Assembly: GCA_017623595.1 (NCBI GenBank)
Contig: JAGAOU010000039.1
Span: 6,538-70,537 of the forward strand
DNA length: 64,000 nt
Direction: 5' to 3'
DNA from: Clostridia bacterium
GTDB taxonomy: Bacteria; Bacillota; Clostridia; Oscillospirales; UBA644
Shown: positions 1-64,000 of the stretch, in pieces
Position numbering within the stretch: the stretch's first letter is position 1
Layout of the letters: every line of letters starts with the position of its first letter
The notes under the pieces: generated by a model
Databases searched by the model: none
Told to the model about the DNA's origin: nothing
Seen by the model: the letters and a program-made list of their open reading frames with translations, nothing else
Made by a program: the position numbers and the translations under genes

Positions 1-1848
1 CCAGTTGCCGTAGGAGGGGTAATCCTCCCGAAGAATCATCCGATACGCCAGGTCGGAATAACCGAATTCAGACAATACATGGAAGATCACCCTTCCGCCC
101 AAAACGCCCAGATCGATGTGGTCTCCTGCGGCGCGAATCATTTCCAGCAAGCGGGAGAAGGCCGATTCCTTCTCTGTGTCATCAAACACGCCGTAAAACA
201 AACCCATGGCCTGGGAGGTCTGACATTCGCCCGAAATCTGCATTGATCTGTAATCAATCAGATTTTTTCGAATGGCATTGCGGTACTTTCGAGCTTCATT
301 CTTTGCAAAAGCGCCGTCTTCCGTTCGCCCGATGGCAAAGAGCATTTTTGCGATCTTGTTTGCAATGTCCATGGCCATGATCGAATCGGTTACAATCAGC
401 GGAGCTTTTGGCTTTTGACCGCCCACATGGCACCAGTCTCCCAATCCGATCGCAAGAAGTCCTTGCTCGGAGCAACGGGTTCTAAGATACCGTAAATAGG
501 CAACAAAGGAGTCTGCGGATTCCGAAATCATCTCGGTTTTGCCGCGATAAACATAGGTAAAATAAGGCAAATAGGCAAGTACGCAATCCCAGGCAGGGCC
601 GTTTCCCCAATGGAATCCCCAGCCTCCTGTGGGTACGATGCCGGGAAGAGCTCCGTCCTCCCGTTGGGCCTTGCAAATATTTCGCATCCATTCCCGATAA
701 TTCCGTTCCGGATCAAAGTTCAGAAGCGCCGCCTCACAGGATAACGCAGCATCTGCCGTCCAGCCGTTCTTTTCCCGCTGAGGACAGTCTGTGGGAAAAT
801 GATGAAAATTGGAAAGGATGCTCCTTCTCGTGATTTCCTGCAATCGTTCCGCCAAAACATCCGAGCAGAAAAAATCGCCCCGCGTGTGCAGATCGGTATG
901 GTAAACACAGTAGGTCAGAAGCTCCTCCGTCGCCTGCGCCTCTTCAATCCCGTCTACACGAACATAACGGAATCCGTGATAGGCAAAGGTGGGTTGGTAT
1001 TCCTCAATCCCTTCTCCCTTGCAGATGTATACGTCCCGATGAACAATGTGCTGATCCCGTTCCCAGTTGTGATGAAACCAGATCTGCCGCAGATCCGGAT
1101 CTCCGTCTGCCAGAGAATCCGCATGGCGCAGTTCAATGCGCTGTCCCTTGTTTCCTCGGATTTTCAGCCGACAGACCCCTGCATGAGAGGTCCCGAAATC
1201 ATAAATATAACTGTTCTGATGCTTCGTAATGCCGACGGGTTTGATTTCACGTTCCTTTATAATCGGTGCAACATCCGCAATGCGGAATTCTCCCTTCGGC
1301 GGCGTTGCCAACCGAGCCGTTCCCCAAGCGGAATCATCAAATTCCGTTCGATTCCATGCCGCGGTTTCGCAATTTGCATCATAAACCTCCCCAAAACGGT
1401 AATCGTCGCTTTTGATGGGGGATGGGAATACCCGAACACTTTCATCACCGACGGCAAGAATATTTCCTCGCCCGTCGGTCAGCTGAAAGGCTATCTTCGG
1501 CGCACTGCGGAACGACGCCTTGTCAAAATCCCAAACGTGCCCGCCCGGATTGTTCTGAAATCCGTTGCCCAACAAAATCCCCAGCACATTTTCCCCCGCC
1601 TCGGCAACCGCCTCGTAGCAGTCTCCGTAAACATAATCGTCCGTGTTGCTGATATAGGGCGACAAAAATCCTCTCGTGATCCGTTCTCCGTTAAAGTACA
1701 ATTCGTAAAATCCGCAGACCGCAACGGTGATCTTCACCTGTTGTTTTGCGTCACATCGAAAGCTTTTTCGGAAATAATATGCGGGAACGGGAGTTTCAAA
1801 GGTATTGAATTCTTCCGTCGCTTGAATAAACGCACTTTTCAACTTCAT
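1..1848 (-). CDS. alpha-L-rhamnosidase, GH78 family (N-terminal 616 codons; the C-terminus lies beyond the left window edge)
   Basis: The minus-strand frame is uninterrupted from ATG 1848..1846 (RBS AAGGAG 7 nt upstream) to nt 1. It is absent from the ORF track only because it has no in-window stop. Hand translation gives MKLKSAFIQATEEFNTFETPVPAYYFRKSF... and ...HHFPTDCPQREKNGWTADA..., the latter a conserved GH78 catalytic-domain signature. The plus ORF 799..2016 is its antisense shadow. Confidence 0.85.
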   Translation of the reverse strand, partial: MKLKSAFIQATEEFNTFETPVPAYYFRKSFRCDAKQQVKITVAVCGFYELYFNGERITRGFLSPYISNTDDYVYGDCYEAVAEAGENVLGILLGNGFQNNPGGHVWDFDKASFRSAPKIAFQLTDGRGNILAVGDESVRVFPSPIKSDDYRFGEVYDANCETAAWNRTEFDDSAWGTARLATPPKGEFRIADVAPIIKEREIKPVGITKHQNSYIYDFGTSHAGVCRLKIRGNKGQRIELRHADSLADGDPDLRQIWFHHNWERDQHIVHRDVYICKGEGIEEYQPTFAYHGFRYVRVDGIEEAQATEELLTYCVYHTDLHTRGDFFCSDVLAERLQEITRRSILSNFHHFPTDCPQREKNGWTADAALSCEAALLNFDPERNYREWMRNICKAQREDGALPGIVPTGGWGFHWGNGPAWDCVLAYLPYFTYVYRGKTEMISESADSFVAYLRYLRTRCSEQGLLAIGLGDWCHVGGQKPKAPLIVTDSIMAMDIANKIAKMLFAIGRTEDGAFAKNEARKYRNAIRKNLIDYRSMQISGECQTSQAMGLFYGVFDDTEKESAFSRLLEMIRAAGDHIDLGVLGGRVIFHVLSEFGYSDLAYRMILREDYPSYGNW

Positions 1849-1902
1849 GGCGGAACTCCTTTTGATCGTTTTCGGTTTGGTCATCGCTCATTGCTTGTTC
1901 TT

Positions 1903-1931
1903 ATTATACACAAAAAAACGCTCCGTGTCAA
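1903..1931 (-). promoter_or_regulatory. SigA-type promoter for the rhamnosidase gene
   Basis: -35 TTGACA (1931..1926), 17-bp spacer, -10 TATAAT (1908..1903). The -35 lies in the loop of the terminator hairpin at 1918..1945. Confidence 0.6.
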
Positions 1932-1950
1932 TTTACACGAAGCGTTTTTT
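1912..1950. terminator. Bidirectional-looking intrinsic terminator (ends the 1967..2431 gene)
   Basis: 10-bp stem 1918..1927 / 1936..1945 (one G-U pair on the minus-strand RNA), 8-nt loop, A-run 1912..1918 and T-run 1946..1950. Confidence 0.6.
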
Positions 1951-1966
1951 ATAAAAAAGTCGGGAT

Positions 1967-2431
1967 TTATGCGTAGACAAAGTAGAGCGAAACGGCGAGG
2001 AGGGTTGAGATTGTGATGCCGACGGCGGCGGTGATGATCCACGGTGCGCGGCGGGGATAGCAGGATTCTTTCACTTTAAAGGCGATCTGAGGAACAACAC
2101 ACATGAGATCGTAGTATATCAGGGTCAAGGTGGTGATGCGGGAGATGAAGCCCATGGAGGTTAGTACAATAAAGAAAATGACCGTTCCTGTCAGATACAT
2201 CAGAATATAACGCATTGCATTGACTATATGGGCAAATTTCTCCATGTCAAGCACATTTTCTTTGATGTATGCCCACATGGCAACGTGAATCCAGTGAAGA
2301 ATTGTGGTAGGCACAATTGCGATGGGGCAGAAGATTGCCAGTCTGACAATGTCATCCATCAAAAGGGCAACGAGAATCGGTATCAGCGTGTATACCGCAA
2401 GCAGCAGCTTGATTCGAAAAGGTTGCTTCAT
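1967..2431 (-). CDS. hypothetical integral membrane protein (154 aa, about 4-5 TM segments)
   Basis: ORF with RBS GAAAGGAG 7 nt upstream of ATG 2431. Hydrophobic helices run throughout. It has its own promoter at 2479..2507. No recognisable family motif. Confidence 0.7.
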   Translation of the reverse strand: MKQPFRIKLLLAVYTLIPILVALLMDDIVRLAIFCPIAIVPTTILHWIHVAMWAYIKENVLDMEKFAHIVNAMRYILMYLTGTVIFFIVLTSMGFISRITTLTLIYYDLMCVVPQIAFKVKESCYPRRAPWIITAAVGITISTLLAVSLYFVYA

Positions 2432-2456
2432 CCAAGATCTCCTTTCGGTGGATATA

Positions 2457-2502
2457 AAGAATCCCCTCTTATGGCCTTATTATAGCATAAAAGGGGATTC
2501 TT
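2457..2502 (-). terminator. Terminator-like hairpin after the ATPase operon
   Basis: Arms 2457..2470 / 2489..2502 (core GAATCCCCT/AGGGGATTC, one mismatch), 18-nt loop, U-rich tail on the minus strand. The loop and arm carry the next promoter. Confidence 0.45.
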
Positions 2503-2507
2503 GTCAA
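2479..2507 (-). promoter_or_regulatory. SigA-type promoter for the 154-aa membrane protein gene
   Basis: -35 TTGACA (2507..2502), 17-bp spacer, extended -10 TGcTATAAT (-10 at 2484..2479). Confidence 0.6.
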
Positions 2508-2511
2508 GTAA

Positions 2512-4446
2512 TTATTCTTTTGGTTCTTCGGGTTGATTTTCCTGATTAAGCTTGAGAATGCGGGAACTGTTCAGAATCACAACGAAGGCTCCGATGTTGT
2601 GGAGAATCGAACCTGCAAGGACGCTGATGACGCCGAAGGAGGAGAGGACGATCATCAAAAAGCTGATTCCGAGGGACAGCCCCAGGTTCTGATATATAAT
2701 CTTACGTGTGCGTTTTGCCAGGGTGATGGCAAAGGGGATGTTCATCAGATTGTCGCTCATCAGTGCGATATCTGCCGATTGAATGGCCAGATCCGACCCG
2801 ATGGCTCCCATGGCAATCCCCACGTGGGCTTCCTTCAGGGCAAGGGCATCGTTGATGCCGTCGCCGATGGCCAGAACACAGCGGTTTTTCTTGATTTCGC
2901 GGATAGAGTCCAGCTTGTCTTCGGGCAAAAGTTGGGCTTTCCATTCCTCGATCCCCGTTTCGCGACTGATTTTTTCAGCGACTTCGGGGCGGTCTCCCGT
3001 CAGCATAACGAACTGTTCGATGTCCAGTTTTTTCAGTGCATCAATGGCATCCTTTGCATCGGGGCGGGCGGTATCGTTAAAGCAAAGAGCGCCCAAAAGA
3101 TTGTTGTTTTCTGTGACATAGCTTACCGAGCCGAAGCAGCGGTTTTTGATTTCTTCGGGGATTTCAATGCCCAGCGTACTCAGCCAGCCCTCGTTTCCGA
3201 AGCGCAGGATTCTGCCGTCGGTATGCACCGCTTCCAGACCTTTCCCCGAAACTTCTCGTACTGTATATCCTTCCGCCGAGATTTCCCGTCCCTCCGCGGC
3301 GGCAACCACGGCTTGGGAGATGGGATGGGTGGAGTGATTTGCCGGCAGCAGGGCAGCGTCGAGCAGGGCTTCATCCGCCACCCCCTCTGCGCAGATGCGG
3401 TCTGTCAGGGACAGATTTCCCTTGGTGATGGTTCCCGTTTTGTCGAAGACTACCGCATCAATGGCGTTCGTTTCTTCCAGGAACTTGGAGTTTTTGATCA
3501 GAATCCCCCGTTTGGTCGCCACCGAAAGGGAAGCGATCATGGGTGCCGAGCTGACCAGCATTTGCCCGCAGGGGCAGGACACCACCAAAATGGCAATTGC
3601 TTTGGACAGATCGGAGGTGAAGAGGGCCACCGCCCCCGCAAGGGCAAGGACGAAGGGAATGTAATACATCATAAAGCGGTCGATCAGACGGGATTCGGGG
3701 ACAGCGATGCGCTCCGCTTTTTCCAGGAAGGTAAGAATATGGGAGAAGGATGTGTCCACGAATTCTTTCTGCACCTCGACGGTAATGGGCGAGTCCAGGT
3801 TGACCGTGCCCGCATAGACGGGGGATCCCACCGTCACATGCACCGATTCCGGTTCACCGGTAAGGGATTTTTGGTCGATATGGGATTCTCCCCCGATGAC
3901 AACTCCGTCAATGGGCACGCCTGCACCGGGTTTGACCAGGATCTTCTGCCCGATTTTCAAGGTCTTGCTGTCAACACGGGTTTCTTCTCCGTTTTCCAGC
4001 AGAATGGCGGAGCTTTGTTGCATTTGACGCAGACCGTCGATGATGTCCCGTCCCCCCACAATGCTTCGCTCTTCCAAAAAGTGGGCAATGTTCAGAATCA
4101 GGGGGATCATGGCGGAGAGAATCAGCTCGCCCGAAATGTAGCAGGCGAGAATGGCGATGGAAACCAGCATTTCCATGGCGTTTGTGAAATCGCGGGAGAA
4201 AATTCCCTTGATTGCCGCAATGAACACCGGAATTCCTTCCACCAAAAAGCCTATGGTATACAAAAGGGGCGCAACTATCGGCAGGCTTGGGATGAGAAAT
4301 TCATAGATCAGGCCGACGGCAATGCAGATCAGGGTGACGGCGGCAGAGATAATCTCTTTTTTCAGTTGTCTGCGTTTGGAACGGCTGAGATTGGTGCGGG
4401 AGAGCGCTTCCAAATTGTCCGCGCCTGCGTGACTGATATTTTTCAT
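2512..4446 (-). CDS. P1B-type (heavy-metal-type) cation-translocating P-type ATPase without an N-terminal HMA domain
   Basis: 644 aa. Motifs seen: TGEP (A domain), SCPC in TM4, FDKTGTIT phosphorylation site, STHPIS (HP motif), MLTGD, GDGINDALAL. Four TM segments precede the A domain. Confidence 0.9.
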   Translation of the reverse strand: MKNISHAGADNLEALSRTNLSRSKRRQLKKEIISAAVTLICIAVGLIYEFLIPSLPIVAPLLYTIGFLVEGIPVFIAAIKGIFSRDFTNAMEMLVSIAILACYISGELILSAMIPLILNIAHFLEERSIVGGRDIIDGLRQMQQSSAILLENGEETRVDSKTLKIGQKILVKPGAGVPIDGVVIGGESHIDQKSLTGEPESVHVTVGSPVYAGTVNLDSPITVEVQKEFVDTSFSHILTFLEKAERIAVPESRLIDRFMMYYIPFVLALAGAVALFTSDLSKAIAILVVSCPCGQMLVSSAPMIASLSVATKRGILIKNSKFLEETNAIDAVVFDKTGTITKGNLSLTDRICAEGVADEALLDAALLPANHSTHPISQAVVAAAEGREISAEGYTVREVSGKGLEAVHTDGRILRFGNEGWLSTLGIEIPEEIKNRCFGSVSYVTENNNLLGALCFNDTARPDAKDAIDALKKLDIEQFVMLTGDRPEVAEKISRETGIEEWKAQLLPEDKLDSIREIKKNRCVLAIGDGINDALALKEAHVGIAMGAIGSDLAIQSADIALMSDNLMNIPFAITLAKRTRKIIYQNLGLSLGISFLMIVLSSFGVISVLAGSILHNIGAFVVILNSSRILKLNQENQPEEPKE

Positions 4447-4455
4447 AGCGTTTTT

Positions 4456-5400
4456 TTATTCCCATTCAATAAAGATTTTTCCGTCACCGTCGTCTACCAG
4501 GCGTACCTGTCCGATGACCGCCAAGGCCTTTGCCATTTTCTCGTTGTAAATGCGGGCCTTGACGCTTGCGGGTGCGGCGTTGTATTCTTCCAGGATGCCC
4601 CAAAATTCCGAGAGATCGGATTTTGCACCGGAAACGGCGGTGGCATAACTGCTGTTTGCGGTGGAGATTACGGAGCTTGCCACCGATTCCGCATAGGGAA
4701 TAACCGTGTTGTAATATTGCTGTGCCCCTTCCAAAAGGGTGCTTGCTTCTACTGTGGCTGCGTTGACGTTTTCATATACGTCCCTCACCTCTTCGGGCAT
4801 GGATACGTTGGTTAATTCCAGCGCCTGCAGGGAAACACCCATGCCCGCTTCGTCCAGCTTGCGTTGCGATTCTCGGATAACATCTGCGGCGTAGGTCTCC
4901 TTGCCCGAGGTCAGAATATCGTCCACGGGGGTGATGGCGGCCTTCTCCAGCATGGCGTTGCTGACGCAGGCATCAATGACCGAAGAAACCTCGTTGACAT
5001 ACAGAGCATAGGCAACGGGATCGGAAATGATATATTTGACCGATGCGCTGATCAAAGCGATGTTTTGGTCTCCCGTGATTACGTAGCCGCTGTTGCTCCA
5101 TTTGTCGATGGTTCCGTCCGTGTAGTGGGTGGTTACGGTTTGTTGAATCACACTTCCCACGGGGACGGTTACCACCTCATCGATGAAATAGGGGAAGCAG
5201 AGCAGAAGTCCCGGGTTGTGGATCTGCTCCTCGGGGGTGTCACCCACAATCTTGCCGAAGCGCAGCACCATTGCAACCTCACCGCTTTTTACAATACGAA
5301 CCCCCGAAAAGGCGATGCAAAGAAGAACGATGATGATCAGTACCACAAAACAGCGGGAAACTGTGGTAAGAATATCTTCCAACAGGGTCTTTTTCTTCAT
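4456..5400 (-). CDS. SPFH/band-7 domain protein (HflK/HflC-like), single N-terminal TM
   Basis: 314 aa. One TM is followed by VRIVKSGEVAMVLRFGKIVG... (SPFH core) and an Ala/Glu-rich C-terminal helix. The start ATG overlaps the upstream stop (TAATG at 5398..5402). RBS GGGAGGA. Confidence 0.8.
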   Translation of the reverse strand: MKKKTLLEDILTTVSRCFVVLIIIVLLCIAFSGVRIVKSGEVAMVLRFGKIVGDTPEEQIHNPGLLLCFPYFIDEVVTVPVGSVIQQTVTTHYTDGTIDKWSNSGYVITGDQNIALISASVKYIISDPVAYALYVNEVSSVIDACVSNAMLEKAAITPVDDILTSGKETYAADVIRESQRKLDEAGMGVSLQALELTNVSMPEEVRDVYENVNAATVEASTLLEGAQQYYNTVIPYAESVASSVISTANSSYATAVSGAKSDLSEFWGILEEYNAAPASVKARIYNEKMAKALAVIGQVRLVDDGDGKIFIEWE

Positions 5401-6470
5401 TATCGGGTTCCTCCCTGTTCCCGAAGGAGTTCGTAGATGGCATCGATCAACGCCTTACGGTCGTTTTCGGGCAAACGGGTGAGAATGTATTCCAGATCGC
5501 TGACTACAGTTTGATTGTCCTCTCCGGAAAGAGAACTGCCGTATTCCAGAAGCACGTTGAAGGGATATGTGTCGGAGGTGACCACCAGAACGGTATTGTT
5601 GGATACGGAGGATACGATGGTGTCCAGCTCCTTGAGAAACTGGTAGAGCTCCAGATTTGCGGATTGGGCTTCCGCATAGATCTTGGCCACCTCCGCCTCG
5701 GTCCGGGCGTAGATTTCAGCGGCTTCGATTTCCGCTTTGGAGATGATTTCCGCATAATAAGCGTCGGTGTCGGAGGTTATGATGTCTGCATCTCTCTGCG
5801 CCTGGGCGATGATGCTGTCAATATCCTTCTGACGGTCGGCACGCATTTGTGCAAAGACGCTTTCCAGGTTGTTGTCGGGCAGGGAAATGCGCAGGATGCT
5901 GATGTTGTCTACGGTAATTCCGTAGCTCTTTTCGCAGTTATCCTTGACCATGGTGTAGATCTTATTCTGAATTTCATCGTAGCGGATCTCTTCCGATACC
6001 AGCGACACCAGCGCCGACAGATTGTAAGAGCCGAGAACGCTGTTTGTGGCGTTGAAGATCTGATCGTTGATGTAGGATTCCACCTTTTCCCTGGATCCGA
6101 TGCTGTTGTGGAACAGAAGGGGATCCTTTACCGACCACAGAGCATAGGATTGGAGGATGATGTTGCGGTTGTCCTTGGTGGTGGTTTCCAAGGAATTGGA
6201 TTCCAGATATTGCAGACGGCTGTCATAGGTGGTTACCGTCTCGAAGGGCCAGGGCAGTTTGAAATAGAGCCCTGCCTCCGTGATTTCCGCACGGGGCGCA
6301 CCAAAGCGCAGAATGACGGCGCTGGTTCCTTCCCGTACTTCGCAGGTGAATCCGAAGTATCCCACGACCAGCAGCAGAACAAGTGCGATAATTCCCTTCA
6401 GCCAGGTATAAGAGGGCTTCTTTTCGGGGGCCTGAGGTTCGTTTGTGATTTGATTGGGTTCTTTATTCAT
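5400..6470 (-). CDS. SPFH/band-7 domain protein, HflC-like, single N-terminal TM
   Basis: The ORF track starts at TTG 6479, but ATG 6470 sits 9 nt after RBS AAGAGGA. Seen: VREGTSAVILRFGAPRAEITEAGLYFKLPWPFETV (SPFH core) and an AEIEAAEIYARTEAEVAKIYAEAQ coiled-coil region typical of HflC. Confidence 0.85.
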   Translation of the reverse strand: MNKEPNQITNEPQAPEKKPSYTWLKGIIALVLLLVVGYFGFTCEVREGTSAVILRFGAPRAEITEAGLYFKLPWPFETVTTYDSRLQYLESNSLETTTKDNRNIILQSYALWSVKDPLLFHNSIGSREKVESYINDQIFNATNSVLGSYNLSALVSLVSEEIRYDEIQNKIYTMVKDNCEKSYGITVDNISILRISLPDNNLESVFAQMRADRQKDIDSIIAQAQRDADIITSDTDAYYAEIISKAEIEAAEIYARTEAEVAKIYAEAQSANLELYQFLKELDTIVSSVSNNTVLVVTSDTYPFNVLLEYGSSLSGEDNQTVVSDLEYILTRLPENDRKALIDAIYELLREQGGTR

Positions 6471-6500
6471 AATCGGCAATCCTCTTTGTTTTTCTCTCGT

Positions 6501-8315
6501 TTATTCCGTGATGAAGTTTCCGTAATACAGGCGGGATCCGTCCACGCCGTCCCCGAGAATGATCAGTTTCGAGTTCTGATATGCGGAACCGATGGCTTTC
6601 AAATAGCGATAGTAGGCATATTCCGAGGGGTAGGTTTCGGAGGCTTCCACGGCGGCGATGAATTCGGAGATTTCTTTCTTGGCCAAAGCAATGCGGGCAC
6701 AGTAGTCGATGTTCGCCTCGTTGATGGTTTCGTAGTAGGTGGTTTCGCCTTCGGCAATCTTAACTGCGGCGGCGGCTTCTGCCACAAGGATCATTTCCTC
6801 TGCGTTGATCTCTGCACCGATAAAGGCTTGATATACCTCCGCTACGTCCACGGGGGGATGGATGCTTTCCAAAATGACATTGATGACTTCCAGTCCCGAA
6901 TCGAAGGAATCCATGGATGTGACCAGCTCTTCCTTCAGGGAGACTGCGAAGGTTTCCCGATTGGTTGCAAGGATGGTTTCCAGGTCGGCGCTTATGGTGC
7001 GGTCGGTGACCAACTCATAGGCCTTCGCCTGCAGCAGCTGTTCGGGGGATGCGGTGCTCTTTAAATATTTGTAGAGATCCTTGATGCGATATTCCACCCG
7101 CAGGTTGATGGAGACAAGCTCATTACCGCTTCCTAGCAGCAGCTTATACTCACTGTCGCCGTGGGCCTCGGTCCAGACGTTGTCGCTGTTTTCTGTGGCC
7201 TTGTATCCGATGGTCACCTTGTTGATGGTTTCGGTGTCGTAGATTTCGGTTTTGTCAAAGGGGTAGGGAAGGGTTAGGTGCAATCCGGGAGCGAGGGGCT
7301 CTTCCTGCAGTGTTCCCAAACGGTATACCGCACCCTGCTGGTGGGATTGGACGTAGATCAGACCCGTGGCCATCCAGAACAGTACCACGCCGCCCAGCAC
7401 GGCATAGGGTAGGATTTTTCGGATGTACTTCATGCTCCAGAGACTGCGCAGGGTGATCCCCGTGTTTTTCTCCAAAAAGGACAGCACCGAAAGCTCTTTG
7501 ATGTCGGCCTGCAGGAAGGGGAGAAGAATCACAATGCCGGGGGCAGTGCCCAACTCCTTGCGGATCATGCGTATGGTCAGGGAGAAGATCACCATGGCTC
7601 CCACATAATAGAAGAGGATGGCGAGTCCGTATCTCAGGTAGATCTGAATGTTGCCCAGGTTCAGAAGCTCCAGGGTCAGGGAAAGGGCAAGGAAGACCAG
7701 AATCAGCTTGGTCAGCGCAAAGAAGGAGCTTGCGTTGCGCAGAAGCATGGCGCTGAAGGTGTCCTCGGTTTCGGCGTGGTTGCACATTTTCCCCAACACA
7801 ATCGCGCCCACAAACATGGCGGCGATCAGGGCGAGATGCCAATATGCCACCGTCTCAAGGATCGGGGGACTGGCCAGAAAATATCCGAACAGAACCAGAC
7901 AGATCAGCAACACATCCGCCAACAAAAACATCTGAACGGGACGGTAAATGCGGCAGAGGGTATTGTACATGTCGTCAGGATTCTTGGCCGATTTCTTTTT
8001 CTTTGCTTTTTTGCGCAACAGAGATTTTTTCGTTTTCTCGGAGGGCTGCGTTTCGACTTCTTCCGGTGAAGGCATTTCCTCCGGGGGAGGCGGTGTTTCT
8101 GTGGTCTCTGCTGCGGGCACGATCCTTTTCGGCTCAAAGCAGAAGAGCAGCAGGATGAGATTCACCGTGGCAAGCATCAGCAGGAAAATTCCGCTTAATT
8201 GGTACAGGCGGCATTGGCTCAACCAGTACATCAAAAACAGAATTCCTGCGTACAGGAACAGGCTTCCCGTTGACCATGCACAGGCGGTGAGGGAATTGCG
8301 TCGGTTTTGTTTCAT
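6501..8315 (-). CDS. polytopic membrane protein with a C-terminal SPFH/band-7 (HflK-like) domain
   Basis: 604 aa, RBS GGAGG. The N-terminal ~330 aa has at least 7 hydrophobic segments plus a Pro/Glu- then Lys-rich linker (aa 67-115). The C-terminal half has AVYRLGTLQEEPLAPGLHLTLPYPFDK... (SPFH core). Confidence 0.8.
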   Translation of the reverse strand: MKQNRRNSLTACAWSTGSLFLYAGILFLMYWLSQCRLYQLSGIFLLMLATVNLILLLFCFEPKRIVPAAETTETPPPPEEMPSPEEVETQPSEKTKKSLLRKKAKKKKSAKNPDDMYNTLCRIYRPVQMFLLADVLLICLVLFGYFLASPPILETVAYWHLALIAAMFVGAIVLGKMCNHAETEDTFSAMLLRNASSFFALTKLILVFLALSLTLELLNLGNIQIYLRYGLAILFYYVGAMVIFSLTIRMIRKELGTAPGIVILLPFLQADIKELSVLSFLEKNTGITLRSLWSMKYIRKILPYAVLGGVVLFWMATGLIYVQSHQQGAVYRLGTLQEEPLAPGLHLTLPYPFDKTEIYDTETINKVTIGYKATENSDNVWTEAHGDSEYKLLLGSGNELVSINLRVEYRIKDLYKYLKSTASPEQLLQAKAYELVTDRTISADLETILATNRETFAVSLKEELVTSMDSFDSGLEVINVILESIHPPVDVAEVYQAFIGAEINAEEMILVAEAAAAVKIAEGETTYYETINEANIDYCARIALAKKEISEFIAAVEASETYPSEYAYYRYLKAIGSAYQNSKLIILGDGVDGSRLYYGNFITE

Positions 8316-8371
8316 GTAAAGCCTCCGAACATCAGGTTTAACATATGCAGAGAAGTTATATATACAGAATC

Positions 8372-8400
8372 AGTATAGCATCCCCAAAGAAAAAAGTCAA
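8372..8400 (-). promoter_or_regulatory. SigA-type promoter of the SPFH-ATPase operon
   Basis: -35 TTGACT (8400..8395), 17-bp spacer, extended -10 TGcTATACT (-10 at 8377..8372). Confidence 0.6.
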
Positions 8401-8456
8401 GAATCATAGAAAAAGTTTGCGAAAGTTTTTACAGAGCTGACGATTTTTTTAGGAAT

Positions 8457-8494
8457 GGAAAAAAGTACCGCGATGAAGTACGTTCATCGCGGTA
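8457..8494 (-). terminator. Intrinsic terminator of pepF
   Basis: 12-bp perfect stem TACCGCGATGAA (8466..8477) / TTCATCGCGGTA (8483..8494), followed on the minus strand by a T-run (plus-strand A-run 8459..8464). Confidence 0.8.
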
Positions 8495-8503
8495 GGTGAT
8501 TTC

Positions 8504-10282
8504 TTATTTCAGAAGCAGGGCTTCCAGATCGGTGAGGGCCTTGTCCATTTCCTTCATGGCGTTGTTGACCACAGAAGGATCAGTCATGTCGATGCCTGCG
8601 ATCTTCAGCTCGTTGATGGGATAGTCGCTACCGCCGGTGGAGAGGAATTCCAGATAAGCGGAGGCGTCTCCCGTCTCCAGAATGTTGCGGACAATGGAGA
8701 CCGATGCACAGAAGGCGGTGGCATACTGATAGACGTAGAAGGCACGGTAGAAGTGGGGAATACGGGACCATTCGATATCCTGCAGCTCGTCTACCACTGC
8801 GCCGTTGTAGTACAGCTCATTGAGCTCGCGGTAGATCTTGTTCAGGGTGTCGGCCGTGAGGGGAACGCCCTGCTGGTTCAGATCGTGGGCCTTGCGCTCG
8901 AATTCCGCAAAGAGGGTCTGACGGAAGACGGTGGTGCGGAATCCTTCCAGGAAGTGGTTGAGGATATAGGCCTTCTTCGTGGGATCGGTTTCGGTTGCAA
9001 GGAAGTAGCGGGTCATCAGAACTTCGTTGACTGTGGATGCAACCTCTGCCACAAAAATTCTGTAGTCGTGGTTTGCGTAGTCCTGCTTTTCGGAGGAGAA
9101 GTAGGAGTGCATTGCATGTCCCAATTCATGGGCAAGGGTAAAGGCATCGTCAAAGGTGTCGGTGAAGTTCAGCAACACATAGGGGTGAACGCCGTAAACA
9201 CCGCTGGAATATGCACCTGTGGTTTTGCCCTTGGTTTCGTAGACGTCAATCCAACGCTCGTTGTAGGCGCGATCCAGAAGATCCAGATATTTCTGTCCCA
9301 GAGGTGCGCAGGCCTTCTTGACCATCTCCTTGGCTTCCTCGTAGGTTACCTCCGCATTGCATTCGGGAACGATGGGGCAATACAGATCATACATATGAAG
9401 CTCGTCCAGCTTCAGCACCTTTTTGCGCAGTTCCAGATACCGTTTCATGACAGGAAGTGCGTTGTGGAGAGAATTGACCAGATTATCGTACACAGAAACG
9501 GGTACATTAGAGGAGAAGAGGGCGCGGTGGCATGCGCTTTCGTGATTGCGGACCTTCGTGTAATAGTTGTCAAACTTCACGGAGTTGCCGTAAATGGCAG
9601 CAATGGTGTTGTTGTATTTCTTGAATTCTCCGAAGTATTTCTCAAAGGCTTCCTTGCGAACTCTGCGATCGTTGCTTTCACGGAAGGCACCGAAGGAGCC
9701 GTGGGAAAGCTGAACCTCTTCGCCCTTTTCGTTTTGAATGGTGGGGAAGGACATGTCTACGCTTTCAAACATGTCAAAGGGCTCGTCGGCGGAAGAGGAG
9801 ACCTCGCCCAACAGAGCCAGCATCTTTTCCTTTTCCTCGTCCAGTGTGTGGGGACGGGCGCGGGCAATGTCTTCCACAATATGCTTATAGCCTGCCAGAA
9901 TGGGGTCCTGCAGGTATCCCGCAAGCAGTTCTCCGTCCATGGCAAGAATTTCGGGCTCCAGGAAGGAAGCGGCGGCCGACATCTGGGTGTACAGAATCAT
10001 GGCTTTTCCGCTCATTTGCTGGGAGGTGGCGTCTCCGTTGTCCAGGCTCTTGCGCAGGAAGGTGTAGGAATAAACCCGTTCCAGCTTCTGCATGGCACCG
10101 TACAGGGTGTCCAGCCCCTGCTTCAGGGCGGCGGCGGATTGGCTCAGCGTCCCCTTGATGGCAGGAATGGTCTGCACGGCGGCAACGGCGTCGTTGTAGG
10201 CTTCTTCCCATGCGGCGTCGCTTTCGAAGATCTGGGTCAGGTCCCAGGTAAGCTCTTTTGCGATTTCTTTTCTTTCTTTCAT
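8504..10282 (-). CDS. pepF: oligoendopeptidase F (M3B metallopeptidase)
   Basis: HELGHAMH zinc motif and an overall PepF-like sequence. The start is trimmed to ATG 10282 (MKERKEIAKELTWDL...), preceded by RBS AAGGAGGA. The ORF-track start 10342 lies upstream of the -10 element. Confidence 0.92.
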   Translation of the reverse strand: MKERKEIAKELTWDLTQIFESDAAWEEAYNDAVAAVQTIPAIKGTLSQSAAALKQGLDTLYGAMQKLERVYSYTFLRKSLDNGDATSQQMSGKAMILYTQMSAAASFLEPEILAMDGELLAGYLQDPILAGYKHIVEDIARARPHTLDEEKEKMLALLGEVSSSADEPFDMFESVDMSFPTIQNEKGEEVQLSHGSFGAFRESNDRRVRKEAFEKYFGEFKKYNNTIAAIYGNSVKFDNYYTKVRNHESACHRALFSSNVPVSVYDNLVNSLHNALPVMKRYLELRKKVLKLDELHMYDLYCPIVPECNAEVTYEEAKEMVKKACAPLGQKYLDLLDRAYNERWIDVYETKGKTTGAYSSGVYGVHPYVLLNFTDTFDDAFTLAHELGHAMHSYFSSEKQDYANHDYRIFVAEVASTVNEVLMTRYFLATETDPTKKAYILNHFLEGFRTTVFRQTLFAEFERKAHDLNQQGVPLTADTLNKIYRELNELYYNGAVVDELQDIEWSRIPHFYRAFYVYQYATAFCASVSIVRNILETGDASAYLEFLSTGGSDYPINELKIAGIDMTDPSVVNNAMKEMDKALTDLEALLLK

Positions 10283-10332
10283 ATTATATATCCTCCTTGG
10301 GTGAGTTTCCCCTTCGGTTTTACTGTGACTAT

Positions 10333-10361
10333 ATCTTACCACACCCGAAGGGATTTGTCAA
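10333..10361 (-). promoter_or_regulatory. SigA-type promoter of pepF
   Basis: -35 TTGACA (10361..10356), 17-bp spacer, extended -10 TGgTAAGAT (-10 at 10338..10333). Confidence 0.55.
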
Positions 10362-10522
10362 GGATTGCGATAAAAAGTTCGTTTCTCGTTTGGAAAATAT
10401 GCGCTTTTTCCCTACCTGTAGTGTCCGTTTTGAGAAATAACTTTTGTTATTTTTTCCTTCTTTTCGCAAAAAATCCCATAATATCAACGAAAAATTACCA
10501 TTGTATAAAAATACGGACACAA

Positions 10523-10538
10523 ACACCATATATAGTGT
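10523..10538 (+). promoter_or_regulatory. NrdR box 1
   Basis: ACACCATATATAGTGT is a near-perfect 16-bp palindrome matching the NrdR operator consensus (acaCwAtATaTwgtgt). Confidence 0.8.
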
Positions 10539-10554
10539 TGAGTTCAAAAGAAAG

Positions 10555-10570
10555 ACACAATATATTGAGA
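10555..10570 (+). promoter_or_regulatory. NrdR box 2
   Basis: ACACAATATATTGAGA has a conserved 5' half and AT core and a degenerate 3' end. It starts 32 bp after box 1 (about 3 helical turns), the typical tandem arrangement. Confidence 0.65.
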
Positions 10571-10578
10571 ATACCCCC

Positions 10579-10607
10579 TTGACATCCGAAGCGAAATGTG
10601 CTATACT
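10579..10607 (+). promoter_or_regulatory. SigA-type promoter of nrdG-nrdD-trxB
   Basis: -35 TTGACA (10579..10584), 17-bp spacer, extended -10 TGcTATACT (-10 at 10602..10607). It sits 9 bp downstream of NrdR box 2. Confidence 0.7.
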
Positions 10608-10640
10608 GTATGCGTACCGCCGAAAGAGAGGAGTGAGCCT

Positions 10641-11327
10641 GTGGACTTTTGCGGATTTCAAAAACTGACCCTGTTGGACTATCCGGGCCGTATGGCCGCA
10701 ACCCTGTTTACCGGTGGGTGCAATCTGCGCTGTCCCTTCTGCCATAACGGCGGGCTGGTCCTTTCCCCCGAGAGCCTTTATTCCGAGGATGAGGTGTTGA
10801 CCTTCCTTGCCTCCCGCAAAGGCCTTTTGGACGGCGTCTGTGTTACGGGTGGGGAGCCCCTGCTTCAGCCTGAGTTGGGAGAATTCCTTTCCAAGGTGAA
10901 GGATTTGGGGATGTCGGTCAAGCTTGACACCAACGGCACGCTCCCGAACCGTCTGAAGGAATTGGTTTCCCGCGGACTTGTGGACTACATCGCCATGGAT
11001 GTGAAAAACTGCCCCGAAAAATATGCCGAAACCACCGGCCTTCCCTCCGTCGATCTTTCCCGTATCAATGAAAGTATTTCCTTTACAATGGAAGGGAAGA
11101 CCGAATACGAGTTCCGTACCACCGTCGTGCGTGAGCTTCACACCGAGGATGATATTGCCAAGTTGGCCCAATGGATCGCAGGAGCGCAAAAGTACGCATT
11201 GCAGTCCTTCGTCGATTCCGGATCTCTTCTGTCCGACGGGCTGACGGCATGGGACAAAGAGACTATGTACCGCATGGCGGACATTGCCCGCAAATCTGTC
11301 CCCAATACCGAGGTGCGGGGCATCTGA
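10641..11327 (+). CDS. nrdG: anaerobic ribonucleoside-triphosphate reductase activating protein (radical SAM)
   Basis: CNLRCPFCHN radical-SAM cluster motif. The start is moved to GTG 10641 (RBS AGAGGAG 7 nt upstream), because the ORF-track ATG 10596 lies inside the promoter spacer. Confidence 0.9.
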   Translation: MDFCGFQKLTLLDYPGRMAATLFTGGCNLRCPFCHNGGLVLSPESLYSEDEVLTFLASRKGLLDGVCVTGGEPLLQPELGEFLSKVKDLGMSVKLDTNGTLPNRLKELVSRGLVDYIAMDVKNCPEKYAETTGLPSVDLSRINESISFTMEGKTEYEFRTTVVRELHTEDDIAKLAQWIAGAQKYALQSFVDSGSLLSDGLTAWDKETMYRMADIARKSVPNTEVRGI

Positions 11328-11371
11328 AATGTAAATAAAAAACAATCGATATATAAAAAAGGAGAAACACT

Positions 11372-13744
11372 ATGTACCATGTAGTAAAAAGAGGCGGCTC
11401 TGTTGTCAGCTTTGACGTTCGCAAGATCTGTGATGCGATCCAGAAGGCCTTTGACGCCACCGGCAAAAACTATCATCCTTCCACCATCGACTTTTTGGGT
11501 CTGAAGGTTACGGCCGATTTCGAGCCGAAGATCAAAGACGATGTGATCGCCGTAGAAGATATTCAGGACAGCGTGGAATCGGTTCTGATTCAGGCGGGCT
11601 ATTCCGATGTCGCCAAGGCCTACATTCTCTATCGCCGTCAGCGGGAAAAGCTCCGCGCTATCGGCGCTACCGCTCTGGACTATAAAGAAACGGTCAACGG
11701 CTATCTGGGCGGCTCCGACTGGCGCGTGAAGGAGAACTCCACCGTTACCTACTCTGTCGGTGGTCTGATCCTCAGCAACTCCGGTGCCATCACCGCGAAC
11801 TATTGGCTTTCCGAGATCTATGATGACGAGATCTCCAATGCACACCGTAACGGCGATATTCATCTTCATGACCTTTCCATGCTCACCGGTTACTGTGCCG
11901 GTTGGTCCCTCAAGCAGCTGATTCAGGAAGGTCTCGGCGGTGTTCCCGGTAAGATCACCTCTGCTCCCGCAAGCCACCTTTCCACCCTCTGCAATCAGAT
12001 GGTAAACTTCCTGGGTATCATGCAGAACGAATGGGCCGGCGCTCAGGCTTTCTCTTCTTTTGACACCTATCTTGCTCCCTTTGTCAAGATCGATAATCTG
12101 TCTCAGCGTGAAGTCAAGCAGTGCATCCAGTCCTTCATTTACGGTGTGAACACCCCCAGCCGCTGGGGTACTCAGGCACCCTTCTCCAACATTACTTTGG
12201 ACTGGGTCTGCCCCCCCGACCTGAAGGATCAGCCTGCCATCGTCGGCGGTAAGGAAATGGACTTCACCTACGGCGACTGCAAGAAGGAGATGGATATGGT
12301 CAACAAGGCCTTCATCGAAATCATGATCGAAGGCGATGCCAACGGCCGCGGATTCCAGTATCCCATCCCCACCTATTCCATCACCCGCGACTTCGACTGG
12401 AGCGAAACCGAAAACAACAAACTCCTCTTCGAAATGACCGCAAAATACGGGACTCCCTATTTCTCCAACTATATCAACTCCGACATGGAACCCAGCGACG
12501 TTCGCTCCATGTGTTGCCGTCTCCGTCTTGACCTGCGTGAACTGCGCAAGAAGTCCGGCGGCTTCTTCGGCAGCGGTGAATCCACCGGCTCCATCGGCGT
12601 TGTTACCATCAATCTGCCCCGCATTGCTTACCTTGCGGACAACGAAGCAGACTTCTACGCTCGTCTCGATCGGTTGATGGATGTTGCCGCCCGCAGTCTG
12701 AAGACCAAGCGTGAGGTTATCACCAAGCTGATGGAGAACGGACTGTATCCCTATACCAAGCGTTATCTGGGAACCTTCGCCAACCACTTCTCCACCATCG
12801 GTCTGATCGGTATGAACGAAGTCGGTTTGAACGCAAACTGGCTCCGTGCAGACCTCACCCATGACATTACCCAGCAGTTTGCTAAGGACGTGCTGAATCA
12901 TATGCGGGAACGTCTGTCCGACTATCAGGAAAAGTACGGCGACCTGTACAACCTGGAAGCTACTCCCGCCGAATCCACTACCTATCGCTTTGCCAAGCAC
13001 GATAAGAAGCACTATCCCAACATCATCACCGCCAATGAAAACGGTACTCCTTATTACACCAACTCTTCCCACCTGCCTGTGGGCTACACCGCAGACGTGT
13101 TCACCGCTTTGAGCATGCAGGATGAGCTTCACACCCTCTACACCTCCGGTACCGTGTTCCACGCTTATCTGGGTGAAAAGCTGCCCGACTGGAAGGCTGC
13201 CGCTTCTCTCGTTCGCAAGATCGCCGAGAACTTCAAGCTGCCCTACTATTCCATCAGCCCCACCTATTCCGTATGCCCCACCCACGGTTATATCACCGGC
13301 GAGCACTTCTCCTGCCCCGAATGCGGACATGAGACCGAGGTTTACAGCCGTATCACCGGTTACTACCGTCCCGTCAAGCACTGGAATGACGGTAAGAGCC
13401 AGGAATACAAGGACCGTAAGGTATACGATGTGGCAACCTCCGTGCTGAAAACCTCTGTGAAAGAGACTCCCTGCAGCTGTGAAGATGCTTGTCAGGTCGC
13501 TCCTCAGACCGCAGAAGCAAAGGTTCTGCTCTTCAGCCGTGTGACCTGCCCCAATTGCCGTGTGGCTGAAACCATGCTGGCAAAAGCAGGTGTGGCTTAT
13601 GAGAAACTGATTGCAGACGAACATCTGGATCTTTGCCAGAAGTATGGAATCAAGGGCGCTCCCACCCTGGTTGTGGATGACGGCACCCACTTTGCCACCT
13701 ATTACTCCGTGCAGGAAATCAAGAAGTTTATCGCTTCTCTGTAA
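11372..13744 (+). CDS. nrdD: anaerobic (class III) ribonucleoside-triphosphate reductase with an N-terminal ATP-cone and a C-terminal fused thioredoxin-fold domain
   Basis: RBS AAGGAGA. ATP-cone (MYHVVKRGGSVVSFDVRKICDAIQKAF...), Zn-ribbon CPTH...CPECG, glycyl-radical motif SRITGYYRPV, then a linker and a CPNC redoxin module. Confidence 0.95.
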   Translation: MYHVVKRGGSVVSFDVRKICDAIQKAFDATGKNYHPSTIDFLGLKVTADFEPKIKDDVIAVEDIQDSVESVLIQAGYSDVAKAYILYRRQREKLRAIGATALDYKETVNGYLGGSDWRVKENSTVTYSVGGLILSNSGAITANYWLSEIYDDEISNAHRNGDIHLHDLSMLTGYCAGWSLKQLIQEGLGGVPGKITSAPASHLSTLCNQMVNFLGIMQNEWAGAQAFSSFDTYLAPFVKIDNLSQREVKQCIQSFIYGVNTPSRWGTQAPFSNITLDWVCPPDLKDQPAIVGGKEMDFTYGDCKKEMDMVNKAFIEIMIEGDANGRGFQYPIPTYSITRDFDWSETENNKLLFEMTAKYGTPYFSNYINSDMEPSDVRSMCCRLRLDLRELRKKSGGFFGSGESTGSIGVVTINLPRIAYLADNEADFYARLDRLMDVAARSLKTKREVITKLMENGLYPYTKRYLGTFANHFSTIGLIGMNEVGLNANWLRADLTHDITQQFAKDVLNHMRERLSDYQEKYGDLYNLEATPAESTTYRFAKHDKKHYPNIITANENGTPYYTNSSHLPVGYTADVFTALSMQDELHTLYTSGTVFHAYLGEKLPDWKAAASLVRKIAENFKLPYYSISPTYSVCPTHGYITGEHFSCPECGHETEVYSRITGYYRPVKHWNDGKSQEYKDRKVYDVATSVLKTSVKETPCSCEDACQVAPQTAEAKVLLFSRVTCPNCRVAETMLAKAGVAYEKLIADEHLDLCQKYGIKGAPTLVVDDGTHFATYYSVQEIKKFIASL
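13523..13741 (+). other. C-terminal glutaredoxin/NrdH/thioredoxin-like domain of NrdD (73 aa)
   Basis: VLLFSRVTCPNCRVAETMLAKAGVAYEKLIADEHLDLCQKYGIKGAPTLVVDDG...: a beta-strand leads into a CPxC dithiol, and a GAPT cis-Pro loop precedes a beta-strand, which is the thioredoxin-fold pattern. Confidence 0.75.
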
Positions 13745-13768
13745 TTCTGACGAGACGGAGACGATATT

Positions 13769-14680
13769 ATGCATGATATTATCATCGTCGGCGGGGGCCC
13801 TGCGGGGCTCACCGCCGCCGTCTACGCTTTGCGGGGCGGAAAGAGCACTCTCGTAATTGAAAAAAGCGGATTCGGAGGGCAGATTGCCTTTTCTCCCAAG
13901 GTGGAGAACATTCCGGGAACCCAAAGCATCAGCGGTGCGGAATTTGCCGATAAGCTCACCGAGCAGGCCATGGCCCTCGGCGCGGATGTGGAATTGGAAA
14001 CGGTTGTCAGTGCGGAGATTGATGGTCCTGTCAAAAAGGTATACACCGAAGAGGGAAACGTCTTTGAGGGAAGAGCTCTGATTCTTGCCACCGGCGTGAA
14101 GCACCGTATGCTGGGGCTGGAAGGGGAGACCGATCTGATTGGAAACGGTATTTCCTTCTGTGCGGTCTGCGATGGCGCCTTTTATGCGGGACAGGATGTG
14201 GTCATGGTCGGAGGCGGCAATTCCGCCTTGCAGGAGGCCCTTTTGCTCAGTGAGGTCTGCCGCAGTGTTACCGTGGTACAGAATCTCCCTGTCTTTACGG
14301 GAGAAAAGACCTTGGCTGATGCGCTTTTTGCCAAGGAAAACGTCAAGGTTCGTTTCTCTACGTTGGTTGTCGGATACCTTCAGCAGGATGGCCGTCTGAC
14401 AGGGCTTCGTTTGCGGGACGAAGCGGGGCAGGAATCCGAAATCGCCGCCGACGGCGTCTTTCTTGCCGTTGGTTTGGTGCCCGAAAACGAGGCATTTGCC
14501 TCTCTGGCCTCTCTGGATGAGCGGGGCTATTTCGATGCGGACGAATCCTGCAAGACCTCCACTCCCGGAGTTTTTGTGGCAGGGGATTGCCGCCGCAAGG
14601 CCATTCGTCAGGTGACCACTGCCGCCTGTGACGGCACCGTTGCCGCCACCGCCGCCGCGGATTATTTGAATTCACTGTAA
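13769..14680 (+). CDS. trxB: thioredoxin-disulfide reductase (low-Mr type)
   Basis: GGGPAG and GGGNSA dinucleotide motifs and the redox-active CAVCDG. It starts 25 nt after the nrdD stop, with RBS GGAGA. Confidence 0.92.
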   Translation: MHDIIIVGGGPAGLTAAVYALRGGKSTLVIEKSGFGGQIAFSPKVENIPGTQSISGAEFADKLTEQAMALGADVELETVVSAEIDGPVKKVYTEEGNVFEGRALILATGVKHRMLGLEGETDLIGNGISFCAVCDGAFYAGQDVVMVGGGNSALQEALLLSEVCRSVTVVQNLPVFTGEKTLADALFAKENVKVRFSTLVVGYLQQDGRLTGLRLRDEAGQESEIAADGVFLAVGLVPENEAFASLASLDERGYFDADESCKTSTPGVFVAGDCRRKAIRQVTTAACDGTVAATAAADYLNSL

Positions 14681-14718
14681 TTGTTCAAAAATAGTTCCTT
14701 TCTTTTTTAAGAAAAGTG

Positions 14719-14727
14719 TGCTATAAT
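14719..14727 (+). promoter_or_regulatory. Extended -10 promoter element upstream of fucO
   Basis: TGcTATAAT (14719..14727) with a weak -35. The ORF-track ATG 14726 lies inside it. Confidence 0.45.
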
Positions 14728-14743
14728 GATACTTAGAAAACAT

Positions 14744-14755
14744 GGGGAATTCCCC
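14744..14755 (+). promoter_or_regulatory. Perfect 12-bp palindrome GGGGAATTCCCC in the fucO leader (possible operator or 5'-UTR hairpin)
   Basis: It lies between the -10 (14722..14727) and the RBS (14764..14769). Function unknown. Confidence 0.3.
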
Positions 14756-14776
14756 AATAAAAAAGGAGAGAATGTT

Positions 14777-15922
14777 ATGAATCGTTTCATCCTCAATGAA
14801 ATTTCCTATCACGGCGCAGGCGCCATTGAAGCCGTCGCTACCGAAGCTATCGGCCGCGGCTTCAAAAAAGCTCTGGTTTGCTCCGACCCCGATCTGATCA
14901 AGTTCGGAGTTACCCAGAAGGTCCTCGATGTTCTGGATAAGAACGGTCTTGCTTATGAGATCTTCTCCGACATCAAACCCAATCCTACCATTGAAAACGT
15001 GCAGAACGGTGTTGCTGCTTATAAGGCTGCCGGCACCGATTATATCGTAGCCATCGGCGGCGGTTCTTCCATGGACACCGCAAAGGCTATCGGTATTATC
15101 ATCAATAACCCCGAATTCGCCGACGTTCGTTCTCTGGAAGGCGTTGCCGACACCAAGAACAAGTGCGTTCCCATCATCGCTGTTCCCACCACCGCAGGCA
15201 CCGCAGCCGAAGTTACCATTAACTACGTCATCACCGATGCGGAAAAGAACCGTAAGATGGTTTGCGTTGACCCCCACGATATTCCCGTGGTTGCCGTTGT
15301 CGATCCCGACATGATGGCTTCCATGCCCAAGGGCCTCACCGCCGCTACCGGTATGGACGCTCTGACCCACGCCATCGAAGGTTACATCACCGGAGGTGCT
15401 TGGGAACTGTCCGATATGTTCCACATTAAGGCCATCGAAATCATCGCCCGCTCTCTGCGCGGCGCTGTTGCCAACACCGCCGAAGGCCGTGCCGATATGG
15501 CGCTCGGTCAGTATGTTGCGGGCATGGGCTTCTCTAATGTTGGTCTGGGTATCGTTCACTCCATGGCTCATCCTTTGGGCGCTCTTTATGATACTCCCCA
15601 CGGCGTAGCAAATGCTATCATTCTTCCCACCGTTATGGAATACAACGCTGAAGCCACCGGTGAAAAGTACCGTGATATCGCCCGCGCTATGGGCGTTGCA
15701 GGTACCGACGCCATGACCATCGAAGAAGCTCGCAAGGCTGCTGTGGATGCAGTCCGCAAGCTTTCCTCCGATGTTGGTATCCCCGCCGACCTGAAGGATA
15801 TTGTCAAGCGCGAAGATCTGGACTTCCTTGCTCAGTCCGCCTTTGACGATGCCTGCCGTCCCGGTAACCCCAGAGCCACTTCCGTGGAAGAAATCAAGGC
15901 TCTCTACGAATCTCTCCTGTAA
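14777..15922 (+). CDS. fucO: lactaldehyde reductase / L-1,2-propanediol oxidoreductase (iron-containing alcohol dehydrogenase)
   Basis: Long stretches match E. coli FucO as I recall it (NNPEFADVRSLEG, PTTAGTAAEVTINYVITD, VCVDPHDIP, DALTHAIEGYIT, GQYVAGMGFSNVGLG, TPHGVANAI, GEKYRDIAR). Start ATG 14777 follows RBS AAGGAGA. Confidence 0.88.
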   Translation: MNRFILNEISYHGAGAIEAVATEAIGRGFKKALVCSDPDLIKFGVTQKVLDVLDKNGLAYEIFSDIKPNPTIENVQNGVAAYKAAGTDYIVAIGGGSSMDTAKAIGIIINNPEFADVRSLEGVADTKNKCVPIIAVPTTAGTAAEVTINYVITDAEKNRKMVCVDPHDIPVVAVVDPDMMASMPKGLTAATGMDALTHAIEGYITGGAWELSDMFHIKAIEIIARSLRGAVANTAEGRADMALGQYVAGMGFSNVGLGIVHSMAHPLGALYDTPHGVANAIILPTVMEYNAEATGEKYRDIARAMGVAGTDAMTIEEARKAAVDAVRKLSSDVGIPADLKDIVKREDLDFLAQSAFDDACRPGNPRATSVEEIKALYESLL

Positions 15923-15943
15923 TCTTATTCCTTCCCATACGAC

Positions 15944-15971
15944 AAACGCCGCAGATTATTCTGCGGCGTTT
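15944..15971. terminator. Intrinsic terminator between the convergent fucO and WYL-regulator genes
   Basis: 12-bp perfect stem AAACGCCGCAGA / TCTGCGGCGTTT, TTAT loop, T-rich tail. Confidence 0.75.
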
Positions 15972-16016
15972 CGGTTTGTTGATAAAGATAAGGGGACGAG
16001 TACTGTTCTTTTTTTC

Positions 16017-16997
16017 TCAATATTGTTCCAAGGCTTTTGTAAGATGCTCCTTGAATTGATCAATGACCTCTTTGGGGCGTTCGATGCGGATTTCTTCTCC
16101 GAAGGAGGCGACCCACCCGAAAAACTGGGGAGACACGTTGATGTCCGCATGGAAGGTGAAGGTTCCGTTTTTATCGGGGAGCATCATGACCTCTTTTCCA
16201 AATCGGTCGATGACCACATCTGCCAGTCGATTGGCACATCGGAAGGTGACATGGGTGATGTTCCCGCCGAACATGCCGAACACGCCGCTGGAGTACTCGG
16301 AAATATTCACTCCGGTGAATTCTTCCCGCCCTTCCCGCACCTCTTCCGTTTCCGAAACACCCCGCATGCGATCCACGCGGTAATGGCGCAGCTGGCCGTT
16401 TTCTCGGTTGTAGGCCACCAAGTAATAGTATTCATCGTCCCACAAAAGCATCCAGGGGGAGACCTTATACTTCTTTCCGTTGTGGCGGGCGGCCTGCTCC
16501 TTTGCAGGGGTCCATCCCCAATATTGGAAGGAGATCTGCCGATTGTGCAGAATGGCGTTGTGGATGGTATCAATGGTGTAAATGGTGGTGTTGTTCATGG
16601 ATTTAATGCGATTTTTTACCGTCACCTGGCGTTGTAGCTCGCGCGCCCGATGTTCACTGGTCAGCCCCTTCAGTTTTCGGATCAGTTCGTCGCTTTTGGT
16701 TACCGACACAAAGCGGCTGGACTGCACCGCATCCACCAGCATTTTCAGTTCGGGCAGATCGAATTCCCGTTGCACCAAACGGTATCCCTTTGCCTTGTCA
16801 TGTTCAATCACCATGCCAAAGCTGTCCTGCAGCAGGGCAATGTCATCGTAGATGCTCTTACGCTCCGCAGAGATGCCGTAGCGGTTCAGCTCCCGAATCA
16901 GTTCTTCCGTGTTTAATCCGTGATCCTCGTCGGTTTTTTCTTGCAAAATGCGGATAAGACAGGGCAATTTCAGTTTTTGGTTGGTCGAACGAGGCAT
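16017..16997 (-). CDS. WYL-domain transcriptional regulator (N-terminal wHTH, central WYL, C-terminal extension)
   Basis: 326 aa, RBS AAGGAGAGG. The N-terminus LPCLIRILQEKTDEDHGLNTEELIRELNRYGISAERKSIYDDIALL is a YafY/PafBC-like HTH. The central ...GQLRHYRVDRM... is the WYL-domain signature. Confidence 0.8.
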   Translation of the reverse strand: MPRSTNQKLKLPCLIRILQEKTDEDHGLNTEELIRELNRYGISAERKSIYDDIALLQDSFGMVIEHDKAKGYRLVQREFDLPELKMLVDAVQSSRFVSVTKSDELIRKLKGLTSEHRARELQRQVTVKNRIKSMNNTTIYTIDTIHNAILHNRQISFQYWGWTPAKEQAARHNGKKYKVSPWMLLWDDEYYYLVAYNRENGQLRHYRVDRMRGVSETEEVREGREEFTGVNISEYSSGVFGMFGGNITHVTFRCANRLADVVIDRFGKEVMMLPDKNGTFTFHADINVSPQFFGWVASFGEEIRIERPKEVIDQFKEHLTKALEQY

Positions 16998-17013
16998 ATC
17001 GTCCTCTCCTTTG

Positions 17014-17047
17014 CAAAACTCCCCCGGTCAGAAGGTGATCGGGGGAG
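17014..17047 (-). terminator. Intrinsic terminator of ileS
   Basis: 8-bp GC stem CTCCCCCG (17019..17026) / CGGGGGAG (17040..17047), followed on the minus strand by TTTT (plus-strand A-run 17015..17018). Confidence 0.6.
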
Positions 17048-17058
17048 AAGTGTTTTAT

Positions 17059-20000
17059 TTAACCGATAACCTTGACGCCCAAGGTCACCTTTTCGCCGTT
17101 GATGTTCCATGCTTTTGCGTGTTCCGCTTCGGTGGGTTCGGTGTATTCTACTGCCTCGGCCAGAACTTCGGCCATGATGGTCTCTGCGTTGTTGCGGAAG
17201 AGATCGGCGATCTTATCATTTCCGTAGGTGTATACGGTGATGTGGTCGATCACCTCAAAGCCCGATTCCTTGCGCATGGTCTGGATCTTGCTGATGATTT
17301 CACGGACAAAGCCCTCTTCGATCAGCTCAGGAGTGAGGGTGGTATCCAGAACCACGGTCACGCCGTTGTCGGTGCAGGATTCGTATCCTTCGGTCTGAGC
17401 GGATTCGATGAGCAGATCTTCACGGGTCAGCAGGATTTCATTGCCGTTGATGTCTAACTTCAAAGCTCCGTTGGCTTCCAGCTCATCCATGGCGGCAGAA
17501 CCGTTGATTTCCGCCAAAGCGGTGCGGATTCCGCCCAGGAATTTGCCGTATTTGGGGCCAACGGTCTTCAGCTGAGGCTTGAAGGAATAGGAGAGGAACT
17601 GTTTGACACTTTCTGCCATACGAACCTCACGGATGTTCAGCTCGTCGGCAACAATGGCCTTGTATTCCTCGCCCAGATCACGGTCGGCCTTTACATACAT
17701 GGCTGCAATGGGCTGACGGTTCTTGATGTTGGCGGCGTTGCGGCAGTTACGGCCAAGGGTGACCACCTGCAGAACCTCTTCCATTTCCGCTTCCATATCG
17801 GGCTGAATGAGAGCTTCGTCGGCCACGGGGAAATCGCAGAGATGGACACTGATGGGGGCATCCTTGTCGATGCTGCAGACCAGATTGCGGTAGATTTCTT
17901 CGGTCATGAAGGGAATCATGGGTGCGGCCAGCTTGCAGAAGGTGACAAGAACGGTGTAAAGGGTCATGTAGGCGTTGATCTTATCCTGTTCCATGCCCTT
18001 GGCCCAGAAGCGGTCACGGGAGCGACGGACGTACCAGTTGCTCATTTCATCGGCAAAGGTCTGCATGATGCGTGCCGTTTCGGTGATCTTGTAGTTAGCC
18101 ATGCAGTCGTCCACGTTCTTGATCAACGTGTTCAGCTTGGAGAGCATCCACTTGTCCATGACGCTGAGCTTGTCATAGTCCAAAGTATATTTGGTGGCAT
18201 CGAAATTGTCAATGTTGGCATAGAGTACGAAGAAGGCATAGGTGTTCCAAAGGGTACCCATAAACTTGCGTTCCCCTTCGGTCACAGCTCCGTCATGATA
18301 ACGGTTGGGAAGCCAGGGTGCGGAGTTGGAGTAGAAATACCAACGGATGGCGTCTGCACCGTGCTTTGCCAGCGCATCAAAGGGATCTACGGCATTGCCC
18401 TTGGACTTGGACATCTTCTGCCCGTTGGCGTCCTGCACGTGTCCCAAAACAATGACGTTCTTATAGGGAGCCTTGTTGAAGAGCAGGGTAGAGATGGCCA
18501 GCAGAGAATAGAACCAACCGCGGGTCTGGTCAACCCCTTCACTGATAAAGTCGGCGGGGAAGGTCTTGTCGAAAATTTCCTTGTTTTCAAAGGGATAGTG
18601 CCACTGAGCAAAGGGCATAGCTCCTGAGTCGAACCAGCAGTCGATAACTTCGGGCACGCGATGCATCTTCTTGCCGCAGTGGGGGCAGTTGATGGTGACC
18701 GCATCAATGTAGGGGCGGTGCAGTTCTACGTTTTCGGGACAGTCATCGGACATGGATTTCAGTTCTTCGATGGAGCCGATGGCATGCTGATGACCGCATT
18801 CACACTGCCATACGTTCAGGGGTGTGCCCCAATAACGGTTACGGCTGATGCCCCAGTCTTGAACATTTTTCAGCCAATCGCCGAAGCGACCTGTGCCGAT
18901 GTTTTCGGGCATCCAGTTGATGGTGGCGTTGTTTCGCAGAAGATCATCCTTTACGGCGGTCATCTTGATGAACCAGGATTCCCGTGCGTAGTAGATCAGG
19001 GGAGTATCGCAACGCCAGCAGAAGGGATATTCGTGCTCGAATTTGGGTGCATCAAAGAGTTTGCCTTCCTTGTCCAGATCCATCAGAACATCGGGATCGG
19101 CATCCTTGACGAATTTGCCTGCGTAGGGCGTTTCTTCGGTCATGTGACCGGAGCCGTCCACGAACTGCACGAAGGGCAAATCATATTTGCGGCCAACCTT
19201 GGCGTCGTCTTCACCGAAGGCGGGAGCAATGTGAACGATACCCGTACCGTCAGCCATGGTAACATAGCCGTCACAGGTGATGAAAAATCCTTTTTTGTGC
19301 TGTTTTTCCGCAACGGCGGCGGCACAAGCGAAGAGAGGTTCGTATTCTTTCCCTTCCAAATCCTTCCCCTTATAGGTTTCAAGGATCTCATAGGCAGGGG
19401 TGTCCTCGGTGGCAAGTTTGCCCAGAACGGTGTCCAGAAGAGCCTGAGCCATGTAATAGGTGTAACCGTCGGCGGCCTTCACCTTGCAGTAGGTGTCGTC
19501 GGGGTTGACGCAGAGGGCCACATTGGAGGGCAGGGTCCAGGGGGTGGTGGTCCATGCCAGGAAGTATGCATCCTCGCCCTTGGTCTTGAAGCGAACCACG
19601 GCGGAACGCTCTTTCACGGTTTTGTATCCCTGCGCAACTTCAGGGCTGGAGAGGGGGGTTCCGCAACGGGGGCAATAGGGAACAATCTTAAAGCCTTTGT
19701 ACAAAAGGCCCTTTTCCCAGACCTGCTTCAGCGCCCACCATTCGGATTCGATGAAGTTGTTGTCATAGGTGACATAGGGATCCTTCATATCGGCCCAATA
19801 GCCTACCGTGTCGGAAAAATCCTCCCACATGCCCTTGTACTGCCAGACGCTTTCTTTGCATTCTTTGATGAAGGGCTCCAGACCGTATTCTTCGATCTGC
19901 TCTTTGCCGTCCAAGCCCAGCTTCTTTTCCACTTCCAGCTCCACGGGAAGACCATGGGTATCCCATCCTGCCTTGCGGACAGTGAAGTTTCCTTTCATGG

Positions 20001-20217
20001 CGCGGTAACGGGGGATCATGTCTTTGATGACACGGGTCAGAACATGTCCGATGTGGGGCTTGCCGTTGGCGGTGGGGGGACCGTCGTAGAAGGTATAATA
20101 TTCTCCGTCCTTGCGCTGATCGATGCTGGCTTCAAAGACCCCGTTCTTAGCCCAGAATTCACCGATCTTCTTTTCCCGTTCGACGAAATTCAGATCGCCC
20201 GAGACTTTTTCGTACAT
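17059..20217 (-). CDS. ileS: isoleucine--tRNA ligase, type 2 (long, Thermus/eukaryote-like form)
   Basis: 1052 aa from ATG 20217 (RBS GGAGGA). Seen: YTFYDGPPTANGKPHIGH (HIGH) and KMSKSKGN (KMSKS). The ORF-track extension to 20343 runs into the T-box leader. Confidence 0.95.
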   Translation of the reverse strand: MYEKVSGDLNFVEREKKIGEFWAKNGVFEASIDQRKDGEYYTFYDGPPTANGKPHIGHVLTRVIKDMIPRYRAMKGNFTVRKAGWDTHGLPVELEVEKKLGLDGKEQIEEYGLEPFIKECKESVWQYKGMWEDFSDTVGYWADMKDPYVTYDNNFIESEWWALKQVWEKGLLYKGFKIVPYCPRCGTPLSSPEVAQGYKTVKERSAVVRFKTKGEDAYFLAWTTTPWTLPSNVALCVNPDDTYCKVKAADGYTYYMAQALLDTVLGKLATEDTPAYEILETYKGKDLEGKEYEPLFACAAAVAEKQHKKGFFITCDGYVTMADGTGIVHIAPAFGEDDAKVGRKYDLPFVQFVDGSGHMTEETPYAGKFVKDADPDVLMDLDKEGKLFDAPKFEHEYPFCWRCDTPLIYYARESWFIKMTAVKDDLLRNNATINWMPENIGTGRFGDWLKNVQDWGISRNRYWGTPLNVWQCECGHQHAIGSIEELKSMSDDCPENVELHRPYIDAVTINCPHCGKKMHRVPEVIDCWFDSGAMPFAQWHYPFENKEIFDKTFPADFISEGVDQTRGWFYSLLAISTLLFNKAPYKNVIVLGHVQDANGQKMSKSKGNAVDPFDALAKHGADAIRWYFYSNSAPWLPNRYHDGAVTEGERKFMGTLWNTYAFFVLYANIDNFDATKYTLDYDKLSVMDKWMLSKLNTLIKNVDDCMANYKITETARIMQTFADEMSNWYVRRSRDRFWAKGMEQDKINAYMTLYTVLVTFCKLAAPMIPFMTEEIYRNLVCSIDKDAPISVHLCDFPVADEALIQPDMEAEMEEVLQVVTLGRNCRNAANIKNRQPIAAMYVKADRDLGEEYKAIVADELNIREVRMAESVKQFLSYSFKPQLKTVGPKYGKFLGGIRTALAEINGSAAMDELEANGALKLDINGNEILLTREDLLIESAQTEGYESCTDNGVTVVLDTTLTPELIEEGFVREIISKIQTMRKESGFEVIDHITVYTYGNDKIADLFRNNAETIMAEVLAEAVEYTEPTEAEHAKAWNINGEKVTLGVKVIG

Positions 20218-20239
20218 AGCGTTTTCCTCCGTATTGTTC

Positions 20240-20527
20240 GAAACTGCCGAAAAACAAAAATCCTCCGCCCCGCAGCAACGGGACGAAGGAAATCCTTCGT
20301 TCAACCACCCGATGAGCATACGATCATATGCCTCCCCGTTCACGTGGGGGATCTACGGCGTCGCTTACTGAGGCTTTCGCCCGTTCGGTACGCAGCTCGG
20401 AAGTGATCTTCATCCTACGTTACTCCGCACCGGGCTTACACCCTCCCCGGCTCGCTTCGCGTTTCTCTGTGGGACTACTGTCTTCGTCACAGCTTTTCGG
20501 TTCAGTTTTCGTGATTTAAATTATATA
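20240..20527 (-). promoter_or_regulatory. T-box leader (Ile specifier) with terminator/antiterminator
   Basis: Read on the minus strand: AGAGA and GGTG...AGTA stem I elements, and a specifier loop ...GAAG-ATC-A (ATC = Ile; plus coordinates 20405..20407). The T-box core is GGGTGGTTGA (20301..20310), with UGGU able to pair with tRNA-ACCA. The terminator has a 12-bp stem (20261..20272 / 20279..20290) plus a T-run. Confidence 0.78.
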
Positions 20528-20533
20528 TACAAT

Positions 20534-20562
20534 ATTATAGCACGATTTTTCTCTTTTGTCAA
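20534..20562 (-). promoter_or_regulatory. SigA-type promoter of the ileS T-box leader
   Basis: -35 TTGACA (20562..20557), 17-bp spacer, extended -10 TGcTATAAT (-10 at 20539..20534). Confidence 0.7.
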
Positions 20563-20566
20563 GTGG

Positions 20567-21760
20567 TTATTCCATTTTTTTGCACTTTAAACATGTTACG
20601 TACCCGCAGGAGAGAAGCAGGGGAGCGTAGACGTTAGGATAGATTGAAAAATCGATCTTGTTTGCGAGGAATCTTAATGCTTCCATCAGATCCTCGGAAA
20701 CGTTATGTTGGGGGCAGAGGGCGGCGATGCAAGCGCCTTCTCCCACCGAACGAACGGGATAAAAGGCGGCATTTTCCTTTCGTTCGCTTTGGGCAGGGTT
20801 TTCGTAGCGATAGCCGTTAAAAACCTCTCGGTACAGCGGCTCAACCCGATTCCATTTTTGGAAGGAATAATAAAGGGAGGCCTCATATGCTCCGTTTCGG
20901 AATTTTTCTGCAGAGGCAAGGGCCTTTCTTTCTCCGATTTTTGCGAGGGTACACATTCTGGCGAGAAGCTTTTCCTTGAAAATCGGATCTTCTTCACAAT
21001 CGTATGCCGCCCGCAGAGAATACTGCATTTGAAGGATTGCGTAGCATTTGTAATGCTCGGGTATCGGTGCAAGGGAATTTGAAAAAGCTTCGTTTCGATA
21101 CTTCAGATAAAGCTCTTTCCAATGGGGATCTTTTGTTACATGATAGGCCGCCAAATAAAACATAGGCAGGCGAAACCACTCATGAACGGAAACGCCTCCC
21201 CAAAGCTTTCCGACCTTTCCTATGGATCCGTCTTCCCGGCTCAGATGACACTCTCCGCTTGCGTCCGTGTCTCTTTCGCAACGCATTGCAATTTCGGTCA
21301 GAACCCGCTTGATTTCTTTTTTTTGTTCCTCATCGCACAGGGGAGAATTGTACAGCCGCAATGCACCGAAAACCCAATGCGTGTACTGATCCCTTGAGCT
21401 TTCGATGTAGTGGGTTTTCCCGTCTTCGGGGGAAATGCTCCGAGCGATAAAGCCGTGGGGCATGGCACATCGGAGAAGTCCTCGGAAGAGCATATCCGCA
21501 ATGGGTTTGAGATTCGAATCCTCGGTTAGTTCGTATGCGCAGAGTACCGCATCTAACGCACTTCCTCCGTTCAGGGTTGAATCCTCCATTCCCGTTCCCC
21601 ATCCGCAGGGGTTTGGGTTGTTCTTTTCTATCTCTGCGACGGAGGGTATATCAGACCAAGCAGAGGGTTCTCCTTCGGGGATGAATTCATAAAACACTTC
21701 TGTTTTCGGACAGAAAAATCGGGAAAAAGCAGTGTTCCACGCCTGATAAAGGGCTTTCAT
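20567..21760 (-). CDS. hypothetical protein (397 aa), possibly an all-alpha (alpha/alpha)6 glycosidase-like fold
   Basis: RBS GGGAGGA, 16 nt downstream of the ybaK stop. No signal peptide. Trp/Tyr-rich helical repeats and a NPNPCGWGTGMEDSTLNGG segment. I cannot place the family. Confidence 0.7.
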   Translation of the reverse strand: MKALYQAWNTAFSRFFCPKTEVFYEFIPEGEPSAWSDIPSVAEIEKNNPNPCGWGTGMEDSTLNGGSALDAVLCAYELTEDSNLKPIADMLFRGLLRCAMPHGFIARSISPEDGKTHYIESSRDQYTHWVFGALRLYNSPLCDEEQKKEIKRVLTEIAMRCERDTDASGECHLSREDGSIGKVGKLWGGVSVHEWFRLPMFYLAAYHVTKDPHWKELYLKYRNEAFSNSLAPIPEHYKCYAILQMQYSLRAAYDCEEDPIFKEKLLARMCTLAKIGERKALASAEKFRNGAYEASLYYSFQKWNRVEPLYREVFNGYRYENPAQSERKENAAFYPVRSVGEGACIAALCPQHNVSEDLMEALRFLANKIDFSIYPNVYAPLLLSCGYVTCLKCKKME

Positions 21761-21776
21761 TCGGTTCCTCCCGTGT

Positions 21777-22253
21777 TTATTCCGTTGTCGTCAGCGCGCA
21801 GACCGTCGCGCCCACGCAGTCCACAATCTCGTCCACGTTGACCAGCAGCTGGCATCCCTTGACCCCTGCGCTGACGGTGATTTTTTCGTAATCCCGACAG
21901 GCCTCGTCAATGTAGGTGGGAAATTTCTTTTTCATCCCAAGGGGAGAGCAGGCGCCGCGCACGTATCCCGTAAGGCCGGGCAGATCCTTCACCGCCAAGG
22001 GCTCGACCTTTTTGTTTCCCGTGATTTTGGCCGCCTTTTTCAGATCGATTTCCCGATCGGCGGGGATGCAGAAAACCACAGGGCCCGTCTTGTCTCCACG
22101 GGTAACGATGGTCTTGAAGCACTGACCCGCAGGCAGACCGATCTGCTCAGCAATGTGTACGCCGCTCAGATCCTTTTCGTCGGGAATATATTCCTTTGGC
22201 TCATATTGAATTTTTGCCTTGTCCAGCATGCGCATAGCGTTTGTTTTGTTCAT
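21777..22253 (-). CDS. ybaK: Cys-tRNA(Pro)/Cys-tRNA(Cys) deacylase, YbaK/EbsC family
   Basis: 158 aa with MNKTNAMRMLDKAKIQYE...FKTIV...CSPLGMKK, typical of YbaK. RBS GAGGTG. Confidence 0.88.
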   Translation of the reverse strand: MNKTNAMRMLDKAKIQYEPKEYIPDEKDLSGVHIAEQIGLPAGQCFKTIVTRGDKTGPVVFCIPADREIDLKKAAKITGNKKVEPLAVKDLPGLTGYVRGACSPLGMKKKFPTYIDEACRDYEKITVSAGVKGCQLLVNVDEIVDCVGATVCALTTTE

Positions 22254-22279
22254 TTTATGCTCACCTCGTATCTGATTGT

Positions 22280-22308
22280 ATTATAGCACGGTTTTTTGCA
22301 AAAATCAA
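22280..22308 (-). promoter_or_regulatory. SigA-type promoter of ybaK
   Basis: -35 TTGATT (22308..22303), 17-bp spacer, extended -10 TGcTATAAT (-10 at 22285..22280). Confidence 0.55.
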
Positions 22309-22351
22309 GGGCGCAAAATGTGAAAAAAGTGTTATAATCGGTTGATATACC

Positions 22352-22381
22352 TTGACAAGATGGGGGAATCAATGGTATACT
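22352..22381 (+). promoter_or_regulatory. SigA-type promoter of the lysine-riboswitch leader
   Basis: -35 TTGACA (22352..22357), 18-bp spacer, -10 TATACT (22376..22381). Confidence 0.6.
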
Positions 22382-22403
22382 GTAAAAAACGGAACATGCC
22401 GAA

Positions 22404-22610
22404 GATAGAGGTGCGGTCGCCACCGATTCCGGAATATGCCTGAGGCGGGTGCGGAATTGAGGACGGTCGCCGAGGTTGCGGTGAGGGCCTTTCAGCCGCA
22501 ATCGGGACGGCGCAGAAGATGCGTCGTACTGTCACAGAACCCTGTGGAGCGCTATCATGATTTGCAATTCCCCGTGTCATGAAGCATCTTCATGGCACGT
22601 TTTGTTTTTT
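22404..22610 (+). promoter_or_regulatory. Lysine riboswitch (L-box) with intrinsic terminator
   Basis: GAAGATAGAGGTGCG..., ...AATATGCCTGAGG..., ...GAGGACGGTCGCCGAGG... and ...CTGTCACAGAA... match conserved L-box blocks of B. subtilis lysC as I recall them. P1 is closed by GATAG (22404..) / CTATC (..22556). The terminator has a 12-bp stem (22573..22584 / 22588..22599) plus TTTTGTTTTTT. Confidence 0.88.
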
Positions 22611-22635
22611 CAGATTATTTTTCGGAGGGAAAACA

Positions 22636-24369
22636 ATGAAAAAGATGACCCGAATTTTCGGTATTCTGCTGCTTTGTCTTGCCTTGGTGGGAGCCATGTC
22701 CATGGTCTTCTCCGCCGAAGAGGCAACCGACGTTGCGGCGGCGTCCGAAGAGGCTGCGGAATACGCCAGCAGCTTTTACAACACCTTTCTCGCGCTCCTG
22801 CCCCCCATTATCGCCATCGGCCTTGCCCTGATCACCAAGGAAGTGTATTCTTCCTTGTTCATCGGTATTTTGTCGGGCGGTATTCTTTATGCCATCTCTG
22901 CCGACGGTTTCAGCTTTGAGACCATGTTCAACGCCGTTCTGAAGGACGGTCTTTTGAACAATCTGGCGGATGATTATAATATGGGCATTTTGATCTTCCT
23001 TGTGGTTCTCGGTATCATCGTTGTGATGATGAACCGTGCGGGCGGCTCCCGTTCCTACGGTGAGTGGGCATCCAAGCGGATTAAGTCCAACAAGGGGGCT
23101 CAGGCTTCCACCTTCGGGCTGGGTGTTCTGATCTTTGTGGATGACTATTTTAACTGCCTGACCGTGGGTAGCGTTATGCGTCCCTTGACCGACAAACAGC
23201 GGATCTCCCGTGCCAAGCTGGCCTATCTGATCGACGCCACCGCCGCTCCTGTCTGCATTATCGCTCCCATCTCTTCCTGGGCCGCCGCCGTCAGCGGTAC
23301 GGTCACGGGCTCCAGCGGTGTGGAGGTCAACGGTCTGGAACTGTTTATCCGCACCATTCCTTACAATCTCTACGCACTTCTGACTCTCGCCATGGTTCTT
23401 TTTGTGGCCTTCTCCGGCAAGGATTTCGGCCCCATGCGCAAGCATGAGCTTCGTGCACGGATCAATGGTGATCTGACCTCCGGTATTGATTCCGGCGAAA
23501 GCGAAGAGGAAGAAAAGTCCAACGCCAAGGGCAAGGTGATTGACCTTGTGCTTCCCGTTGTGATTCTGATCGTCTTCTGCGTTGTCGGTATGCTTTACAC
23601 CGGCGGGTTCTTCAGCGGAACGGGAATTATCGACGCCTTTGCAGGCTGCGATGCTTCTTACGGTTTGGCCCTCGGTTCACTCGGTGCGCTTCTGATCAAT
23701 GTGGTTTATTTCCTCTGCCGCCGTGTTCTTTCCTTTAAGGAAAGCATGGCCGCCATCCCCGAAGGCTTCAAGCAGATGGTTCCCGCCATTCTGATCCTTA
23801 CCTTCGCTTGGGGGCTGAAGGGAATGACCGGTCTTCTCGGTGCAGATGTTTACGTTGCAGAGCTGGTGAAGAGCGCCACCGCCCTCCAGATCCTCCTGCC
23901 CGCAATCCTCTTCATCGTTGCCGTATTCCTTGCCTTTGCCACCGGCACTTCCTGGGGTACCTTCGGTATCTTGATTCCCATCGTCACCGGTGTCTTCGAA
24001 GCGGATCTTGCCAACATCACCGAATCTGCCGGATCGCTGCCCACCTTGATGGTGATCTGCATTTCCGCCTGCCTTGCCGGTGCGGTCTGCGGTGACCACT
24101 GCTCGCCCATTTCCGACACCACCATTATGTCCTCCACGGGCGCCAAGTGTGATCACGTGACCCACGTTTCCACTCAGTTGCCCTATGCTATGACCGTGGC
24201 CTCCGTTTGCTTAGTCGGTTATCTGATTTCCGGATTCATTCAGAATGTCTGGGTTGTTCTCGGTGTCAGCATGGTACTGCTGTTTGCAATCCTCTTTGTT
24301 GTGACAAAAATCGCAAATCGCAACAATGCCGCAGAAGAAGCTGCTCTGCGGAAGGAACTCCAAGAATAA
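22636..24369 (+). CDS. NhaC-family (Na+/H+ antiporter superfamily) transporter, predicted lysine transporter of the LysW type
   Basis: 577 aa and polytopic. Start ATG 22636 follows RBS GGAGGG. The ORF-track start 22579 lies inside the riboswitch terminator. Control by an L-box implies a lysine-related substrate. Confidence 0.85.
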   Translation: MKKMTRIFGILLLCLALVGAMSMVFSAEEATDVAAASEEAAEYASSFYNTFLALLPPIIAIGLALITKEVYSSLFIGILSGGILYAISADGFSFETMFNAVLKDGLLNNLADDYNMGILIFLVVLGIIVVMMNRAGGSRSYGEWASKRIKSNKGAQASTFGLGVLIFVDDYFNCLTVGSVMRPLTDKQRISRAKLAYLIDATAAPVCIIAPISSWAAAVSGTVTGSSGVEVNGLELFIRTIPYNLYALLTLAMVLFVAFSGKDFGPMRKHELRARINGDLTSGIDSGESEEEEKSNAKGKVIDLVLPVVILIVFCVVGMLYTGGFFSGTGIIDAFAGCDASYGLALGSLGALLINVVYFLCRRVLSFKESMAAIPEGFKQMVPAILILTFAWGLKGMTGLLGADVYVAELVKSATALQILLPAILFIVAVFLAFATGTSWGTFGILIPIVTGVFEADLANITESAGSLPTLMVICISACLAGAVCGDHCSPISDTTIMSSTGAKCDHVTHVSTQLPYAMTVASVCLVGYLISGFIQNVWVVLGVSMVLLFAILFVVTKIANRNNAAEEAALRKELQE

Positions 24370-24386
24370 TAAACTCCCATAATAAG

Positions 24387-24411
24387 AGACCGCCGACACC
24401 GTCGGCGGTCT
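24387..24411 (+). terminator. Intrinsic terminator after the NhaC-family gene
   Basis: 11-bp stem AGACCGCCGAC / GTCGGCGGTCT, 3-nt loop, T-containing tail. Confidence 0.65.
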
Positions 24412-24454
24412 TAATTTGTCAACTATAGGAGAAGTGTACTTTCTTTTTCCTCAG

Positions 24455-24479
24455 AAAAAAGAAAGAACACGTTCTTTGC
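24455..24479 (-). terminator. Probable intrinsic terminator after the GH2 gene
   Basis: On the minus strand, an AAAGAAC-GT-GTTCTTT hairpin is followed by CTTTTTTC. It is AU-rich, hence the modest confidence. Confidence 0.45.
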
Positions 24480-24480
24480 A

Positions 24481-26166
24481 TTATAATTTCAGCTTTTCTG
24501 CAATAGCAAGCATCCGCTCGGGGGAGACCTTCAGCACCTTTCTGTCATAGGACAGAAGACCGTTGGTTTCGTCCTCCACGTCGGAGACCTGGGTATACAC
24601 CGCACCGCATAGCCCCTTCGGCAGCGCAGGAATGATTTCTGTTTCATACAACGCCACCAAGGCGTCCTCGAATTTTTCCCGATCCTCGAAAAAGCGGTAA
24701 CCGTAAGGCTTTCCCGGGTGGTAGATGTGTCCTTCGGGCTGATAGGAATATCCTCCGAATTCGGACAACACCACGGGCTTGTTACAAGAGGTGATTTTTA
24801 CGGGCTTTAAATAGACGTGCAGGCTTTCCACATCGCTCTTTTTCCCTTTGAACCACCCCGAGGTGGCATCAATGAAGCGGGAAGAATCCAATGCTTTCAA
24901 CTTTTCGTACATTGCGGCACTGTCAAACTGTCCCCAGCCTTCGTTGAAGATGGTCCAATAGCAGATGCATGGATGATTGTACAACTGTTGTACCGTGTCT
25001 CTCATTCCGTTTTCGAAATGAAGGCGGGCAGTCTTGTTCCGATGCAACCATTTGTCGGGGAATTTCTTCATTCCCACCGTGGGAAGGGCCGTATCCCGCA
25101 AGAAGGAATATTTTCCGTTGTTGACCATGTCCTGAAAGACGATCATTCCCAAGCGATCGCATTCGTAATAGAAATGCTCAGGCTCCACCTTGATGTGTTT
25201 TCGCAGCATATTGAAGCCCAATGCCTTCATTTCCACGATGTCTCTCGTGTAGTTTTCGGGGGATGCGGGGGTAAAAATACCATCGCTGTAATATCCCTGG
25301 TCCAAAAGACCGTGGAAGAAATAGGGCTTTCCGTTCAGACAAAGACGGGGAATCCCATCTACGGTTTTGGTTTCCAAGGTCCGCAGAGCAAAATATGATG
25401 AGATTTTATCTTCCCCCGATTCCACCGTAAAGTTGTACAAATAAGGATCTTCGGGCGACCACATCCGCGGATTTTGGATTTCAATTCGAACCTTGCCTTC
25501 GGCTAAATTCCTTTGAATTTCGCCCTCGGGGGTTTGAACGGTAACAGATCCGTCGGTGACACCTTCGGTTGTGATTTCCGCAAAATCCGCTCCCATATCA
25601 ATTTTCAGTGATTGGATATAAGCCTCCGGAACGCTTTCCAGCCATACCGTTTGCCAAATTCCCGTAATCGGCGTGTACCACATGCCGCCCCGCTTCTCTC
25701 GCTGCTTTCCGTAGGGGAGAAGGTGCTCGGGTTTCAGGTTGGAGCATTCCACGGTCAGTTCGTTTTCTTCCTGCAAATAGTCCGTGACATCAAAGCAGAA
25801 CGCATCGTAGCCACCCACATGCCATGCACAGCCCTGCCCGTTGAGTTCTATAAAAATCCGTTGATCTGCCGCACCGAAGTGCAAAAGCACCCGCCCCTTG
25901 AGGAAGCCCTCGGGGAGGGAGAAGGTTTTTCTGTATTTCACCGCAGGGGATTTTCCAAGTCTCCGTCCGATGCCCGACAGGGCCGATTCGGGAGGAAAGG
26001 GAACGGTGATTTTCTCCCAATCTCCGCCGTTGACGGAAAAATCCCATTCTCCATTCAAACAGAAAAAGGAATCCCGTTTCATCTGGGGTCGGGGGTAAAT
26101 ATTCCAGGGCTGTCCCGATAAGGATTCTCCTTCTTTGGTGTAAAGGGTTACAAATTCGTCTTTCAT
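24481..26166 (-). CDS. glycoside hydrolase family 2 (beta-galactosidase/beta-glucuronidase-like), cytoplasmic
   Basis: 561 aa. Seen: GGYDAFCFDVT (sugar-binding domain), YNHPCICYWTIFNEGWG (acid/base region), VLSEFGGY (nucleophile region). The RBS lies within the 3' end of the upstream MFS gene, with a 1-nt gap. Confidence 0.85.
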   Translation of the reverse strand: MKDEFVTLYTKEGESLSGQPWNIYPRPQMKRDSFFCLNGEWDFSVNGGDWEKITVPFPPESALSGIGRRLGKSPAVKYRKTFSLPEGFLKGRVLLHFGAADQRIFIELNGQGCAWHVGGYDAFCFDVTDYLQEENELTVECSNLKPEHLLPYGKQREKRGGMWYTPITGIWQTVWLESVPEAYIQSLKIDMGADFAEITTEGVTDGSVTVQTPEGEIQRNLAEGKVRIEIQNPRMWSPEDPYLYNFTVESGEDKISSYFALRTLETKTVDGIPRLCLNGKPYFFHGLLDQGYYSDGIFTPASPENYTRDIVEMKALGFNMLRKHIKVEPEHFYYECDRLGMIVFQDMVNNGKYSFLRDTALPTVGMKKFPDKWLHRNKTARLHFENGMRDTVQQLYNHPCICYWTIFNEGWGQFDSAAMYEKLKALDSSRFIDATSGWFKGKKSDVESLHVYLKPVKITSCNKPVVLSEFGGYSYQPEGHIYHPGKPYGYRFFEDREKFEDALVALYETEIIPALPKGLCGAVYTQVSDVEDETNGLLSYDRKVLKVSPERMLAIAEKLKL

Positions 26167-26167
26167 G

Positions 26168-27460
26168 TTATTTCTTCCTTCTCAAAACCCTGAATTGAAT
26201 CAGCAGATAGATTGCCAGAACCGTAGCGGCGGCTAAGGCGGCAAGGAAAATATTTTCGTTGGGGATAAAGGACTCAGTGCCGTCATTGTTGAGCACTTTG
26301 TCCGCATTTTTCAGTACCGCAGATCCGATTATTGGCCCGATCAGTCCGGGGATCAGCACTTGTGCTACGATGCGAAGCCCCTGGAACATTCCTGCCCGAT
26401 GCTCGGGGGTGTGATCTCTGATGACCGCCCCGAAGACCGCCATGCCCGACAGATAACCGCACATCATCAAAAGGGATCCCAAAAAGACGGGGATCACCGA
26501 TTGGAAGAAGATCAGAATCACATATCCTGCTCCCAGCATGGCCAGAGAAGGGCAGACCGATTTGCGGAATCCGATCTTATCGTAAACTCTTCCCCACAGT
26601 GCGGTGAACACCGAGGCCAAAATCACCGCGGGTGCCATGATCAGCACATAATTTTCCATGTGCAGGGATTCGGTATAGTACAGAATCAGATAGGGCATGA
26701 AGATCTGAATGGAGATTCCGAAGAGGGCAAAGCCCAACAAATGCAGGTAAAGGGTTTTGTTTTGTCCGATGACCTTGGGACGGAATCCGTAAAAAATGTT
26801 TTTGAAATAGCTTTTGTTTTCCTCTACCTTGACACAGGGATCTTGAATGAGGAAGAAGCCGAGAATGCCGATCAGCACCATTACGCCGCCGATGATCAGA
26901 AAAATGGTGGTCCAGCTTTCGGATTTGTCCAGATCAAAGCCCATGAATCCCCCGAATACCGCCAATATGGCCACCAGAGGCATCATGGCGTTGATCCCCT
27001 CCGCCTTGCCTCGGTTGGTGCTGTCGGTGGAGTCGGTCAGCCATGCGTTGAAGGCCGCATCGTTGGCCGAAGATCCAAAAAAGGTCATAATGCAGTCCAG
27101 AAGAATGGTCAGCGTCACCCCTACGGATGCCGCAGAGACCACAGAGGGAAAGAGTCCTTCAATTACATCTATCCGAACAAGGCAGAAAGCAAGAATGGAG
27201 ATTCCCCAAAGGATATATCCTCCGCAGATGAAAATTTTTCGCTTCCCGATCTTGTCCGACAGCGCTCCAATCAGCAGCGTCGTCACTGTTGCGGCGATGG
27301 CGGAGGCGGAAACCATCAGCGAGATCTCTGCGGCAGATGCGCCGAACATTTTGTAGATAAACACGTTGAAATACATGTTTTCCACTACCCATGCAATCTG
27401 ACCGGTAAGGCTGAAAATGGTCAGCGCAAGGAAAAAGGTTGCTTTTGTTCTTTTTTTCAT
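26168..27460 (-). CDS. MFS transporter, glycoside-pentoside-hexuronide (GPH)-like
   Basis: Trimmed to ATG 27460 (MKKRTKATFFLALTIF...; RBS AGGAAAGGA). 12 TM-like segments and a GALSDKIGKRK loop motif. The upstream part of the ORF-track frame is non-hydrophobic and Arg-rich. Confidence 0.85.
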   Translation of the reverse strand: MKKRTKATFFLALTIFSLTGQIAWVVENMYFNVFIYKMFGASAAEISLMVSASAIAATVTTLLIGALSDKIGKRKIFICGGYILWGISILAFCLVRIDVIEGLFPSVVSAASVGVTLTILLDCIMTFFGSSANDAAFNAWLTDSTDSTNRGKAEGINAMMPLVAILAVFGGFMGFDLDKSESWTTIFLIIGGVMVLIGILGFFLIQDPCVKVEENKSYFKNIFYGFRPKVIGQNKTLYLHLLGFALFGISIQIFMPYLILYYTESLHMENYVLIMAPAVILASVFTALWGRVYDKIGFRKSVCPSLAMLGAGYVILIFFQSVIPVFLGSLLMMCGYLSGMAVFGAVIRDHTPEHRAGMFQGLRIVAQVLIPGLIGPIIGSAVLKNADKVLNNDGTESFIPNENIFLAALAAATVLAIYLLIQFRVLRRKK

Positions 27461-27590
27461 AGCGTTTCCTTTCCTGCGGTGGGGTCCCACCGCATTAGCA
27501 AAAAGATGAAACAAAATGGTAAAGTCCAACGAGATTCCCAAGGAATAAGATATCGATTGTCTGCGGTCCGTACCTTGTACGGGCCGTTTT

Positions 27591-28346
27591 TTATCCCTGC
27601 TTTGCCTCGAACTCACTGGGAGACATGCCCTCCATGCGGCGAAACTCCGCTGAGAAATAACTGGAGCTTTCAAATCCTGCCCGAAAGGCAACCTCCGTTA
27701 CCGTATAAAGCCCCGTTTGCAACAGAAGCTTTGCGGTTTCGATGCGTTTCTTTTTGATATATTCCAGCGGTGTGGCCCCGTAGTATTTTTCAAACTCCCG
27801 TCGGAACCAGACCTCGCTTGTTTCGCACATGGCGGCAAGATCTCGAATCCGCAGCAGAGGGTCGGTGATGTTTTCGTCCATGTATTGCTTGCATCGTTTC
27901 ATGCGGGGCGGAATCGGCTGTTTGGGGCAAAAGATGCTGCTTGCCTCCGCCAGAATCTGATATGCCATGGACATCAGCACCAGGTCACACCCCTTTGCAG
28001 TGTATCGTCGGGCTGCCGTTTCGAACAGATTGTAGGTTGCTTTCGGAAACTCCACAGGGACGGTGGCGGGCAAACCTCCGCAGGATTCTTCGGCGAAAAA
28101 GTGCATCACAATCATTTCCCCCTCCTCTGAAGAATCGGTGCGGTAGGGGTACCCTGCGGGAACGTAGGTCAGAGAGTTCGGTCCCGAGGTAAGATCACAG
28201 TCTTCTCCTCGAATCCTTGTCGTTCCACTTGTGCGGAAGGAGAGAGAGGCAAAATTACGCCCGGGGACGGCGGTGGTGGGGCGCCGGCTGTAGGAGATCC
28301 GATAAATCATGCAGCTTTTCAGAACGGGTATTTCGGTGATTTTCAT
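27591..28346 (-). CDS. AraC-family transcriptional regulator (cupin sensor plus C-terminal HTH)
   Basis: 251 aa. The C-terminal ...LAAMCETSEVWFRREFEKYYGATPLEYIKKKRIETAKLLLQTGLYTVTEVAFRAGFESSSYFSAEFRR is the AraC double-HTH signature. Confidence 0.88.
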   Translation of the reverse strand: MKITEIPVLKSCMIYRISYSRRPTTAVPGRNFASLSFRTSGTTRIRGEDCDLTSGPNSLTYVPAGYPYRTDSSEEGEMIVMHFFAEESCGGLPATVPVEFPKATYNLFETAARRYTAKGCDLVLMSMAYQILAEASSIFCPKQPIPPRMKRCKQYMDENITDPLLRIRDLAAMCETSEVWFRREFEKYYGATPLEYIKKKRIETAKLLLQTGLYTVTEVAFRAGFESSSYFSAEFRRMEGMSPSEFEAKQG

Positions 28347-28451
28347 GATAATCGTTCCTTTCGGTATCCTATTGAGAATATTATACCATACTTTTACGGG
28401 AAATGCAACTGATTTTTGTTTCGAAATCCTAAATTTTATTGTCTTTTTTTG

Positions 28452-28480
28452 TTGACGGTCTCTTTCATCTGTGTTACAAT
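28452..28480 (+). promoter_or_regulatory. SigA-type promoter of the Fe-S gene pair
   Basis: -35 TTGACG (28452..28457), 17-bp spacer, extended -10 TGtTACAAT (-10 at 28475..28480). The GGGGATCCCC palindrome (28503..28512) lies in the leader. Confidence 0.6.
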
Positions 28481-28530
28481 AAACTTATCATACAGAAAAT
28501 GCGGGGATCCCCCGAAAAAGGAGTTATGTC

Positions 28531-29451
28531 ATGAATCAGCTGAAAGATCTTATTAACAGCGCAATGGAAAAAGAGGGAATCGATCTGATTGGTTTTGCCG
28601 GCAAGGATCGCTTCGCTTCCGTGGATGCGCAGCACAATCCCTTCTCCATCTTCCCCGAAGGAAAGACCGTTATCATGCTGGGCAAGCGTATCTGTCGCGG
28701 TGCTCTGCGCGGTGTGGAGGAAGGCACCAATTTCGGTGATTATCGCCTCTTCGGCTCCAATTGGCTGGAAGACGAGTTTCTTTCTCTCGCCTGCTATAAC
28801 CTTGTTCGGGTGCTGGAGAATGAAGGCTGGGAAGCCGTTCCTCTGTTCCCCAATCCTTCGGATGTTCCCCCTATGGGTGTTTCGGTTGCCGAAGGTCGCC
28901 CCGCACCTAACGTATTCCCCGACTTTACTTATGCCGCCGTTGCCTGCGGAATCGGCGAAATCGGCATGAACGGACTGCTTTTGACCCCCGAATACGGTTC
29001 CAGACAGCGGTTCCATATGATCATCACCGATGCGGAAATTGAGCCCACTCCTTTGCAGGAGGCTTCCGTTTGCCTGAAGTGCGGAAAGTGCGCCGCCGCT
29101 TGTCCTCTGGGGGCCGTTGATATTGAAAATGCTGAGGAAATTGACATTTGCGGCAAGAAAATGACCGTGGCGAAAATTAACTATGATCTCTGCCGTGATT
29201 GCAAGAACGGTGCCTGCGCCAATCGTCTTGCAAAAGCTTCCAAGCCCGACCGTATTCCCGCTCTCTGCAATCGTACCTGCCTGTGCTCTTTGGAAGAAGC
29301 GGGTGTGCTCGGAAATAAATTTGAGACCCCCTTCCGTAAGCGGGATGCCTGGGCTATCGGCGGAAAGGTCTCCGCAGAAGAAAGATCTTCTGAGAAAAAC
29401 AACGTCCTGGGCGGAGCCTACAGTGTTGACGGAAACAGAGGTGCCAAATAA
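28531..29451 (+). CDS. QueG/RdhA-superfamily-like iron-sulfur protein (paralogue A, 306 aa)
   Basis: RBS AAGGAG. GIDLIGFA, FPEGKTVIML, ACGIGEIGMNGLLLTPEYGSRQRFHMIITDAEIEP and CLKCGKCAAACP (CxxCxxCxxxCP) parallel the epoxyqueuosine-reductase core. A second Cys group is CRDCKNGAC...CNRTCLC. No signal or TAT peptide. Confidence 0.78.
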   Translation: MNQLKDLINSAMEKEGIDLIGFAGKDRFASVDAQHNPFSIFPEGKTVIMLGKRICRGALRGVEEGTNFGDYRLFGSNWLEDEFLSLACYNLVRVLENEGWEAVPLFPNPSDVPPMGVSVAEGRPAPNVFPDFTYAAVACGIGEIGMNGLLLTPEYGSRQRFHMIITDAEIEPTPLQEASVCLKCGKCAAACPLGAVDIENAEEIDICGKKMTVAKINYDLCRDCKNGACANRLAKASKPDRIPALCNRTCLCSLEEAGVLGNKFETPFRKRDAWAIGGKVSAEERSSEKNNVLGGAYSVDGNRGAK

Positions 29452-30597
29452 ATGAAATTGACATCTCAGATGATTAAGGACAGAGCCGCAGAATTGGGCA
29501 TCGATTGCATCGGTATCGGTAATATCGAGCGCTTCCAAAATGCGCCCAAGCTCATGTCCCCCCTGACCTATTTTCCCGAAGCAAAGTCGGTGATCGCCAT
29601 TGCCATGCGTATTCCGCGCGGTACCTATCGCGGTATCGAAGAGGGTACTCATTGGCACAACTACACCTTCTATTCCTACAATAAACTCAATTCCTATTTC
29701 CGTCCCCGTCTTTCTTATGAGCTTTGCCGCTTCATTGAGGATCACGGTTGGGAGGCTGTTGCCCATTATCCTGCAGTTCCCGAAGGAAACGGAACGGTCA
29801 AAGAGCCTGTTGCCGAGGGGAAGGTTCCTCCCGATGTGGTCTGCAGTGTTCGCCTGATTGCCGCAGGATGCGGTGTAGGTGAAGTTGGCTTTTCCAAGGT
29901 CTTTTTGACCAAGAAGTTCGGCCCCCGTGTCCGCCTTGGCCTGATCTTTACCGATTGTGAATTGGAGCCCGATCCGATCCTTGATACCGGTGATATTTGT
30001 CTGCATTGCGGCGCATGCCAGCGGGAATGCCCGGGGAACGCCGTTCCTTCCGTTAAGGATCCCGATGCCCGCCTGACGGTGGACTTTGGCGAAAAGAAGA
30101 TTTGGTACGGGGATGTGCAGATGGGACGCTGTACTCTCACCCATCACGGCATGAATAATGAGATTTCTCCCTTCCTGAAGAAGGAATTCCCCAATATGGC
30201 CTTCGATGTCCGCAACAGTCAGATGACCGAAGAGGAAGCCTATATCTTGGCTTATAATATGGGCCCCGCTACCTGGGGGCGTAAACCCGGACAGGCGGTT
30301 ATTGCTTACGAAAAGTACATTATGGATCATACGGGTTATATGGCTATCTGCGGTGCGCGAGGCTGTATCCGTGCTTGCATGAACGTGCTGGAAAAGGCAG
30401 GACGCATTGAGAATAAATTCCATAATCAGTTCTATAAGAAGGAATCCTGGTTGCTGCCCAACAAGCCCGTAACCGTGTCCCGCGGTGTCAACCCCTTCCG
30501 TGAGGAATATCTGGATGCCAAATATCCCGGTATCCGCGAAAATGAATACGTTATGCCGGAAAAAGTGGCGGAAAAGAGAAACAAAGAATGTAAATAA
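29452..30597 (+). CDS. QueG/RdhA-superfamily-like iron-sulfur protein (paralogue B, 381 aa)
   Basis: The ATG directly abuts the upstream TAA. It is collinear with paralogue A over about 200 aa (GIDCIGIG, FPEAKSVIAIAMRIPRGTYRGIEEGT, GWEAVAHYP, GCGVGEVGFSKVFLTKKFGPRVRLGLIFTDCELEP, CLHCGACQRECP). It has a distinct C-terminal half with CGARGCIRAC. Confidence 0.78.
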   Translation: MKLTSQMIKDRAAELGIDCIGIGNIERFQNAPKLMSPLTYFPEAKSVIAIAMRIPRGTYRGIEEGTHWHNYTFYSYNKLNSYFRPRLSYELCRFIEDHGWEAVAHYPAVPEGNGTVKEPVAEGKVPPDVVCSVRLIAAGCGVGEVGFSKVFLTKKFGPRVRLGLIFTDCELEPDPILDTGDICLHCGACQRECPGNAVPSVKDPDARLTVDFGEKKIWYGDVQMGRCTLTHHGMNNEISPFLKKEFPNMAFDVRNSQMTEEEAYILAYNMGPATWGRKPGQAVIAYEKYIMDHTGYMAICGARGCIRACMNVLEKAGRIENKFHNQFYKKESWLLPNKPVTVSRGVNPFREEYLDAKYPGIRENEYVMPEKVAEKRNKECK

Positions 30598-30617
30598 TGC
30601 GCGTGTCACCGCGTGCG

Positions 30618-30649
30618 AAAGGACATCTCCCTCGGGAGATGTCCTTTTT
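30618..30649 (+). terminator. Intrinsic terminator of the Fe-S gene pair (hairpin H1)
   Basis: 13-bp stem AAAGGACATCTCC (30618..30630) / GGAGATGTCCTTT (30635..30647), CTCG loop, T-run 30645..30649. Confidence 0.8.
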
Positions 30650-30690
30650 CTTGCGCTTCGCGCAAGCCGAGGGCGGCAGACCGCCCTCGG
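30650..30690. other. Two additional GC-rich hairpins (H2, H3) inside a closing helix
   Basis: H2 is CTTGCGC-TTC-GCGCAAG (30650..30666). H3 is CCGAGGGCGG-CAGA-CCGCCCTCGG (30667..30690). The closing helix is GCGTGCG (30611..30617) / CGCACGC (30692..30698). Confidence 0.5.
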
Positions 30691-30713
30691 ACGCACGCGC
30701 CTCACCGTTTGAT

Positions 30714-30748
30714 AAAAAACAGAGGCCGTCGCAGATGCAACAGCCTCT
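30714..30748 (-). terminator. Probable intrinsic terminator of ispG
   Basis: On the minus strand, AGAGGC...GCCTCT (6 bp, 30721..30726 / 30743..30748) is followed by GTTTTTT. Confidence 0.5.
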
Positions 30749-30754
30749 CAATCT

Positions 30755-31813
30755 TTAATTCATTTTACCTTTTGCAATGTCTTCCACTTCTGCACGGAGG
30801 AGGGGAAGAATGTTGTCGGGGGAAATATGGCGAATGATTTTTTCACCGCGGAACAGAACGTATTCCCCGTTTGCTCCCGTTACCCCAACATCGGCCTGCT
30901 TCGCTTCACCGGGACCGTTTACAACGCACCCCATTACGGCGATTTTTACATGAGCACGAATGTCCTCGAATTCCCGCTCCACTGTGTTTGCCAATTCGAT
31001 GGAATTTACTGTCGTTCGTCCGCAGGTGGGGCAGGAAATGACTTCAATTCCCCGATCGTAAAGGCCAAGAGAGCGCAAGAGAATTTTTGCGGTTTCAATC
31101 TCTTCCAAGGGGTCGGCAGTCAAAGAAACCCGAATCGTGTCTCCGATGCCGTCCAGAAGCAATGCTCCGATTCCCACCGAGGATTTCACTGTCCCCGAGC
31201 GCACCGTGCCGGCTTCCGTTACCCCAAGATGCAGGGGATAGGGAGAGTCTTTTGCAAAAATGCGATACGCCTCCACCATCATGCGCACATCGGATGCCTT
31301 CATGGATACTGCAATATCATCAAAATCAAGCTGTTCCAACAATTCTACGTTCCTCTGAGCGCTTTTTGCCAAGGCTTCCGCGGTGGGTTTTCCGTATTCC
31401 GCCAGCAGATCCTTTTCCAGGGATCCGGCATTGACCCCCACCCGAATGGGTATCTTACGGGCCTTTGCTTCGTCTGTGACAATCTTCAGGTGTGTTTTGT
31501 CGGTGTTGCCCGGGTTGATGCGAATTTTGTCCGCCCCCGATTTCATGGCCTCCATGGCAAGACGCCAATCGTAATGAATGTCTGCGACCAAAGGGATGGA
31601 TAGACTGTCTCTCAGCCTTCGGAAGGGTTCCGCCGATTCCATATCGGGGAAGGACACCCGAAGAATGTCGCACCCCGCCTCCTGCAGTGCAAGCGCCTGG
31701 GACTGCAATTCTTCAAAACGGGAAAATGGGATGGAGCACATGGATTGAATGGAGATCGGCGCACCGCCGCCTACCGCAATCCCACGTGTGACGATTTGTT
31801 TTGTCGATGCCAT
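30755..31813 (-). CDS. ispG: 4-hydroxy-3-methylbut-2-en-1-yl diphosphate synthase (flavodoxin)
   Basis: 352 aa. GcpE-like sequence throughout (VGGGAPISIQSM, DILRVS, ADIHYD, RINPGN, CPTCGRT, MGCVVNGPGE). Confidence 0.95.
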   Translation of the reverse strand: MASTKQIVTRGIAVGGGAPISIQSMCSIPFSRFEELQSQALALQEAGCDILRVSFPDMESAEPFRRLRDSLSIPLVADIHYDWRLAMEAMKSGADKIRINPGNTDKTHLKIVTDEAKARKIPIRVGVNAGSLEKDLLAEYGKPTAEALAKSAQRNVELLEQLDFDDIAVSMKASDVRMMVEAYRIFAKDSPYPLHLGVTEAGTVRSGTVKSSVGIGALLLDGIGDTIRVSLTADPLEEIETAKILLRSLGLYDRGIEVISCPTCGRTTVNSIELANTVEREFEDIRAHVKIAVMGCVVNGPGEAKQADVGVTGANGEYVLFRGEKIIRHISPDNILPLLRAEVEDIAKGKMN

Positions 31814-31834
31814 GACAAATTACCTTCCTTTTAT

Positions 31835-32866
31835 TTATACAGGGAAGAAAATATCCTTGAATGCTATGATGGCCATCAGTGCCAACAGTACAATCAAACC
31901 TACCGTATGGATGATCCCCTCCACCTTTGCGGGAATCGGGCGACGGATAATCGCCTCGATGAGCATACAAAGAAAACGACCGCCGTCCAGTGCGGGCAGG
32001 GGAAGGAGATTCATGACGCAAAGATTGATGGAAATCAGCGCCGCAATGGAGAAAAGAGATGCCCAGCCCAGGGCCGCCGCATCTGCGATGGCAGAGGAAA
32101 TTCCGATGGGCCCCGAAACATACTTCAAAGAGATGCGTCCCGTGACCATGTCTCCCAGTGTAGTGAACATCATGGTCAGATAGGCTCCCGTTTCCTCAAA
32201 AATGTTTTCCACAACCACACCGAAGGTCTTTTCGGCACGGTAAACACGGAAGTCTACCTGGGGCATATACAATTCCTTATCCACTTCGGCATGGGGAAAG
32301 GTTACGTTGGGCAGAAGCACCTCTTGACCGTCGCGCAGAACTGTGATGGCAAAGGTGTCGGTGTTGTAGGCGGCGGAAAAAACCGTGGACAGATCCGCGT
32401 ATCCGGAAATTTCGGTTCCGTTGATCGAAAGGATCTGATCCTCTGCCTGCAATCCCGTGGTGTTGGAGATTGCCCCCTCGGGAAAATCCGCAACCACGGT
32501 GGAGGGAATGGGCTTTGCGCAAACAATAACAGTGATCAGAATCACGCCGATCAGCAGATTCATCGCCGCACCCGCAACCACAATGATCATTCGTTGCCAT
32601 ACGGGCTTGTTTCGCATGGCGCGGGGATCCCCCTCCACCTCTTCGTCCTCACCCGTCATGGCGCAATAGCCGCCGATAGGAAAGAGACGCAGGGCATACA
32701 GGGTTTCCTTCCCCTGCTTTTTGAAGATGGCGGGCCCCATGCCCAAAGCAAATTCCGTCACTCGCACTCCGCAGGCCTTTGCGGCGATAAAGTGGCCGAA
32801 TTCATGAAAGAAAATCAGAGCGCTCAAAACCAGAAGCGTGTAAAATACTTGCCAAAAAATGTCCAA
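31835..32866 (-). CDS. rseP: RIP metalloprotease RseP (M50 site-2 protease with PDZ domain)
   Basis: HEFGH zinc motif in TM1, a PDZ region and the C-terminal NLLPLPALDGG motif. TTG start 32866 lies 8 nt after RBS AAGGAG. Confidence 0.92.
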   Translation of the reverse strand: MDIFWQVFYTLLVLSALIFFHEFGHFIAAKACGVRVTEFALGMGPAIFKKQGKETLYALRLFPIGGYCAMTGEDEEVEGDPRAMRNKPVWQRMIIVVAGAAMNLLIGVILITVIVCAKPIPSTVVADFPEGAISNTTGLQAEDQILSINGTEISGYADLSTVFSAAYNTDTFAITVLRDGQEVLLPNVTFPHAEVDKELYMPQVDFRVYRAEKTFGVVVENIFEETGAYLTMMFTTLGDMVTGRISLKYVSGPIGISSAIADAAALGWASLFSIAALISINLCVMNLLPLPALDGGRFLCMLIEAIIRRPIPAKVEGIIHTVGLIVLLALMAIIAFKDIFFPV

Positions 32867-32887
32867 AACAGTTACTCCTTTTTTAGG

Positions 32888-34039
32888 TCAGAGGGAATCG
32901 ATGTGCCGTTGGGTTTTTTCCCGCACGGCTCGGTCGGTTTCAAAAATGGTTTCAATGTCGGGATTCGAAATTTGGATCGTCTCTTCCGTTATACGCCGCA
33001 CTACGTCTACAATGGCGGGGAAGGATAGCTTCTTATTCAAAAATCCGTATACCGCTACCTCGTTTGCCGCATTGACTACCGTAGGATAGATCCCATCCTC
33101 CCGAATGGCATGGCGACAAAGCTCCGTGGCGGGGAAGACTTCCAAATCCGGCTTTGCAAAGGTCAGGGTAGCTACCTGCGTCAGGTCAAGTGATTCCACG
33201 GGGGAGGGCAGTCGGTCGGGATAGGTGAGGGCATATTGAATGGCAATGCGCATGTCCGGAAGCCCCAACTGCGCCAGCACGGAATTGTCATCAAATTCAA
33301 TCAGAGAGTGAATGATGCTTTCCCGATGAATCAACACTTCAATATCCTTTTCGGGCAGATCAAAGAGACGCACCGCTTCCATGATTTCCAGACCTTTGTT
33401 CATCATTGTTGCGCAGTCTACCGTGATTTTTGCCCCCATTTTCCAGCTGGGGTGACGTAATGCCATTTCGGGGGTAACATTTTTCACCTGATCCTTGGTT
33501 TGCCCGAAGAAGGGGCCTCCCGAAGCGGTGAGAAGGATTTTTTTCAGTCGACGGGCGGGAGGTGCCGCCTGAAGACATTGAAAAATTGCGGAATGCTCGC
33601 TGTCAACAGGGAGAATCTTTGCTCCGTATTTTTTTGCTTCTTCCTTGATGATGGGGCCCGCCGTGACCAGGGATTCCTTGTTTGCCACCGCAACAGGCTT
33701 TCCTTTGCGGAGGACTTCCAAAAAGGGGCGGGTGCCCGCCATGCCCACAATGCCGTTTACCGCAATGTCAAAATCCGCTTCGCGGATCATTTCCGAAAGC
33801 CCTTCCGTGCCGCTGAAAATTTTGGTGTCGGTATCCGCTACCCGTGCTTTCAGTACCTTTGCCGCATCCGGATCGGACATAGCTGCAAAGGGAGGCTTAA
33901 GGGTGCGGATTTGTTCTTCAATACGGTCTACGTCCCGATTGGCCGAAAGTCCTGCGGCGGAGAGTCCTAAGTTTTCAAGCACCGAAACGGTCTGCCGACC
34001 GATGGATCCGGTGGAACCGAGAATCAAAATTCGTCTCAT
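32888..34039 (-). CDS. dxr: 1-deoxy-D-xylulose-5-phosphate reductoisomerase
   Basis: ILGSTGSIG NADPH motif, VANKESLV, DSEHSAIFQC, ILLTASGGPF, HPSWKMG. Confidence 0.95.
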   Translation of the reverse strand: MRRILILGSTGSIGRQTVSVLENLGLSAAGLSANRDVDRIEEQIRTLKPPFAAMSDPDAAKVLKARVADTDTKIFSGTEGLSEMIREADFDIAVNGIVGMAGTRPFLEVLRKGKPVAVANKESLVTAGPIIKEEAKKYGAKILPVDSEHSAIFQCLQAAPPARRLKKILLTASGGPFFGQTKDQVKNVTPEMALRHPSWKMGAKITVDCATMMNKGLEIMEAVRLFDLPEKDIEVLIHRESIIHSLIEFDDNSVLAQLGLPDMRIAIQYALTYPDRLPSPVESLDLTQVATLTFAKPDLEVFPATELCRHAIREDGIYPTVVNAANEVAVYGFLNKKLSFPAIVDVVRRITEETIQISNPDIETIFETDRAVREKTQRHIDSL

Positions 34040-34058
34040 ATTTTATTGCATCCGTCTC

Positions 34059-34880
34059 TCAATTAAAAATGGGGAAAAGGTTCATCATCAGCCAAACGAA
34101 GGGAGCGACAAACCAGATCGAGTCGAAGCGATCCATAATGCCGCCGTGTCCGGGAATCAGCGTTCCGTAATCCTTCACCTTGTAGTGGCGCTTGATCAGG
34201 GATGCGGTCAGGTCTCCCAAAATGGAGATCAGTGTTCCCAGCAGGGCATAGACAATGACCACCCAATAGTTGGCCGAGGCATCCGAAAAACGGTCCACCA
34301 GCCAGGCATAGAGATAGGTGATTCCTACGCAAAGTACCAGTCCGCCCAGCGCTCCTTCCACGGTTTTCTTGGGAGAGATGACGGGCGCCAGCTTATGTTT
34401 TCCGAAGGCGGAGCCGCACAGATAGGCACCCGTGTCGGGGACCCAGGCCAAAACAAAAATCAGAATCAGATGCCACAGTCCCTGAACTCCTTCCCGCACC
34501 AAAACGATGGCAGAGAAGAAATAGGAAACAATCAGGGTCATCATCAACGCAAACATCAGATCGTTGAAGGCAATGTTTTCATATCTTCTCAGATAATATG
34601 TAAACATGCCGAGAATCAGCAAAAAGGAGGCAAGCGTCAGCCAACTGCGATAGTCGGGAATGACCGAATAGGAGCAGAAGACAAAGCCTGCCGCAAAAAG
34701 AACGGCGCCCGCCGTCAGCCCCTTGTGTTTGGCGATTCCGCCCGCTTTCAGCATTTCGTACATGCCCATGGCGGCAATGAGCGCCATGATGGAGTTCAGT
34801 ACGAAGGGTATGCCCGAAAGGGCAACGGCGATCAGCATCAAAAGGGTGATGATTGGGCCGGAAATAGTTCTGATCAACAT
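34059..34880 (-). CDS. cdsA: phosphatidate cytidylyltransferase
   Basis: 273 aa and polytopic. C-terminal signature SLIKRHYKVKDYGTLIPGHGGIMDRFDS. Confidence 0.9.
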   Translation of the reverse strand: MLIRTISGPIITLLMLIAVALSGIPFVLNSIMALIAAMGMYEMLKAGGIAKHKGLTAGAVLFAAGFVFCSYSVIPDYRSWLTLASFLLILGMFTYYLRRYENIAFNDLMFALMMTLIVSYFFSAIVLVREGVQGLWHLILIFVLAWVPDTGAYLCGSAFGKHKLAPVISPKKTVEGALGGLVLCVGITYLYAWLVDRFSDASANYWVVIVYALLGTLISILGDLTASLIKRHYKVKDYGTLIPGHGGIMDRFDSIWFVAPFVWLMMNLFPIFN

Positions 34881-34912
34881 GATAGGATTCCTCTTTCGTC
34901 CGATATATGGGT

Positions 34913-35626
34913 TCAGGCGTTTCCGCCGAATTTTCGAGTACGCGCCTCATAGGCGTCCAATGCCAGATCCAGCCGTTCTCCGTCAAAATCGGGCCAATAG
35001 CAAGGATCTGAGTAATATTCCGAATAGGATGTTTGCCACAGAAGGAAGTTTGAAATCCGCATTTCTCCTCCCGTGCGCACGATCAGGTCGGGATCGGGCT
35101 GCCCGGCGGTATAGAGCCGTTGTGCAATGTCCTGCTCTGTGATCTGTGTAACCCCTTCCGCGAGAGCTCGGTTGACTGCCTGCACGATGTCTGCCCGTCC
35201 GCCGTAATTGAGGGCAATGTTCATGTGCATCCGGATCTCTTTTTCGTCCGAGAGCCGTTCGATGCGTTCCACGCGGCGGCGAAAATCATTGTTGAAGGGA
35301 GTCAGATCTCCGATGAAGCGAACCTGAGTGTGGTGGTATACATCCTTTTCCGAGGATTGCCACCGCTGATAAAGTTTATCCAGATAATGGGAAAATAATG
35401 TCATCAGTGCGGAAACCTCCGCAGGGGGACGGGTCCAGTTTTCGGTGGAAAAGGCATAAAAGGTGATATGACGGATTCCGCGGGCATAGCATTCCTCCAC
35501 GATCCGTTCCATGGCATCCGCACCTGCCTTGTGGCCCTGGGGTGCGGTTTTTCCTTTTTCTTTCGCCCAACGGCGATTTCCGTCCATGATAAAGCCGATA
35601 TGGGTCGGCAAATTGGTTCGGTTCAA
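34913..35626 (-). CDS. uppS: isoprenyl transferase (undecaprenyl-diphosphate synthase family)
   Basis: HIGFIMDGNRRWA, ITFYAFSTENW, RTGGEMRISNFLLWQ. TTG start 35626 lies 6 nt after RBS GGGAGA. Confidence 0.93.
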   Translation of the reverse strand: MNRTNLPTHIGFIMDGNRRWAKEKGKTAPQGHKAGADAMERIVEECYARGIRHITFYAFSTENWTRPPAEVSALMTLFSHYLDKLYQRWQSSEKDVYHHTQVRFIGDLTPFNNDFRRRVERIERLSDEKEIRMHMNIALNYGGRADIVQAVNRALAEGVTQITEQDIAQRLYTAGQPDPDLIVRTGGEMRISNFLLWQTSYSEYYSDPCYWPDFDGERLDLALDAYEARTRKFGGNA

Positions 35627-35677
35627 ATCGGTTTCTCCCTTAAAAGCTTTGTTTTATCCTTTGCTTGCATAATCGGA

Positions 35678-35709
35678 ACCGTTGCCGCAGGTTGGTTTGC
35701 GGCAACGGT
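35678..35709 (-). other. 12-bp perfect hairpin in the frr-uppS spacer (possible attenuator or processing site)
   Basis: AACCGTTGCCGCA (35677..35689) / TGCGGCAACGGT (35698..35709), 8-nt loop, no clear U-tract on the minus strand. Confidence 0.4.
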
Positions 35710-35732
35710 CGGCTTGCACTTTGTTCAAAAAA

Positions 35733-36287
35733 TCAGACGGTCAGGATTTCCTTTTCCTTTGCGGCGCTGATGGCGTCCAGCTCTTTGCAGAACTTATCGG
35801 TCATGTCCTGAATGTCCTTTTCGGCGTTCTTCAGATCGTCCTCGGTGATTTCGCTCTTCTTCTTCTGAGCCTTGAAGGTTTCAAGGGCATCTCTGCGGAT
35901 GGAGCGAATGGCAACCTTGGAGGCCTCGCACATCTTACGGATGTCTTTGACGATCTCTTTACGACGATCTTCGGTGAGGGGAGGGAAGGCCAAGCGGATC
36001 ATACGGCCGTCGTTCTGAGGATGGATGCCCAGATCAGAGACCTGAATCGCCTTTTCGATGGTCTTCAGAAGAGAAGAGTCGTAGGGTTGAATGACGAGGA
36101 TCTTACCCTCTTGGACGGAGATGGTAGCCACCTGATTGATGGGAGTTTTTACGCCCCAATAATCGACGGAGATCTTGTCGAGGACCGCCACGTTGGCCGT
36201 GGAAGCTCGGATTGCGGCGTAGTCGTTCTGCAACGCCTGACGGGTTTTTTCCATTTTGGTGTTGGTTTCTTGGTATTGGGGTTTCAT
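35733..36287 (-). CDS. frr: ribosome recycling factor
   Basis: 184 aa with an RRF-like sequence (IRASTANVAVLDKISVDYWG, PPLTEDRRKEIVK). RBS GGAGGA. Confidence 0.95.
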   Translation of the reverse strand: MKPQYQETNTKMEKTRQALQNDYAAIRASTANVAVLDKISVDYWGVKTPINQVATISVQEGKILVIQPYDSSLLKTIEKAIQVSDLGIHPQNDGRMIRLAFPPLTEDRRKEIVKDIRKMCEASKVAIRSIRRDALETFKAQKKKSEITEDDLKNAEKDIQDMTDKFCKELDAISAAKEKEILTV

Positions 36288-36333
36288 GTTAGATTCCTCC
36301 GTTTATAGATATTTATTTCATTCGCTTGCTGAT

Positions 36334-37041
36334 TTATACGTTGATAACGGTGCCCACATTGTTCCCGCAGAGGGCTTCGGCAATGCTCTCGCCCTTGCCC
36401 AGACTGAAGAGCAGGACGGGCATATTCTTTTCCATACAGAGAGATGCGGCCGTCAGATCGATGACACCCAGCTTCTTGTCGAGGATCTCGGAATAGGTGA
36501 TCACGTCGAATTTCTTTGCGTCGGCATACTTATGGGGATCTTTGTCATAAACCCCGTCCACCGCCTTTGCCATCAGGGCGATATCCGCACCGATTTCGAT
36601 GGCGCGCAGTGCGGCCGCCGTGTCGGTGGTGAAGAAGGGGCAACCGGTGCCGCCGCCGAAAATAACAATCTTACCCTCGTTGAGGTATTTGTCTGCCAAA
36701 TCTTTGGTATAGGTTTCGCATACTTGGGGCATTGCCACCGCAGAGAGTACCTTTGCCTCCGCACCGACGGAACGGAAAAGCTCCGACAGAGCAATGGCGT
36801 TCATGTTGGTTGCAAGCATACCCATCTGATCTGCTTTGACGGGATCCATATCGGAGCCCTGACGGCCTCTCCAGAAGTTGCCGGCGCCGCACACAATGGC
36901 AATCTGTGCACCGCATTCCAGACATTTGACAATGTTGCGGCAAACTTCGGTGGCTGTTTCAAAATCAATTCCGTGGCCGAGATTTCCCGAAAGTGCTTCT
37001 CCGCTGAGCTTGACCAGGGCGCGTTTGTATTTCGTTTCCAT
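36334..37041 (-). CDS. pyrH: UMP kinase
   Basis: YKRALVKLSGEAL, GAGNFWRG, GGGTGCPFFTTDTAAALRA. RBS GGGAGGA. Confidence 0.95.
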   Translation of the reverse strand: METKYKRALVKLSGEALSGNLGHGIDFETATEVCRNIVKCLECGAQIAIVCGAGNFWRGRQGSDMDPVKADQMGMLATNMNAIALSELFRSVGAEAKVLSAVAMPQVCETYTKDLADKYLNEGKIVIFGGGTGCPFFTTDTAAALRAIEIGADIALMAKAVDGVYDKDPHKYADAKKFDVITYSEILDKKLGVIDLTAASLCMEKNMPVLLFSLGKGESIAEALCGNNVGTVINV

Positions 37042-37139
37042 GGGGTTCCTCCCGAATCATACTTTTATTCTCTATAATTTTACTATAAAATAAACGATTT
37101 GTAAAGAGGGAAAACGAAAATAATATACTTTTTTCGAAT

Positions 37140-38288
37140 TTATTTCCCGAAATCGAAGATTTTTCTTGAAGATCGGATCATTTCCTCGTATCTTCCCCCC
37201 GGTTCCGGCAGTGTCATGGCGAAAAATTCGTCTCCGCGCAGTTGTGCCCTGACCAGGGGATCCTCCGCTTGCTTCGGCGAAAGGGAGGAGCAGATCGGCA
37301 GCGTAGCCTCCTTTTTCATGCGGCGCAGAATCTCTTGCCCCCGTTCATTGAAGGCGAGCACCCGCAGATAGGTGATGGGCGGCAGATCGGCGGGAATCCT
37401 CAAATAGCCGCAAAGGATCGCGCGCCGCACGGCGGAATGAGGAAAACGTTTTGTTTTGACCCGATCGTAAAGCTCGGAAAGGGTTTTTGCATCACAGAAT
37501 TTTTCGATGCGTTCCGCCATTCCTTCGCGCATCCCGTAAAACCCTTTCCATTCTTCGGTGGGTGTTGTTCGGTAATAGGCAAGAATTGCCCGTTCCAGTC
37601 TTATAATGTCTGCTAAGGGGGCATCCTTGATCTGTTCATAAGAGCCTTCCGGAAGGGCGCTTTGGATTGCTTCCCCCAGACGCAATCTGCGGCGGATGGA
37701 TTCCGCGCTTTCAAATCCTTCTTCGTTCTGTCCGTGGTAGGAGCCCTTTCGCTCAATGGCAAGCAGGGGAATCTGCGGCGCAATGCGGTCCAGGGCCTTT
37801 CGGTAGGCAATTGCCAGAACGTCATTCGGTTCTTCGCTCCAGGCTTCTCCCAATTCTGTTACGGCGGCCTTGCATGCGGCGGGATAAGAAAGTCCTTCCT
37901 TCATTTTTGCTCCGATGCGCCCTTCTTCTTCGGCGTAGCAGAGGGCTTGATATTGTTTACGGTTTTTCTCCTCGCCGCTTTCACATCCGCAACAGACGGC
38001 ATCTATTGCTCCCGTGGCAGTCAGCACCGTGATTCCACCCCGTGCAAAATCTTCTGCCGAGGCCAAGGCGTAGGGAAGCGGTAACTCAATCACTAAATCC
38101 ACCCCCGAAGCCACCGCTCCCGCTGCCCTTCGGTATTTGTCTGTCAGGGCAGTGTCGGCGCGTTGCACGAAATTTCCGCTCATTGCCGCGATGATCCCTT
38201 CGTAGCCCATTTCCCGCAGACGGTCACATTGGTGTTGATGTCCTTTGTGAAAGGGGTTGTATTCCGCAACAATTCCCGCAATTTTCAT
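37140..38288 (-). CDS. tmcAL: tRNA(Met) cytidine acetate ligase (nucleotidyltransferase, UPF0348/YlbM family)
   Basis: The N-terminus MKIAGIVAEYNPFHKGHQHQ is the family hallmark (HxGH-type). 382 aa. RBS AAGGAGG. Confidence 0.8.
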   Translation of the reverse strand: MKIAGIVAEYNPFHKGHQHQCDRLREMGYEGIIAAMSGNFVQRADTALTDKYRRAAGAVASGVDLVIELPLPYALASAEDFARGGITVLTATGAIDAVCCGCESGEEKNRKQYQALCYAEEEGRIGAKMKEGLSYPAACKAAVTELGEAWSEEPNDVLAIAYRKALDRIAPQIPLLAIERKGSYHGQNEEGFESAESIRRRLRLGEAIQSALPEGSYEQIKDAPLADIIRLERAILAYYRTTPTEEWKGFYGMREGMAERIEKFCDAKTLSELYDRVKTKRFPHSAVRRAILCGYLRIPADLPPITYLRVLAFNERGQEILRRMKKEATLPICSSLSPKQAEDPLVRAQLRGDEFFAMTLPEPGGRYEEMIRSSRKIFDFGK

Positions 38289-38337
38289 AACAAAGGCCTC
38301 CTTTTTCGAAATAAAACGTAAAAAAATGTAAAATCTC

Positions 38338-38366
38338 TTGCTTTTCGGGGCAAAAAGGATTATAAT
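38338..38366 (+). promoter_or_regulatory. SigA-type promoter of ackA
   Basis: -35 TTGCTT (38338..38343), 17-bp spacer, -10 TATAAT (38361..38366). Confidence 0.55.
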
Positions 38367-38431
38367 AAATCCCGTATGACCATTATACTACAAAGTTGAA
38401 AAAAAATCAAGATAGAGAAAGGCGTAAAATT

Positions 38432-39667
38432 ATGAAGATTTTAGTCATCAACGCAGGAAGTTCTTCTCTGAAGTACCAACTCTTCGACATGGAAAACGAA
38501 GAAGTTATCGCTAAGGGCAATTGTGACCGCATCGGCATTGACGGCGTGTTTACCTACAAAGCCCCCGCAAAGAATGTGGCTGTGGAAAAGCAGGTCGCTT
38601 TCCCCAACCATACCGTGGCCGCCAATAAGGTTCTGGAAACTTTGGTGGATCCCGAAATCGGCGTAATCTCCGATATTTCCGAAATCGGTGCCGCAGGTCA
38701 CCGTATTGTTCACGGCGGAAGCTTCTTTATGGAAGCCACCCTTGTGGACAGTGATGAAGTGATTGAAAAGATCGAAGCCTGCAAGACCCTTGCTCCTCTT
38801 CATGCCATTCCCAATGCCGCCGGTATTCGTGCCTGCCGTGAAGCTATGCCCAACATTCCCCATGTTGCCGTGTTCGATACTGCATTCCATTCCACCATGC
38901 CCGACGTTGCAAAGACCTACTCTCTGCCCCGCGAGCTGTGTGAAAAGTACAGCATCAAGCGTTACGGTGCTCACGGTACCTCTCATAAGTACGTTTCTCA
39001 GAAGACCGCCGAATTCCTCGGTAAGAAGCCCGAAGAACTGAAGATGGTTACCCTCCACCTGGGCAATGGCTCCTCCATCACCGCCATTGACAAAGGCCGT
39101 TGTGTGGACACCTCTATGGGGCTGACTCCCCTTGCAGGACCTCTTATGGGCACCCGTTGCGGTTCCGTTGACCCCGCCATCGTTCCCCTGCTTTTGGATA
39201 ATGAACTGGTCAAGGACGAAAAGACCGGTGAAATGCGCCACATGAACGGTACCGAACTGAATGCCATCATGAATAAGAAGTCCGGTGTTTATGCCGTTTC
39301 CGGCGGATACAGCGACTTCCGTGATCTGGAAAACCGTTCCGACGAAGGGGACGAAAGAAGTGCTTTGGCTCTGGATATGTTTGCTTATCAGTGCAAGCAG
39401 ATTATGGCCGGCTATATTGCCATCCTCGGTGGTGTTGATTGCATCGTCTTCACCGCAGGTATCGGTGAAAACGGTCCCCGTACCCGTTCCAAGATCTGCA
39501 GCGGTCTGCTGGAGCCCCTGGGCATCGAACTGGACGAGGTCGCCAACGATTGCAAGGGCATTGCCCGTGACATCACCGGCAAAAATTCCAAGGTCAAGGT
39601 TCTGGTGATCCCCACAAACGAAGAGCTGATGATCGCCAAGGAAACCCTCGCCGTCGCTTCTAAGTAA
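38432..39667 (+). CDS. ackA: acetate kinase
   Basis: MKILVINAGSSSLKYQLF and HRIVHGG motifs. Start ATG 38432; the ORF-track TTG 38396 extension is not supported. Confidence 0.95.
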   Translation: MKILVINAGSSSLKYQLFDMENEEVIAKGNCDRIGIDGVFTYKAPAKNVAVEKQVAFPNHTVAANKVLETLVDPEIGVISDISEIGAAGHRIVHGGSFFMEATLVDSDEVIEKIEACKTLAPLHAIPNAAGIRACREAMPNIPHVAVFDTAFHSTMPDVAKTYSLPRELCEKYSIKRYGAHGTSHKYVSQKTAEFLGKKPEELKMVTLHLGNGSSITAIDKGRCVDTSMGLTPLAGPLMGTRCGSVDPAIVPLLLDNELVKDEKTGEMRHMNGTELNAIMNKKSGVYAVSGGYSDFRDLENRSDEGDERSALALDMFAYQCKQIMAGYIAILGGVDCIVFTAGIGENGPRTRSKICSGLLEPLGIELDEVANDCKGIARDITGKNSKVKVLVIPTNEELMIAKETLAVASK

Positions 39668-39684
39668 TTATTTACAGTCTCAAG

Positions 39685-39716
39685 TCCGCAGAGTGTATGC
39701 TCTGCGGGCTTTTTGC
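39685..39716 (+). terminator. Intrinsic terminator of ackA
   Basis: CCGCAGAG (39686..39693) / CTCTGCGG (39700..39707), followed by GCTTTTT. Confidence 0.7.
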
Positions 39717-39774
39717 ATATTTTCGGTTCCTTTTGCGGAAACTATGAAAAATTCATCCGTGAAAGGTGCTTTTT

Positions 39775-40416
39775 ATGGCCGTCGCATTGATTCGAACCGT
39801 AATTCTTTACATCCTTACCGTGACGGCTATCCGTTGCATGGGCAAGCGTCAACTGGGAGAACTGGAGCCCACGGAATTTGTGATCACTCTTCTGATTTCC
39901 GATTTGGCCACGTTGTGCATGCAGGATTTGGAGATGCCTTTGGTATACAGTGTGATTCCCATGGTTACATTGGTTTTGTTGGAGATTTTGTTCTCCTTTC
40001 TGACGTTGAAAATTCCCTTTGTCAACCGTCTTCTCAGCGGGCGGTATGCGGTGCTGATTGATGATGGCAAAATCGATCAGAGGGAAATGTGCCGCTCACA
40101 GATGACGGTGGGGGAGTTGATGGAGGAATTGCGGCAGAAGGGGGTTATGGCGGTGGAGGATGTTAAATATTGCGTTTTGGAAACCGACGGAAAGGTTAGC
40201 GTCATTCCAAAGAAGGAAGCAACCCAAAAGACACTTCCCTTGATTCTTATCTCCGACGGTGTCCCTGTCAGAGAGAATTTGCGCCGTCGGGGGTTACAGG
40301 AATCTGATCTTCGCGAAATTTTGGAAAAAAGCGGATTTAGTGAGGAGAAATCGGTGTTTTTGCTCTATGAAATTGCGGGAAAATATACCTGCATCCCAAA
40401 GGAGGATCAACCATGA
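39775..40416 (+). CDS. DUF421 (YetF-like) membrane protein
   Basis: ...RTVILYILTVTAIRCMGKRQLGELEPTEFVITLLISDLA... is the YetF/DUF421 N-terminal signature. ATG 39775 lies 8 nt after GAAAGG. Confidence 0.8.
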   Translation: MAVALIRTVILYILTVTAIRCMGKRQLGELEPTEFVITLLISDLATLCMQDLEMPLVYSVIPMVTLVLLEILFSFLTLKIPFVNRLLSGRYAVLIDDGKIDQREMCRSQMTVGELMEELRQKGVMAVEDVKYCVLETDGKVSVIPKKEATQKTLPLILISDGVPVRENLRRRGLQESDLREILEKSGFSEEKSVFLLYEIAGKYTCIPKEDQP

Positions 40417-40826
40417 ACGGACGGGGGTTTGTCACATTGGCCGTTGCTGTGATTTTGCTGATCGGTGTGATTTCGGGACAAATTCTTTTGCATAACATTT
40501 CGACCGATCTTGCGGATTCCGCCGAAGAAATTTGTATTTTGATCGGTGAAGAACAAACCGAAGTGGGAGGGGAGAGGTTGAAGGCTCTCTCCGATCATTT
40601 TTTTCAACACAAAAAGCTACTGCTTCTCTTTCTCAATGATTCCCGCATCCACGAAATCCAGCGTTCTCTCGCCCGTGCTCAACGGTTGGCGGAGGACGGG
40701 GATTGGTCTCCTGCCCTGGAAGCCTTGAGCGATTTTTCCACTGCCCTGCGGGAATTGGCGGAAACCCATCACCCTACCTGGGAAAATGTGCTTAAAATTC
40801 ATGAATCTTTCGGAATTGCGTCTTGA
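40413..40826 (+). CDS. DUF4363-like small membrane-anchored protein
   Basis: ATGA overlap with the DUF421 gene. One N-terminal TM plus a helical domain. DUF421 and DUF4363 genes are commonly adjacent in Firmicutes. Confidence 0.65.
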   Translation: MNGRGFVTLAVAVILLIGVISGQILLHNISTDLADSAEEICILIGEEQTEVGGERLKALSDHFFQHKKLLLLFLNDSRIHEIQRSLARAQRLAEDGDWSPALEALSDFSTALRELAETHHPTWENVLKIHESFGIAS

Positions 40827-40851
40827 CAATCCTACGAGAATGTTGTATAAT
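40823..40851 (+). promoter_or_regulatory. SigA-type promoter of galK
   Basis: -35 TTGACA (40823..40828, containing the TGA stop of the upstream gene), 17-bp spacer, -10 TATAAT (40846..40851). Confidence 0.6.
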
Positions 40852-40876
40852 AAATCCGTATACAGTCTAAGAAAGG

Positions 40877-42070
<1,194 letters not shown>

Positions 42071-42088
42071 AGTTCCGAAAATTACTAC

Positions 42089-42116
42089 TTGACATTTTGA
42101 AAATTTGTGGTATAAT
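42089..42116 (+). promoter_or_regulatory. SigA-type promoter of yceD-rpmF
   Basis: -35 TTGACA (42089..42094), 16-bp spacer, extended -10 TGgTATAAT (-10 at 42111..42116). Confidence 0.6.
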
Positions 42117-42161
42117 ATATAAGTATGGCAATTTATGCCGATTTCGAAAGGGGTTTCGACG

Positions 42162-42590
42162 ATGAAGTTTTTGGATATTAACGATTTCAGCCGTCGGGAC
42201 GGAGACAGCCTTCTCTTTGACGAGGTTCTGGATCTTTCCGGGAGCGATCCCGTCTTTTCCGAAGCCCGCATCTGCGGTAAGCTTCGTAATGTTGTCGGTG
42301 TAATGACTTTTCGCGCCACGGTTACGGGTCTGTGCTCCGCCGTGTGTGACCGTTGTCTGGAACCCGCACTCCTTCCGTTGGAAGTTGAGTTGAACACTGT
42401 ACTTACGTTGGAATCCTCTGAAGATGATTCCGTGACGGTGGAGGGTGGAAAGATCAATCTGGATAAAACGGTATACGATGCACTGCTCCTTGCCCTTCCT
42501 TTCAAGATTCTTTGCAAAGAAGATTGCCTCGGTTTATGTCCTTCCTGCGGGAAGAATCTTAACGACGGGGACTATGGCTGCAGTAACTGA
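42162..42590 (+). CDS. yceD: YceD/DUF177 family protein (23S rRNA accumulation protein)
   Basis: It lies immediately upstream of rpmF, as in most bacteria. C-terminal CxxxCxGLCPxCG motif (KEDCLGLCPSCGKNLN). ATG 42162 lies 8 nt after GAAAGGGG. Confidence 0.8.
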   Translation: MKFLDINDFSRRDGDSLLFDEVLDLSGSDPVFSEARICGKLRNVVGVMTFRATVTGLCSAVCDRCLEPALLPLEVELNTVLTLESSEDDSVTVEGGKINLDKTVYDALLLALPFKILCKEDCLGLCPSCGKNLNDGDYGCSN

Positions 42591-42628
42591 GTTTTTAATT
42601 TGATATCGGAAACAGGAGGTGTCCACCA

Positions 42629-42823
42629 ATGATCGCACCGAAGAAAAAGGTCTCGAAACAGAGAAAGCATAAGAGACGTTCCAGCGTTTGGAAGCTCGAT
42701 ATGCCCGGCATGGTTAAATGCCCCAACTGCGGCGAATACGTTCTTTCTCACCGTGTTTGCAAAGCTTGCGGCTACTATGACGGTAAGCAGGTTCTGAAAA
42801 TGAACAACGAAGAGGCGAAGTAA
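42629..42823 (+). CDS. rpmF: 50S ribosomal protein L32 (Cys4 zinc-ribbon form)
   Basis: [16 protein letters not shown]...[31 protein letters not shown]. Confidence 0.9.
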
Positions 42824-42844
42824 TTTCACCTCAATCAATTCGAG

Positions 42845-42894
42845 GGGGAAACATCGATTTCTTCGCAGGAAGAACGGTGTTTCTCCGCCGTTTT
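42845..42894 (+). terminator. Probable terminator after rpmF
   Basis: The outer stem GGGGAAACA (42845..42853) / TGTTTCTCC (42878..42886) encloses a small inner hairpin. TTTT follows 4 nt later. Confidence 0.4.
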
Positions 42895-42923
42895 GTACCT
42901 AAAAACAGAAAGGAAGACAGATT

Positions 42924-43673
42924 ATGCGTCTTTTGATCGTGCGCCACGGAGCGCCGAATTATGAGAAAGATACTCTGACCGAGCAGGGTTGGAAGGAAGC
43001 CGAGCTTTTGGCTCCCCACCTTGTCCGTATGAAGCCCGATCATATCTGTCTTTCAATCTTTGGCCGTGCCCAGGATACGGCAAAAAGGACTCTGGAATTG
43101 ACCGGCATTGTCCCCGAAATTTTTGACTGGCTCTGCGAATACGACGCACCCATGCTCCCTCCCTTTGACAAAACAAGGTGGCATTCCGATCCGAAAATTT
43201 GGACAGCCGACCCTCAGTGGCGCAGTGCCGATTGGAAGGAAAGCCCTGTGTTTAAGGATAGCGAATTTTTGCGCATCTATGAACAGGATCAAGCGGGCCT
43301 GGATGCCTATCTTGCAAAGCACGGATATGTGCGCGATGGTATGCTTTGGCACGTGTCGGAAGAATTTTACGATGTGAATGAAACTATAGTTTTCTTCTGT
43401 CATCTTGGGCGTGCCGTCACCCTTTTGTCTCAGTTGTTGGATATGCCCTGGCTGACTGCCGCTCATCAGTTCTGGATTCCCACATCCTCTGTGACCGAAA
43501 TTATTTTTGAGCGCTCCCGCTTTGATCGCAGTATTGCCATCCCTCGGGTCGCTCGTCTGTCTGACGTCTCCCATCTGGAGGAGGCTGGCTTGCCCCGCTG
43601 TAATTCCGGATTTATGATGCCCGTGGACGGTTATACCCGAGCCTCCGATCCTTCGGTTCAGCTGGCTCAATAA
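42924..43673 (+). CDS. histidine phosphatase (phosphoglycerate-mutase-like) family protein
   Basis: The N-terminus LLIVRHGAPNYEKDTLTEQG contains the RHG catalytic motif. RBS AAAGGAAG. Confidence 0.8.
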   Translation: MRLLIVRHGAPNYEKDTLTEQGWKEAELLAPHLVRMKPDHICLSIFGRAQDTAKRTLELTGIVPEIFDWLCEYDAPMLPPFDKTRWHSDPKIWTADPQWRSADWKESPVFKDSEFLRIYEQDQAGLDAYLAKHGYVRDGMLWHVSEEFYDVNETIVFFCHLGRAVTLLSQLLDMPWLTAAHQFWIPTSSVTEIIFERSRFDRSIAIPRVARLSDVSHLEEAGLPRCNSGFMMPVDGYTRASDPSVQLAQ

Positions 43674-43687
43674 TTATATGAAGGAAT

Positions 43688-44992
43688 ATGCATATGGCGC
43701 TGATCACTCATGTGGATAAAAGCAGTCCATTCCGTAAAAAGATTCTTGTCGGCGATGATCTGATTGCCGTGAACGGGGTTGCAATTCGGGATTTTCTGGA
43801 CTATATGTATCAAACCGCTTTGGGCGTGACCGATGTAACGGTGCGTCGGGAAGGAAAGATCGTTCACGAAATTCTTTCCGAGCCCACCGACGAACCCGGT
43901 CTTGATTTCGAAAACTATCTGATGGACCAACAGCGGTCCTGTAAAAATAAATGTATTTTCTGCTTCATCGATCAGCTTCCCGAGCATATGCGGGAAACTA
44001 TGTATTATAAGGATGACGATTTTCGCCTCTCCCTTCTGTACGGCAATTATGTCACCCTCACCAATATGACCGATGAGGATCTGGACCGCATTGTGGATAT
44101 GCGGGTTTCACCCTTCAATGTTTCGGTTCACACCACCAATCCCGAGCTGCGGGTGAAAATGATGAAAAATCCCGCCGCCGCCAAGGTCTTTGATCACATG
44201 AAGCGCTTTCGGGATGCGGAGATTAACATGCGGGCTCAGATCGTTCTTTGCCCCGATTGGAACGATGGGGAAGAGCTGGATCGTACCCTTGAGGATCTGA
44301 AAACCCTTCATCCCCAGCTTTCCAGCATTTCTGTGGTTCCCGTGGGCTTGACCCGCCATCGGGAAGGGCTGGAGCCTTTGCGGTGCTTTACCCCTGAGGA
44401 ATGTGGCGCCGTGATCGATCAGGTGGAACGTTTTGCCGACCGTTGTCAAGCCCAATTCGGCACCCGATTGGTCTGGTGCTCCGATGAGTTGTATCTGAAA
44501 GCAGGCCGCCCCATTCCCACCTTTGATTCCTATGAGGAATTCGAGCAGATGGAAAACGGTGTGGGTATGATTGCATCCTTTGAGCAGGAATTGGAGGATT
44601 TGCTTTCCTTTATGGACGAGCCCTTCCGCCGTCCCATCCGTGTTTCTTCCGTGACTGGCCTCATTACACAGGATCTCATGAACCGTGCTGTGATCCGCCT
44701 GCAGGAGAAATATACCGATCTGCAATGCACCGTTTACGGTATCCGAAATGACTTTTTCGGACATGATGTTACCGTGACGGGGTTGGTTACCGGGCAGGAT
44801 ATTATAGCGCAGCTGCAGGGAAAATCCTTGGGTGATTATCTGATCGTTCCCGATGTTATGCTGCGGGACAATAAATTTTTAGATGACGTTTCGGTGAAGG
44901 ACGTGGAACACGCTCTTAAGGTGAAAATCCGCGTTGCCGAAGCGGGCCCCGAAGGCTTTGCGGATGCCTTGATGCGTTCCGCCCGCCGCTGA
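43688..44992 (+). CDS. DUF512 protein (PDZ plus radical-SAM-like domain, conserved partner of der in Firmicutes)
   Basis: PDZ-like N-terminus (GDDLIAVNGVAIRDFLDYMY), a CKNKCIFCF cysteine motif, and its position directly upstream of der. ATG 43694 has better RBS spacing than 43688. Confidence 0.8.
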   Translation: MHMALITHVDKSSPFRKKILVGDDLIAVNGVAIRDFLDYMYQTALGVTDVTVRREGKIVHEILSEPTDEPGLDFENYLMDQQRSCKNKCIFCFIDQLPEHMRETMYYKDDDFRLSLLYGNYVTLTNMTDEDLDRIVDMRVSPFNVSVHTTNPELRVKMMKNPAAAKVFDHMKRFRDAEINMRAQIVLCPDWNDGEELDRTLEDLKTLHPQLSSISVVPVGLTRHREGLEPLRCFTPEECGAVIDQVERFADRCQAQFGTRLVWCSDELYLKAGRPIPTFDSYEEFEQMENGVGMIASFEQELEDLLSFMDEPFRRPIRVSSVTGLITQDLMNRAVIRLQEKYTDLQCTVYGIRNDFFGHDVTVTGLVTGQDIIAQLQGKSLGDYLIVPDVMLRDNKFLDDVSVKDVEHALKVKIRVAEAGPEGFADALMRSARR

Positions 44993-45006
44993 AAGGAGGT
45001 TGTTTT

Positions 45007-46335
45007 ATGGCAAATCCCATGATTGCCGTGGTCGGTCGCCCCAATGTGGGGAAATCGACGCTCTTCAACAAAATTGTAGGTCAGCGACTTTCCATTATCG
45101 AGGACACCCCCGGTGTGACCCGTGACCGTATTTATTGTGATTTTGAATGGCGTGCCCGTACCTGCACGTTGATTGATACGGGTGGTATTGAGCCCGCTAC
45201 GGGGGACGAAATTCTCGATCAGATGCGTCGCCAGGCGCAGATTGCCATTGATCAGGCCGATGCGGTGATTTTTGTGACCGATATTAAATCCGGTGTCACC
45301 GACGCGGACGTTGAAGTTGCCCGTATGCTGATGAAGGCGGGCAAAAATGTGGTTCTTTGCGTCAATAAGATCGACCGTCCCGGGGACAATCCCCCCGAGT
45401 TTTATGAGTTTTATAATCTCGGTATGGGTGATCCCGTGGCTGTTTCCTCCGTCCATGGCTTGGGGATCGGCGACCTCTTGGATGCGGTTTATGCCTATCT
45501 TCCCAATCCCGAGGAGGAGGAAGAAGGGGACAAGACCATTAAGGTAGCCCTGATCGGACGTCCCAATGTGGGTAAATCTTCCCTGGTTAACTACATTCTC
45601 GGCGAGAAGCGTATGATCGTCTCCGATATTCCCGGTACCACCCGTGATGCGGTGGATACGGTGAAGGAGAACAAGTACGGAAAGTTCTGCTTTATCGATA
45701 CTGCAGGCATACGCCGCAAGAATAAGGTGTATGATAATATCGAGCAATATTCCATCGTTCGCTCTTACATGGCCATCGACCGTGCCGACGTGGTGCTGAT
45801 TCTTATCGACGCCTCCCGCGGCGTGACCGACCAGGATGTGAAGATTGCAGGCTTTGCCCACGAACGGGGAAAGGCTTCCATTATTCTGGTCAACAAATGG
45901 GATCTGGTGGAAAAAGACACCTATACCATGGATCAGATGAAGAACGATATCAAGGAAGAACTGAAATATATGTCCTATGCCCCTGTTCTTTTTATTTCTG
46001 CCAAAACGGGGCAGCGGGTCGATAAGCTTTATCCTCTCATCTGCTCGGTGCATGAGCAGCACTCCCGCCGCATCACAACCGGGGTTCTGAACGATATTCT
46101 GGCCGATGCCACAATCCGCGTTCAGCCTCCCTCCGATAAGGGAAAGCGTCTGAAAATTCTGTATATGACCCAGGCTTCCACCAATCCCCCCTCCTTTGTT
46201 ATTTTCTGCAACGATGCCTCGCTGTTCCATTTTTCCTATCAACGTTATATCGAAAATCAGATCCGTGCGGTCTTTGGGCTGGAAGGAACCCCCGTCCGCC
46301 TCTTCATCCGTGAAAGGGGAGAAAACGATCGATGA
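45007..46335 (+). CDS. der: ribosome-biogenesis GTPase Der (EngA), tandem G domains
   Basis: Two P-loops (GRPNVGKST, GRPNVGKSS), DTGG/DTAG and NKID/NKWD motifs, and a KH-like C-terminus. Confidence 0.95.
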   Translation: MANPMIAVVGRPNVGKSTLFNKIVGQRLSIIEDTPGVTRDRIYCDFEWRARTCTLIDTGGIEPATGDEILDQMRRQAQIAIDQADAVIFVTDIKSGVTDADVEVARMLMKAGKNVVLCVNKIDRPGDNPPEFYEFYNLGMGDPVAVSSVHGLGIGDLLDAVYAYLPNPEEEEEGDKTIKVALIGRPNVGKSSLVNYILGEKRMIVSDIPGTTRDAVDTVKENKYGKFCFIDTAGIRRKNKVYDNIEQYSIVRSYMAIDRADVVLILIDASRGVTDQDVKIAGFAHERGKASIILVNKWDLVEKDTYTMDQMKNDIKEELKYMSYAPVLFISAKTGQRVDKLYPLICSVHEQHSRRITTGVLNDILADATIRVQPPSDKGKRLKILYMTQASTNPPSFVIFCNDASLFHFSYQRYIENQIRAVFGLEGTPVRLFIRERGENDR

Positions 46336-46979
46336 ACTGGTTGTTTTTGATTCTTACGTTTTTGGTCGGTTACCTTGTGGGAAGTGTTAACCTTTCTCTT
46401 GTGGTGACCAAGTACATCGGTAAAATTGACATCTATTCCGTCGGCAGCGGAAATGCGGGAGGAACCAATGTGGCCCGTTCCATGGGGCTTGGTTGGGGAA
46501 TCTCCGTTATGGCCGCCGAAATTTCCAAAAGCATGGTGTTCGGATGCCTTGCCAAGTATGTGTTTCCCGGGGATCTCTTCGCCTTTGGTGAACCCGTCGG
46601 TCCCGCATTTACGGGCGCTGTATTGGTCGCAGGGTGCCTGTTGGGAAATTTCTTCCCCTGCTTTGCCCATTTCAAGGGGGGGAAGGGTGTTTCGGTCATG
46701 GGCGGTCTTCTGATCGTTCTCGATTACCGTATTTTCCTCATTGTTTTGGCTTCCTTCCTTTTGATTCTTCTGCTCTTCCGCATGGTTTCTCTCTCGTCTT
46801 TGCTTTGCGGAATCGTGATTCCCGTTTGCATTGCACTGTTCTATCACGGAAACCCCGGCTGGATCTGGCTCACCGCCCTGTCGGCCGTCATGTGTGCTTC
46901 TGTGTGGGTGCGTCATGCGGGGAATATCAAGCGAATCCTTAACGGCACCGAGCGCAAAATCGGTTCCAAAAAGAAATAA
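46332..46979 (+). CDS. plsY: glycerol-3-phosphate acyltransferase PlsY
   Basis: ATGA overlap with der. GSGNAGGTNVAR and FKGGKG motifs. Confidence 0.92.
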   Translation: MNWLFLILTFLVGYLVGSVNLSLVVTKYIGKIDIYSVGSGNAGGTNVARSMGLGWGISVMAAEISKSMVFGCLAKYVFPGDLFAFGEPVGPAFTGAVLVAGCLLGNFFPCFAHFKGGKGVSVMGGLLIVLDYRIFLIVLASFLLILLLFRMVSLSSLLCGIVIPVCIALFYHGNPGWIWLTALSAVMCASVWVRHAGNIKRILNGTERKIGSKKK

Positions 46980-46991
46980 GCATAGAAATTT

Positions 46992-47021
46992 ACCGATGCT
47001 CCTCTGTGGGCATCGGTTTTT
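46992..47021 (+). terminator. Intrinsic terminator of der-plsY
   Basis: ACCGATGC (46992..46999) / GCATCGGT (47010..47017) plus TTTT. Confidence 0.65.
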
Positions 47022-47023
47022 GC

Positions 47024-47052
47024 TTGACATTTTATATTGTTTATGATATAAT
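47024..47052 (+). promoter_or_regulatory. SigA-type promoter of the lipoprotein gene
   Basis: -35 TTGACA (47024..47029), 17-bp spacer, -10 TATAAT (47047..47052). Confidence 0.6.
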
Positions 47053-47087
47053 TAAAAAAGGTATTACAAAGAAATGAGTGAATTGCC

Positions 47088-48398
47088 ATGAAACGCACCG
47101 TCGCATTTTTTATGCTTCTGATGATTCTTCTCTTGACCGCCTGCGGGGAAGGGGAGAGCACATCCTCGAATAATACGGATACAACACCTTCGGTATCTTC
47201 TTCGGATATGACCGATATTACTGACAGTAATGAGGATGTTACGTCTTCCGAGTTTGCTTCTCAATCCTCCACAGTCAGTACCAATGAGACTTCCGATTCC
47301 GCCTCCGATGTGTCATCGGAATCGCAAACCGCTTCCACTGACATTACCACCGATACGGAGGCTGCCGATTCAACCGTTTCAGAGGAGATCCCCGCCCCCC
47401 CCGATCCGTTGCAGGTGATTGCGGGCGGGGTGGAGGAGACCGAACTGCTGACGGGGGATTTGGTGGCAACCTCGGTTTGTACCTTGAAGAACCTTCCCGT
47501 GGGGAATGCGGTTCAGCGCTTTTTTCTGATTATGGTGGAGGAGCAACTTTATATCTTTACCACCCAGCGAAGCGGTACCACTACCTATCTTTCCCGTTGC
47601 CGTTACGATCCGAAAACCAAACTTGCTTATTGCTTGGATTCCATTTCTTTGCAGGGATATGGCCATGGGGAATCCTTGGAGGTGCGCGTTCGGAACGGAA
47701 AGGTTTATGTTTACGTGGGGGCGGAGGCAAACATGGCCAATTCCTATGCCTGGTCTCTGGAAATTTCCCGCTTTGTTTATGACAAGGGAAAGAAAACCGA
47801 GGAGTGCAAGCTGGGTGATTTTGAGTATGCCACAAAGGACGGATATCCGCTGCACAGCGGCGCAACTTCCTATCGGGTCAATTTCTCCCTTAATGAAGAA
47901 TCCGACCGTTTTCTGATCTATGTCCGTTGCGATACGAACTTTGATAAGAGCTATTGGCACTATTTTGTTTCCTATCGCCTGTCCGAATTGGATCGGATTC
48001 TGGATGAAGAAGGCTCCATCTCCATTCTCGGATGTAAATCCGCATTTCTGGAAAATCATGGGGTGTATAATAAATGTCCTCACGGAAGCTTCCAAGGGAT
48101 GGATCTTTGCGCGGATGGCAAGACCGTGTATGTCTGCGGTGGTGCGGAAGGGGAACAGCCTCAGATTCAACGATCCCATATCGGGGATCCATTTATGAAG
48201 CCCGATGAACTCTGTAACATCACCGAAATTTATTCTGCCCGAATCGGAATGAGCCGAGAATACATAACAACTCTGAAGGTTTTACCCGAAATCGAATCCT
48301 TCCAGCAGTTTAACGGTCGTTTTTATGTTTCCTTCAATCCGGGGAGCGGTCTGAAGAAGAATAATACGGAGATTTTCGTGCTTTCCCTTGCATCATGA
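47088..48398 (+). CDS. lipoprotein of unknown function (Ser/Thr/Asp-rich linker plus a ~330-aa beta-rich domain)
   Basis: Signal peptide with lipobox (MKRTVAFFMLLMILLLTAC). About 90 aa of S/T/D-rich low complexity follow, then a globular region with repeated hydrophobic-Gly patterns suggestive of a beta-propeller. No motif that I can name. Confidence 0.75.
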   Translation: MKRTVAFFMLLMILLLTACGEGESTSSNNTDTTPSVSSSDMTDITDSNEDVTSSEFASQSSTVSTNETSDSASDVSSESQTASTDITTDTEAADSTVSEEIPAPPDPLQVIAGGVEETELLTGDLVATSVCTLKNLPVGNAVQRFFLIMVEEQLYIFTTQRSGTTTYLSRCRYDPKTKLAYCLDSISLQGYGHGESLEVRVRNGKVYVYVGAEANMANSYAWSLEISRFVYDKGKKTEECKLGDFEYATKDGYPLHSGATSYRVNFSLNEESDRFLIYVRCDTNFDKSYWHYFVSYRLSELDRILDEEGSISILGCKSAFLENHGVYNKCPHGSFQGMDLCADGKTVYVCGGAEGEQPQIQRSHIGDPFMKPDELCNITEIYSARIGMSREYITTLKVLPEIESFQQFNGRFYVSFNPGSGLKKNNTEIFVLSLAS

Positions 48399-48411
48399 GA
48401 GTGTTTGATTT

Positions 48412-49140
48412 ATGATTGATGTTCTGAAGTTTGTCGCTGTGGCCTTTGTCAGTATGGGCGGGGCCTTTGTACAGCGGACCAGCGGCTTTGGGTTCGGCAT
48501 TTTTGTGATGCTCTTTTTTCCGTATCTGATGCCTTCCCATGCCTCTGCTGCTGCGGTTTCGAGCTTTCTGTCCTGTGGGACCTCTACCTACAATGCGGTG
48601 ACAAATCGCAAGCATCTGCGGCTGAAATTGGTGTTTCCTATGCTGATTTCCGCTGCGTTGGTGATCCCTTTTGCGGTGTATTTTTCCGCATATGCCTCTG
48701 CTCGTGTGATGAAAATTATGTTGGGATGCGTGCTGATTCTCTTCAGTCTCTATTTTCTTTTCCTTGGAGGAAAGGTACGCTTGCGTCCCACTATGGTCAA
48801 CGGTTTGATTTCGGGTACGTTGGGCGGCGCTCTCAGTGGTTTGTTTTCCACAGGGGGACCTCCCGCGGTGTTGTATCTCGTCCACGCGACGGAGGATAAG
48901 CAGATCTATTTTGCTACCATCCAGACCTATTTTTTGCTCACAAATCTTTATTCTACCGTCTTTCGGGTGATTAACGGTGTCATTGATCGCAATGTGATCT
49001 TCTTTGCATTGGTGGGTGCCGTGGGAGCCATTCTCGGAAATTTCCTCGGAAGCGCTGTTTTTCGCCGTCTGAACGAGCGGAAGCTTAAGCTTGTTATTTA
49101 TATCGGAATGATTATCAGCGGCATTTTAATGCTGTTTTAA
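48412..49140 (+). CDS. TauE/SafE (DUF81) family anion exporter-like membrane protein
   Basis: 242 aa and polytopic. The N-terminal GGAFVQRTSGFGFGIF and the second-half GTLGGALSGLFSTGGPP repeats are typical of TauE/SafE. Confidence 0.8.
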   Translation: MIDVLKFVAVAFVSMGGAFVQRTSGFGFGIFVMLFFPYLMPSHASAAAVSSFLSCGTSTYNAVTNRKHLRLKLVFPMLISAALVIPFAVYFSAYASARVMKIMLGCVLILFSLYFLFLGGKVRLRPTMVNGLISGTLGGALSGLFSTGGPPAVLYLVHATEDKQIYFATIQTYFLLTNLYSTVFRVINGVIDRNVIFFALVGAVGAILGNFLGSAVFRRLNERKLKLVIYIGMIISGILMLF

Positions 49141-49151
49141 GGAGTGATTTT

Positions 49152-49445
49152 ATGTTTTGTCCCAAATGCGGCGAAAAGGTTCGTGATAATGCGGCGGTTT
49201 GTTCTTCCTGCGGTTGTGCAATGCGTCAAAAGAACGATGCGCCTCCCACCTATGACACGTCCCGTGCTTCAGGCGGTAAAATTTTTCTTTCATTGATGAT
49301 CCCCATTGTCGGAATCGCTTTTTGGTTCTCCTCTCGGGAAAAGGAGCCCAATGCGGCAAAAACATATTTGATGTGCGGCCTTATTTCCTGGGGCCTCGCC
49401 GCCATGGAATCATTCCTCCTACTGGGGATCCTGCTGAACCCATAA
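49152..49445 (+). CDS. zinc-ribbon domain membrane protein (97 aa)
   Basis: RBS AAGGAG. MFCPKCGEKV...CSSCG zinc ribbon followed by two TM helices. Confidence 0.65.
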   Translation: MFCPKCGEKVRDNAAVCSSCGCAMRQKNDAPPTYDTSRASGGKIFLSLMIPIVGIAFWFSSREKEPNAAKTYLMCGLISWGLAAMESFLLLGILLNP

Positions 49446-49481
49446 ACGTAGATCAATGCATAATCAAATCAACCTTTAATG

Positions 49482-49518
49482 AAAAAAAGCGGAAGAGCAT
49501 GAGGCTCTTCCGTTTTTT
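49482..49518. terminator. Bidirectional intrinsic terminator
   Basis: CGGAAGAGC (49490..49498) / GCTCTTCCG (49504..49512), flanked by an A-run (49482..49488) and a T-run (49513..49518). It lies between convergent genes. Confidence 0.8.
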
Positions 49519-49524
49519 GAAATG

Positions 49525-50064
49525 TTAATTCGCCAAGGTGACATTTTTTCCTATGGCGGGGGAGAAGACTGTGTCGAAGATTTCGTGGTACTGCTCAAAG
49601 CAGACCCGGCCTCCCACCGTTAAAACCAGCATTTTTACGCCGAAAAGCCAAACCTTGAAGTCCATGATCTCCATGCCGTTGCGCAGGTAAAATCCCCTGC
49701 GACGCAGGCGCTCGGGGGTGTTGTCTGCGGGCTCCTCGGGGTCTTCAATCTCCAGCAGGATGATTTTGCCCGAATACCGCTCCCGAAGCAAACGCAGCAC
49801 CTCTGTTCCGATGCCTTTGCCGCGCCCCTCGGGTGCGATGGCGAAATAGTCAAGCAGGGCAATGTTCTTATGATGGATCATGATCACCAGCCCAAGAAAT
49901 TCTCCCGTTTCGTTTTCCACGCTCATCAATTCCATGGAACCTTCCTCTTGCTTTTTCAGCATCAAGGGGAAGGGCTTTTTTTCGTCTGCGGGGAAGGCGG
50001 TTTCGTAAAGATCCCGCAACCGATCCATATTCTCCTTCGGGGGAGCGAAGTTTAAGTGTATCAT
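49525..50064 (-). CDS. GNAT-family N-acetyltransferase
   Basis: 179 aa. The acetyl-CoA binding segment is LLDYFAIAPEGRGKGIGTEVL (R/Q-x-x-G-x-G/A). Confidence 0.8.
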   Translation of the reverse strand: MIHLNFAPPKENMDRLRDLYETAFPADEKKPFPLMLKKQEEGSMELMSVENETGEFLGLVIMIHHKNIALLDYFAIAPEGRGKGIGTEVLRLLRERYSGKIILLEIEDPEEPADNTPERLRRRGFYLRNGMEIMDFKVWLFGVKMLVLTVGGRVCFEQYHEIFDTVFSPAIGKNVTLAN

Positions 50065-50065
50065 A

Positions 50066-50944
50066 TTATTTGTCCCAGGGGTTGGGGGTAAAATCCCCGC
50101 ACCGTGCCCATTTCAGATAATTCAATGCATGCAGTTGGCCTGTCATTTCCCAATCCTTGACGTAGATGGGATCATGATACCCTTCAATGCAGATGTCGCC
50201 TTCGTATCCCACCATGTGAAGATATGTAATAATGGTGCGCCAGTCGCAATCTCCCAGGCCGGGCATGCGGTGCCACACATAGGTATTTGGGCCGTAAAGA
50301 CCTTCTTCTTCGATAATCTTGCGGTCTACCGTGGCATCTTTTCCGTGAATATGAAGGATTTTCTTTCCGTATTTACGGATTTGAGGCATGGGGTCGATCA
50401 ACTGACAGAGCTGGTGGGTGGGTTCCCATTCCAGACCGAGATTCTCTGCGGGAACCTCATGGAACATCATGTCCCATGCACGGGGGTGGAAGCCGATGTT
50501 GCAGGTGGTCTTGTTCCATTTGCCACCCATGGGGCAGTTTTCGATAACAAGGTTCAGTCCCTTATCTGCTGCGCGCTTTGCCAACTCAGAAAACACTTCC
50601 TTGAATTTCGGCATCGATGCGTCCACGGATTCTCCCGTCAGCGCACCTGCAAAGGTACCTACATTTTTTGCTCCGAAGAGAGGCGCGGAATCAATGACGT
50701 ATTCCAGTGCCTTTTTGTGATCTTCGTTTGCAAGGGGATTGCAATAGAGGCCGATGGTGGTGATGGGAATATCGGTGCCTTCCAGGATCTGCTTTGTTTT
50801 CTCGGACAGAGCTTTCAGGTCTGCGCCCGCCAGCTCCATGTGCCAGTTGAGTGAGAAGCTTTCGAATCCCATTTTGGACATGGGCTCCAGCCAGCGTTCC
50901 ACATTTCCGCCGGGAATACAGGTCCCGATCTTATACTGTTCCAT
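50066..50944 (-). CDS. sugar phosphate isomerase/epimerase (xylose-isomerase-like TIM barrel)
   Basis: 292 aa. LVIENCP, GLEWEPTH, HIHGKD and ICIEGYHD metal-ligand-type segments. RBS AAAGGAGA. A 1-nt gap separates it from the GNAT gene. Confidence 0.82.
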   Translation of the reverse strand: MEQYKIGTCIPGGNVERWLEPMSKMGFESFSLNWHMELAGADLKALSEKTKQILEGTDIPITTIGLYCNPLANEDHKKALEYVIDSAPLFGAKNVGTFAGALTGESVDASMPKFKEVFSELAKRAADKGLNLVIENCPMGGKWNKTTCNIGFHPRAWDMMFHEVPAENLGLEWEPTHQLCQLIDPMPQIRKYGKKILHIHGKDATVDRKIIEEEGLYGPNTYVWHRMPGLGDCDWRTIITYLHMVGYEGDICIEGYHDPIYVKDWEMTGQLHALNYLKWARCGDFTPNPWDK

Positions 50945-50956
50945 GATATATCTCCT

Positions 50957-50995
50957 TTAAAAAGAATGCTCCCGTATTGAAATCAACACGGGAGC
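50957..50995 (-). terminator. Intrinsic terminator of pnp
   Basis: GCTCCCGT / ACGGGAGC (50968..50975 / 50988..50995), followed on the minus strand by ATTCTTTTT. Confidence 0.65.
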
Positions 50996-51004
50996 GGAAT
51001 CTTG

Positions 51005-53125
51005 TTACTGGTTGTTCTGCTGAGCGATCAAATCGCGGAGCGCTTCTTTACGGGAGAGGTTGATTCTGCCCTGATCGTCGATCTCGGTGACCTTGATCCA
51101 GATTTCGTCGCCCACGTTGACAACGTCTTCTACCTTGCCTACGCGACGTTCATCCAGCTGAGAAATGTGAACCAGACCTTCTTTGCCGGGAACGAATTCC
51201 GCAAAGGCGCCGAAGTTCATCAGGCGGGTAACCTTCGCCTTGTAGATGGTTCCGATTTCGGGACCTTCCACGATAGTGCGGATGATGCGCATGGCGTTTT
51301 CGCCGTTTTCTTTGTTGACGTAGAGAACCTGGCAGGATCCGTCATCTTCCACGTTGATTTTAACGTTGTTTTCAGCGGTGATGCGCTGAATAACCTTACC
51401 GCCGGTACCGATGACTTCGCGGATCTTGTCGGTGGGAATCTTATAGGACAGGATCTTGGGAGCGTATTCGGACAGTTCGGCTCTGGGAGCGGGAATGGCC
51501 TTGAGGATGATCTCGTTGATGATCTTTTCGCGGCCGGCCTTGGTCTGTTCGAAGGCCTTCTTGATGATCTCGTAGGAAAGACCGTCCACCTTAATATCCA
51601 TCTGAATGGAGGTGATGCCCTTCATGGTACCTGCTACCTTGAAGTCCATATCGCCGTAGAAGTCTTCCAAGCCCTGAATGTCCACCATGGTGATCCAGCG
51701 ATCTTCGTCGGTGACCAGACCGCAGGAGATACCTGCAACGGGAGCCTTAATGGGAACACCTGCATCCATCAGCGCCAGGGTGGAGCCGCAGACGGAGCCC
51801 TGAGAAGTGGAGCCGTTAGAGGAGAGAACCTCGGAGACCAGACGGATGGCATAGGGGAATTCCTCCACAGAGGGAAGAACGGGAACGAGAGAACGTTCTG
51901 CCAATGCTCCGTGCCCGATTTCACGACGGCCTGCACCGCGGTTGGACTTTGCTTCGCCGGTGGAATAGCCGGGCATATTGTAATGATGCATATAGCGCTT
52001 GGTTTCTTCGTTGTCCACACCGTCCAGAATCTGTGCTTCGGAGATGGAGCCCAGGGTGGCGATGGTCAGAACCTGCGTCTGACCGCGGCTGAACAGACCG
52101 GAACCGTGAACGCGGGGGAGAATGCCTGCTTCGGCGTAGAGAGGACGGATGTCTTCCAGTCCACGGCCGTCTACACGTTCGTGGTCATTGATGATCATAT
52201 CGCGGACGATCATCTTTTCGATCTTATAGACCGCTTCGCCGATGGCGGCGGAGGAGTCGGGATATTTCTCTGCAAATTCAGCTTCGATTTCGGCGGTCAC
52301 GGCGGCAACCTGAGCGTCACGGACGTCCTTGTCGTCGGTCTTCATGGCAACCTTGATCTTCTCGCCGGCGAAAGCGATGATGTCTTCCAACATGCCTTCG
52401 GGGAGGGTGTGGGCTTCGTATTCAAACTTGGGCTTGCCGATTTCGGCCTTGATGCCTTCGATGAATTCAACGATCTTCTTGATTTCCTTATGGGCTTCCA
52501 GAATACCGTTGTACATCACGTCATCGGGAATTTCGTTGGCGCCTGCTTCGATCATAACGATCTTGTCGGCAGAAGCGGCAACGGTGACCGCCATTTCGGA
52601 AACAGCGCGCTGTTCCTCGGTGGGGTTGATGACATATTCGCCGTCAACATAACCCAGAAGAACGCCACCGATGGGGCCCTTCCAAGGAATGTCGGAAATG
52701 GAGATTGCAACGGAGGCACCGATCATAGCGGTGATATCGGGAGAGCAATCCTGATCCACTGCCATCAGCGTCAGGCTGACCACAACGTCATTTCTCATAT
52801 CCTTGGGGAAGAGAGGACGGATGGGACGGTCGATGACACGGGCGGTGAGGATAGCCTTTTCGCTGGGCTTACCTTCACGCTTCATGAAGGAGCCGGGAAT
52901 GCGACCGACGGAATAGAGCTTTTCTTCATAATCCACAGCGAGGGGGAAGAAGTCGATTCCGTCACGGGGCTTTTCGGATGCGGTGGCGCAGGCCAGCACG
53001 CAGGTTTCGCCGTAGCGGATCATAGCGGAGCCGTTGGCAAGACCGGCAAACTTACCGGTTTCCACGACCAGAGGACGACCTGCGACGGTGGTTTCGAACT
53101 TGCGATAGTTTTCGTAGATGTTCAT
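51005..53125 (-). CDS. pnp: polyribonucleotide nucleotidyltransferase (PNPase)
   Basis: Two RNase PH domains, a KH domain and a C-terminal S1 domain (GTIYKAKVTRLMNFGAFAEF). Start ATG 53125 (MNIYENYRKFET...) follows RBS AAAGGAAAAG. Confidence 0.95.
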   Translation of the reverse strand: MNIYENYRKFETTVAGRPLVVETGKFAGLANGSAMIRYGETCVLACATASEKPRDGIDFFPLAVDYEEKLYSVGRIPGSFMKREGKPSEKAILTARVIDRPIRPLFPKDMRNDVVVSLTLMAVDQDCSPDITAMIGASVAISISDIPWKGPIGGVLLGYVDGEYVINPTEEQRAVSEMAVTVAASADKIVMIEAGANEIPDDVMYNGILEAHKEIKKIVEFIEGIKAEIGKPKFEYEAHTLPEGMLEDIIAFAGEKIKVAMKTDDKDVRDAQVAAVTAEIEAEFAEKYPDSSAAIGEAVYKIEKMIVRDMIINDHERVDGRGLEDIRPLYAEAGILPRVHGSGLFSRGQTQVLTIATLGSISEAQILDGVDNEETKRYMHHYNMPGYSTGEAKSNRGAGRREIGHGALAERSLVPVLPSVEEFPYAIRLVSEVLSSNGSTSQGSVCGSTLALMDAGVPIKAPVAGISCGLVTDEDRWITMVDIQGLEDFYGDMDFKVAGTMKGITSIQMDIKVDGLSYEIIKKAFEQTKAGREKIINEIILKAIPAPRAELSEYAPKILSYKIPTDKIREVIGTGGKVIQRITAENNVKINVEDDGSCQVLYVNKENGENAMRIIRTIVEGPEIGTIYKAKVTRLMNFGAFAEFVPGKEGLVHISQLDERRVGKVEDVVNVGDEIWIKVTEIDDQGRINLSRKEALRDLIAQQNNQ

Positions 53126-53341
53126 GTCTTTTCCTTTCTGTTCCGATGCCCCCATCTGTTCCGGCAGTTATCAAAAAGTCCGTCAAACGGGCTCTTTCAT
53201 AACTGCTGAATCCAGAAAACGCGGGGGTCGGATTTTTTTGTTGATAATTTGGATCAGTGGGCTTCTTTTTTTGGGGATGACGGCAAAAAACAAAGCCATC
53301 TGCCGGAGGCAAACCAACGGACAAATGACTTTGCGTTGCCC

Positions 53342-53371
53342 GGCGGGGGAGAGCCGAGGCTCCCCTCCGTC
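53342..53371 (-). other. GC-rich hairpin just downstream of the rpsO stop (rpsO attenuator / pnp-leader processing-type stem)
   Basis: 14-bp stem with one mismatch and two G-U pairs, 2-nt apex, no U-tract. Confidence 0.45.
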
Positions 53372-53386
53372 AGTACCGGGACCGAA

Positions 53387-53650
53387 TCACTTTCTCAGGC
53401 CGAGCTTCTCAACGATGGCACGGTAACGCATGATGTCCTTCTTCTTCAGATAGTTCAACATGTTTCTGCGCTGACCGACCATTTTCTGAAGGCCACGACG
53501 GGAATGGAAATCCTTGGGGTTGGCTTTCAGGTGCTCGGTGAGGTCCTTGATGCGGGTGGTCAGAATGGCAACCTGCACTTCGGGAGAACCGGTGTCAACG
53601 TCGCTTCTGCGGTTGGCTTCGATGATTTGGGTCTTGGTTTCTTTCAGCAT
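53387..53650 (-). CDS. rpsO: 30S ribosomal protein S15
   Basis: 87 aa. ...[60 protein letters not shown]. Confidence 0.95.
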
Positions 53651-53751
53651 AATGCTTCCTCCTGCGCCGCTCTTGGCGGCAATTAAAATTATTCACCGTA
53701 AAATAAGTCGCGGTCGGAGTTGTCCGTCAACCGATTTTCGGCATCCTACAT

Positions 53752-53780
53752 ATTATATCATATTATTCCCCGATTGTAAA
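53752..53780 (-). promoter_or_regulatory. SigA-type promoter of rpsO
   Basis: -35 TTTACA (53780..53775), 17-bp spacer, -10 TATAAT (53757..53752). It leaves a leader of about 95 nt. Confidence 0.55.
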
Positions 53781-53922
53781 GGGTGAAATCTGAAAAATTT
53801 ATGAATTTTTCGAATTTATTCGATTGTAGGATTCCAATGTTTTCTCCGCCCTCTTTTTATATGACATTATCCGTACAAAAGCGGCTTTTTTCTGAACTGT
53901 TCTTTGCGAAATCGGTTTTTAC

Positions 53923-53951
53923 TGGACAAACCGTTGGGAATTGTGTATAAT
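53923..53951 (+). promoter_or_regulatory. SigA-type promoter of the MFS/BNR gene pair
   Basis: -35 TGGACA (53923..53928), 17-bp spacer, -10 TATAAT (53946..53951). Confidence 0.5.
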
Positions 53952-53985
53952 GAGGTATCATTAAATGCAAAAGGGAGCGATCAAC

Positions 53986-55224
53986 GTGTCTTCCTTCGAT
54001 TCTTCTCTGCAGAAGGATTCCGTTTCGGCTGCGGGTTCTTATTCTGTAAACCGCGCGGTTTCTATCGGGGTTGTCTGCATTTTTTCTTATTTTGTCAGTT
54101 ATTACTCCCGTCAGCTGCTTGGCGTTTCTACGCCGGCCATGACCGAATCGGGATTGTTTACCAAGGACTTTTTGGGACTGATGTCCTCTGTGTATATGGT
54201 CTGCTATGCGGCGGGTCAGTTGGTCAACGGGATTTTCGGCGATATTCTTAACCCGAAAAAAATGGTTGCTTCGGGGCTTTTTGCTTCCGGAGCCCTTTGT
54301 ATGCTCTTTCCCTTTTTGCCCTTTGATTGGCTTCGGGTGATTTGCTTCGGCTGTTTGGGCTTTTCCTTATCTATGCTGAGGGGGCCTTTGGTTAAGATTA
54401 TTTCCGAAAACACTTCCAAAAATCATTCCCGCGTGATTTGTACGTTCTTTTCCTGTGCATCCTTCGCAGGTCCCTTCTTTGCCGGTTTTCTTTCTGTGCT
54501 GTTTGATTGGAAATATACCTTTTTTGTGGCGGGATGCATCACCTTGATCATCGCCGTTACCGCCCTTTCGGTTTTGACCTTCTTTGAACGTAAGGGGTAT
54601 ATTACCTATACAACAGGCAAGCATCAAGGGGTGCGGGGCGTTTTGCAGGTCTTTCGGATCGAAAAGTTTTTCTTTTATATGATTATCGGTGCTGTGGTGG
54701 AAACCTCGATTACCGCCGTTGCCTTTTGGGTTCCCTCTTATCTTGTGGAGCAGTTGGGCTTTTCACCCGAGGCGGCCGCTACCGTTTATGCGGTGATTTT
54801 TTTCTTCAAGGGTATGATGCCCTTTGTGGCGCTGGCTCTCTTCCGCGCCTTGAAGGAGAACGATATTTTCCTTATGCGAGTCTCTTTTTCTCTTTCGGTT
54901 TTGTTTTATGTGGGGGTGATTTTGGTCTCTCATCCTTGGGTCAATGTCCTCCTTCTGGCGTTGGCTCTTATGGCGGTGGGATGCGCCTCTTCGCTACTTT
55001 GGAGTATTTATATCCCGGGTCTCGGCAAAACGGGGAAGGTGTCCAGTATTAACGGAATTCTCGATTGTACGGGATATATCGTCGCTGCTCTTTGCAATGC
55101 GGTGTTCGGTTTTGTGGCTGAATATCTGAACTGGACCGGTGTGGTCCTGCTTTGGGGTTTGATTGCCTCTTTTGGGGTGGTTGCAACCCTCTTTGTGAAA
55201 AAGAAACAGGTAAAACAGATGTAA
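53986..55224 (+). CDS. MFS transporter
   Basis: 12-TM profile. I prefer GTG 53986 (8 nt after RBS AAGGGAG). The ORF-track ATG 53965 is only 13 nt past the -10 element and has no transcribed RBS. Confidence 0.8.
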   Translation: MSSFDSSLQKDSVSAAGSYSVNRAVSIGVVCIFSYFVSYYSRQLLGVSTPAMTESGLFTKDFLGLMSSVYMVCYAAGQLVNGIFGDILNPKKMVASGLFASGALCMLFPFLPFDWLRVICFGCLGFSLSMLRGPLVKIISENTSKNHSRVICTFFSCASFAGPFFAGFLSVLFDWKYTFFVAGCITLIIAVTALSVLTFFERKGYITYTTGKHQGVRGVLQVFRIEKFFFYMIIGAVVETSITAVAFWVPSYLVEQLGFSPEAAATVYAVIFFFKGMMPFVALALFRALKENDIFLMRVSFSLSVLFYVGVILVSHPWVNVLLLALALMAVGCASSLLWSIYIPGLGKTGKVSSINGILDCTGYIVAALCNAVFGFVAEYLNWTGVVLLWGLIASFGVVATLFVKKKQVKQM

Positions 55225-55248
55225 TATTTTTCGTTAGGATGTGATATT

Positions 55249-56361
55249 GTGATTAATAACAAAACAACTCTTCCCCCGAAGAAATTGGATTCCCGGTGCT
55301 ATTTGGTTTATGAGCCACAACAGGAATGGCTCTACAGCCATCATGCATCCATCACTTTTTTTCACGGAAAATTTTATGCTGTATGGTCCAATGGTCACTT
55401 CAATGAGGATGATCTTGGGCAACGGGTAGTTTTGTCCGTGTCTGCGGATGGAGAGCATTGGTCTCCTCTTCGTCCCGTTGTCACCCCTGAAATGCTGGGA
55501 AATCCCGATATGGTTGTAACGGCAGGCGGATTTCACATCCATGAGGATGTGCTGTATCTGTATTACGGAGCCTATTATTATGACCCTTCCACCGTGCCCA
55601 CGGGGGTACGCCCCAAGTCGGGCGCAGTCCACTGTGAGACCGACATGGGTTATATTTCCACCACTGATGGCGAAACCTGGAGTCAGCCTATGAGCCTCTC
55701 CATTCCGTTGGTTCCAAATCATCCTCCGCAAAAGACCGCAAGCAATCGGTTGATTCTTGCGGGAAATGTGATGTTTCCCTATACAGATAACCCCAACGGC
55801 ATCGAAGGTTGGAAGATAACGGGGGTCTACGGTGATGCGTTTCAGACCCTTCCCTTTGTGGATGACTCTGCCGCTATTCGCAAAATAGCCCATGCCCGCG
55901 GTTGGGATGCGGAGCTTCTGTGCGAGGGTTCCTTCTATCAGACCGATGACGGAATTCTTCACATGATGCTACGCAGTAACGGAAGTGTTTTGTGGCATTC
56001 CTTCTCGGAAAACGATGGAGAAACCTGGTCAGAACCGTTGCCCACGGAATTTTCCGATGACGGATCCAAGTTTCATTTCGGACGCCTTCCCGACGGTCGG
56101 TTTTACGGTGTTTGCAACTCGGTGGTAAAAAGCCATCGTTTGCCGCTGGATCTCTACACTTCCACCGATGGCGAAAATTTTGACCGTCGTTTTATCCTGA
56201 GAGACGAGCCCTATCAGCGCCGTTGGGACGGGATTCATAAGGGCGGTCATTACGGGTATCCCCACACTATGCTTCATGAGGGCTATTTGTATGTGATTTA
56301 CAGCAAAATGAAGGAATGTGTGGAAGTGACCAAGGTTTCGCTGGACGAGATCATGAAATAA
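55249..56361 (+). CDS. BNR/Asp-box repeat protein, sialidase-fold glycoside-hydrolase-like, cytoplasmic
   Basis: Four Asp-boxes (SADGEHWS, TTDGETWS, ENDGETWS, STDGENF). No signal peptide. GTG start 9 nt after AGGA. Confidence 0.8.
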   Translation: MINNKTTLPPKKLDSRCYLVYEPQQEWLYSHHASITFFHGKFYAVWSNGHFNEDDLGQRVVLSVSADGEHWSPLRPVVTPEMLGNPDMVVTAGGFHIHEDVLYLYYGAYYYDPSTVPTGVRPKSGAVHCETDMGYISTTDGETWSQPMSLSIPLVPNHPPQKTASNRLILAGNVMFPYTDNPNGIEGWKITGVYGDAFQTLPFVDDSAAIRKIAHARGWDAELLCEGSFYQTDDGILHMMLRSNGSVLWHSFSENDGETWSEPLPTEFSDDGSKFHFGRLPDGRFYGVCNSVVKSHRLPLDLYTSTDGENFDRRFILRDEPYQRRWDGIHKGGHYGYPHTMLHEGYLYVIYSKMKECVEVTKVSLDEIMK

Positions 56362-56367
56362 ACAATG

Positions 56368-56390
56368 CGCACCCCGAACTTCGGGGTGCG
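56368..56390. terminator. Bidirectional terminator hairpin between convergent genes
   Basis: 10-bp stem CGCACCCCGA / TCGGGGTGCG with a 3-nt loop. Confidence 0.65.
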
Positions 56391-56395
56391 TTCTG

Positions 56396-57466
56396 TTATG
56401 CTTCGTTCTTTTTTCGGTTTGTCAGAAGGAACGCCACGCCTACTGCAAAGAGGGCGGCAATCGCCTTCCCGATCAGCACGGCGGGGAGATAGCTCTCCTC
56501 AAAGGAAAGGGTGAATGCAAGGTGGTCGGTCAGCAGAAAAGCCCCCGAAACGGCGAAGGCGGAGTTGATGATCGCCCCTTTTGAGTCCATGTTTTTGATG
56601 TCGCAGAAGGTGGTTGCGCTGGTGGCGAGGGAGGAGAGAATCCCCATGATGGATGTGGGGGGAATATGCTTCGCTTCACTCAGCCGCTTCAGAGGCTTGC
56701 TCAAAAGCTTTGAGATAATATGAAGCAGGGGAAAGGCCCCCGACATGACCACCGCTGCATTGATGACAATCTCGCCTGCTTCCATGAGGGGAGTAATGTT
56801 TTCGATGGGGGTATATCCCGTCAGCAAATGGACAATGCCAACGGCTAAGCCGACGGTAATCAAGGCTTTGATCAGATATCCGATCCCCGTAAAGATCTTG
56901 ACGCACAGATTTGGAACAAAGATCAGCCCCAAGGCAATGATAGCGGAAAAGAGCAGTAGGGGCAGAAGATTGATTATCAGCTTTGTCAGGGAAATGCCGT
57001 AAGCCATTCCCCCTGCAAGACATCCCACAGGGATGGTTACAATGCCGCACAGAAGTCCCAAAAGAACATCTTTTTGTCGTTCTTTTTTTACGGCGGAAAG
57101 TGCGTAAGGAATGGTGAACGATACGGTGCATCCCATCATTGCGCCTGTGATCAGGGCGTTGAACAAGCCGATTTCCGCATCTCGTGCCACTTCTACGGTC
57201 AGGGGCGCACCGCCCATGTCATTGGCAAAGATGGAAGATGTGATAATTGACGGGTCGATAAAATCGGGCAAACTCTGCAGCAGGGGATTCATCAGGTCTG
57301 CAAGAAAGGGGGATATGATAATCATTCCCAGCATGGACAGTGCCAGGGTTCCCAGCATTTCAAAGCCCCGTTCAAAGGCAGCCCCGAGGCCGAATTTGTT
57401 GCCGAAGATACGATCCAGTGCGCCCAAGAGGGCAAAGGAGCACATAATGACCGCCGCTATGTTCAT
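56396..57466 (-). CDS. eutH: EutH-family (ethanolamine-utilisation permease-like) membrane protein
   Basis: MNIAAVIMCSFALLGALDRIFGNKFGLGAAFERGFEMLG... resembles the EutH N-terminus. Polytopic. Start ATG 57466 lies 6 nt after GAGGTG. Confidence 0.75.
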   Translation of the reverse strand: MNIAAVIMCSFALLGALDRIFGNKFGLGAAFERGFEMLGTLALSMLGMIIISPFLADLMNPLLQSLPDFIDPSIITSSIFANDMGGAPLTVEVARDAEIGLFNALITGAMMGCTVSFTIPYALSAVKKERQKDVLLGLLCGIVTIPVGCLAGGMAYGISLTKLIINLLPLLLFSAIIALGLIFVPNLCVKIFTGIGYLIKALITVGLAVGIVHLLTGYTPIENITPLMEAGEIVINAAVVMSGAFPLLHIISKLLSKPLKRLSEAKHIPPTSIMGILSSLATSATTFCDIKNMDSKGAIINSAFAVSGAFLLTDHLAFTLSFEESYLPAVLIGKAIAALFAVGVAFLLTNRKKNEA

Positions 57467-57528
57467 AATGACACCTCGATTGTTGGTGGAAAGAGGAAAA
57501 TCCATCCGAAGATGGATTTCTCCCTGTA

Positions 57529-58341
57529 TTATTTTGCTTTGATTTTTGCTGCGATTTTCTTGATTCCCATGGCCATCAGGAGCATGAGATAAGCTGCCAC
57601 GGTGAACATGACGATATAAATAATCAGACTGAACGGGTAGGGGACATACTCTTGAACGATGGAATAAACGGGGAGGGAAGGATCCTCATAGGGGCTGACA
57701 TAGAACATGTTGAAGGTTTCGCCCCCGGTAAAATCGGTGTAATGGTTCACTTCATTGAGAACAAGGGCAATGCCGAGCACCGAGCAGAACACGGGAATCG
57801 CCTTCAGTATAGTTTTATGCTCCGCTTTCACGTAACCGGTACAGAGCAGATACATGGCCAAGGTGATCATGGATCCGTGGCAATACATGGTTTCAATGTT
57901 GATGCCCACAACGGAGATAAAGACCTGAACGGGATAAAGCATGACGCAGATTCCCGCAAAAAGGGAATATGTAGCCAAAAATGCGCAGAGAGCATCGTGA
58001 ACCTTTCCCTTCTTCACCAAAGCAGCGGCAAGCCCGATAAACATTGGTACGCAACAGAACTGCCAGGGGAAGGCATACCATTGATAATCTGCGTTGATCA
58101 CGTCTCCGTCCACCGAGAAGGTGTAGTTGAACTGCTTGTAAATCTCTGCCAAAATCGACAGAAGGGAGATGACCAAAAGGACACCGCGAACCTGTTTTTC
58201 GGTGCCCGGCTTCAAGAATTTGAACAGTAAAATGCCTGCAATAACCGATGCGGCAAGCCACAGAAGGTGAAACCATCCGTAGGGTTCGGGGGTAATCATC
58301 CTCGTGTCGAGAACTTCGATGAGCGTTCTTAAAAATTCCAT
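57529..58341 (-). CDS. integral membrane protein, possibly YwaF/TIGR02206-like
   Basis: 270 aa with about 7 TM segments. RBS AAAGGAAAA. The family assignment is tentative, resting on a PWQFCCVPMF segment that resembles the PLHLC motif. Confidence 0.65.
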   Translation of the reverse strand: MEFLRTLIEVLDTRMITPEPYGWFHLLWLAASVIAGILLFKFLKPGTEKQVRGVLLVISLLSILAEIYKQFNYTFSVDGDVINADYQWYAFPWQFCCVPMFIGLAAALVKKGKVHDALCAFLATYSLFAGICVMLYPVQVFISVVGINIETMYCHGSMITLAMYLLCTGYVKAEHKTILKAIPVFCSVLGIALVLNEVNHYTDFTGGETFNMFYVSPYEDPSLPVYSIVQEYVPYPFSLIIYIVMFTVAAYLMLLMAMGIKKIAAKIKAK

Positions 58342-58431
58342 GCCGTTTTTCCTTTTCTGTTATTTTTTTCTGTAGTCCTATGATACCAAAAAACTTTTTA
58401 AGAGAAAAGAGGGGAACGCATTAAGGTTTTA

Positions 58432-59343
58432 TTAAGCTTTTTCGGTTTTTTTCCCGAAACGGATTTTCGGCAGGTTCAAAAGAAGAATGGAAACAATGAC
58501 CGTCACCGTTCCGATCCATGCGGTCCAATGCATGGTCTGCCCGCAGGCAACACCGATCAGAATTGCAACGATGGGTTCAATGGCCACCGTAACCGCCGCC
58601 TTGCTTGTGTCCATGCCCGTCAAGCCTTCGGTGTAAAGGGCATAGGGAAGAGCCTCCGTCACGATGCCTAACAGCAACCACATCCCAACGCCGCTCCATC
58701 CGGCAGAAGCGATGCCTTGATATATAGTGCCATAGTCAGCAATGACCAGCAGCGGGATTAACGCCGACAGGAAGGACCATGCGGTTACTGTGATGGCATT
58801 GTAGCCCCGGTTTAGAGCCACGCGGGCAAAAATACTGTACATGGCATATCCGATGCCCGACAGAAGCCCTGCAATCAGCACCGTTGCTGTAATCGTTCCC
58901 GTCCCTTGCAAAATTCCCGAGGCCAAAGCGCATCCGATCACCGTCAGTACAGCGCCGATGACTTTCAGGGGCGTAATCTTGTCCTTGAAGAAGAGGGTGG
59001 AGAAGAGCATGACAAAGACGGGGGAGGTGTAGAGCAAAACAGCCGCCAGCGCATAGGAGCCCGATTCCCGAATTGCAATCATGTAGCAGGTTTGGAACAT
59101 GATAATGCTGGTCAGCCCCGCACCGAGGAAGATCCAAAGATCCTTCATCTTGATTTTCAGCGCCTTCGGATTGCGAATCAGAAGATAGGCGAAAAGAAGT
59201 ACGGTGCCCATGCTCAGGCGAATGGTTACAAGGTCCGTGTTGACAATGCCCAGATCTCCAAAGTATGTATTGAAAAGGCCAATGGTGGCCCAAAGGATGC
59301 CCGACAACAGGACAGCGCCCAGGGCCAAATGCTTGTTTTTCAT
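58432..59343 (-). CDS. EamA/DMT-family transporter
   Basis: 303 aa, 10 TM segments in two EamA-like repeats. Confidence 0.82.
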   Translation of the reverse strand: MKNKHLALGAVLLSGILWATIGLFNTYFGDLGIVNTDLVTIRLSMGTVLLFAYLLIRNPKALKIKMKDLWIFLGAGLTSIIMFQTCYMIAIRESGSYALAAVLLYTSPVFVMLFSTLFFKDKITPLKVIGAVLTVIGCALASGILQGTGTITATVLIAGLLSGIGYAMYSIFARVALNRGYNAITVTAWSFLSALIPLLVIADYGTIYQGIASAGWSGVGMWLLLGIVTEALPYALYTEGLTGMDTSKAAVTVAIEPIVAILIGVACGQTMHWTAWIGTVTVIVSILLLNLPKIRFGKKTEKA

Positions 59344-59409
59344 AATATTGCCTTGTGTGAATCTCCCTCGCTTGTTAGGCGAGGGAGGAATAATGACTGC
59401 TTTTATTAA

Positions 59410-60423
59410 TCAGATGCCGACTGTGTTGGCGATATTGTAGCGGGCAATGTCGAATTCCTTGGTCATTTCCAGGGCTTCCACGATATCAAGATCCACGATC
59501 TTGTTGTCCTTGATAACAACTACGCGATTGGACTTGCCTTCTTTCAGTAGTTCGGTGCAGCGGCAACCCATCTCCGTTGCAATGTAGCGGTCACGGGCGG
59601 TGGGGGAACCACCTCTCTGAATGTGGCCGAGAACCGTTGCGCGGGATTCCACGTCGGTCAGTTCTTCGATCTTCTTGGCCAGTTTTGAGGAACTGGTGAT
59701 GCCCAAACCGGACAGGTATTCATAGTTGGTGTTTTTCTTCACGTCGGCGAAAATGCCTTCGGAGCAGACGATCATGAAGTTCTTCTTGCCCGCTTCTTCT
59801 CCCCGTTTGATCTTTGCTACTACGTCTTCGATGGTGAAGGGAACTTCGGGGACGAGGGTATAGGTGGCTCCTGCGGCAATGCCCACGTCAACGGCAACCC
59901 AGCCCGCATTGCGGCCCATGACTTCGATGACCGAGCATCTGTGGTGGGACATGGAGGTGTCTCTCAGTTTATCAGCGGCTTCCATGGCCACGTTTACTGC
60001 GGTGTCAAAGCCAATGGTGTAGTCACTGCAGGCAATATCATTGTCGATGGTGCCGGGCATGGCCACGGTTGGAATTCCGTGCAGGGACATATCCCGTGCG
60101 CCGCGGAAGGAACCGTCGCCTCCGATGACCACAAGGCCTTCGATGCCGAAATCCTTGCAGGTTTTTACGGCCTTCAGAACGCCTGCCTCTTCCTTGAATT
60201 CAAGACATCTTGCGGTCTGCAGGAAAGTTCCGCCCCGATCCAAGATGTTGGAGACCGAGCGCAGATGCATCTCTTCGATGTCTCCGTCGATCAATCCCTG
60301 ATAACCGTTGCGGATGGCCATAACGGTCATTCCGTTTGCAATTGCGGTGCGTGTGACGGCACGGATCGCATTGTTCATGCCCTGGCTGTCTCCGCCGCTG
60401 GTCAAGATACCGATTCTTTTCAT
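59410..60423 (-). CDS. pfkA: ATP-dependent 6-phosphofructokinase
   Basis: MKRIGILTSGGDSQGMNNAIRAV, GGDGS, PGTIDND, MGR motifs. Confidence 0.95.
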   Translation of the reverse strand: MKRIGILTSGGDSQGMNNAIRAVTRTAIANGMTVMAIRNGYQGLIDGDIEEMHLRSVSNILDRGGTFLQTARCLEFKEEAGVLKAVKTCKDFGIEGLVVIGGDGSFRGARDMSLHGIPTVAMPGTIDNDIACSDYTIGFDTAVNVAMEAADKLRDTSMSHHRCSVIEVMGRNAGWVAVDVGIAAGATYTLVPEVPFTIEDVVAKIKRGEEAGKKNFMIVCSEGIFADVKKNTNYEYLSGLGITSSSKLAKKIEELTDVESRATVLGHIQRGGSPTARDRYIATEMGCRCTELLKEGKSNRVVVIKDNKIVDLDIVEALEMTKEFDIARYNIANTVGI

Positions 60424-60468
60424 AATTCTCTCAATCCCTTTCTCTAATATCTGAATAAAATTATCAGT

Positions 60469-62292
60469 TTATTGAATTTTGCCGAGGATGTCGTAGCTTC
60501 CTTCCAGGAAGGTCTTCAATTCCTCTGCGGTGAACGGTCTCTGATTGAGTACCGCCAGCAGATACAACTGCTTTGCGATGGCTTTTGCATTCTCGGAGTC
60601 TTTGTCTGTCGCCAGCTTTTTCACAATGGGGCTTTCGGTGTTCAGTACCAGGATCTCTTCCAAGGGAAGGTGAACGTCCTTCATACCGTAGATCTGCGCC
60701 ATTTCGTTCATTCTGCGGGATTTTTCCGTGATGTTCAGAATGGCGGGAACCGATCCGTCCTTCAGGGCGGTTTCCTTGACCGTCAGATCCTTTTTGCCCG
60801 AAGCCTCGGTGAAAAGCTCGGAGAGGGAAGAGGCGTCTTCTTCCTTGTCCTCCTTGCGAATCTCGTCGGTGACCGAGTCAATGCGCTGGAATTGAGTGTT
60901 CTGCTCGTTGAGCTCGATGATGTTAATGAACTGGCTGTCGATCAGCTGGTCCAGGACGATGACGGGAATGCCCTGATCCTTGTACAGCTTCACATAGACC
61001 GCCTGCTGGGTCAGATCTGTGGCGTAATAAATTTTGCCCTCCACGGCGCCTTCCAGCTTTTTGTATTCGCTCAGGGTGACAAATTTATCCTCTGTGGTCT
61101 TGAACAGAACAATGTCCTTCATGCGGTCGTAGAACTTTTTGTCCTTAATGCAACCGTATTCCACGAAGATCTTGATGTCATCCCAGAAGGATTCGTATTT
61201 TTCAAGATCGGTGTTGTGCAGTCCCGCCAGCTTGTCGCAAACCTTTTTGACAATGTGGGCGGAGATCTTTTTTACATAATCGCTGTCCTGCAGATAGGAA
61301 CGGGACACGTTAAGGGGCAATTCGGGGCAATCCAGAACGCCCTTCAGCATCAGAAGATATTCGGGAAGAACCTCTTTGATGTTGTCCGATACGAAGACGC
61401 GGTTGTAGAAAAGCTTAACCTCTCCCTCCAGGCTGCGGTATTCGTTACCCAAGCGGGGAAAATAAAGGATTCCTTTGAAATTCAGAGGATAGTCCGCATT
61501 GATGTGAATGTGGAACAGGGGGTCCTGATTATCCCAGAATACCTTGTGGTAAAAGGCGTCATATTCCTCGTCGGTGCATTCGTTGGGCATTTTCTGCCAC
61601 AGGGGCTCCACATCGTTGATGGGGGTTGGAGCTTTTGGCTCTTCCCCTTCTTTTACCTCTTCGGGTGCGGCGCATTCGTCGGTGAAGAAGACGGGGAAGG
61701 ACAAAAATCCGCAGTATTTTGTCAGGATTTCCTTCAGTTTGTCCCCTTCCAGGAATTCCTTTTCTTCCTCTGTGACGTGGAGGGTAATTTTTGTGCCGCG
61801 GGCTTGTCTATCGCTGTCGGACATCTCAAACTCGCCCTCTTCGTTGCAGACCCAATGAACGGCGGGTGCGTCGGAGTAGGATTTTGTGTCGATTTCCACT
61901 TGATCCGCCACCATGAAGGAGGAGTAAAAGCCGAGACCGAAGTGGCCGATAATGCCGTCTGCGGAGGCGTTTTCGTATTTCTGAATGAAATCCAAGGCAC
62001 CCGAAAGTGCGATCTGATTGATATATTGCTTGACCTCGGCCTCGGTCATGCCGATGCCGTTGTCTTCTACGGTGATGGTTTTTTCGTCTTTGTTTACCTT
62101 GACATCGATGCGATAATCGCCTTCGATGCCCGAGGCTTGCCCCACGGCAACAAGGTGCTTCAGCTTTGTTTCCGCATCGGCGGCGTTGGAAACGATTTCC
62201 CGCAGGAAGATTTCCTTATCCGAATAAAGCCAACGCTTGATGATGGGAAAAATATGCTCGGTCTGTACCGAAATTCCGCCCTTTTCACTCAT
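60469..62292 (-). CDS. htpG: molecular chaperone HtpG (Hsp90)
   Basis: YSDKEIFLREIVSNAADA (GHKL N-terminal motif), GHFGLGFYS. 607 aa. RBS AAAGGAGAA. Confidence 0.95.
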   Translation of the reverse strand: MSEKGGISVQTEHIFPIIKRWLYSDKEIFLREIVSNAADAETKLKHLVAVGQASGIEGDYRIDVKVNKDEKTITVEDNGIGMTEAEVKQYINQIALSGALDFIQKYENASADGIIGHFGLGFYSSFMVADQVEIDTKSYSDAPAVHWVCNEEGEFEMSDSDRQARGTKITLHVTEEEKEFLEGDKLKEILTKYCGFLSFPVFFTDECAAPEEVKEGEEPKAPTPINDVEPLWQKMPNECTDEEYDAFYHKVFWDNQDPLFHIHINADYPLNFKGILYFPRLGNEYRSLEGEVKLFYNRVFVSDNIKEVLPEYLLMLKGVLDCPELPLNVSRSYLQDSDYVKKISAHIVKKVCDKLAGLHNTDLEKYESFWDDIKIFVEYGCIKDKKFYDRMKDIVLFKTTEDKFVTLSEYKKLEGAVEGKIYYATDLTQQAVYVKLYKDQGIPVIVLDQLIDSQFINIIELNEQNTQFQRIDSVTDEIRKEDKEEDASSLSELFTEASGKKDLTVKETALKDGSVPAILNITEKSRRMNEMAQIYGMKDVHLPLEEILVLNTESPIVKKLATDKDSENAKAIAKQLYLLAVLNQRPFTAEELKTFLEGSYDILGKIQ

Positions 62293-62350
62293 GATTTGGT
62301 TCTCCTTTGCTCGTGTAAGGGGTAATATAGAGTTAAATTACTCACAGAAT

Positions 62351-62379
62351 ATTATATACCACTTTCGCATCTTTGTCAA
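62351..62379 (-). promoter_or_regulatory. SigA-type promoter of htpG
   Basis: -35 TTGACA (62379..62374), 17-bp spacer, -10 TATAAT (62356..62351). I see no CIRCE element. Confidence 0.6.
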
Positions 62380-62430
62380 GGGAAAAGGGAAAAATTGCGT
62401 AAAATGTAAGATATTTTTTTCATCCCATAC

Positions 62431-62459
62431 TTGAAATTCCGTGTAAAATATGGTATCAT
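62431..62459 (+). promoter_or_regulatory. SigA-type promoter of glpK
   Basis: -35 TTGAAA (62431..62436), 17-bp spacer, extended -10 TGgTATCAT (-10 at 62454..62459). Confidence 0.55.
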
Positions 62460-62485
62460 GAAAGAAAAAAACAGAGGGTCGACTT

Positions 62486-63973
62486 ATGAACGAAAAACGC
62501 TATATTCTTGCTTTGGATCAGGGAACCACCTCCTCCCGCAGTATTATTTTTGACAGCGACGGATCCATGAAGGGGATTGCGCAGATGGAATTCCCGCAGA
62601 TCTATCCTCAGCCCGGTTGGGTGGAGCATGATCCCAAGGAGATCTGGTATTCTCAGTACGAAACGGCGAAGCAGGCCATTCAGAATGCGGAGATCAACCC
62701 CTCGCAGATTGCCGCCATCGGAATTACAAATCAGCGGGAAACCACTATTTTGTGGGACAAGCAAACGGGGGAGCCGGTCTTTAATGCCATTGTGTGGCAA
62801 TGCCGTCGTACTTCTGATTTTTGCGCCGCATTGGCCTCCGATCCCGCAGTGTCATCCATGATCACCGAGAAAACGGGGCTCAAGCCCGATGCGTACTTCT
62901 CTGCAACCAAGATCCGCTGGATTCTCGATCACGTTCCAGGCGTCCGTGAGCGGGCGGAGCGGGGCGAGATTCTCTTCGGCACAGTGGATTGTTACCTGCT
63001 TTGGCAGCTGACGGGAGTGCATGCCACCGACACAACAAATGCGTCCCGTACTCTGCTTTACAATATCCATACTATGGACTGGGATGAAGACCTGCTTGAT
63101 CTCTTCGCAATTCCCCGTTCCATTCTGCCCGAGGTGAAGCCTTCTATTGGCTTTTTCGGCAATGCCAAAATTGAATTGTTTGGCTGTCAGATTCCTGTTT
63201 CGGGCATTGCGGGGGATCAGCATGCCGCCCTCTTCGGTCAGGCCTGCTTTGGAGAAGGAGATGCAAAAAACACCTACGGGACCGGTTGTTTTCTGATGCT
63301 GAATACGGGCTCGAATCCCGTAACCTCCAAAAACGGCCTTGTTACCACTGTGGCTTGGAGCCGTGGAGACAAAGTGACCTATGCATTGGAGGGAAGTGTC
63401 TTTATCGGCGGTGCCGTTCTGCAATGGCTTCGGGATGAACTGAAGATCATTACCTCTGCCCCCGAAGCTGATATTATCGCCGCTTCCGCAGACAACGGTG
63501 GGGTCTATGTGGTGCCTGCCTTTACGGGGTTGGGCGCTCCTTATTGGGATATGTACGCTCGCGGTACCATTACGGGGCTGACCCGCGGAACCTCCCGAGC
63601 AAATATTATTCGTGCCGCCTTGGAGAGCATTGCTTTTCAGACCAACGATCTTCTCACCGCTATGCAGGAGGACACGGGCGTTCCCTTTACGGTTCTGAAG
63701 GTGGACGGCGGCGCTTCCCGAAGTGATGTGATTCTGCAACTGCAGGCCGACCTTCTGAAGGCCTCGGTGGATCGTCCCGTCAACACCGAAACCACGGCTC
63801 AAGGGGCCGCCTTTATGGCAGGTCTCGGCGTGGGGCTTTGGAAGGACGAGGCCGAAATCGCCGCCATGCGTCGCTCTGCAAAAACTTTTGCCCCCAATAT
63901 GGACGATGCCGCCCGTACCGCCCTTCTCAACGGTTGGAAAACGGCCATCGGACAAACGCTTTATAAAGGTTAA
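62486..63973 (+). CDS. glpK: glycerol kinase
   Basis: [42 protein letters not shown] (FGGY kinase motifs). Confidence 0.95.
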
Positions 63974-64000
63974 AAGAGAGCAGATGAGCCGCACCTTTTT

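Follow-up and report, generated by a model that had tools for sequence, protein, structure and literature searches.

Why should three proteins of the SPFH (band 7) superfamily be encoded together with a P1B-type ATPase? The question is raised by a four-gene cluster in a 64,000-nucleotide stretch of a Clostridia bacterium genome (contig JAGAOU010000039.1, hereafter the window), from which a sequence-only reading had proposed that an assembly of the three SPFH proteins may scaffold or gate the pump. ORF calling places the genes, here called A to D, on the minus strand from 8315 to 2512 in the order A-B-C-D, with products of 604, 356, 314 and 644 aa. These lengths and their order are as first described and domain searches agree with them; the promoter, the three junctions and the hairpin reported alongside were likewise recovered in all details by ORF calling, scans and direct reading of the sequence. 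The features of the locus are the following.

8466..8494, minus strand: intrinsic terminator of pepF, with a 12-bp stem, 6 GC pairs and a T-run
8372..8400, minus strand: promoter-like site of the sigma-70 type, with -35 TTGACT (8400-8395), a 17-nt spacer and a TG-extended -10 TATACT (8377-8372)
6501..8315, minus strand: gene A, 604 aa from an ATG, a 7-helix membrane domain followed by an HflK-like SPFH domain
7356..8315, minus strand: N-terminal polytopic domain of A, aa 1-320, 7 helices, orphan fold
5400..6470, minus strand: gene B, 356 aa from an ATG, an HflC-like SPFH protein with one N-terminal transmembrane (TM) helix
4456..5400, minus strand: gene C, 314 aa, an HflK-like SPFH protein with one N-terminal TM helix
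2512..4446, minus strand: gene D, 644 aa, a P1B-type ATPase with 8 predicted TM helices
2457..2502, minus strand: 3' hairpin, 17 pairs in the predicted fold and then a U-rich tail (TTTATAT)
1967-2431: next gene downstream of the operon, a 154-aa membrane ORF

The promoter-like site, which scored 10 of 12 consensus matches in the promoter scan and leaves a 5' untranslated region of about 50 nt, sits just 3' of the terminator of the upstream neighbor pepF (8504-10342; TIGR00181 at 634 bits), and this terminator insulates the operon against upstream transcription. Genes A and B are separated by a 30-nt gap that contains a ribosome-binding site, the stop of B overlaps the start of C in a TAATG preceded by GGAGG, and a 9-nt gap lies between C and D. 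The mechanical ORF of B begins at a TTG (6479); the ATG was preferred as its start because an AGAGGA box lies 9 nt ahead of it. At the other end, the 3' hairpin (dG -25.4 kcal/mol, z = -5.65; none of 200 shuffles as stable) is probably the terminator of the operon, missed by a simple terminator scan because its loop is long, and it overlaps a perfect promoter (TTGACA-17-TATAAT, 2507-2479) belonging to the next gene.

RNA evidence came from assembled contigs of one gut metatranscriptome, a kind of data that can contain DNA. Contigs from this source cover all four genes. The proposal of a single transcript was borne out at the A/B and C/D junctions, both of which are spanned; the B/C junction is covered solely by an RNA contig of a related variant. 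One contig stops at 8367, which is 5 nt past the -10 box; within this one metatranscriptome, no contig was found over 8368-8700 or over 2300-2727.

The arrangement was then followed across genomes and metagenomes, starting from either end of the operon. Sampling from gene A yielded 80 species-level genome loci, 69 of them with all four genes complete, and the order and strand A-B-C-D were kept in every locus whose contig was long enough. Sampling from the D side relied on two motifs specific to this ATPase clade in metagenomes, and the resulting counts hold within the clade so defined: C lay upstream of D in 62 of the 64 loci that offered 1 kb or more of space, and C, B and A were all present in 35/35 loci with at least 3.9 kb of upstream sequence, down to an ATPase identity of 45-48%. 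The exceptions are at least one clade ATPase (L134), and perhaps a second (L128), without SPFH genes upstream. Median gaps were 15 nt (A-B), 1 nt (B-C) and 12 nt (C-D), and B and C overlapped in 63/131 loci. Seen from both sides, the suggested linkage between the ATPase gene and the three SPFH genes is thus essentially invariant, and 160 independent loci share gene order, strand and close spacing, far beyond chance. All family members retrieved came from metagenomes or metagenome-assembled genomes, mostly from the gut, the named sources including ruminants and humans. Pairwise distances of the four proteins correlate (r = 0.84-0.93), which is evidence of co-inheritance only, since shared phylogeny alone, with no unlinked control gene in the comparison, could explain it. 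An apparent SPFH-ATPase gene fusion, a 945-aa ATPase in one locus (L052), proved to be an ORF extended through a stop codon.

What surrounds the operon changes from locus to locus. Among the 80 A-sampled loci the flanking genes vary, with neither pepF nor the 154-aa neighbor conserved, and clustering of the flanking ORFs revealed no conserved small partner gene, NfeD or metalloregulator. The sole recurrent neighbors were LRR_5 lipoproteins of the BspA type, encoded directly upstream in about one third of these loci. The four-gene operon is self-contained and vertically inherited; a horizontal-transfer island was rejected, the GC content of the operon (0.515-0.528) being that of the window average and its neighbors housekeeping genes. 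PADLOC gave no meaningful matches that would assign the genes to anti-phage defense, and an Rfam scan of the whole window found none near the operon, its only match being a lysine riboswitch 14 kb away.

Profile and PDB matches sharpened the description of the three SPFH paralogues into one HflC-like protein (B) and two HflK-like proteins (A and C). B matches Pfam PF01145 at 93.9 bits and C at 61.5 bits (cutoff 23.6 for both); against the HflC model TIGR01932, B scored 122 bits for a cutoff of 134, and against the HflK model TIGR01933, C scored 142 bits for a cutoff of 159. Their best PDB sequence matches are E. coli HflC for B (E = 1e-22) and E. coli HflK for C (E = 7.5e-22). Gene A also belongs to the SPFH superfamily, with a Band_7 domain at aa 322-515 (PF01145, 47.1 bits, cutoff 23.6), and reached 86 bits against TIGR01933, under the same equivalog cutoff of 159. 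By their best-matching families, all below the curated cutoffs, A, B and C are thus HflK/C-like and short of certified equivalogs. The C-terminal half of A is 23% identical to C, of which its SPFH half is, on this sequence evidence, a paralogue. In an AF2 model of A, the membrane domain (aa 1-320) leads into the SPFH domain, after which come a long coiled-coil helix and a C-terminal tail, and the top Foldseek matches of the model are HflK chains inside FtsH-HflKC complexes.

The N-terminal domain of A is without recognizable relatives of known structure. Modeled alone (AF2; pLDDT 84, pTM 0.76), it gave no significant fold match in a Foldseek search of the PDB (best E-value 1.5), and no Pfam family matched it; YiiP and ZnT3 recurred at TM-scores of just 0.38-0.43, and no relationship to CDF transporters is claimed. 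The domain occurs in 66 clusters among 1.84 billion representatives, 43 of which are about 550-680 aa long like A, the rest being shorter. The most conserved element of the N-terminal half of A is the motif FLE(E/K)NTGITLRSLWS (aa 280-294), predicted to be cytoplasmic. Two long loops rich in K/R (aa 61-128 and 244-300) are likewise placed in the cytoplasm by hydropathy and charge, and the SPFH domain of A is therefore predicted to lie outside the cell membrane. From charge distribution (the positive-inside rule) and homology, the SPFH domains of all three proteins are predicted to face outward, opposite the ATPase head of the pump.

Gene D scored well above the cutoffs of TIGR01525 (493 bits, cutoff 346) and TIGR01512 (436 bits, cutoff 313.5). 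Judging from its E1-E2 ATPase and HAD domains, its signature motifs (TGEP; DKTGT with D335; an HP dipeptide, H374-P375; GDGINDA) and its 8-TM layout, it is a catalytically complete P1B ATPase. Its ion-site residues are SCPCGQ in TM4, YQN with S595 in TM5, and H616-N617 in TM6; S595 and N617 are near-invariant across the clade, and 153 positions of D are at least 97% invariant among 123 aligned sequences. The P1B-1 signature consists of CPC, YN in TM5, MxxSS in TM6 and one or more N-terminal HMA domains; P1B-2 pumps carry CPC in TM4, a conserved Lys in TM5 and an Asp in TM6 (K693 and D714 in ZntA), and P1B-4 pumps carry SPC in TM4 and HEGxT in TM6. D departs from each of these. Subgroup 1B-1 was rejected, a domain search having found no N-terminal HMA metal-binding domain in D, the aligned TM5 and TM6 being without YN or MxxSS, and TIGR01511 scoring 349 for a cutoff of 397. 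As a P1B-2 candidate, D has the CPC, yet in the alignment to 4umv S595 falls on K693 and N617 on D714. As a P1B-4 candidate, it has CPC rather than SPC in TM4 and H616-N617-x-G-A in place of H-E-G-S-T in TM6, with the His alone shared (alignment to 7qbz). Measured against the subgroup signatures as generally known, D fits none of 1B-1 to 1B-4 and appears to carry an unclassified CPC/His-Asn ion site. The 8-TM core, DKTGT, the HP dipeptide, GDGINDA and the CPx in TM4 are common to D and to ZntA (4umv), sCoaT (7qbz) and CopA (3rfu, 7r0g), from which D is about equally far (E = 1e-76 to 1e-58); what sets it apart from these classical pumps is the missing N-terminal HMA domain, the Ser instead of Lys693 of ZntA, and a His-Asn at the place of His-Glu in sCoaT and of Asp714 in ZntA.

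How such a trio might serve a pump is best considered beside known systems. The nearest relatives of B and C are HflC and HflK of the E. coli HflK/HflC-FtsH complex (PDB 7vhp, 7wi3, 9cz2). As in that system, B and C each combine one N-terminal TM helix with an SPFH domain and a coiled coil and are encoded by neighboring, translationally coupled genes; in predicted structure, the C-terminal half of A comes closest to HflK. By analogy, the trio probably works like HflK/C, as a hetero-oligomeric dome fencing a patch of membrane that holds a polytopic, ATP-driven client. Unlike E. coli, however, the operon encodes three paralogues instead of two, one with a 7-TM N-terminal domain; the HflC-like gene precedes the HflK-like gene; and the hard-wired neighbor is a P1B pump, not the FtsH protease. 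SPFH cages are known to enclose membrane clients such as FtsH, and human stomatin is seen bound to aquaporin-1 in PDB 9zd2. The latter pair, like other stomatin-channel pairs, resembles the present case in the direct engagement of a transport protein by an SPFH oligomer; it differs in being eukaryotic, homo-oligomeric, cytoplasm-facing and genetically unlinked, and in having a channel as client instead of a P-type pump. SPFH-NfeD pairs (stomatin/PH1511-PH1510; QmcA-YbbJ, PDB 8z5g; FloT-YuaF) also hard-wire an SPFH gene to a membrane partner (PMC2636767), whereas here the partner is a transporter and no NfeD is encoded in the operon, a Pfam search having found no match in A, B, C, D or the 154-aa downstream ORF. 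A 2009 survey of SPFH operons makes no mention of ATPases (PMC2636767).

A functional counterpart is offered by the PacL1-CtpC 'effluxosome' of M. tuberculosis, whose P1B ATPase shares a transcript with a small membrane scaffold or chaperone (PMC9374683; PMC13043812). The pump CtpC needs PacL1, which is required for pump abundance, clusters the pump in membrane platforms and has been called 'flotillin-like' in function; the mycobacterial flotillin Rv1488 is dispensable (PMC9374683). The likeness of A, B and C to such scaffolds is functional only: PacL1 belongs to DUF1490, not to the SPFH proteins, and has Glu/Ala repeats and a metal-binding tail, whereas A, B and C are true SPFH proteins without an obvious metal-binding tail and, in a Pfam search, without a DUF1490 match.

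A functional coupling of the SPFH trio with the pump is strongly supported. We hold, with moderate confidence, that A, B and C are dedicated partners of the one P1B ATPase clade represented by D and form an HflK/C-type assembly that holds the pump. By analogy with HflK/C, the three proteins would build a hetero-oligomeric ring or dome on the outside of the cytoplasmic membrane, with TM helices that fence off a patch of it. D would be held in this patch, probably through the polytopic domain of A together with the invariant juxtamembrane motif that A carries on the cytoplasmic side, and the assembly would stabilize, concentrate or regulate D, with metal released beneath the dome. A point against this model is that P1B pumps lack a handle of the kind that FtsH offers to HflK/C, and because they have almost no extracytoplasmic mass, the contact would have to be intramembrane or on the cytoplasmic face. 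Physical contact of A, B and C with the pump, the direction of transport and the identity of the metal are what we infer, with a cage or scaffold that physically surrounds the pump as our best inference.

Chance adjacency, or an annotation artifact in one genome, has a negligible probability and is refuted by the recurrence of the same arrangement at the 160 loci from genomes and metagenomes. It is also very unlikely that the operon is shared merely for joint regulation, with an SPFH complex devoted, for instance, to membrane or envelope maintenance working separately from a metal efflux pump. Operons do sometimes pair functionally parallel, physically separate proteins; here, however, linkage, order and gaps of at most 20 nt persist while A falls to 22% pairwise identity and all flanks change, and the A-type protein occurs in no other context, an exclusivity typical of subunits of a single machine.

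FtsH-centered quality control deserves more weight, and we rate it as unlikely rather than negligible. On this account A, B and C are the lineage's HflK/C complex holding an FtsH encoded elsewhere, and the pump is a co-resident substrate or client whose level is set by proteolysis. FtsH is nearly universal and degrades some P-type ATPases such as MgtA, and its gene is unlinked to hflKC in E. coli. As this account would have it, B and C resemble HflC and HflK along their entire length, and the best match to the model of A is HflK in FtsH-HflKC complexes; against it stand the scores of B and C under the HflC and HflK equivalog cutoffs, as well as the 7-TM domain specific to A and the strict tie to a single ATPase clade, both foreign to canonical hflKC. 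The earlier observation that neither ftsH nor nfeD lies near the operon holds, there being no ftsH among the ORFs of at least 560 aa in the 64-kb window and no NfeD in the operon or its flanks; this is weak evidence and says little, because E. coli hflKC is itself unlinked to ftsH. Proteolytic control of this kind would still imply a physical neighborhood of SPFH proteins and pump.

The literature searched held no paper on an SPFH-P1B pump pairing, in keeping with the initial impression that such a client relationship had gone undescribed, and neither half of the module, SPFH trio or pump, is known to have been studied before. Beyond HflK/C-FtsH and the NfeD pairs, the clients of bacterial SPFH microdomains have mostly been inferred from co-localization; here a single transporter is hard-wired, one to one, to an HflK/C-type assembly, and the question of the client can thus be put directly to the test. 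Our preferred reading, of a dedicated assembly holding the pump, extends to true SPFH proteins the PacL/CtpC idea of P1B pumps in organized membrane platforms, and the locus points to an uncharacterized P1B clade that has a CPC/His-Asn site and lacks both a metal-binding domain and an attached regulator. A more elaborate version, which we consider quite unlikely, is an outward-facing dome independent of FtsH, with D as its sole client, enclosing an extracytoplasmic chamber that takes up the discharged metal; such a private 'pseudo-periplasm' could serve buffering, hand-off or metallation in single-membrane bacteria, the BspA-type LRR lipoproteins perhaps joining it in about one third of species. 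Were it true, it would give bacterial SPFH microdomains their first case of a compartment function together with a transporter client that is genetically dedicated.

The sequence-only reading had placed four minus-strand genes behind one promoter-like site and ahead of a 3′ hairpin, and ORF extraction and inspection of the sequence bore out this layout together with its junctions.

Features of the operon in transcriptional order (window coordinates)
8494-8466, minus strand: intrinsic terminator of the upstream pepF, directly followed by the operon's promoter-like site
8400-8372, minus strand: promoter-like site by sequence match, TTGACT-17-TATACT with extended TG
6501-8315, minus strand: gene A, ORF of 604 aa, seven transmembrane (TM) segments plus an HflK-like SPFH domain
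5400-6470, minus strand: gene B, ORF of 356 aa from ATG, HflC-like
4456-5400, minus strand: gene C, ORF of 314 aa, HflK-like
2512-4446, minus strand: gene D, ORF of 644 aa, P1B ATPase
2457-2502, minus strand: 17-pair hairpin 3′ of D, by fold prediction, then a U-rich tail

The mechanical ORF for B begins with TTG at 6479; the 356-aa reading was preferred because an AGAGGA box lies 9 nt ahead of the ATG at 6470. A and B are separated by 30 nt and C and D by 9 nt, while B and C meet at TAATG, the last A of B's TAA being the first base of C's ATG, with GGAGG 9 nt upstream. The hairpin 3′ of D (-25.4 kcal/mol, z = -5.65; equalled by none of 200 shuffles) overlaps a perfect TTGACA-17-TATAAT promoter of the next gene, the two together occupying 2457-2507 on the minus strand, with TTGACA lying just ahead of its left arm and TG-TATAAT covering the arm's end and the loop. 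If functional, this promoter would drive a 154-aa multi-TM ORF (1967-2431), which matched neither Pfam nor NCBIfam and is not kept beside the module in other species.

Linkage of the SPFH genes to the pump was sampled from both sides. On the A side, an alignment of A homologues was scanned against GTDB representatives (one genome per species), yielding 132 relatives. The 80 that were retained came without exception from MAGs or assemblies of uncultured isolates, mostly labelled Clostridia. Wherever the contig reached far enough, B, C and D came after A with strand and order unchanged, and ORF extraction found all four genes complete in 69 loci. Neither pepF nor the 154-aa ORF was conserved across these 80 loci, and their flanks held no recurrent regulator or NfeD gene. 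On the D side, metagenome contigs were scanned with an ATPase alignment through two motifs specific to the clade, DQKSLTGE and VSCPCGQM, which gave 80 loci with 45-80% ATPase identity. C lay directly upstream of D in 62 of the 64 loci whose upstream DNA extended for 1 kb or more, and C-B-A in all 35 with 3.9 kb or more; the seven most distant loci inspected encoded an A-type protein of 600-646 aa with a hydrophobic N-terminus. The two exceptions, L134 (ATPase at 3359-5254; the whole contig lacks SPFH genes although 3.4 kb lies upstream) and L128 (no SPFH gene in its 1.2 kb upstream), carry ATPases belonging to the SPFH-linked clade (49-53% identity), and could reflect true decoupling, relocation of the SPFH genes to another part of the genome, or chimeric assembly. 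Both sampling directions agree that the three paralogues and the ATPase are syntenic, the outcome that the earlier idea required.

Median gaps over the 160 loci were 15 nt (A-B), 1 nt (B-C) and 12 nt (C-D), with B and C overlapping in 63 of 131. Pairwise distances of the four proteins were correlated (r = 0.84-0.93), and the module was therefore taken to be passed on as one unit; shared phylogeny could, however, account for such a correlation by itself. A BspA-type leucine-rich-repeat (Pfam LRR_5) gene was found on the same strand directly upstream of A in 36 of 104 related loci (L009-L011, L013-L016, L020, L022-L024, L027-L029, L031, L032, L034-L039, L042, L048, L053, L060, L068, L077, L079, L085, L088, L091, L095, L096, L108, L138) and was absent from the window's whole 64 kb. 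Most of these loci have two such genes (~340 and ~430 aa), the nearer one ending -16 to +30 nt from the A start; their N-termini resemble lipoprotein signal peptides, which suggests that the module also exists in a six-gene form with putative extracytoplasmic LRR_5 partners.

Each of A, B and C has a Band_7/SPFH domain above the Pfam cutoff. The top family of B is HflC and that of C is HflK, the closest solved relatives being E. coli HflC (E = 1e-22) and HflK (E = 7.5e-22), respectively; since both fall under the NCBIfam equivalog cutoffs, they are named HflC-like and HflK-like. The C-terminal half of A is a paralogue of C (23% identity over 296 residues) and is scarcely alignable with B. An AlphaFold2 model of A (79 homologues, mean pLDDT 79) comprises seven long TM helices, the SPFH domain, a 70-residue coiled-coil helix and a C-terminal tail; its top structural matches were HflK chains in FtsH-HflKC cages, and stomatin, prohibitin, erlin, QmcA and flotillin came next. 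Residues 1-320 belong to no Pfam family and, modelled alone (pLDDT 84), had no significant fold match in the PDB. This domain occurred in 66 clusters among 1.84 billion representatives, 43 of them proteins of ~550-680 aa, A-like in length. The TM helices are freely variable in 105 homologues, and the cytoplasmic motif FLE(E/K)NTGITLRSLWS, which lies between helix 6 and helix 7, is nearly invariant. From the charge distribution, the long K/R-rich loops of A are probably cytoplasmic, and the SPFH domains of all three proteins, which are acidic, would lie outside the membrane like those of HflK/C. Within the SPFH domain of A (window 6501-7415), model confidence is low (pLDDT < 50) for an insert at residues ~370-398, yet it contains polar and aromatic residues that are near-invariant, GY...DN.WT..H...E..LLLG; the observation also extends to the corresponding region of C. 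Further along there is an ESIHPP motif, which is invariant. On the predicted outer face, these residues are candidates for contact with a ligand or metal.

D is a complete P1B ATPase (TIGR01525, 493 bits) with DKTGT, the HP dipeptide, GDGINDA, CPC in TM4 and eight TM segments, an N-terminal tail of just 31 residues and no HMA domain. ZntA, sCoaT and CopA are roughly equidistant from it. In alignment, S595 replaces Lys693 of ZntA, and H616-N617 align with the His-Glu of sCoaT and Asp714 of ZntA; these three residues and 150 other positions are at least 97% invariant in 123 clade members. Going by the subgroup signatures, D matches none of 1B-1 to 1B-4, and its transported substrate cannot be read from the sequence.

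One gut metatranscriptome run (X4) contains 41% of the region's k-mers, and its contigs partly cover each of the four genes. The expected continuity across the junctions was found in part: X4 contigs span A/B (6432-6719) and C/D (4270-4600), and B/C was matched only by a contig of a related variant. The contigs end 5 nt past the -10 box, at 8367, and none covers 8368-8700 or 2300-2727. Assembled from a single run in which DNA carry-over is possible, they are compatible with one transcript from ~8367 to the hairpin.

Given the invariant two-way linkage, the start/stop coupling, an A-type protein without other context and the tightly constrained pump clade, A/B/C and D very likely form a dedicated functional partnership. 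By homology to the HflK/C cage, the most economical mechanism, which we judge moderately probable, is that a hetero-oligomeric SPFH assembly corrals the pump: on the outer face of the membrane, A, B and C would form a ring or dome whose TM palisade would enclose D, and the polytopic domain and cytoplasmic motif of A would serve as an adaptor. Under the main rival, which we regard as rather unlikely, an FtsH encoded elsewhere would be present too, with D as a proteolytically controlled co-client. No ftsH was found among the window's large ORFs, which weighs little; hflKC of E. coli is not known to be linked to ftsH either. Co-expression of the SPFH genes and the pump without any contact appears more improbable still. 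Since no metal sensor is attached and the chromosomal context is a housekeeping one, there are hints of a physiological rather than a resistance role.

Full-text literature searches found no paper in the searched library describing linkage of SPFH, HflK/HflC or stomatin proteins to P-type or P1B ATPases, in line with the earlier remark that the pairing was not known to be described, and ATPases go unmentioned in the classic survey of SPFH operons in prokaryotes (PMC2636767). The nearest functional precedent is mycobacterial PacL1-CtpC, in which a P1B pump requires a scaffold that, unlike A/B/C, is non-SPFH, flotillin being explicitly dispensable (PMC9374683). SPFH cages with membrane clients are already established structurally (PDB entries for FtsH-HflKC, QmcA-YbbJ and stomatin-aquaporin-1). 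Given these cages and PacL1-CtpC, the novelty lies in an ion pump being hard-wired to an HflK/C-type system of three paralogues; as a category of machine it is not new.

The window is unremarkable chromosomal DNA, with even GC along the operon, no meaningful PADLOC matches, and large ORFs for a class I tRNA synthetase (possibly IleRS), PNPase, an Hsp90-family protein, a GH2 enzyme and a riboswitch-controlled Na+/H+ antiporter family protein. The last (PF03553; 596 aa, 22579-24369, plus strand) lies directly downstream of a lysine riboswitch (Rfam RF00168, 74 bits; 22398-22562, plus strand), an arrangement that has been predicted to be a lysine transporter. A 243-aa ORF (10596-11327, plus strand) containing the CxxxCxxC motif CNLRCPFCHN precedes a 790-aa ORF (11372-13744, plus strand); the two look like a putative anaerobic ribonucleotide reductase activase/reductase pair, which would fit a strict anaerobe.

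Follow-up and report, generated by a model that had tools for sequence, protein, structure and literature searches.

A class III ribonucleotide reductase with a thioredoxin-fold tail and an adjoining thioredoxin-reductase paralog: a likely electron-supply cassette in gut Clostridia

What re-reduces a class III ribonucleotide reductase (RNR) whose own polypeptide ends in a thioredoxin-like domain and whose gene is followed by one for a thioredoxin reductase? The question is raised by a locus in a gut Clostridia bacterium (Oscillospirales, UBA644; assembly GCA_017623595.1), analysed here within a 64,000-nucleotide stretch of contig JAGAOU010000039.1 (the window). The redoxin-fused NrdD is the only RNR detected in this genome, which is 86% complete. 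An oxygen-sensitive enzyme equipped with a redoxin tail and its own reductase gene would make the DNA precursors of the host. Two wider issues are involved: which reductant serves the majority 'MCCR plus Glu' class of NrdD, and by what route a protein thiol reaches the class III active site. For that site, the accessible part of Lundin et al. 2015 records no demonstrated external shuttle disulfide. With its own redoxin and an adjoining private reductase, the present enzyme makes both questions addressable using three purified proteins. An earlier note on this DNA had proposed an electron path from NADPH through TrxB and a tethered redoxin to NrdD, hard-wired in this one organism. Its core, an NrdD of the thiol type that carries a tethered redoxin and shares its operon with a TrxB, came through three checks; NADPH and the restriction to one organism did not. 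We consider it likely that the locus forms a self-contained unit under NrdR control, which supplies electrons to a class III RNR of the thiol-dependent (NrdD2) type.

The features of the cassette are collected in table 1. The gene order nrdG, nrdD::redoxin, trxB behind a single promoter with tandem NrdR boxes is as had been described. The two boxes are the sole pattern matches in the 64 kb of the window, where 0.08 are expected by chance. NrdR itself is encoded in the host genome (contig C62; TIGR00244, 174 bits, cut-off 125). Paired 16-bp boxes about three helical turns apart, a promoter beside them and a gene for NrdR together mark the cassette as a member of an NrdR regulon. The nrdG product scores 212.5 bits against the NrdG2 model TIGR02495 (cut-off 131). 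Its start is most likely the GTG at 10641, which is preceded by the ribosome-binding site GAGAGGAG. A low-Mr TrxB does begin close behind the TAA stop of nrdD, at a distance of 24 nt and not the 25 nt first given. This gap contains a GGAGA ribosome-binding site and is too short for a terminator.

Table 1. Coordinates of the cassette and its features in the window.
Feature	Position (nt)	Strand	Evidence or remark
Whole cassette (operators, promoter, nrdG, nrdD::redoxin, trxB)	10363..14682	+	~4.3 kb insertion relative to same-genus genomes
NrdR box 1, palindromic, ACACCATATATAGTGT	10523..10538	+	box-pattern match
NrdR box 2, ACACAATATATTGAGA	10555..10570	+	32 bp after box 1
Sigma-70-type promoter, TTGACA-17-TATACT, TG extended -10	10579..10607	+	11/12 consensus
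nrdG, radical-SAM activase, GTG start, 228 aa	10641..11327	+	TIGR02495
nrdD::redoxin fusion, 790 aa	11372..13744	+	PF13597, NF006126
ATP-cone, aa 3-92	11378..11647	+	PF03477, E 4.6e-21
Cys175, beta-A active-site cysteine (GYCAGW)	11894..11896	+	aligns with Cys of T. maritima NrdD YCFAYTLK (PDB 4coi)
Finger loop S379-M380-C381-C382-R383, double-cysteine with Met	12506..12520	+	aligns with SCCRL of T. maritima NrdD
Glu529 (NLEATPAE), NrdD2-type active-site glutamate	12956..12958	+	aligns with NIEQVPAE of T. maritima NrdD
Glycyl-radical motif RITGYY (Gly663)	13349..13366	+	preceded by Zn-ribbon cysteines C635, C648, C651
Variable, disordered linker, aa 691-716, with C701/C703/C707 (CxCxxxC)	13442..13519	+	pLDDT <50 at residues 697-714
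Thioredoxin-fold redoxin domain, aa 717-790	13520..13741	+	AF2 model, Foldseek
Redoxin CPNC, C726-P-N-C729	13547..13558	+	TCPNC invariant in homologues
trxB, low-Mr thioredoxin-reductase paralog, 303 aa	13769..14680	+	TIGR01292, motifs
TrxB CAVC, aa 131-134	14159..14170	+	
TrxB QNLPVFTGE	14279..14305	+	in place of HRRDxxRA

NrdD has the anatomy of a class III RNR. Profile searches return PF13597 (E 2.5e-193), TIGR02487 (527 bits) and NF006126 (1143 bits), and the protein combines the NRDD barrel and the Zn-ribbon cysteines with an RxxGY motif, here RITGYYRPV at aa 660-668. The NrdD2 subtype is defined, in the accessible text of PMC4493059, by a third active-site cysteine beside the thiyl cysteine. 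Alignment to T. maritima NrdD places the C381-C382 pair and E529 at the positions characteristic of this subtype. The active-site signature, which the earlier note had singled out for scoring, thus combines C175, M380-C381-C382 and E529 and is not the formate-type MGCR. Conservation is high: C175 and M380 are invariant among 70 homologues, the SMCCR loop occurs in 117 of 117 full-length homologues and the Glu529 motif in 116 of them. By these residues, the enzyme is a variant of the thiol-dependent class III RNR. No biochemical characterisation of any redoxin-fused member was found in the searchable literature. According to the accessible text of Burnim et al. 2022 (PMC9669993), enzymes with an MCCR loop hold the components for either formate or thioredoxin. 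Since the methionine is retained here, sequence alone leaves room for the use of formate.

The closest relatives of the host bear on this choice. In three congeners, pepF and fucO are separated by 46-70 bp, an empty site. Homology of the congeners to the window ends near 10346-10362 and restarts near 14683, right after the trxB stop. The cassette is a laterally acquired insertion that moved as one block; no mobile-element genes or flanking repeats were seen by eye at the junctions. A mis-binned contig was rejected as the reason why the congeners lack the operon: the IleRS encoded 2.4 kb away on this contig shares 89-90% identity with theirs, and both cassette flanks align to them at 78-86% DNA identity. 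The three congeners instead carry a formate-type NrdD with an MGCR loop and a true pyruvate formate-lyase (PFL); neither was found in the 86% complete host genome. The cassette appears to stand in for this formate-type system. Such a swap within a genus, at a clean empty site, is a natural experiment linking reductant choice to host formate metabolism.

It could be argued that formate is still the turnover reductant, and that activation or repair is the task of the tethered redoxin and TrxB, which would keep the cysteines of the Zn ribbon and glycyl-radical domain reduced. The redoxin is attached directly behind these two elements, a role of thioredoxin has been reported in the activation of E. 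coli NrdD, and both the invariant M380 and the dual equipment described for MCCR enzymes would suit such a division of labour. This reading is nevertheless unlikely. Every fused protein examined has the second cysteine and the glutamate of thiol-dependent NrdD2, the PFL present in all three congeners with an MGCR NrdD has no counterpart detected in the host genome at 86% completeness, and the formate-type NrdDs of the congeners carry no redoxin domain.

Reduction by the tethered redoxin, the reading favoured here, requires a closer look at the tail. The NrdD frame does run past the glycyl-radical motif into VTCPNC and GAPTLVV, as the earlier note had read it. The intervening linker is real but shorter than the ~45 aa suggested: about 22 residues following the glycyl-radical motif belong to the conserved NrdD tail, and the variable, disordered part is therefore ~25-30 aa. 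The expectation that the C-terminal tail models as a thioredoxin fold was confirmed. AF2 pLDDT values are 81-91 for the domain within the full-length model and 89.5 for the isolated domain, and all 50 of the Foldseek PDB matches listed are thioredoxin-fold proteins, mostly thioredoxins (probability 1.00). DSSP applied to the AF2 models gives a beta-alpha-beta-alpha-beta-beta-alpha topology in which helix 1 begins at residue 727. The cis-Pro loop is A763-P764-T765, with P764 preceding the strand 765-769; APT is invariant in homologues. The AF2 model provides no confident position of the redoxin domain relative to the NrdD core. In the full-length protein, every redoxin Pfam model stays below its cut-off (Thioredoxin_2, 23.7 against 27; Glutaredoxin, 19.4 against 22.9), and domain annotation misses the tail for this reason. 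With the isolated 73-aa tail, two models rise narrowly above (29.0 against 27; 24.7 against 22.9). Sub-threshold scores of this kind may be why the tail has been overlooked in domain-based surveys. Hallmarks of the NrdH-redoxins are the C-V/M-Q-C and WSGFRP motifs. The tail is not one of these proteins: it scores 21 bits against TIGR02194 (cut-off 85.75), has CPNC and not CVQC, and contains no WSGFRP. Identity as a classical glutaredoxin was likewise rejected, the motif being CPNC instead of CPYC.

The neighbouring TrxB has an intact FAD motif (GGGPAG), CAVC and pyrophosphate motif (GGGNSALQE). It scores 296 bits against TIGR01292, under the equivalog cut-off of 343. Elsewhere, the host genome encodes a canonical TrxB with HRRDTLRA (contig C100; 387 bits) and three thioredoxins; the cassette gene is not the housekeeping copy, as the proposal required. 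NADPH-dependent low-Mr thioredoxin reductases bind the 2'-phosphate through VxxxHRRDxxRA, as described in the accessible text of PMC5627308. The corresponding stretch of the cassette enzyme is VTVVQNLPVFTGE, which lacks this motif and leaves the proposed NADPH source unsupported. The closest solved relative, 7jyp (250 bits), shares VQNLP where VHRRD is expected. With HRRDxxRA lost and the pyrophosphate motif kept, a nucleotide without 2'-phosphate is the likelier donor; judged by these motifs, the cassette TrxB probably draws on NADH. The donor varies across the family, since 24 of the 63 TrxBs found beside a fusion have the ordinary HRR (NADPH) form and trxB is missing from the surrounding 4 kb at 9 of 74 loci. 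Most of the non-HRR neighbours have GNG, GEG or GDG where the TrxB docking motif G[R/K]G is expected.

The loss of HRRDxxRA would also be compatible with a pathway that is thiol-based but whose flavoenzyme is fed by reduced ferredoxin or another carrier, in the manner of the clostridial FFTR or the Desulfovibrio TRi. The NrdD3 system of Methanosarcina barkeri is reportedly ferredoxin-linked and would be a precedent. Relatives of thioredoxin reductase that do not depend on NAD(P)H are known in anaerobic Firmicutes (accessible text of PMC5627308). We regard this source of electrons as quite improbable, because the pyrophosphate motif GGGxxAxx, degenerate in TRi, is intact in 63 of 63 neighbouring TrxBs, and because the cassette enzyme scores 250 bits to 7jyp, a reductase of ordinary length, as against ~100 bits to FFTR (6gna-6gnd) and TRi (5nii). 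Identity of the cassette TrxB as an FFTR or TRi was rejected on the same grounds.

The tethered arrangement is no peculiarity of one organism, as had been supposed. A search for other NrdDs with a C-terminal redoxin fusion, one of the follow-ups suggested, found the architecture in at least 591 species genomes. Within the order, 127 of 301 sampled genomes have a redoxin domain inside NrdD-length frames. Fused enzymes of this form are common among bacteria of the gut, and many of the dominant Oscillospirales in gut and rumen rely on them. At 59 of 74 informative species loci, trxB lies no more than 400 nt downstream of the fusion. Among 20 unfused NrdD relatives (50-59% identity), neither a redoxin nor trxB occurs within ~3.5 kb downstream; in 14 of them nrdG follows nrdD, the reverse of the cassette order. 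A redoxin-TrxB pair lacking nrdD does exist at one locus (L113), but it is extremely unlikely that the two are a general disulfide-stress module lying beside nrdD by chance: hundreds of species have the redoxin and NrdD in one reading frame, a single promoter under NrdR control serves the unit, in which trxB starts 24 nt after nrdD, and the cassette moved as a single block.

The proposed mechanism of the electron-supply cassette comprises four steps. (i) NrdG would put the glycyl radical on Gly663. (ii) Turnover would oxidize the active-site cysteines to a disulfide, formed by C175 with C381 or C382, and E529 would act as proton relay. (iii) The C-terminal CPNC domain, held just past the glycyl-radical domain by its flexible linker of ~25-30 residues, would reduce this disulfide. 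Its target could be the subunit to which it belongs or the partner subunit. (iv) The flavoenzyme encoded downstream would recharge the CPNC domain, probably from NADH. The roles of the tethered redoxin as turnover reductant, of TrxB as its reductase and of NADH as donor are those that we infer from residue signatures, fold and gene linkage.

A bolder version treats the cassette as a portable 'formate-independence' module, in which the linker cysteines C701, C703 and C707 would shuttle reducing equivalents within the molecule, from the CPNC domain to the buried disulfide of the active site. It is speculative and, on balance, improbable. If it were true, an own redoxin and reductase would have let the bacterium drop both the formate-type NrdD and PFL, which seems to be what took place in this lineage, and the linker cysteines would have arisen convergently with the shuttle cysteines at the C-terminus of class I and II RNRs. 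A shuttle of this kind would also explain how a protein reductant gains access to the class III active site although the glycyl-radical domain plugs it. A linker cysteine pair is found in 37 of 70 diverse homologues; another 27 have no linker cysteine at all, which weakens the case for an obligatory shuttle.

The best-characterized counterparts are the NrdD2 enzymes of Neisseria bacilliformis, which works with TrxA, TrxB and NADPH, and of T. maritima (PDB 4COI/4U3E), as presented for Wei et al. 2014 in the accessible texts of PMC4493059 and PMC9669993. Common to both and to the cassette enzyme are the beta-A cysteine, the double-cysteine finger loop, the active-site glutamate and a glycyl-radical domain with Zn ribbon, as well as a host without an evident endogenous source of formate, judged here from an 86% complete genome. 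The cassette differs in that its redoxin and NrdD form one polypeptide, whereas these NrdD2 systems use a free thioredoxin, and in its private in-operon TrxB paralog without the NADPH 2'-phosphate motif. Its loop is MCCR where the characterized Neisseria and Thermotoga enzymes have SCCR, an ATP-cone is present, and identity to T. maritima NrdD is low (133 bits). The thioredoxin reductase of T. maritima prefers NADH and has a glutaredoxin-like partner (Yang and Ma 2010, as related in the accessible text of PMC5627308). It offers a parallel for a low-Mr enzyme of this preference paired with a non-canonical redoxin in an NrdD2 organism; in the cassette, the preference is predicted from motifs only.

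Fusion of a redoxin to an RNR subunit that it serves as reductant has a precedent in the class I Grx::ATP-cone::NrdB of Facklamia ignava (Rozman Grinberg et al. 2018, PMC6187632), in the accessible text the sole such fusion proven experimentally. That domain is N-terminal, sits on the radical-generating subunit, is a GSH-dependent glutaredoxin and, as far as described there, has no dedicated reductase gene. The RefSeq listing of the same paper contains a single Glutaredoxin:NrdD, from Lachnospiraceae bacterium TWA4, placed in subclass NrdDd and listed without an ATP-cone. The NrdD3 enzyme of M. barkeri is likewise a class III RNR with a small dedicated redoxin instead of a housekeeping thioredoxin; the accessible part of PMC9176816 lists it as 'Glutaredoxin-like NrdH (NrdD3)'. 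It differs from the cassette enzyme in having no active-site glutamate, a QCCR loop and a redoxin that is a separate protein. In one distant cluster representative (P0241), a QCCR loop and a CPNC tail do occur together.

The operon of three genes (nrdG, nrdD::redoxin and trxB) that the earlier note placed behind one promoter with tandem NrdR boxes is borne out by the open frames. A pattern search places a pair of NrdR boxes, 32 bp apart, upstream of the genes. They are the only two matches in the 64-kb window, against 0.08 expected by chance. The promoter downstream of them matches 11 of 12 consensus positions and has an extended -10. The trxB start does lie right behind the nrdD stop, at 24 nt rather than the 25 nt first counted, and this gap holds only a GGAGA ribosome-binding site.

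Locations of the genes and minor features mentioned in the text (window coordinates unless another contig or locus is named)
Feature	Location	Length	Remark
nrdG	start most likely GTG 10641	243 aa (open frame)	GAGAGGAG precedes GTG
nrdD	11372-13744	790 aa	
TrxB-like gene	13769-14680	303 aa	
fucO promoter region	14683-14765		TGTGCTATAAT and GGGGAATTCCCC palindrome
Glycyl-radical-enzyme-like match, window's own genome (G000)	C71:160308-161633		
Same	C119:35653-36222		
Same	C58:14510-15070		
Same	C73:7524-8225		
Redoxin-TrxB pair, Oscillospiraceae MAG	L113:2026-3238		
Free-standing CPNC redoxin of the pair	L113:2026-2265	79 aa	
HRRD-type TrxB of the pair	L113:2330-3238		

The tethered redoxin is probably the turnover reductant of NrdD, and would be recharged by the neighbouring flavoenzyme. 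In NrdD, which scores 1143 bits against NCBIfam NF006126, Pfam places an ATP-cone at aa 3-92 and the NRDD barrel at aa 121-685. Aligned with T. maritima NrdD (PDB 4coi), C175 is the counterpart of the beta-A cysteine, C381-C382 of the finger-loop double cysteine and E529 (in NLEATPAE) of the active-site glutamate. This signature is not that of the formate type, as the earlier reading expected; judged by these residues, the protein belongs with NrdD2, the thiol-dependent class III RNR, as defined by Aurelius et al. The finger loop reads MCCR, whereas the two studied NrdD2 enzymes have SCCR. In the light of Burnim et al., formate is therefore compatible with the sequence. The main rival has formate driving turnover and the redoxin maintaining cysteines of the Zn ribbon or glycyl domain in reduced form for activation, a role for which thioredoxin is cited in the case of E. 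coli NrdD; set beside the double cysteine and glutamate, this rival is unlikely. In the AlphaFold2 model of NrdD, pLDDT is below 50 at residues 168-176, the beta-A cysteine segment, and at 384-402, just past the finger-loop CC. These stretches echo the conformational ambiguity reported for the T. maritima double-cysteine loop.

A linker does separate the glycyl motif from the redoxin, but not the ~45 aa proposed earlier: the conserved NrdD tail runs ~22 residues past the motif, and the linker (aa 691-716) is variable, rich in Ala, Pro, Glu and Lys, with pLDDT <50 at 697-714. AlphaFold2 models the redoxin domain (aa 717-789) as a compact beta-alpha-beta-alpha-beta-beta-alpha unit; its pLDDT is 81-91 within full-length NrdD and 89.5 when it is modelled alone. 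Helix 1 begins at CPNC, and strand 3 follows an invariant Ala-Pro-Thr. The 50 PDB matches listed by Foldseek all have the thioredoxin fold, and most are thioredoxins (probability 1.00, TM 0.58-0.77), in agreement with the fold first proposed. Redoxin HMM matches are weak, under the Pfam cut-offs in full-length NrdD and narrowly over them for the isolated piece, which probably explains why the proteins are named only 'ribonucleoside triphosphate reductase'. The domain scores far under the NrdH model. A shuttle role for linker cysteines C701, C703 and C707 is conceivable but not obligatory, since no linker cysteine occurs in 27 of 70 diverse homologues.

The adjacent TrxB has an FAD motif, CAVC and the pyrophosphate motif GGGNSALQE. 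In place of VxxxHRRDxxRA, the motif of NADPH-dependent TrxB (PMC5627308), it carries VTVVQNLPVFTGE, and it scores 296 bits against TIGR01292 (cut-off 343). A second, canonical TrxB (387 bits, VHRRDTLRA) is encoded on another contig of the genome, together with three canonical thioredoxins elsewhere in the genome. This makes the adjacent gene a dedicated paralog and not the housekeeping copy, a possibility raised earlier. Its best solved relative is 7jyp, with VQNLP common to both. From these motifs we infer an enzyme that uses a pyridine nucleotide but has lost recognition of the 2'-phosphate, which makes NADH a more likely donor than the NADPH previously assumed. A ferredoxin-type donor feeding the flavoenzyme is quite improbable; structures of FFTR and TRi, NAD(P)H-independent relatives, are much more distant from it than 7jyp. 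Neighbouring TrxBs in other species (63) comprise 38 with Q[N/D][L/M]xxxTGE, 24 with HRRxxFRG and one with another sequence; the electron donor probably differs between lineages. Thioredoxin-docking G[R/K]G is GNG, GEG or GDG in most non-HRR members.

The fusion is no design specific to this organism, as the earlier note had it: among genomes sampled evenly across the window's order, 127 of 301 (63 of 152 genera) have the redoxin domain, nearly always within a frame of 780-860 aa. A tail-only search gave 476 protein clusters at 90% identity, nearly all of ~790 aa among the 120 listed. Scanning one genome per species for the pattern found at least 591 loci, the matches named including Faecousia, Oscillospiraceae, Acutalibacteraceae, Ruminococcaceae and Faecalibacterium. 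Across the phylum, 135 of 401 sampled genomes have the window's NrdD type, ~28 of them fused and some of these outside the class. Representatives at 50% identity include ~13 distinct fused clusters, some with inteins and one with a QCCR loop. That distant representative (P0241, 806 aa) joins a NrdD3-like QCCR loop, without the Met, to a C-terminal CPNC tail; the fusion is therefore not confined to the MCCR + Glu class. Many close NrdD relatives (P0122, P0124, P0126, P0127, P0133 and others) reach 1000-1900 aa and align with the query in 2-4 pieces, as expected of intein-interrupted genes; the CPNC tail is present in several of them. The fused gene also turns up in bins labelled Bifidobacteriaceae, Alloprevotella, Lentisphaeria or Erysipelotrichaceae (L049, L050, L091, L101, L112), either as mis-binned contigs or through wider lateral spread.

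In the literature searched, the only redoxin-RNR fusion put to the test is that of class I NrdB (PMC6187632). The RefSeq survey of that paper has a single Glutaredoxin:NrdD composition, of a different subclass and without ATP-cone, and Burnim et al. 2022, in surveying RNR extensions, give class III C-termini only the glycyl-radical domain. The NrdD::redoxin architecture thus seems undescribed and untested in that literature, yet abundant in public data.

Among 74 informative species loci, trxB lies at most 400 nt downstream in 59 and further away in 6, and was not found within 4 kb in 9. In none of twenty unfused relatives (50-59% identical) does a redoxin or trxB lie within ~3.5 kb downstream; in 14, nrdD precedes nrdG, opposite to the window. 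Fusion, downstream trxB and upstream nrdG therefore travel together. A meaningless adjacency is hardly credible. The L113 pair, with a 64-nt gap and an integrase-like ORF upstream, has no nrdD nearby. Redoxin and TrxB thus also occur as a two-gene unit of their own, which suggests that the pair pre-existed as such.

Particular to this window is the evidence of a natural swap. The three further genomes sampled from the genus lack the redoxin domain, and their NrdD is only 29-30% identical; the two loci where the gene was read have the formate-type MGCR loop. All three encode a true pyruvate formate-lyase (1163-1181 bits, cut-off 994). Searches of the window's genome found neither a second NrdD nor a class I or II RNR, and PFL matches did not exceed 87 bits; as the genome is 86% complete, the lack of a second RNR and of PFL is only probable. 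Glycyl-radical-enzyme-like proteins are encoded there by four open frames (673-715 aa), whose matches to the PFL model are weak (48-87 bits) and lie in its C-terminal part; these are ruled out as PFL. By sequence the contig belongs to the congeners' genus; IleRS, 2.4 kb downstream of the cassette, is 89-90% identical to theirs. The pepF-fucO spacing is 46-70 bp in the congeners versus ~4.3 kb here, the extra DNA running from just past the pepF promoter to the trxB stop codon, and the nearest cassette relatives in the order sample are in another family (66-71% tail identity). The whole cassette, from the operators and promoter through the activase and the redoxin-bearing reductase to the reductase paralog, therefore moved as a single block. 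It appears to have replaced a formate-dependent system, in line with a correlation that PMC4390871 credits to Wei et al., with thiol-type enzymes where formate metabolism is lacking. The fucO promoter right behind the insertion is conserved in the congeners; the cassette therefore ends, without a recognisable terminator, directly before that promoter.

Follow-up and report, generated by a model that had tools for sequence, protein, structure and literature searches.

The locus analyzed here raises the question of what two abutting genes, each encoding a protein related to reductive dehalogenases (RdhA) and epoxyqueuosine reductase (QueG), do in a Clostridia bacterium (Oscillospirales; UBA644). 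The window, which is the whole stretch of DNA that was analyzed, covers 64,000 nucleotides of contig JAGAOU010000039.1 (positions 6,538 to 70,537, forward strand). Gene A (28531..29451, + strand) encodes 306 aa and gene B (29452..30597, + strand) encodes 381 aa, both from an ATG start. To our knowledge, only two reductive chemistries are established in the RdhA/QueG superfamily: reductive dehalogenation and epoxide reduction on tRNA. CblC/MMACHC shares the fold and processes B12 itself. Full-text literature searches found no paper on the A/B family. Public records name its members "hypothetical," "ferredoxin" or, wrongly, "QueG," and the source names of A, B, distant relatives, and fused forms were uninformative.

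An earlier reading of the sequence alone (the original prediction) proposed a heteromeric reductase of unknown substrate. We now suggest, with a probability of about 0.55, that A and B together make up a single cytoplasmic, substrate-induced class-III cobalamin/[4Fe-4S] reductase, each contributing one subunit. Inferred in this proposal are complex formation, the bound cobalamin, the route of the electrons, the reaction, and the class of substrate. The proposal builds on observed paralogy, fold class, motif conservation, operon structure, cross-phylum pairing, and a neighbor census.

A and B are paralogues with 35% identity over 233 aa by BLASTP (E = 3e-44), far beyond chance and in agreement with the ~200 aa of collinearity noted originally; a second collinear block of 34 aa lies at the C-terminus (E = 2e-6). 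All the peptide strings quoted in that prediction were found in the translations. AF2 models of the single chains (pLDDT 79 for A and 86 for B) were compared to the PDB using Foldseek, and QueG, NpRdhA, and PceA were recovered for both proteins at E ≤ 1e-3 (E ~1e-8, probability 1.0), with QueG as the top match of B. CblC/CblD also met this threshold with A and were weaker with B (E 0.02-0.05). Both models contain a nitroreductase-like cobalamin-binding domain followed by a bacterial-ferredoxin domain. The sequence searches gave hhalign a probability of 97.9% against QueG and matched PceA 8q4h (E = 1.7e-9 for A, 7e-10 for B) and QueG 5d6s (E = 5.5e-7 for A, 9e-5 for B). By predicted structure and sequence match, A and B belong to the RdhA/QueG/CblC fold class, and the proposed kinship with RdhA and QueG holds. 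CblC/MMACHC and CblD (PDB 3SOM, 5UJC, 6X8Z), which rank behind QueG and RdhA as structural matches, have the same nitroreductase-like cobalamin-binding fold, but they lack the ferredoxin domain and the Fe-S clusters, and their matches are weaker (E 5e-4 to 5e-2). Pfam detected only sub-threshold Fer4 in A and B, and no DUF spans the family.

Operon structure, pairing, and genomic neighbors

The TAA of A (29449-29451) is followed directly by the ATG of B (29452-29454), as first described. Not mentioned at that time was that A and B share one reading frame with this TAA alone between them. Programmed read-through of the TAA, fusing A and B, was rejected because the relatives do not keep the shared frame and show different frames, overlaps, or gaps. 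Shine-Dalgarno sequences were read 7 nt upstream of the A start codon (AAGGAG, + strand) and, for B, within the 3' end of A (GAGGTG, + strand). A sigma-70-like promoter of the operon (28452..28480, + strand; TTGACG, 17 nt, TACAAT, extended TG) is supported by a consensus match only (10/12). Two copies of TTTCG(G/A)(T/A)ATCCTA, 60 nt apart, lie 5' of the -35 hexamer (28359..28431, + strand; a two-copy family with 85% identity); they may be a regulator site or perhaps a chance match. An intrinsic terminator (30617..30655, + strand), consisting of a 14-bp hairpin and a U-run, begins 20 nt past the B stop codon, and the 68-nt stretch folds with -41 kcal/mol (z = -7.3).

The genes flanking A-B, both on the opposite strand, are ispG and a divergent AraC-family regulator gene (27591..28346, - strand; 251 aa; Pfam HTH_18 5e-21, HTH_AraC 1e-16, AraC_binding_2), and there is no adjacent rdhB membrane-anchor gene. 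The AraC regulator is likely the sensor and activator of the operon. Metatranscriptome contigs cover B. These contigs are short, assembled, and from a single run that possibly includes DNA, and they are too weak for mapping the operon or identifying the inducing condition.

An A-type gene was found directly 5' of B in 136 of 138 related loci, with one B-A-A order and one B without A (L152) as the exceptions. The original prediction would have failed if homologues never occurred as pairs; they do so nearly without exception. The median gap between A and B is ~4.5 nt, and 110 of the 136 pairs overlap or are ≤30 nt apart. The paired loci span five lineages: animal-gut Clostridia, Lentisphaerota, Kiritimatiellia, Planctomycetota, and Armatimonadota. 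A tandem of three paralogues (A', A, B) is present at some loci, and fused relatives with two or three modules were also found, at 13 loci in the same operons; some fused multi-module relatives have a degenerate middle module. The three-module fusions are equidistant from A and B (~30% identity to each) and, therefore, do not show which subunit is ancestral. The family is carried by at least 594 species-level genomes, and ~1,800 clusters at 50% identity match it at E ≤ 1e-3. The bacteria that carry it live by fermentation and degrade glycans in animal hindguts, digesters, and sediments. An A-B heteromeric complex is an inference by analogy, drawn from the fixed adjacency, the translational coupling, the fused relatives, and the tendency of RdhA enzymes to form dimers or pseudo-dimers; there is no direct evidence of binding.

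Given the long antisense "shadow" ORFs, the neighbors of each locus were examined by using all ORFs together with homology clustering, and a Pfam neighbor census was conducted on a reduced sequence set. In Clostridia, a divergently transcribed gene for an AraC homologue precedes the pair at ~50 loci (51), and an IclR gene is present at 38 loci in other lineages. Genes for GH20 hexosaminidase-like proteins were the commonest same-strand neighbor family in both lineage sets (5/118 and 8/117). Other recurring neighbors were GH89-like, GH123-like, Gfo/Idh/MocA, SGSH-type sulfatase, and sugar transporter genes. The GH20-like and GH89-like neighbors are distant from characterized enzymes. In five Armatimonadia loci, a ferredoxin:thioredoxin-reductase beta chain gene and an AhpC/TSA gene lie between A and B, which would fit a link to low-potential electron transfer. 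In this window and most Clostridia loci, the AraC-A-B cassette has only unrelated genes around it. The MFS-GH2 genes of the window were rejected as members of the system, as GH2 was found at just one further locus (L005). This GH2 is closest to a beta-D-galactofuranosidase, so MFS-GH2 is probably a separate unit. Glycan degraders carry many glycoside hydrolase and sulfatase genes in any case. The genomic company points to the catabolism of N-acetylhexosamine glycans, and this link is statistical.

Cluster ligands and catalytic residues

Conservation was measured in two sets of 142 sequences each, one of A-type and one of B-type proteins. The core motif of A (A136-D167, AxxxGIGEIG...GSRQR...ITD; 28936..29031, + strand) is common to RdhA and QueG and holds R160, the equivalent of PceA R305. 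The cluster ligands of A are C181, C184, C187, C191 (CxxCxxCxxxCP), C221-x2-C224, and C246-x3-C250 (29071..29280, + strand), with a conservation of 0.99-1.00. In B, the core motif (A137-D168, AxxxGVGEVGFSKVFLTKKFGPRVR...FTD; 29860..29955, + strand) contains R161, which phmmer aligned to PceA R305, and R134 lies just upstream. The first cluster motif of B, C183-x2-C186-x2-C189-x3-C193-P (29998..30030, + strand), and its distal cysteines, C300-x4-C305-x3-C309 (30349..30378, + strand), are conserved in B-type sequences; together with C227, the conservation of these eight cysteines is 0.99-1.00, apart from C300 at 0.94. Between C227 and C300 there is a B-specific insert of ~72 aa (30133..30351, + strand) with nine invariant residues: H231, H232, S239, P240, F241, E260, E261, Y264, and W275. 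It occupies the same place as the Fd-insert of QueG, whose role includes the substrate-contacting Gln220 (PMC5175355).

Each subunit has eight conserved cysteines in the QueG-type pattern Cx2Cx2Cx3C...C...C...Cx3C (PMC5175355), as needed for two [4Fe-4S] clusters. The sixth ligand is placed differently, at C224 in A and at C300 in B. The second cysteine region that the original prediction saw in each protein is real and in part conserved, but C229 and C252 of A are not conserved in the 142 A-type sequences.

Y71 is invariant and was mapped by hhalign onto QueG Y105, the tyrosine over the corrin that is equivalent to PceA Y246 (PMC4646009), which identifies it as the class-III tyrosine. With R160 (A) or R161 (B), it gives the Tyr/Arg proton-donor dyad of RdhA (PceA Y246/R305), each residue being ≥95% conserved. 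R134 of B was aligned by hhalign to QueG R141, which lies under the corrin, and is invariant in the 142 B-type sequences. A has Thr at this position, most of its relatives have Asp, and the GxGExG motif is relaxed in A. At 127 of 146 loci, conservation was higher in B than in A, and B had ~3 times as many subunit-specific invariant positions (142 + 142 sequences). This higher conservation and the much larger number of subunit-specific invariant residues make B the probable main catalytic subunit, as far as can be judged from alignments.

Since Tyr71, Arg160/161, and all eight cysteines are present in both subunits, A may be fully active. A and B could then be two separate homodimeric enzymes that are merely co-transcribed and act on two related substrates or in successive steps. 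The A', A, B tandems, the B-A-A locus, and the lone B of L152 would fit this arrangement, as would the homodimer of PceA within its A2B2 complex (PMC12219181). It is harder to reconcile with the A-then-B order at near-zero spacing in five lineages and with the asymmetric conservation, in which A has a relaxed GxGExG, no Arg134 equivalent, and one cluster ligand moved. The fused relatives, some with a degenerate middle module, also show that modules of this kind function next to each other within a single chain. A pair of separate homodimers remains possible, but we find it unlikely.

Another possible explanation is that A and B use the RdhA/QueG scaffold and its Fe-S clusters without a corrinoid. 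The pocket would hold flavin or be empty, and the proteins would be an Fe-S/flavin reductase or an electron-transfer module for a neighboring enzyme. Cobalamin binding is inferred from homology only, and the nitroreductase-like fold, a flavin-binding architecture that also brings in CblC and CblD as structural matches, might hold flavin. No B12 gene was found in the window and Rfam detected no cobalamin riboswitch there, only a lysine riboswitch elsewhere in the window. Moreover, cobalamin-binding residues are poorly conserved across the superfamily and, thus, sequence cannot decide the matter. Conservation nevertheless peaks in the segments shared with the cobalamin enzymes (RGI...W..Y71, R134, GxGExG, R159/R161, and TD), and the Tyr over and the Arg under the corrin are both invariant in B. 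Also, a URO-D-type gene follows the pair in L072 and L067, and a homocysteine S-methyltransferase-type gene follows it in L072. These families include corrinoid-linked methyltransferases. A system without a corrinoid is, in our opinion, rather improbable.

Relationship to reductive dehalogenases and QueG

The shared G(I/V)GE(I/V)G...R.R...TD.E(I/L)EP...CxxCxxCxxxCP block had been attributed to RdhA and QueG, and it was matched by the NCBIfam models TIGR02486 (RdhA) and TIGR00276 (QueG) and by PceA and QueG in the PDB. The whole-protein scores of A and B were far below both curated cut-offs: 44.6 and 42.4 bits with TIGR02486 (cut-off 160.35 bits), and 26.8 and 34.9 bits with TIGR00276 (cut-off 200 bits), where only ~60-75 core residues were matched. 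By direct reading, neither N-terminus shows an RR motif or hydrophobic leader, and no HEAT or QueG_DUF1730 Pfam match was found in A or B. These results bear out the earlier claims that both proteins lack a TAT or signal peptide and the HEAT repeats of QueG and, judged by sequence, are cytoplasmic.

RdhA/PceA (TIGR02486; PDB 4UQU, 8Q4H) has the same cobalamin-domain and ferredoxin-domain fold as A and B, the AGLGExG...FGPR.R...TD...CxxCxxCxxxCP core, and the dyad (Y246 as Y71, R305 as R161). PceA forms a homodimer, whereas A and B are two different paralogous subunits, and B has its extra 72-aa insert in the ferredoxin domain. A classical respiratory RdhA was rejected, as the pair scores below the cut-off and has neither a Tat leader nor the RdhB anchor. 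The closest architectural precedent for the A/B pair and the three-module fusions is the NpRdhA/BhbA type (PDB 4RAS, 6ZXX), which is also cytoplasmic and soluble and whose core is accompanied by another copy of the cobalamin-binding fold. In NpRdhA, this second Cbl domain is vestigial (PMC12219181) and substitutes for the dimer partner. Both copies are in one ~700 aa chain, the second has no cofactors, and an NAD(P)H-reductase module may be fused. In contrast, the A/B partner is encoded separately and has retained both of its Fe-S clusters along with the Tyr/Arg pair.

A true cytoplasmic (catabolic) reductive dehalogenase acting on natural organohalides would explain why the best HMM and PDB sequence matches are RdhA/PceA and why the RdhA-type GLGE motif and Tyr-Arg dyad are kept, with dehalogenation itself being an inference. 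However, the scores fall well short of the family cut-off, and no Tat signal, RdhB gene, or NAD(P)H-reductase module accompanies the pair. The fermentative hosts and the hexosaminidase-like, sugar oxidoreductase, and sugar transporter genes nearby, rather than genes for aromatic or halogenated compounds, suggest sugar catabolism and not organohalide respiration. A dehalogenase is, therefore, quite unlikely.

QueG (TIGR00276; PDB 5D08 from B. subtilis, 5D6S from S. thermophilus) resembles A and B in its N-terminal layout (helix-GxDxxG strand, RGI...W..Y segment), its eight-Cys pattern with an insert between the fifth and sixth Cys, and its cytoplasmic location without a Tat signal, and its Arg under the corrin is kept in B. 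QueG is monomeric and carries a HEAT-like domain for tRNA binding at its C-terminus, a D-Y-H motif, and the catalytic Asp134 (B. subtilis numbering; PMC5175355, PMC4646009), all of which A and B lack. It has GIGF/GLGW instead of GxGE, and the RdhA-type Arg is absent from it. In the hhalign alignment, N70-Y71-T72 of B fell on D104-Y105-H106, with only the Tyr kept, and Asp134 fell on P110. The alignment stopped at about residue 212 of B, before the helical domain that binds tRNA in QueG, and A ends in a disordered tail (residues 272-306). That A or B is the organism's QueG, which would have refuted the original prediction if it were the only queG of the genome, can be set aside almost entirely, despite the JGI label "epoxyqueuosine reductase QueG" on several homologues and the top Foldseek rank of QueG for B, as the HMM cut-off was missed, the motifs and the tRNA-binding domain are missing, and an AraC/IclR regulator, a fixed paralogue partner, and glycoside hydrolase neighbors are unexpected for a tRNA-modification gene.

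Proposed working and significance

In the heteromeric cobalamin/[4Fe-4S] reductase that we favor, A and B would be made from one bicistronic, translationally coupled operon under the divergent AraC-type regulator. A low-potential donor (ferredoxin or flavodoxin) would supply electrons that reach a base-off corrinoid by way of the two [4Fe-4S] clusters in each subunit. The cobalt, once reduced, would attack a carbon of a small metabolite bearing an oxygen-, sulfur-, or halogen-type leaving group, and protons could come from the Tyr71/Arg161 pair with Glu111 in B. Catalysis is assigned to B, which would use Arg134 under the corrin, the invariant GxGExG, and the 72-aa insert, which has invariant His, Glu, Tyr, and Trp residues of its own. 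A would complete the dimeric core and add two clusters, whether or not it has itself retained the ability to bind a corrinoid. The substrate would most likely be a breakdown product of N-acetylhexosamine-bearing glycans.

A more specific version is only a tentative possibility. A heterodimeric, ferredoxin-driven reductase would form a third functional branch of the class-III B12 enzymes, with cob(I)alamin displacing an oxygen-linked leaving group (e.g. a sulfate ester, ether, or activated hydroxyl) of an N-acetylhexosamine-derived metabolite freed by GH20, GH89, or GH123-type enzymes. If so, gut Clostridia and PVC/Armatimonadota would gain a reductive step in amino-sugar glycan breakdown that has no described equivalent.

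The family is large and lies outside both curated models (QueG and RdhA). Since this uncharacterized pair is kept in five lineages, often beside enzymes that clip N-acetyl-amino sugars, it likely represents a third, unstudied job for the dehalogenase/queuosine-reductase class, one that probably depends on vitamin B12. The two-subunit form, the substrate-type regulators, and the hexosaminidase-rich surroundings give a testable hypothesis of a B12/Fe-S reductase in the sugar catabolism of anaerobic glycan degraders, and experiments are feasible since a carrier, Oligosphaera ethanolica DSM 24202, is in culture. If true, this would correct a recurrent misannotation as QueG, add a new B12-dependent reaction, and provide a new cause of cobamide demand in gut communities.

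Organization and pairing of the two genes

Genes A (28531-29451, + strand, 306 aa) and B (29452-30597, + strand, 381 aa) are best explained as encoding the subunits of a heteromeric reductase that is cytoplasmic and inducible and belongs to the class-III cobalamin/[4Fe-4S] superfamily. We give this reading a probability of roughly 0.55, and its substrate, its corrinoid and the complex itself are inferred. As described in the original prediction, the genes abut, with the TAA of A followed at once by the ATG of B (29449-29454). The products were also confirmed to be collinear paralogues, with 35% identity over 233 aa by BLASTP (E=3e-44) and a second collinear block at the C-terminus (E=2e-6), and every peptide string quoted in the prediction was found in the A and B sequences. 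A single TAA divides A from B in the same frame, and a read-through product would be a 688-aa fusion. The shared frame looks incidental because relatives of the pair have other frames, 1-nt overlaps or short gaps.

A sigma-70-like promoter (TTGACG, 17 nt, TACAAT; 28452-28480) lies upstream of A. Shine-Dalgarno sequences are found before A (AAGGAG) and, for B, within the 3' end of A (GAGGTG), and a 14-bp hairpin with a U-run begins 20 nt past the B stop; this 68-nt stretch folds at -41 kcal/mol (z = -7.3). Therefore, A and B form a bicistronic, translationally coupled operon. An AraC-family regulator gene (27591-28346, - strand) is divergent from the pair. Just upstream of the promoter is a direct repeat, TTTCGGTATCCTA (28359-28371) and TTTCGAAATCCTA (28419-28431), 60 nt apart, which could be an AraC operator or a chance match. 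An antisense ORF (28474-30705, - strand, 743 aa) lies opposite A and B. Very long "shadow" ORFs of this kind face real genes throughout the window (for example, 2533-4815 against 2512-4446 and 51002-53209 against 51005-53155), where gene calling by longest ORF would choose the wrong strand.

The expectation that homologues occur as pairs was met. Among 160 loci analyzed, 138 had enough 5' DNA to judge the position of A, and in 136 of these the gene immediately 5' of B, read from the same strand, was A-type. The median spacing was 4.5 nt, with 110 of the 136 pairs overlapping or no more than 30 nt apart; the exceptions were one locus with the order B-A-A and one with B but no A. With one genome per species scanned, at least 594 genomes had a relative, and hundreds more came from scanning metagenomes with a distant profile. 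Carriers include Clostridia (Oscillospiraceae, Acutalibacteraceae, Christensenellaceae), Lentisphaeria/Victivallales, Kiritimatiellae, Planctomycetaceae and Armatimonadota, and one of them, Oligosphaera ethanolica DSM 24202, has been cultured; its locus is on NZ_JAUSVL010000001.1 at about 1.094-1.097 Mb.

When 1.84 billion representative proteins were searched exhaustively, 1,837 matched at E<=1e-3. Numerous among these were fused relatives of about 730-840 aa built of three modules, in this order: one full, one degenerate and lacking Fe-S, and one full. One two-module fusion of 470 aa was seen, and several loci carry three tandem paralogues. The three-module form, at about 730-850 aa, shares operons with A-B at 13 loci (L042, L068, L078, L112-L114, L117, L120-L122, L130, L145 and L166). 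IclR genes often flank the three-module genes (proteins P0275, P0277, P0287 and P0361 are of this form), and the JGI name for these relatives is "epoxyqueuosine reductase QueG". Reductive dehalogenases (RdhA) function as dimers (PceA2B2) or, as NpRdhA does, as a pseudo-dimer in which the second cobalamin domain is vestigial (PMC12219181). Together, the pairing, the fusions and this dimeric habit support a single A/B enzyme, with the complex itself still an inference. That A and B are instead two independent homodimeric enzymes is unlikely, and it ranks first among the alternatives.

Conserved cysteines and putative active-site residues

Conservation was computed over 142 A-type and 142 B-type sequences. 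The QueG pattern of eight cysteines is conserved in both subunits (C181, C184, C187, C191, C221, C224, C246 and C250 in A; C183, C186, C189, C193, C227, C300, C305 and C309 in B). The sixth ligand is relocated, standing directly after the fifth in A (C224) and just before the seventh in B (C300). Residues conserved in both subunits include R27, R56-G57, R60-G61, E64-G65-T66, Y71, E96, E101, G141, G157, R159, R161, T167-D168 and W333. Invariant in B alone are W68, N70, T72, Y76, N80, E111, R134, G143-E144-x-G146, S148-K149 and H231-H232. Between C227 and C300, B has a 72-aa insert with S239-P240-F241, E260-E261, Y264 and W275. This insert sits where QueG has its "Fd-insert", which supplies the substrate-contacting Gln220 (PMC5175355). 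In A, the GxGExG motif is relaxed (0.64, 0.82, 0.74), and Asp or Thr occupies the Arg134 position. Conservation was higher in B than in A at 127 of 146 loci. Our reading is that catalysis, itself inferred, takes place mainly in B and that A is a partner retaining both clusters and possibly, not certainly, a corrinoid.

Residues were mapped using roles taken from the QueG structure papers (PMC5175355, PMC4646009). Tyr71, kept in both subunits, aligns with QueG Tyr105, the tyrosine above the corrin that is shared with PceA as Tyr246 (PMC4646009, PMC5175355). Arg134 of B occupies the position of QueG Arg141, which lies beneath the corrin (PMC5175355, PMC4646009). At the position of QueG Asp134 there is Pro110, next to the Glu111 that is invariant in B, and of the QueG D-Y-H motif just the Tyr is left in A and B. 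The phmmer alignment pairs Arg161 with Arg305 of PceA, which partners Tyr246 there. QueG lacks this Arg, so in this respect A and B are closer to RdhA than to QueG. An alternative is a scaffold working without a corrinoid, through flavin or Fe-S only. We regard the corrinoid-free scaffold as doubtful, somewhat more so than a pair of separate homodimers.

In the heteromeric reductase that we favor, four clusters would relay electrons from a low-potential donor to a corrinoid, which B and perhaps A as well would carry. Co(I) would then attack a leaving-group-bearing carbon of a small metabolite, probably glycan-derived, with Tyr71, Arg161 and Glu111 as the putative proton supply.

Neighborhood and setting

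The sole near-constant neighbor of the pair is a regulator gene. It is a divergent AraC in 51 loci, nearly all from Clostridia, and an IclR in 38 loci, mostly from the Armatimonadota and PVC groups. Same-strand genes within 2.6 kb of the pair were counted by Pfam in two lineage sets, and GH20 ranked first in both (5/118 and 8/117). It was followed by Gfo/Idh/MocA oxidoreductases, ABC sugar-transport proteins, GH89 (NAGLU)-like proteins and sulfatases with an SGSH C-domain. Sample operons are GH20-A-B, A-B-GH20, NAGLU-A-B and GH123-MFS-3module-GH20-A-B-GH20. Five Armatimonadia loci (L065, L066, L070, L095 and L096; for example, L066 at 5078-5985) have two genes between A and B, one for a ferredoxin:thioredoxin-reductase catalytic beta chain (PF02943) and one for an AhpC/TSA-type thioredoxin-fold protein, an arrangement that may point to a ferredoxin/thiol connection of the enzyme. 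Downstream of B, locus L072 (7079-9185) has a URO-D-type gene followed by a homocysteine S-methyltransferase-type gene, and locus L067 (7302-8339) has a URO-D-type gene. The URO-D family includes methylcobamide methyltransferases, and a corrinoid link is possible.

In most Clostridia loci, the window included, the AraC-A-B cassette stands alone. Adjoining it here are abutting GH2 (24481-26166, - strand) and MFS transporter (26168-27691, - strand) genes, which are probably a separate unit. The nearest solved structure to the GH2 protein is a beta-D-galactofuranosidase (PDB 9j6n, E=6e-101), not a beta-glucuronidase. Because the listed MFS ORF (507 aa, TTG start) overlaps AraC, translation probably begins at the internal methionine of MKKRTK.... 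At locus L005, MFS and GH2 were called together as a single 980-aa product running past the locus end.

Downstream of A-B, on the opposite strand, are ispG, rseP, dxr, cdsA, uppS and frr, and more distant genes include nrdDG, ileS, pepF, pyrH, ackA, der and plsY; thus, the cassette lies in an ordinary chromosomal region. Upstream, a lysine riboswitch (RF00168; Rfam, 74 bits; 22398-22562, + strand) directly precedes an NhaC-type Na+/H+ antiporter-family gene (22579-24369, PF03553), which suggests a lysine-controlled transporter. Also upstream are a WYL/WCX-domain regulator (16017-16997, - strand) and the gene pair of an anaerobic ribonucleotide reductase, an nrdG-like radical SAM activase followed by nrdD (10596-13744, + strand). 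This nrd pair would fit a strict anaerobe. The closest genomes are uncultured Clostridia from the hindguts of cattle, deer, buffalo, sheep and goat, and the runs containing this DNA are gut metagenomes, goat and bovine included. One metatranscriptome had contigs on B, AraC, MFS and GH2, which is weak evidence that the region is expressed.

Placement relative to QueG and the reductive dehalogenases

In Pfam, A and B gave only Fer4 matches, below threshold. The NCBIfam RdhA model (TIGR02486, cut-off 160) scored 44.6 bits for A and 42.4 bits for B, and the QueG model (TIGR00276, cut-off 200) scored 26.8 and 34.9 bits, respectively. A PDB sequence search matched PceA, QueG and NpRdhA over a 60-90-residue core only. 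The AF2 models (pLDDT 86.3 for B and 79.0 for A, which has a disordered tail at 272-306) matched the structures of QueG, NpRdhA and PceA (E about 1e-8). The B12-processing proteins CblC and CblD came next (E 5e-4 to 1e-3 for A and 0.02-0.05 for B). With RdhA scores this far under the cut-off, a true catabolic dehalogenase seems improbable. Profile-profile alignment with three QueG sequences by hhalign reached 97.9% probability over residues 3-214 and stopped short of the QueG tRNA-binding domain, and identity with QueG can hardly be entertained.

We are confident that A and B work together as paralogues within the RdhA/QueG superfamily and that the pair is distinct from both QueG and classical RdhA. 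None of the curated models covers the family, literature searches found nothing on it, and its relatives carry public names such as "hypothetical", "4Fe-4S binding", "ferredoxin" or, mistakenly, "QueG". The pair belongs to the same superfamily as the known members and probably has the same cofactors. It differs from them in its subunit architecture, the surroundings of its active site, its regulation and the biological setting.
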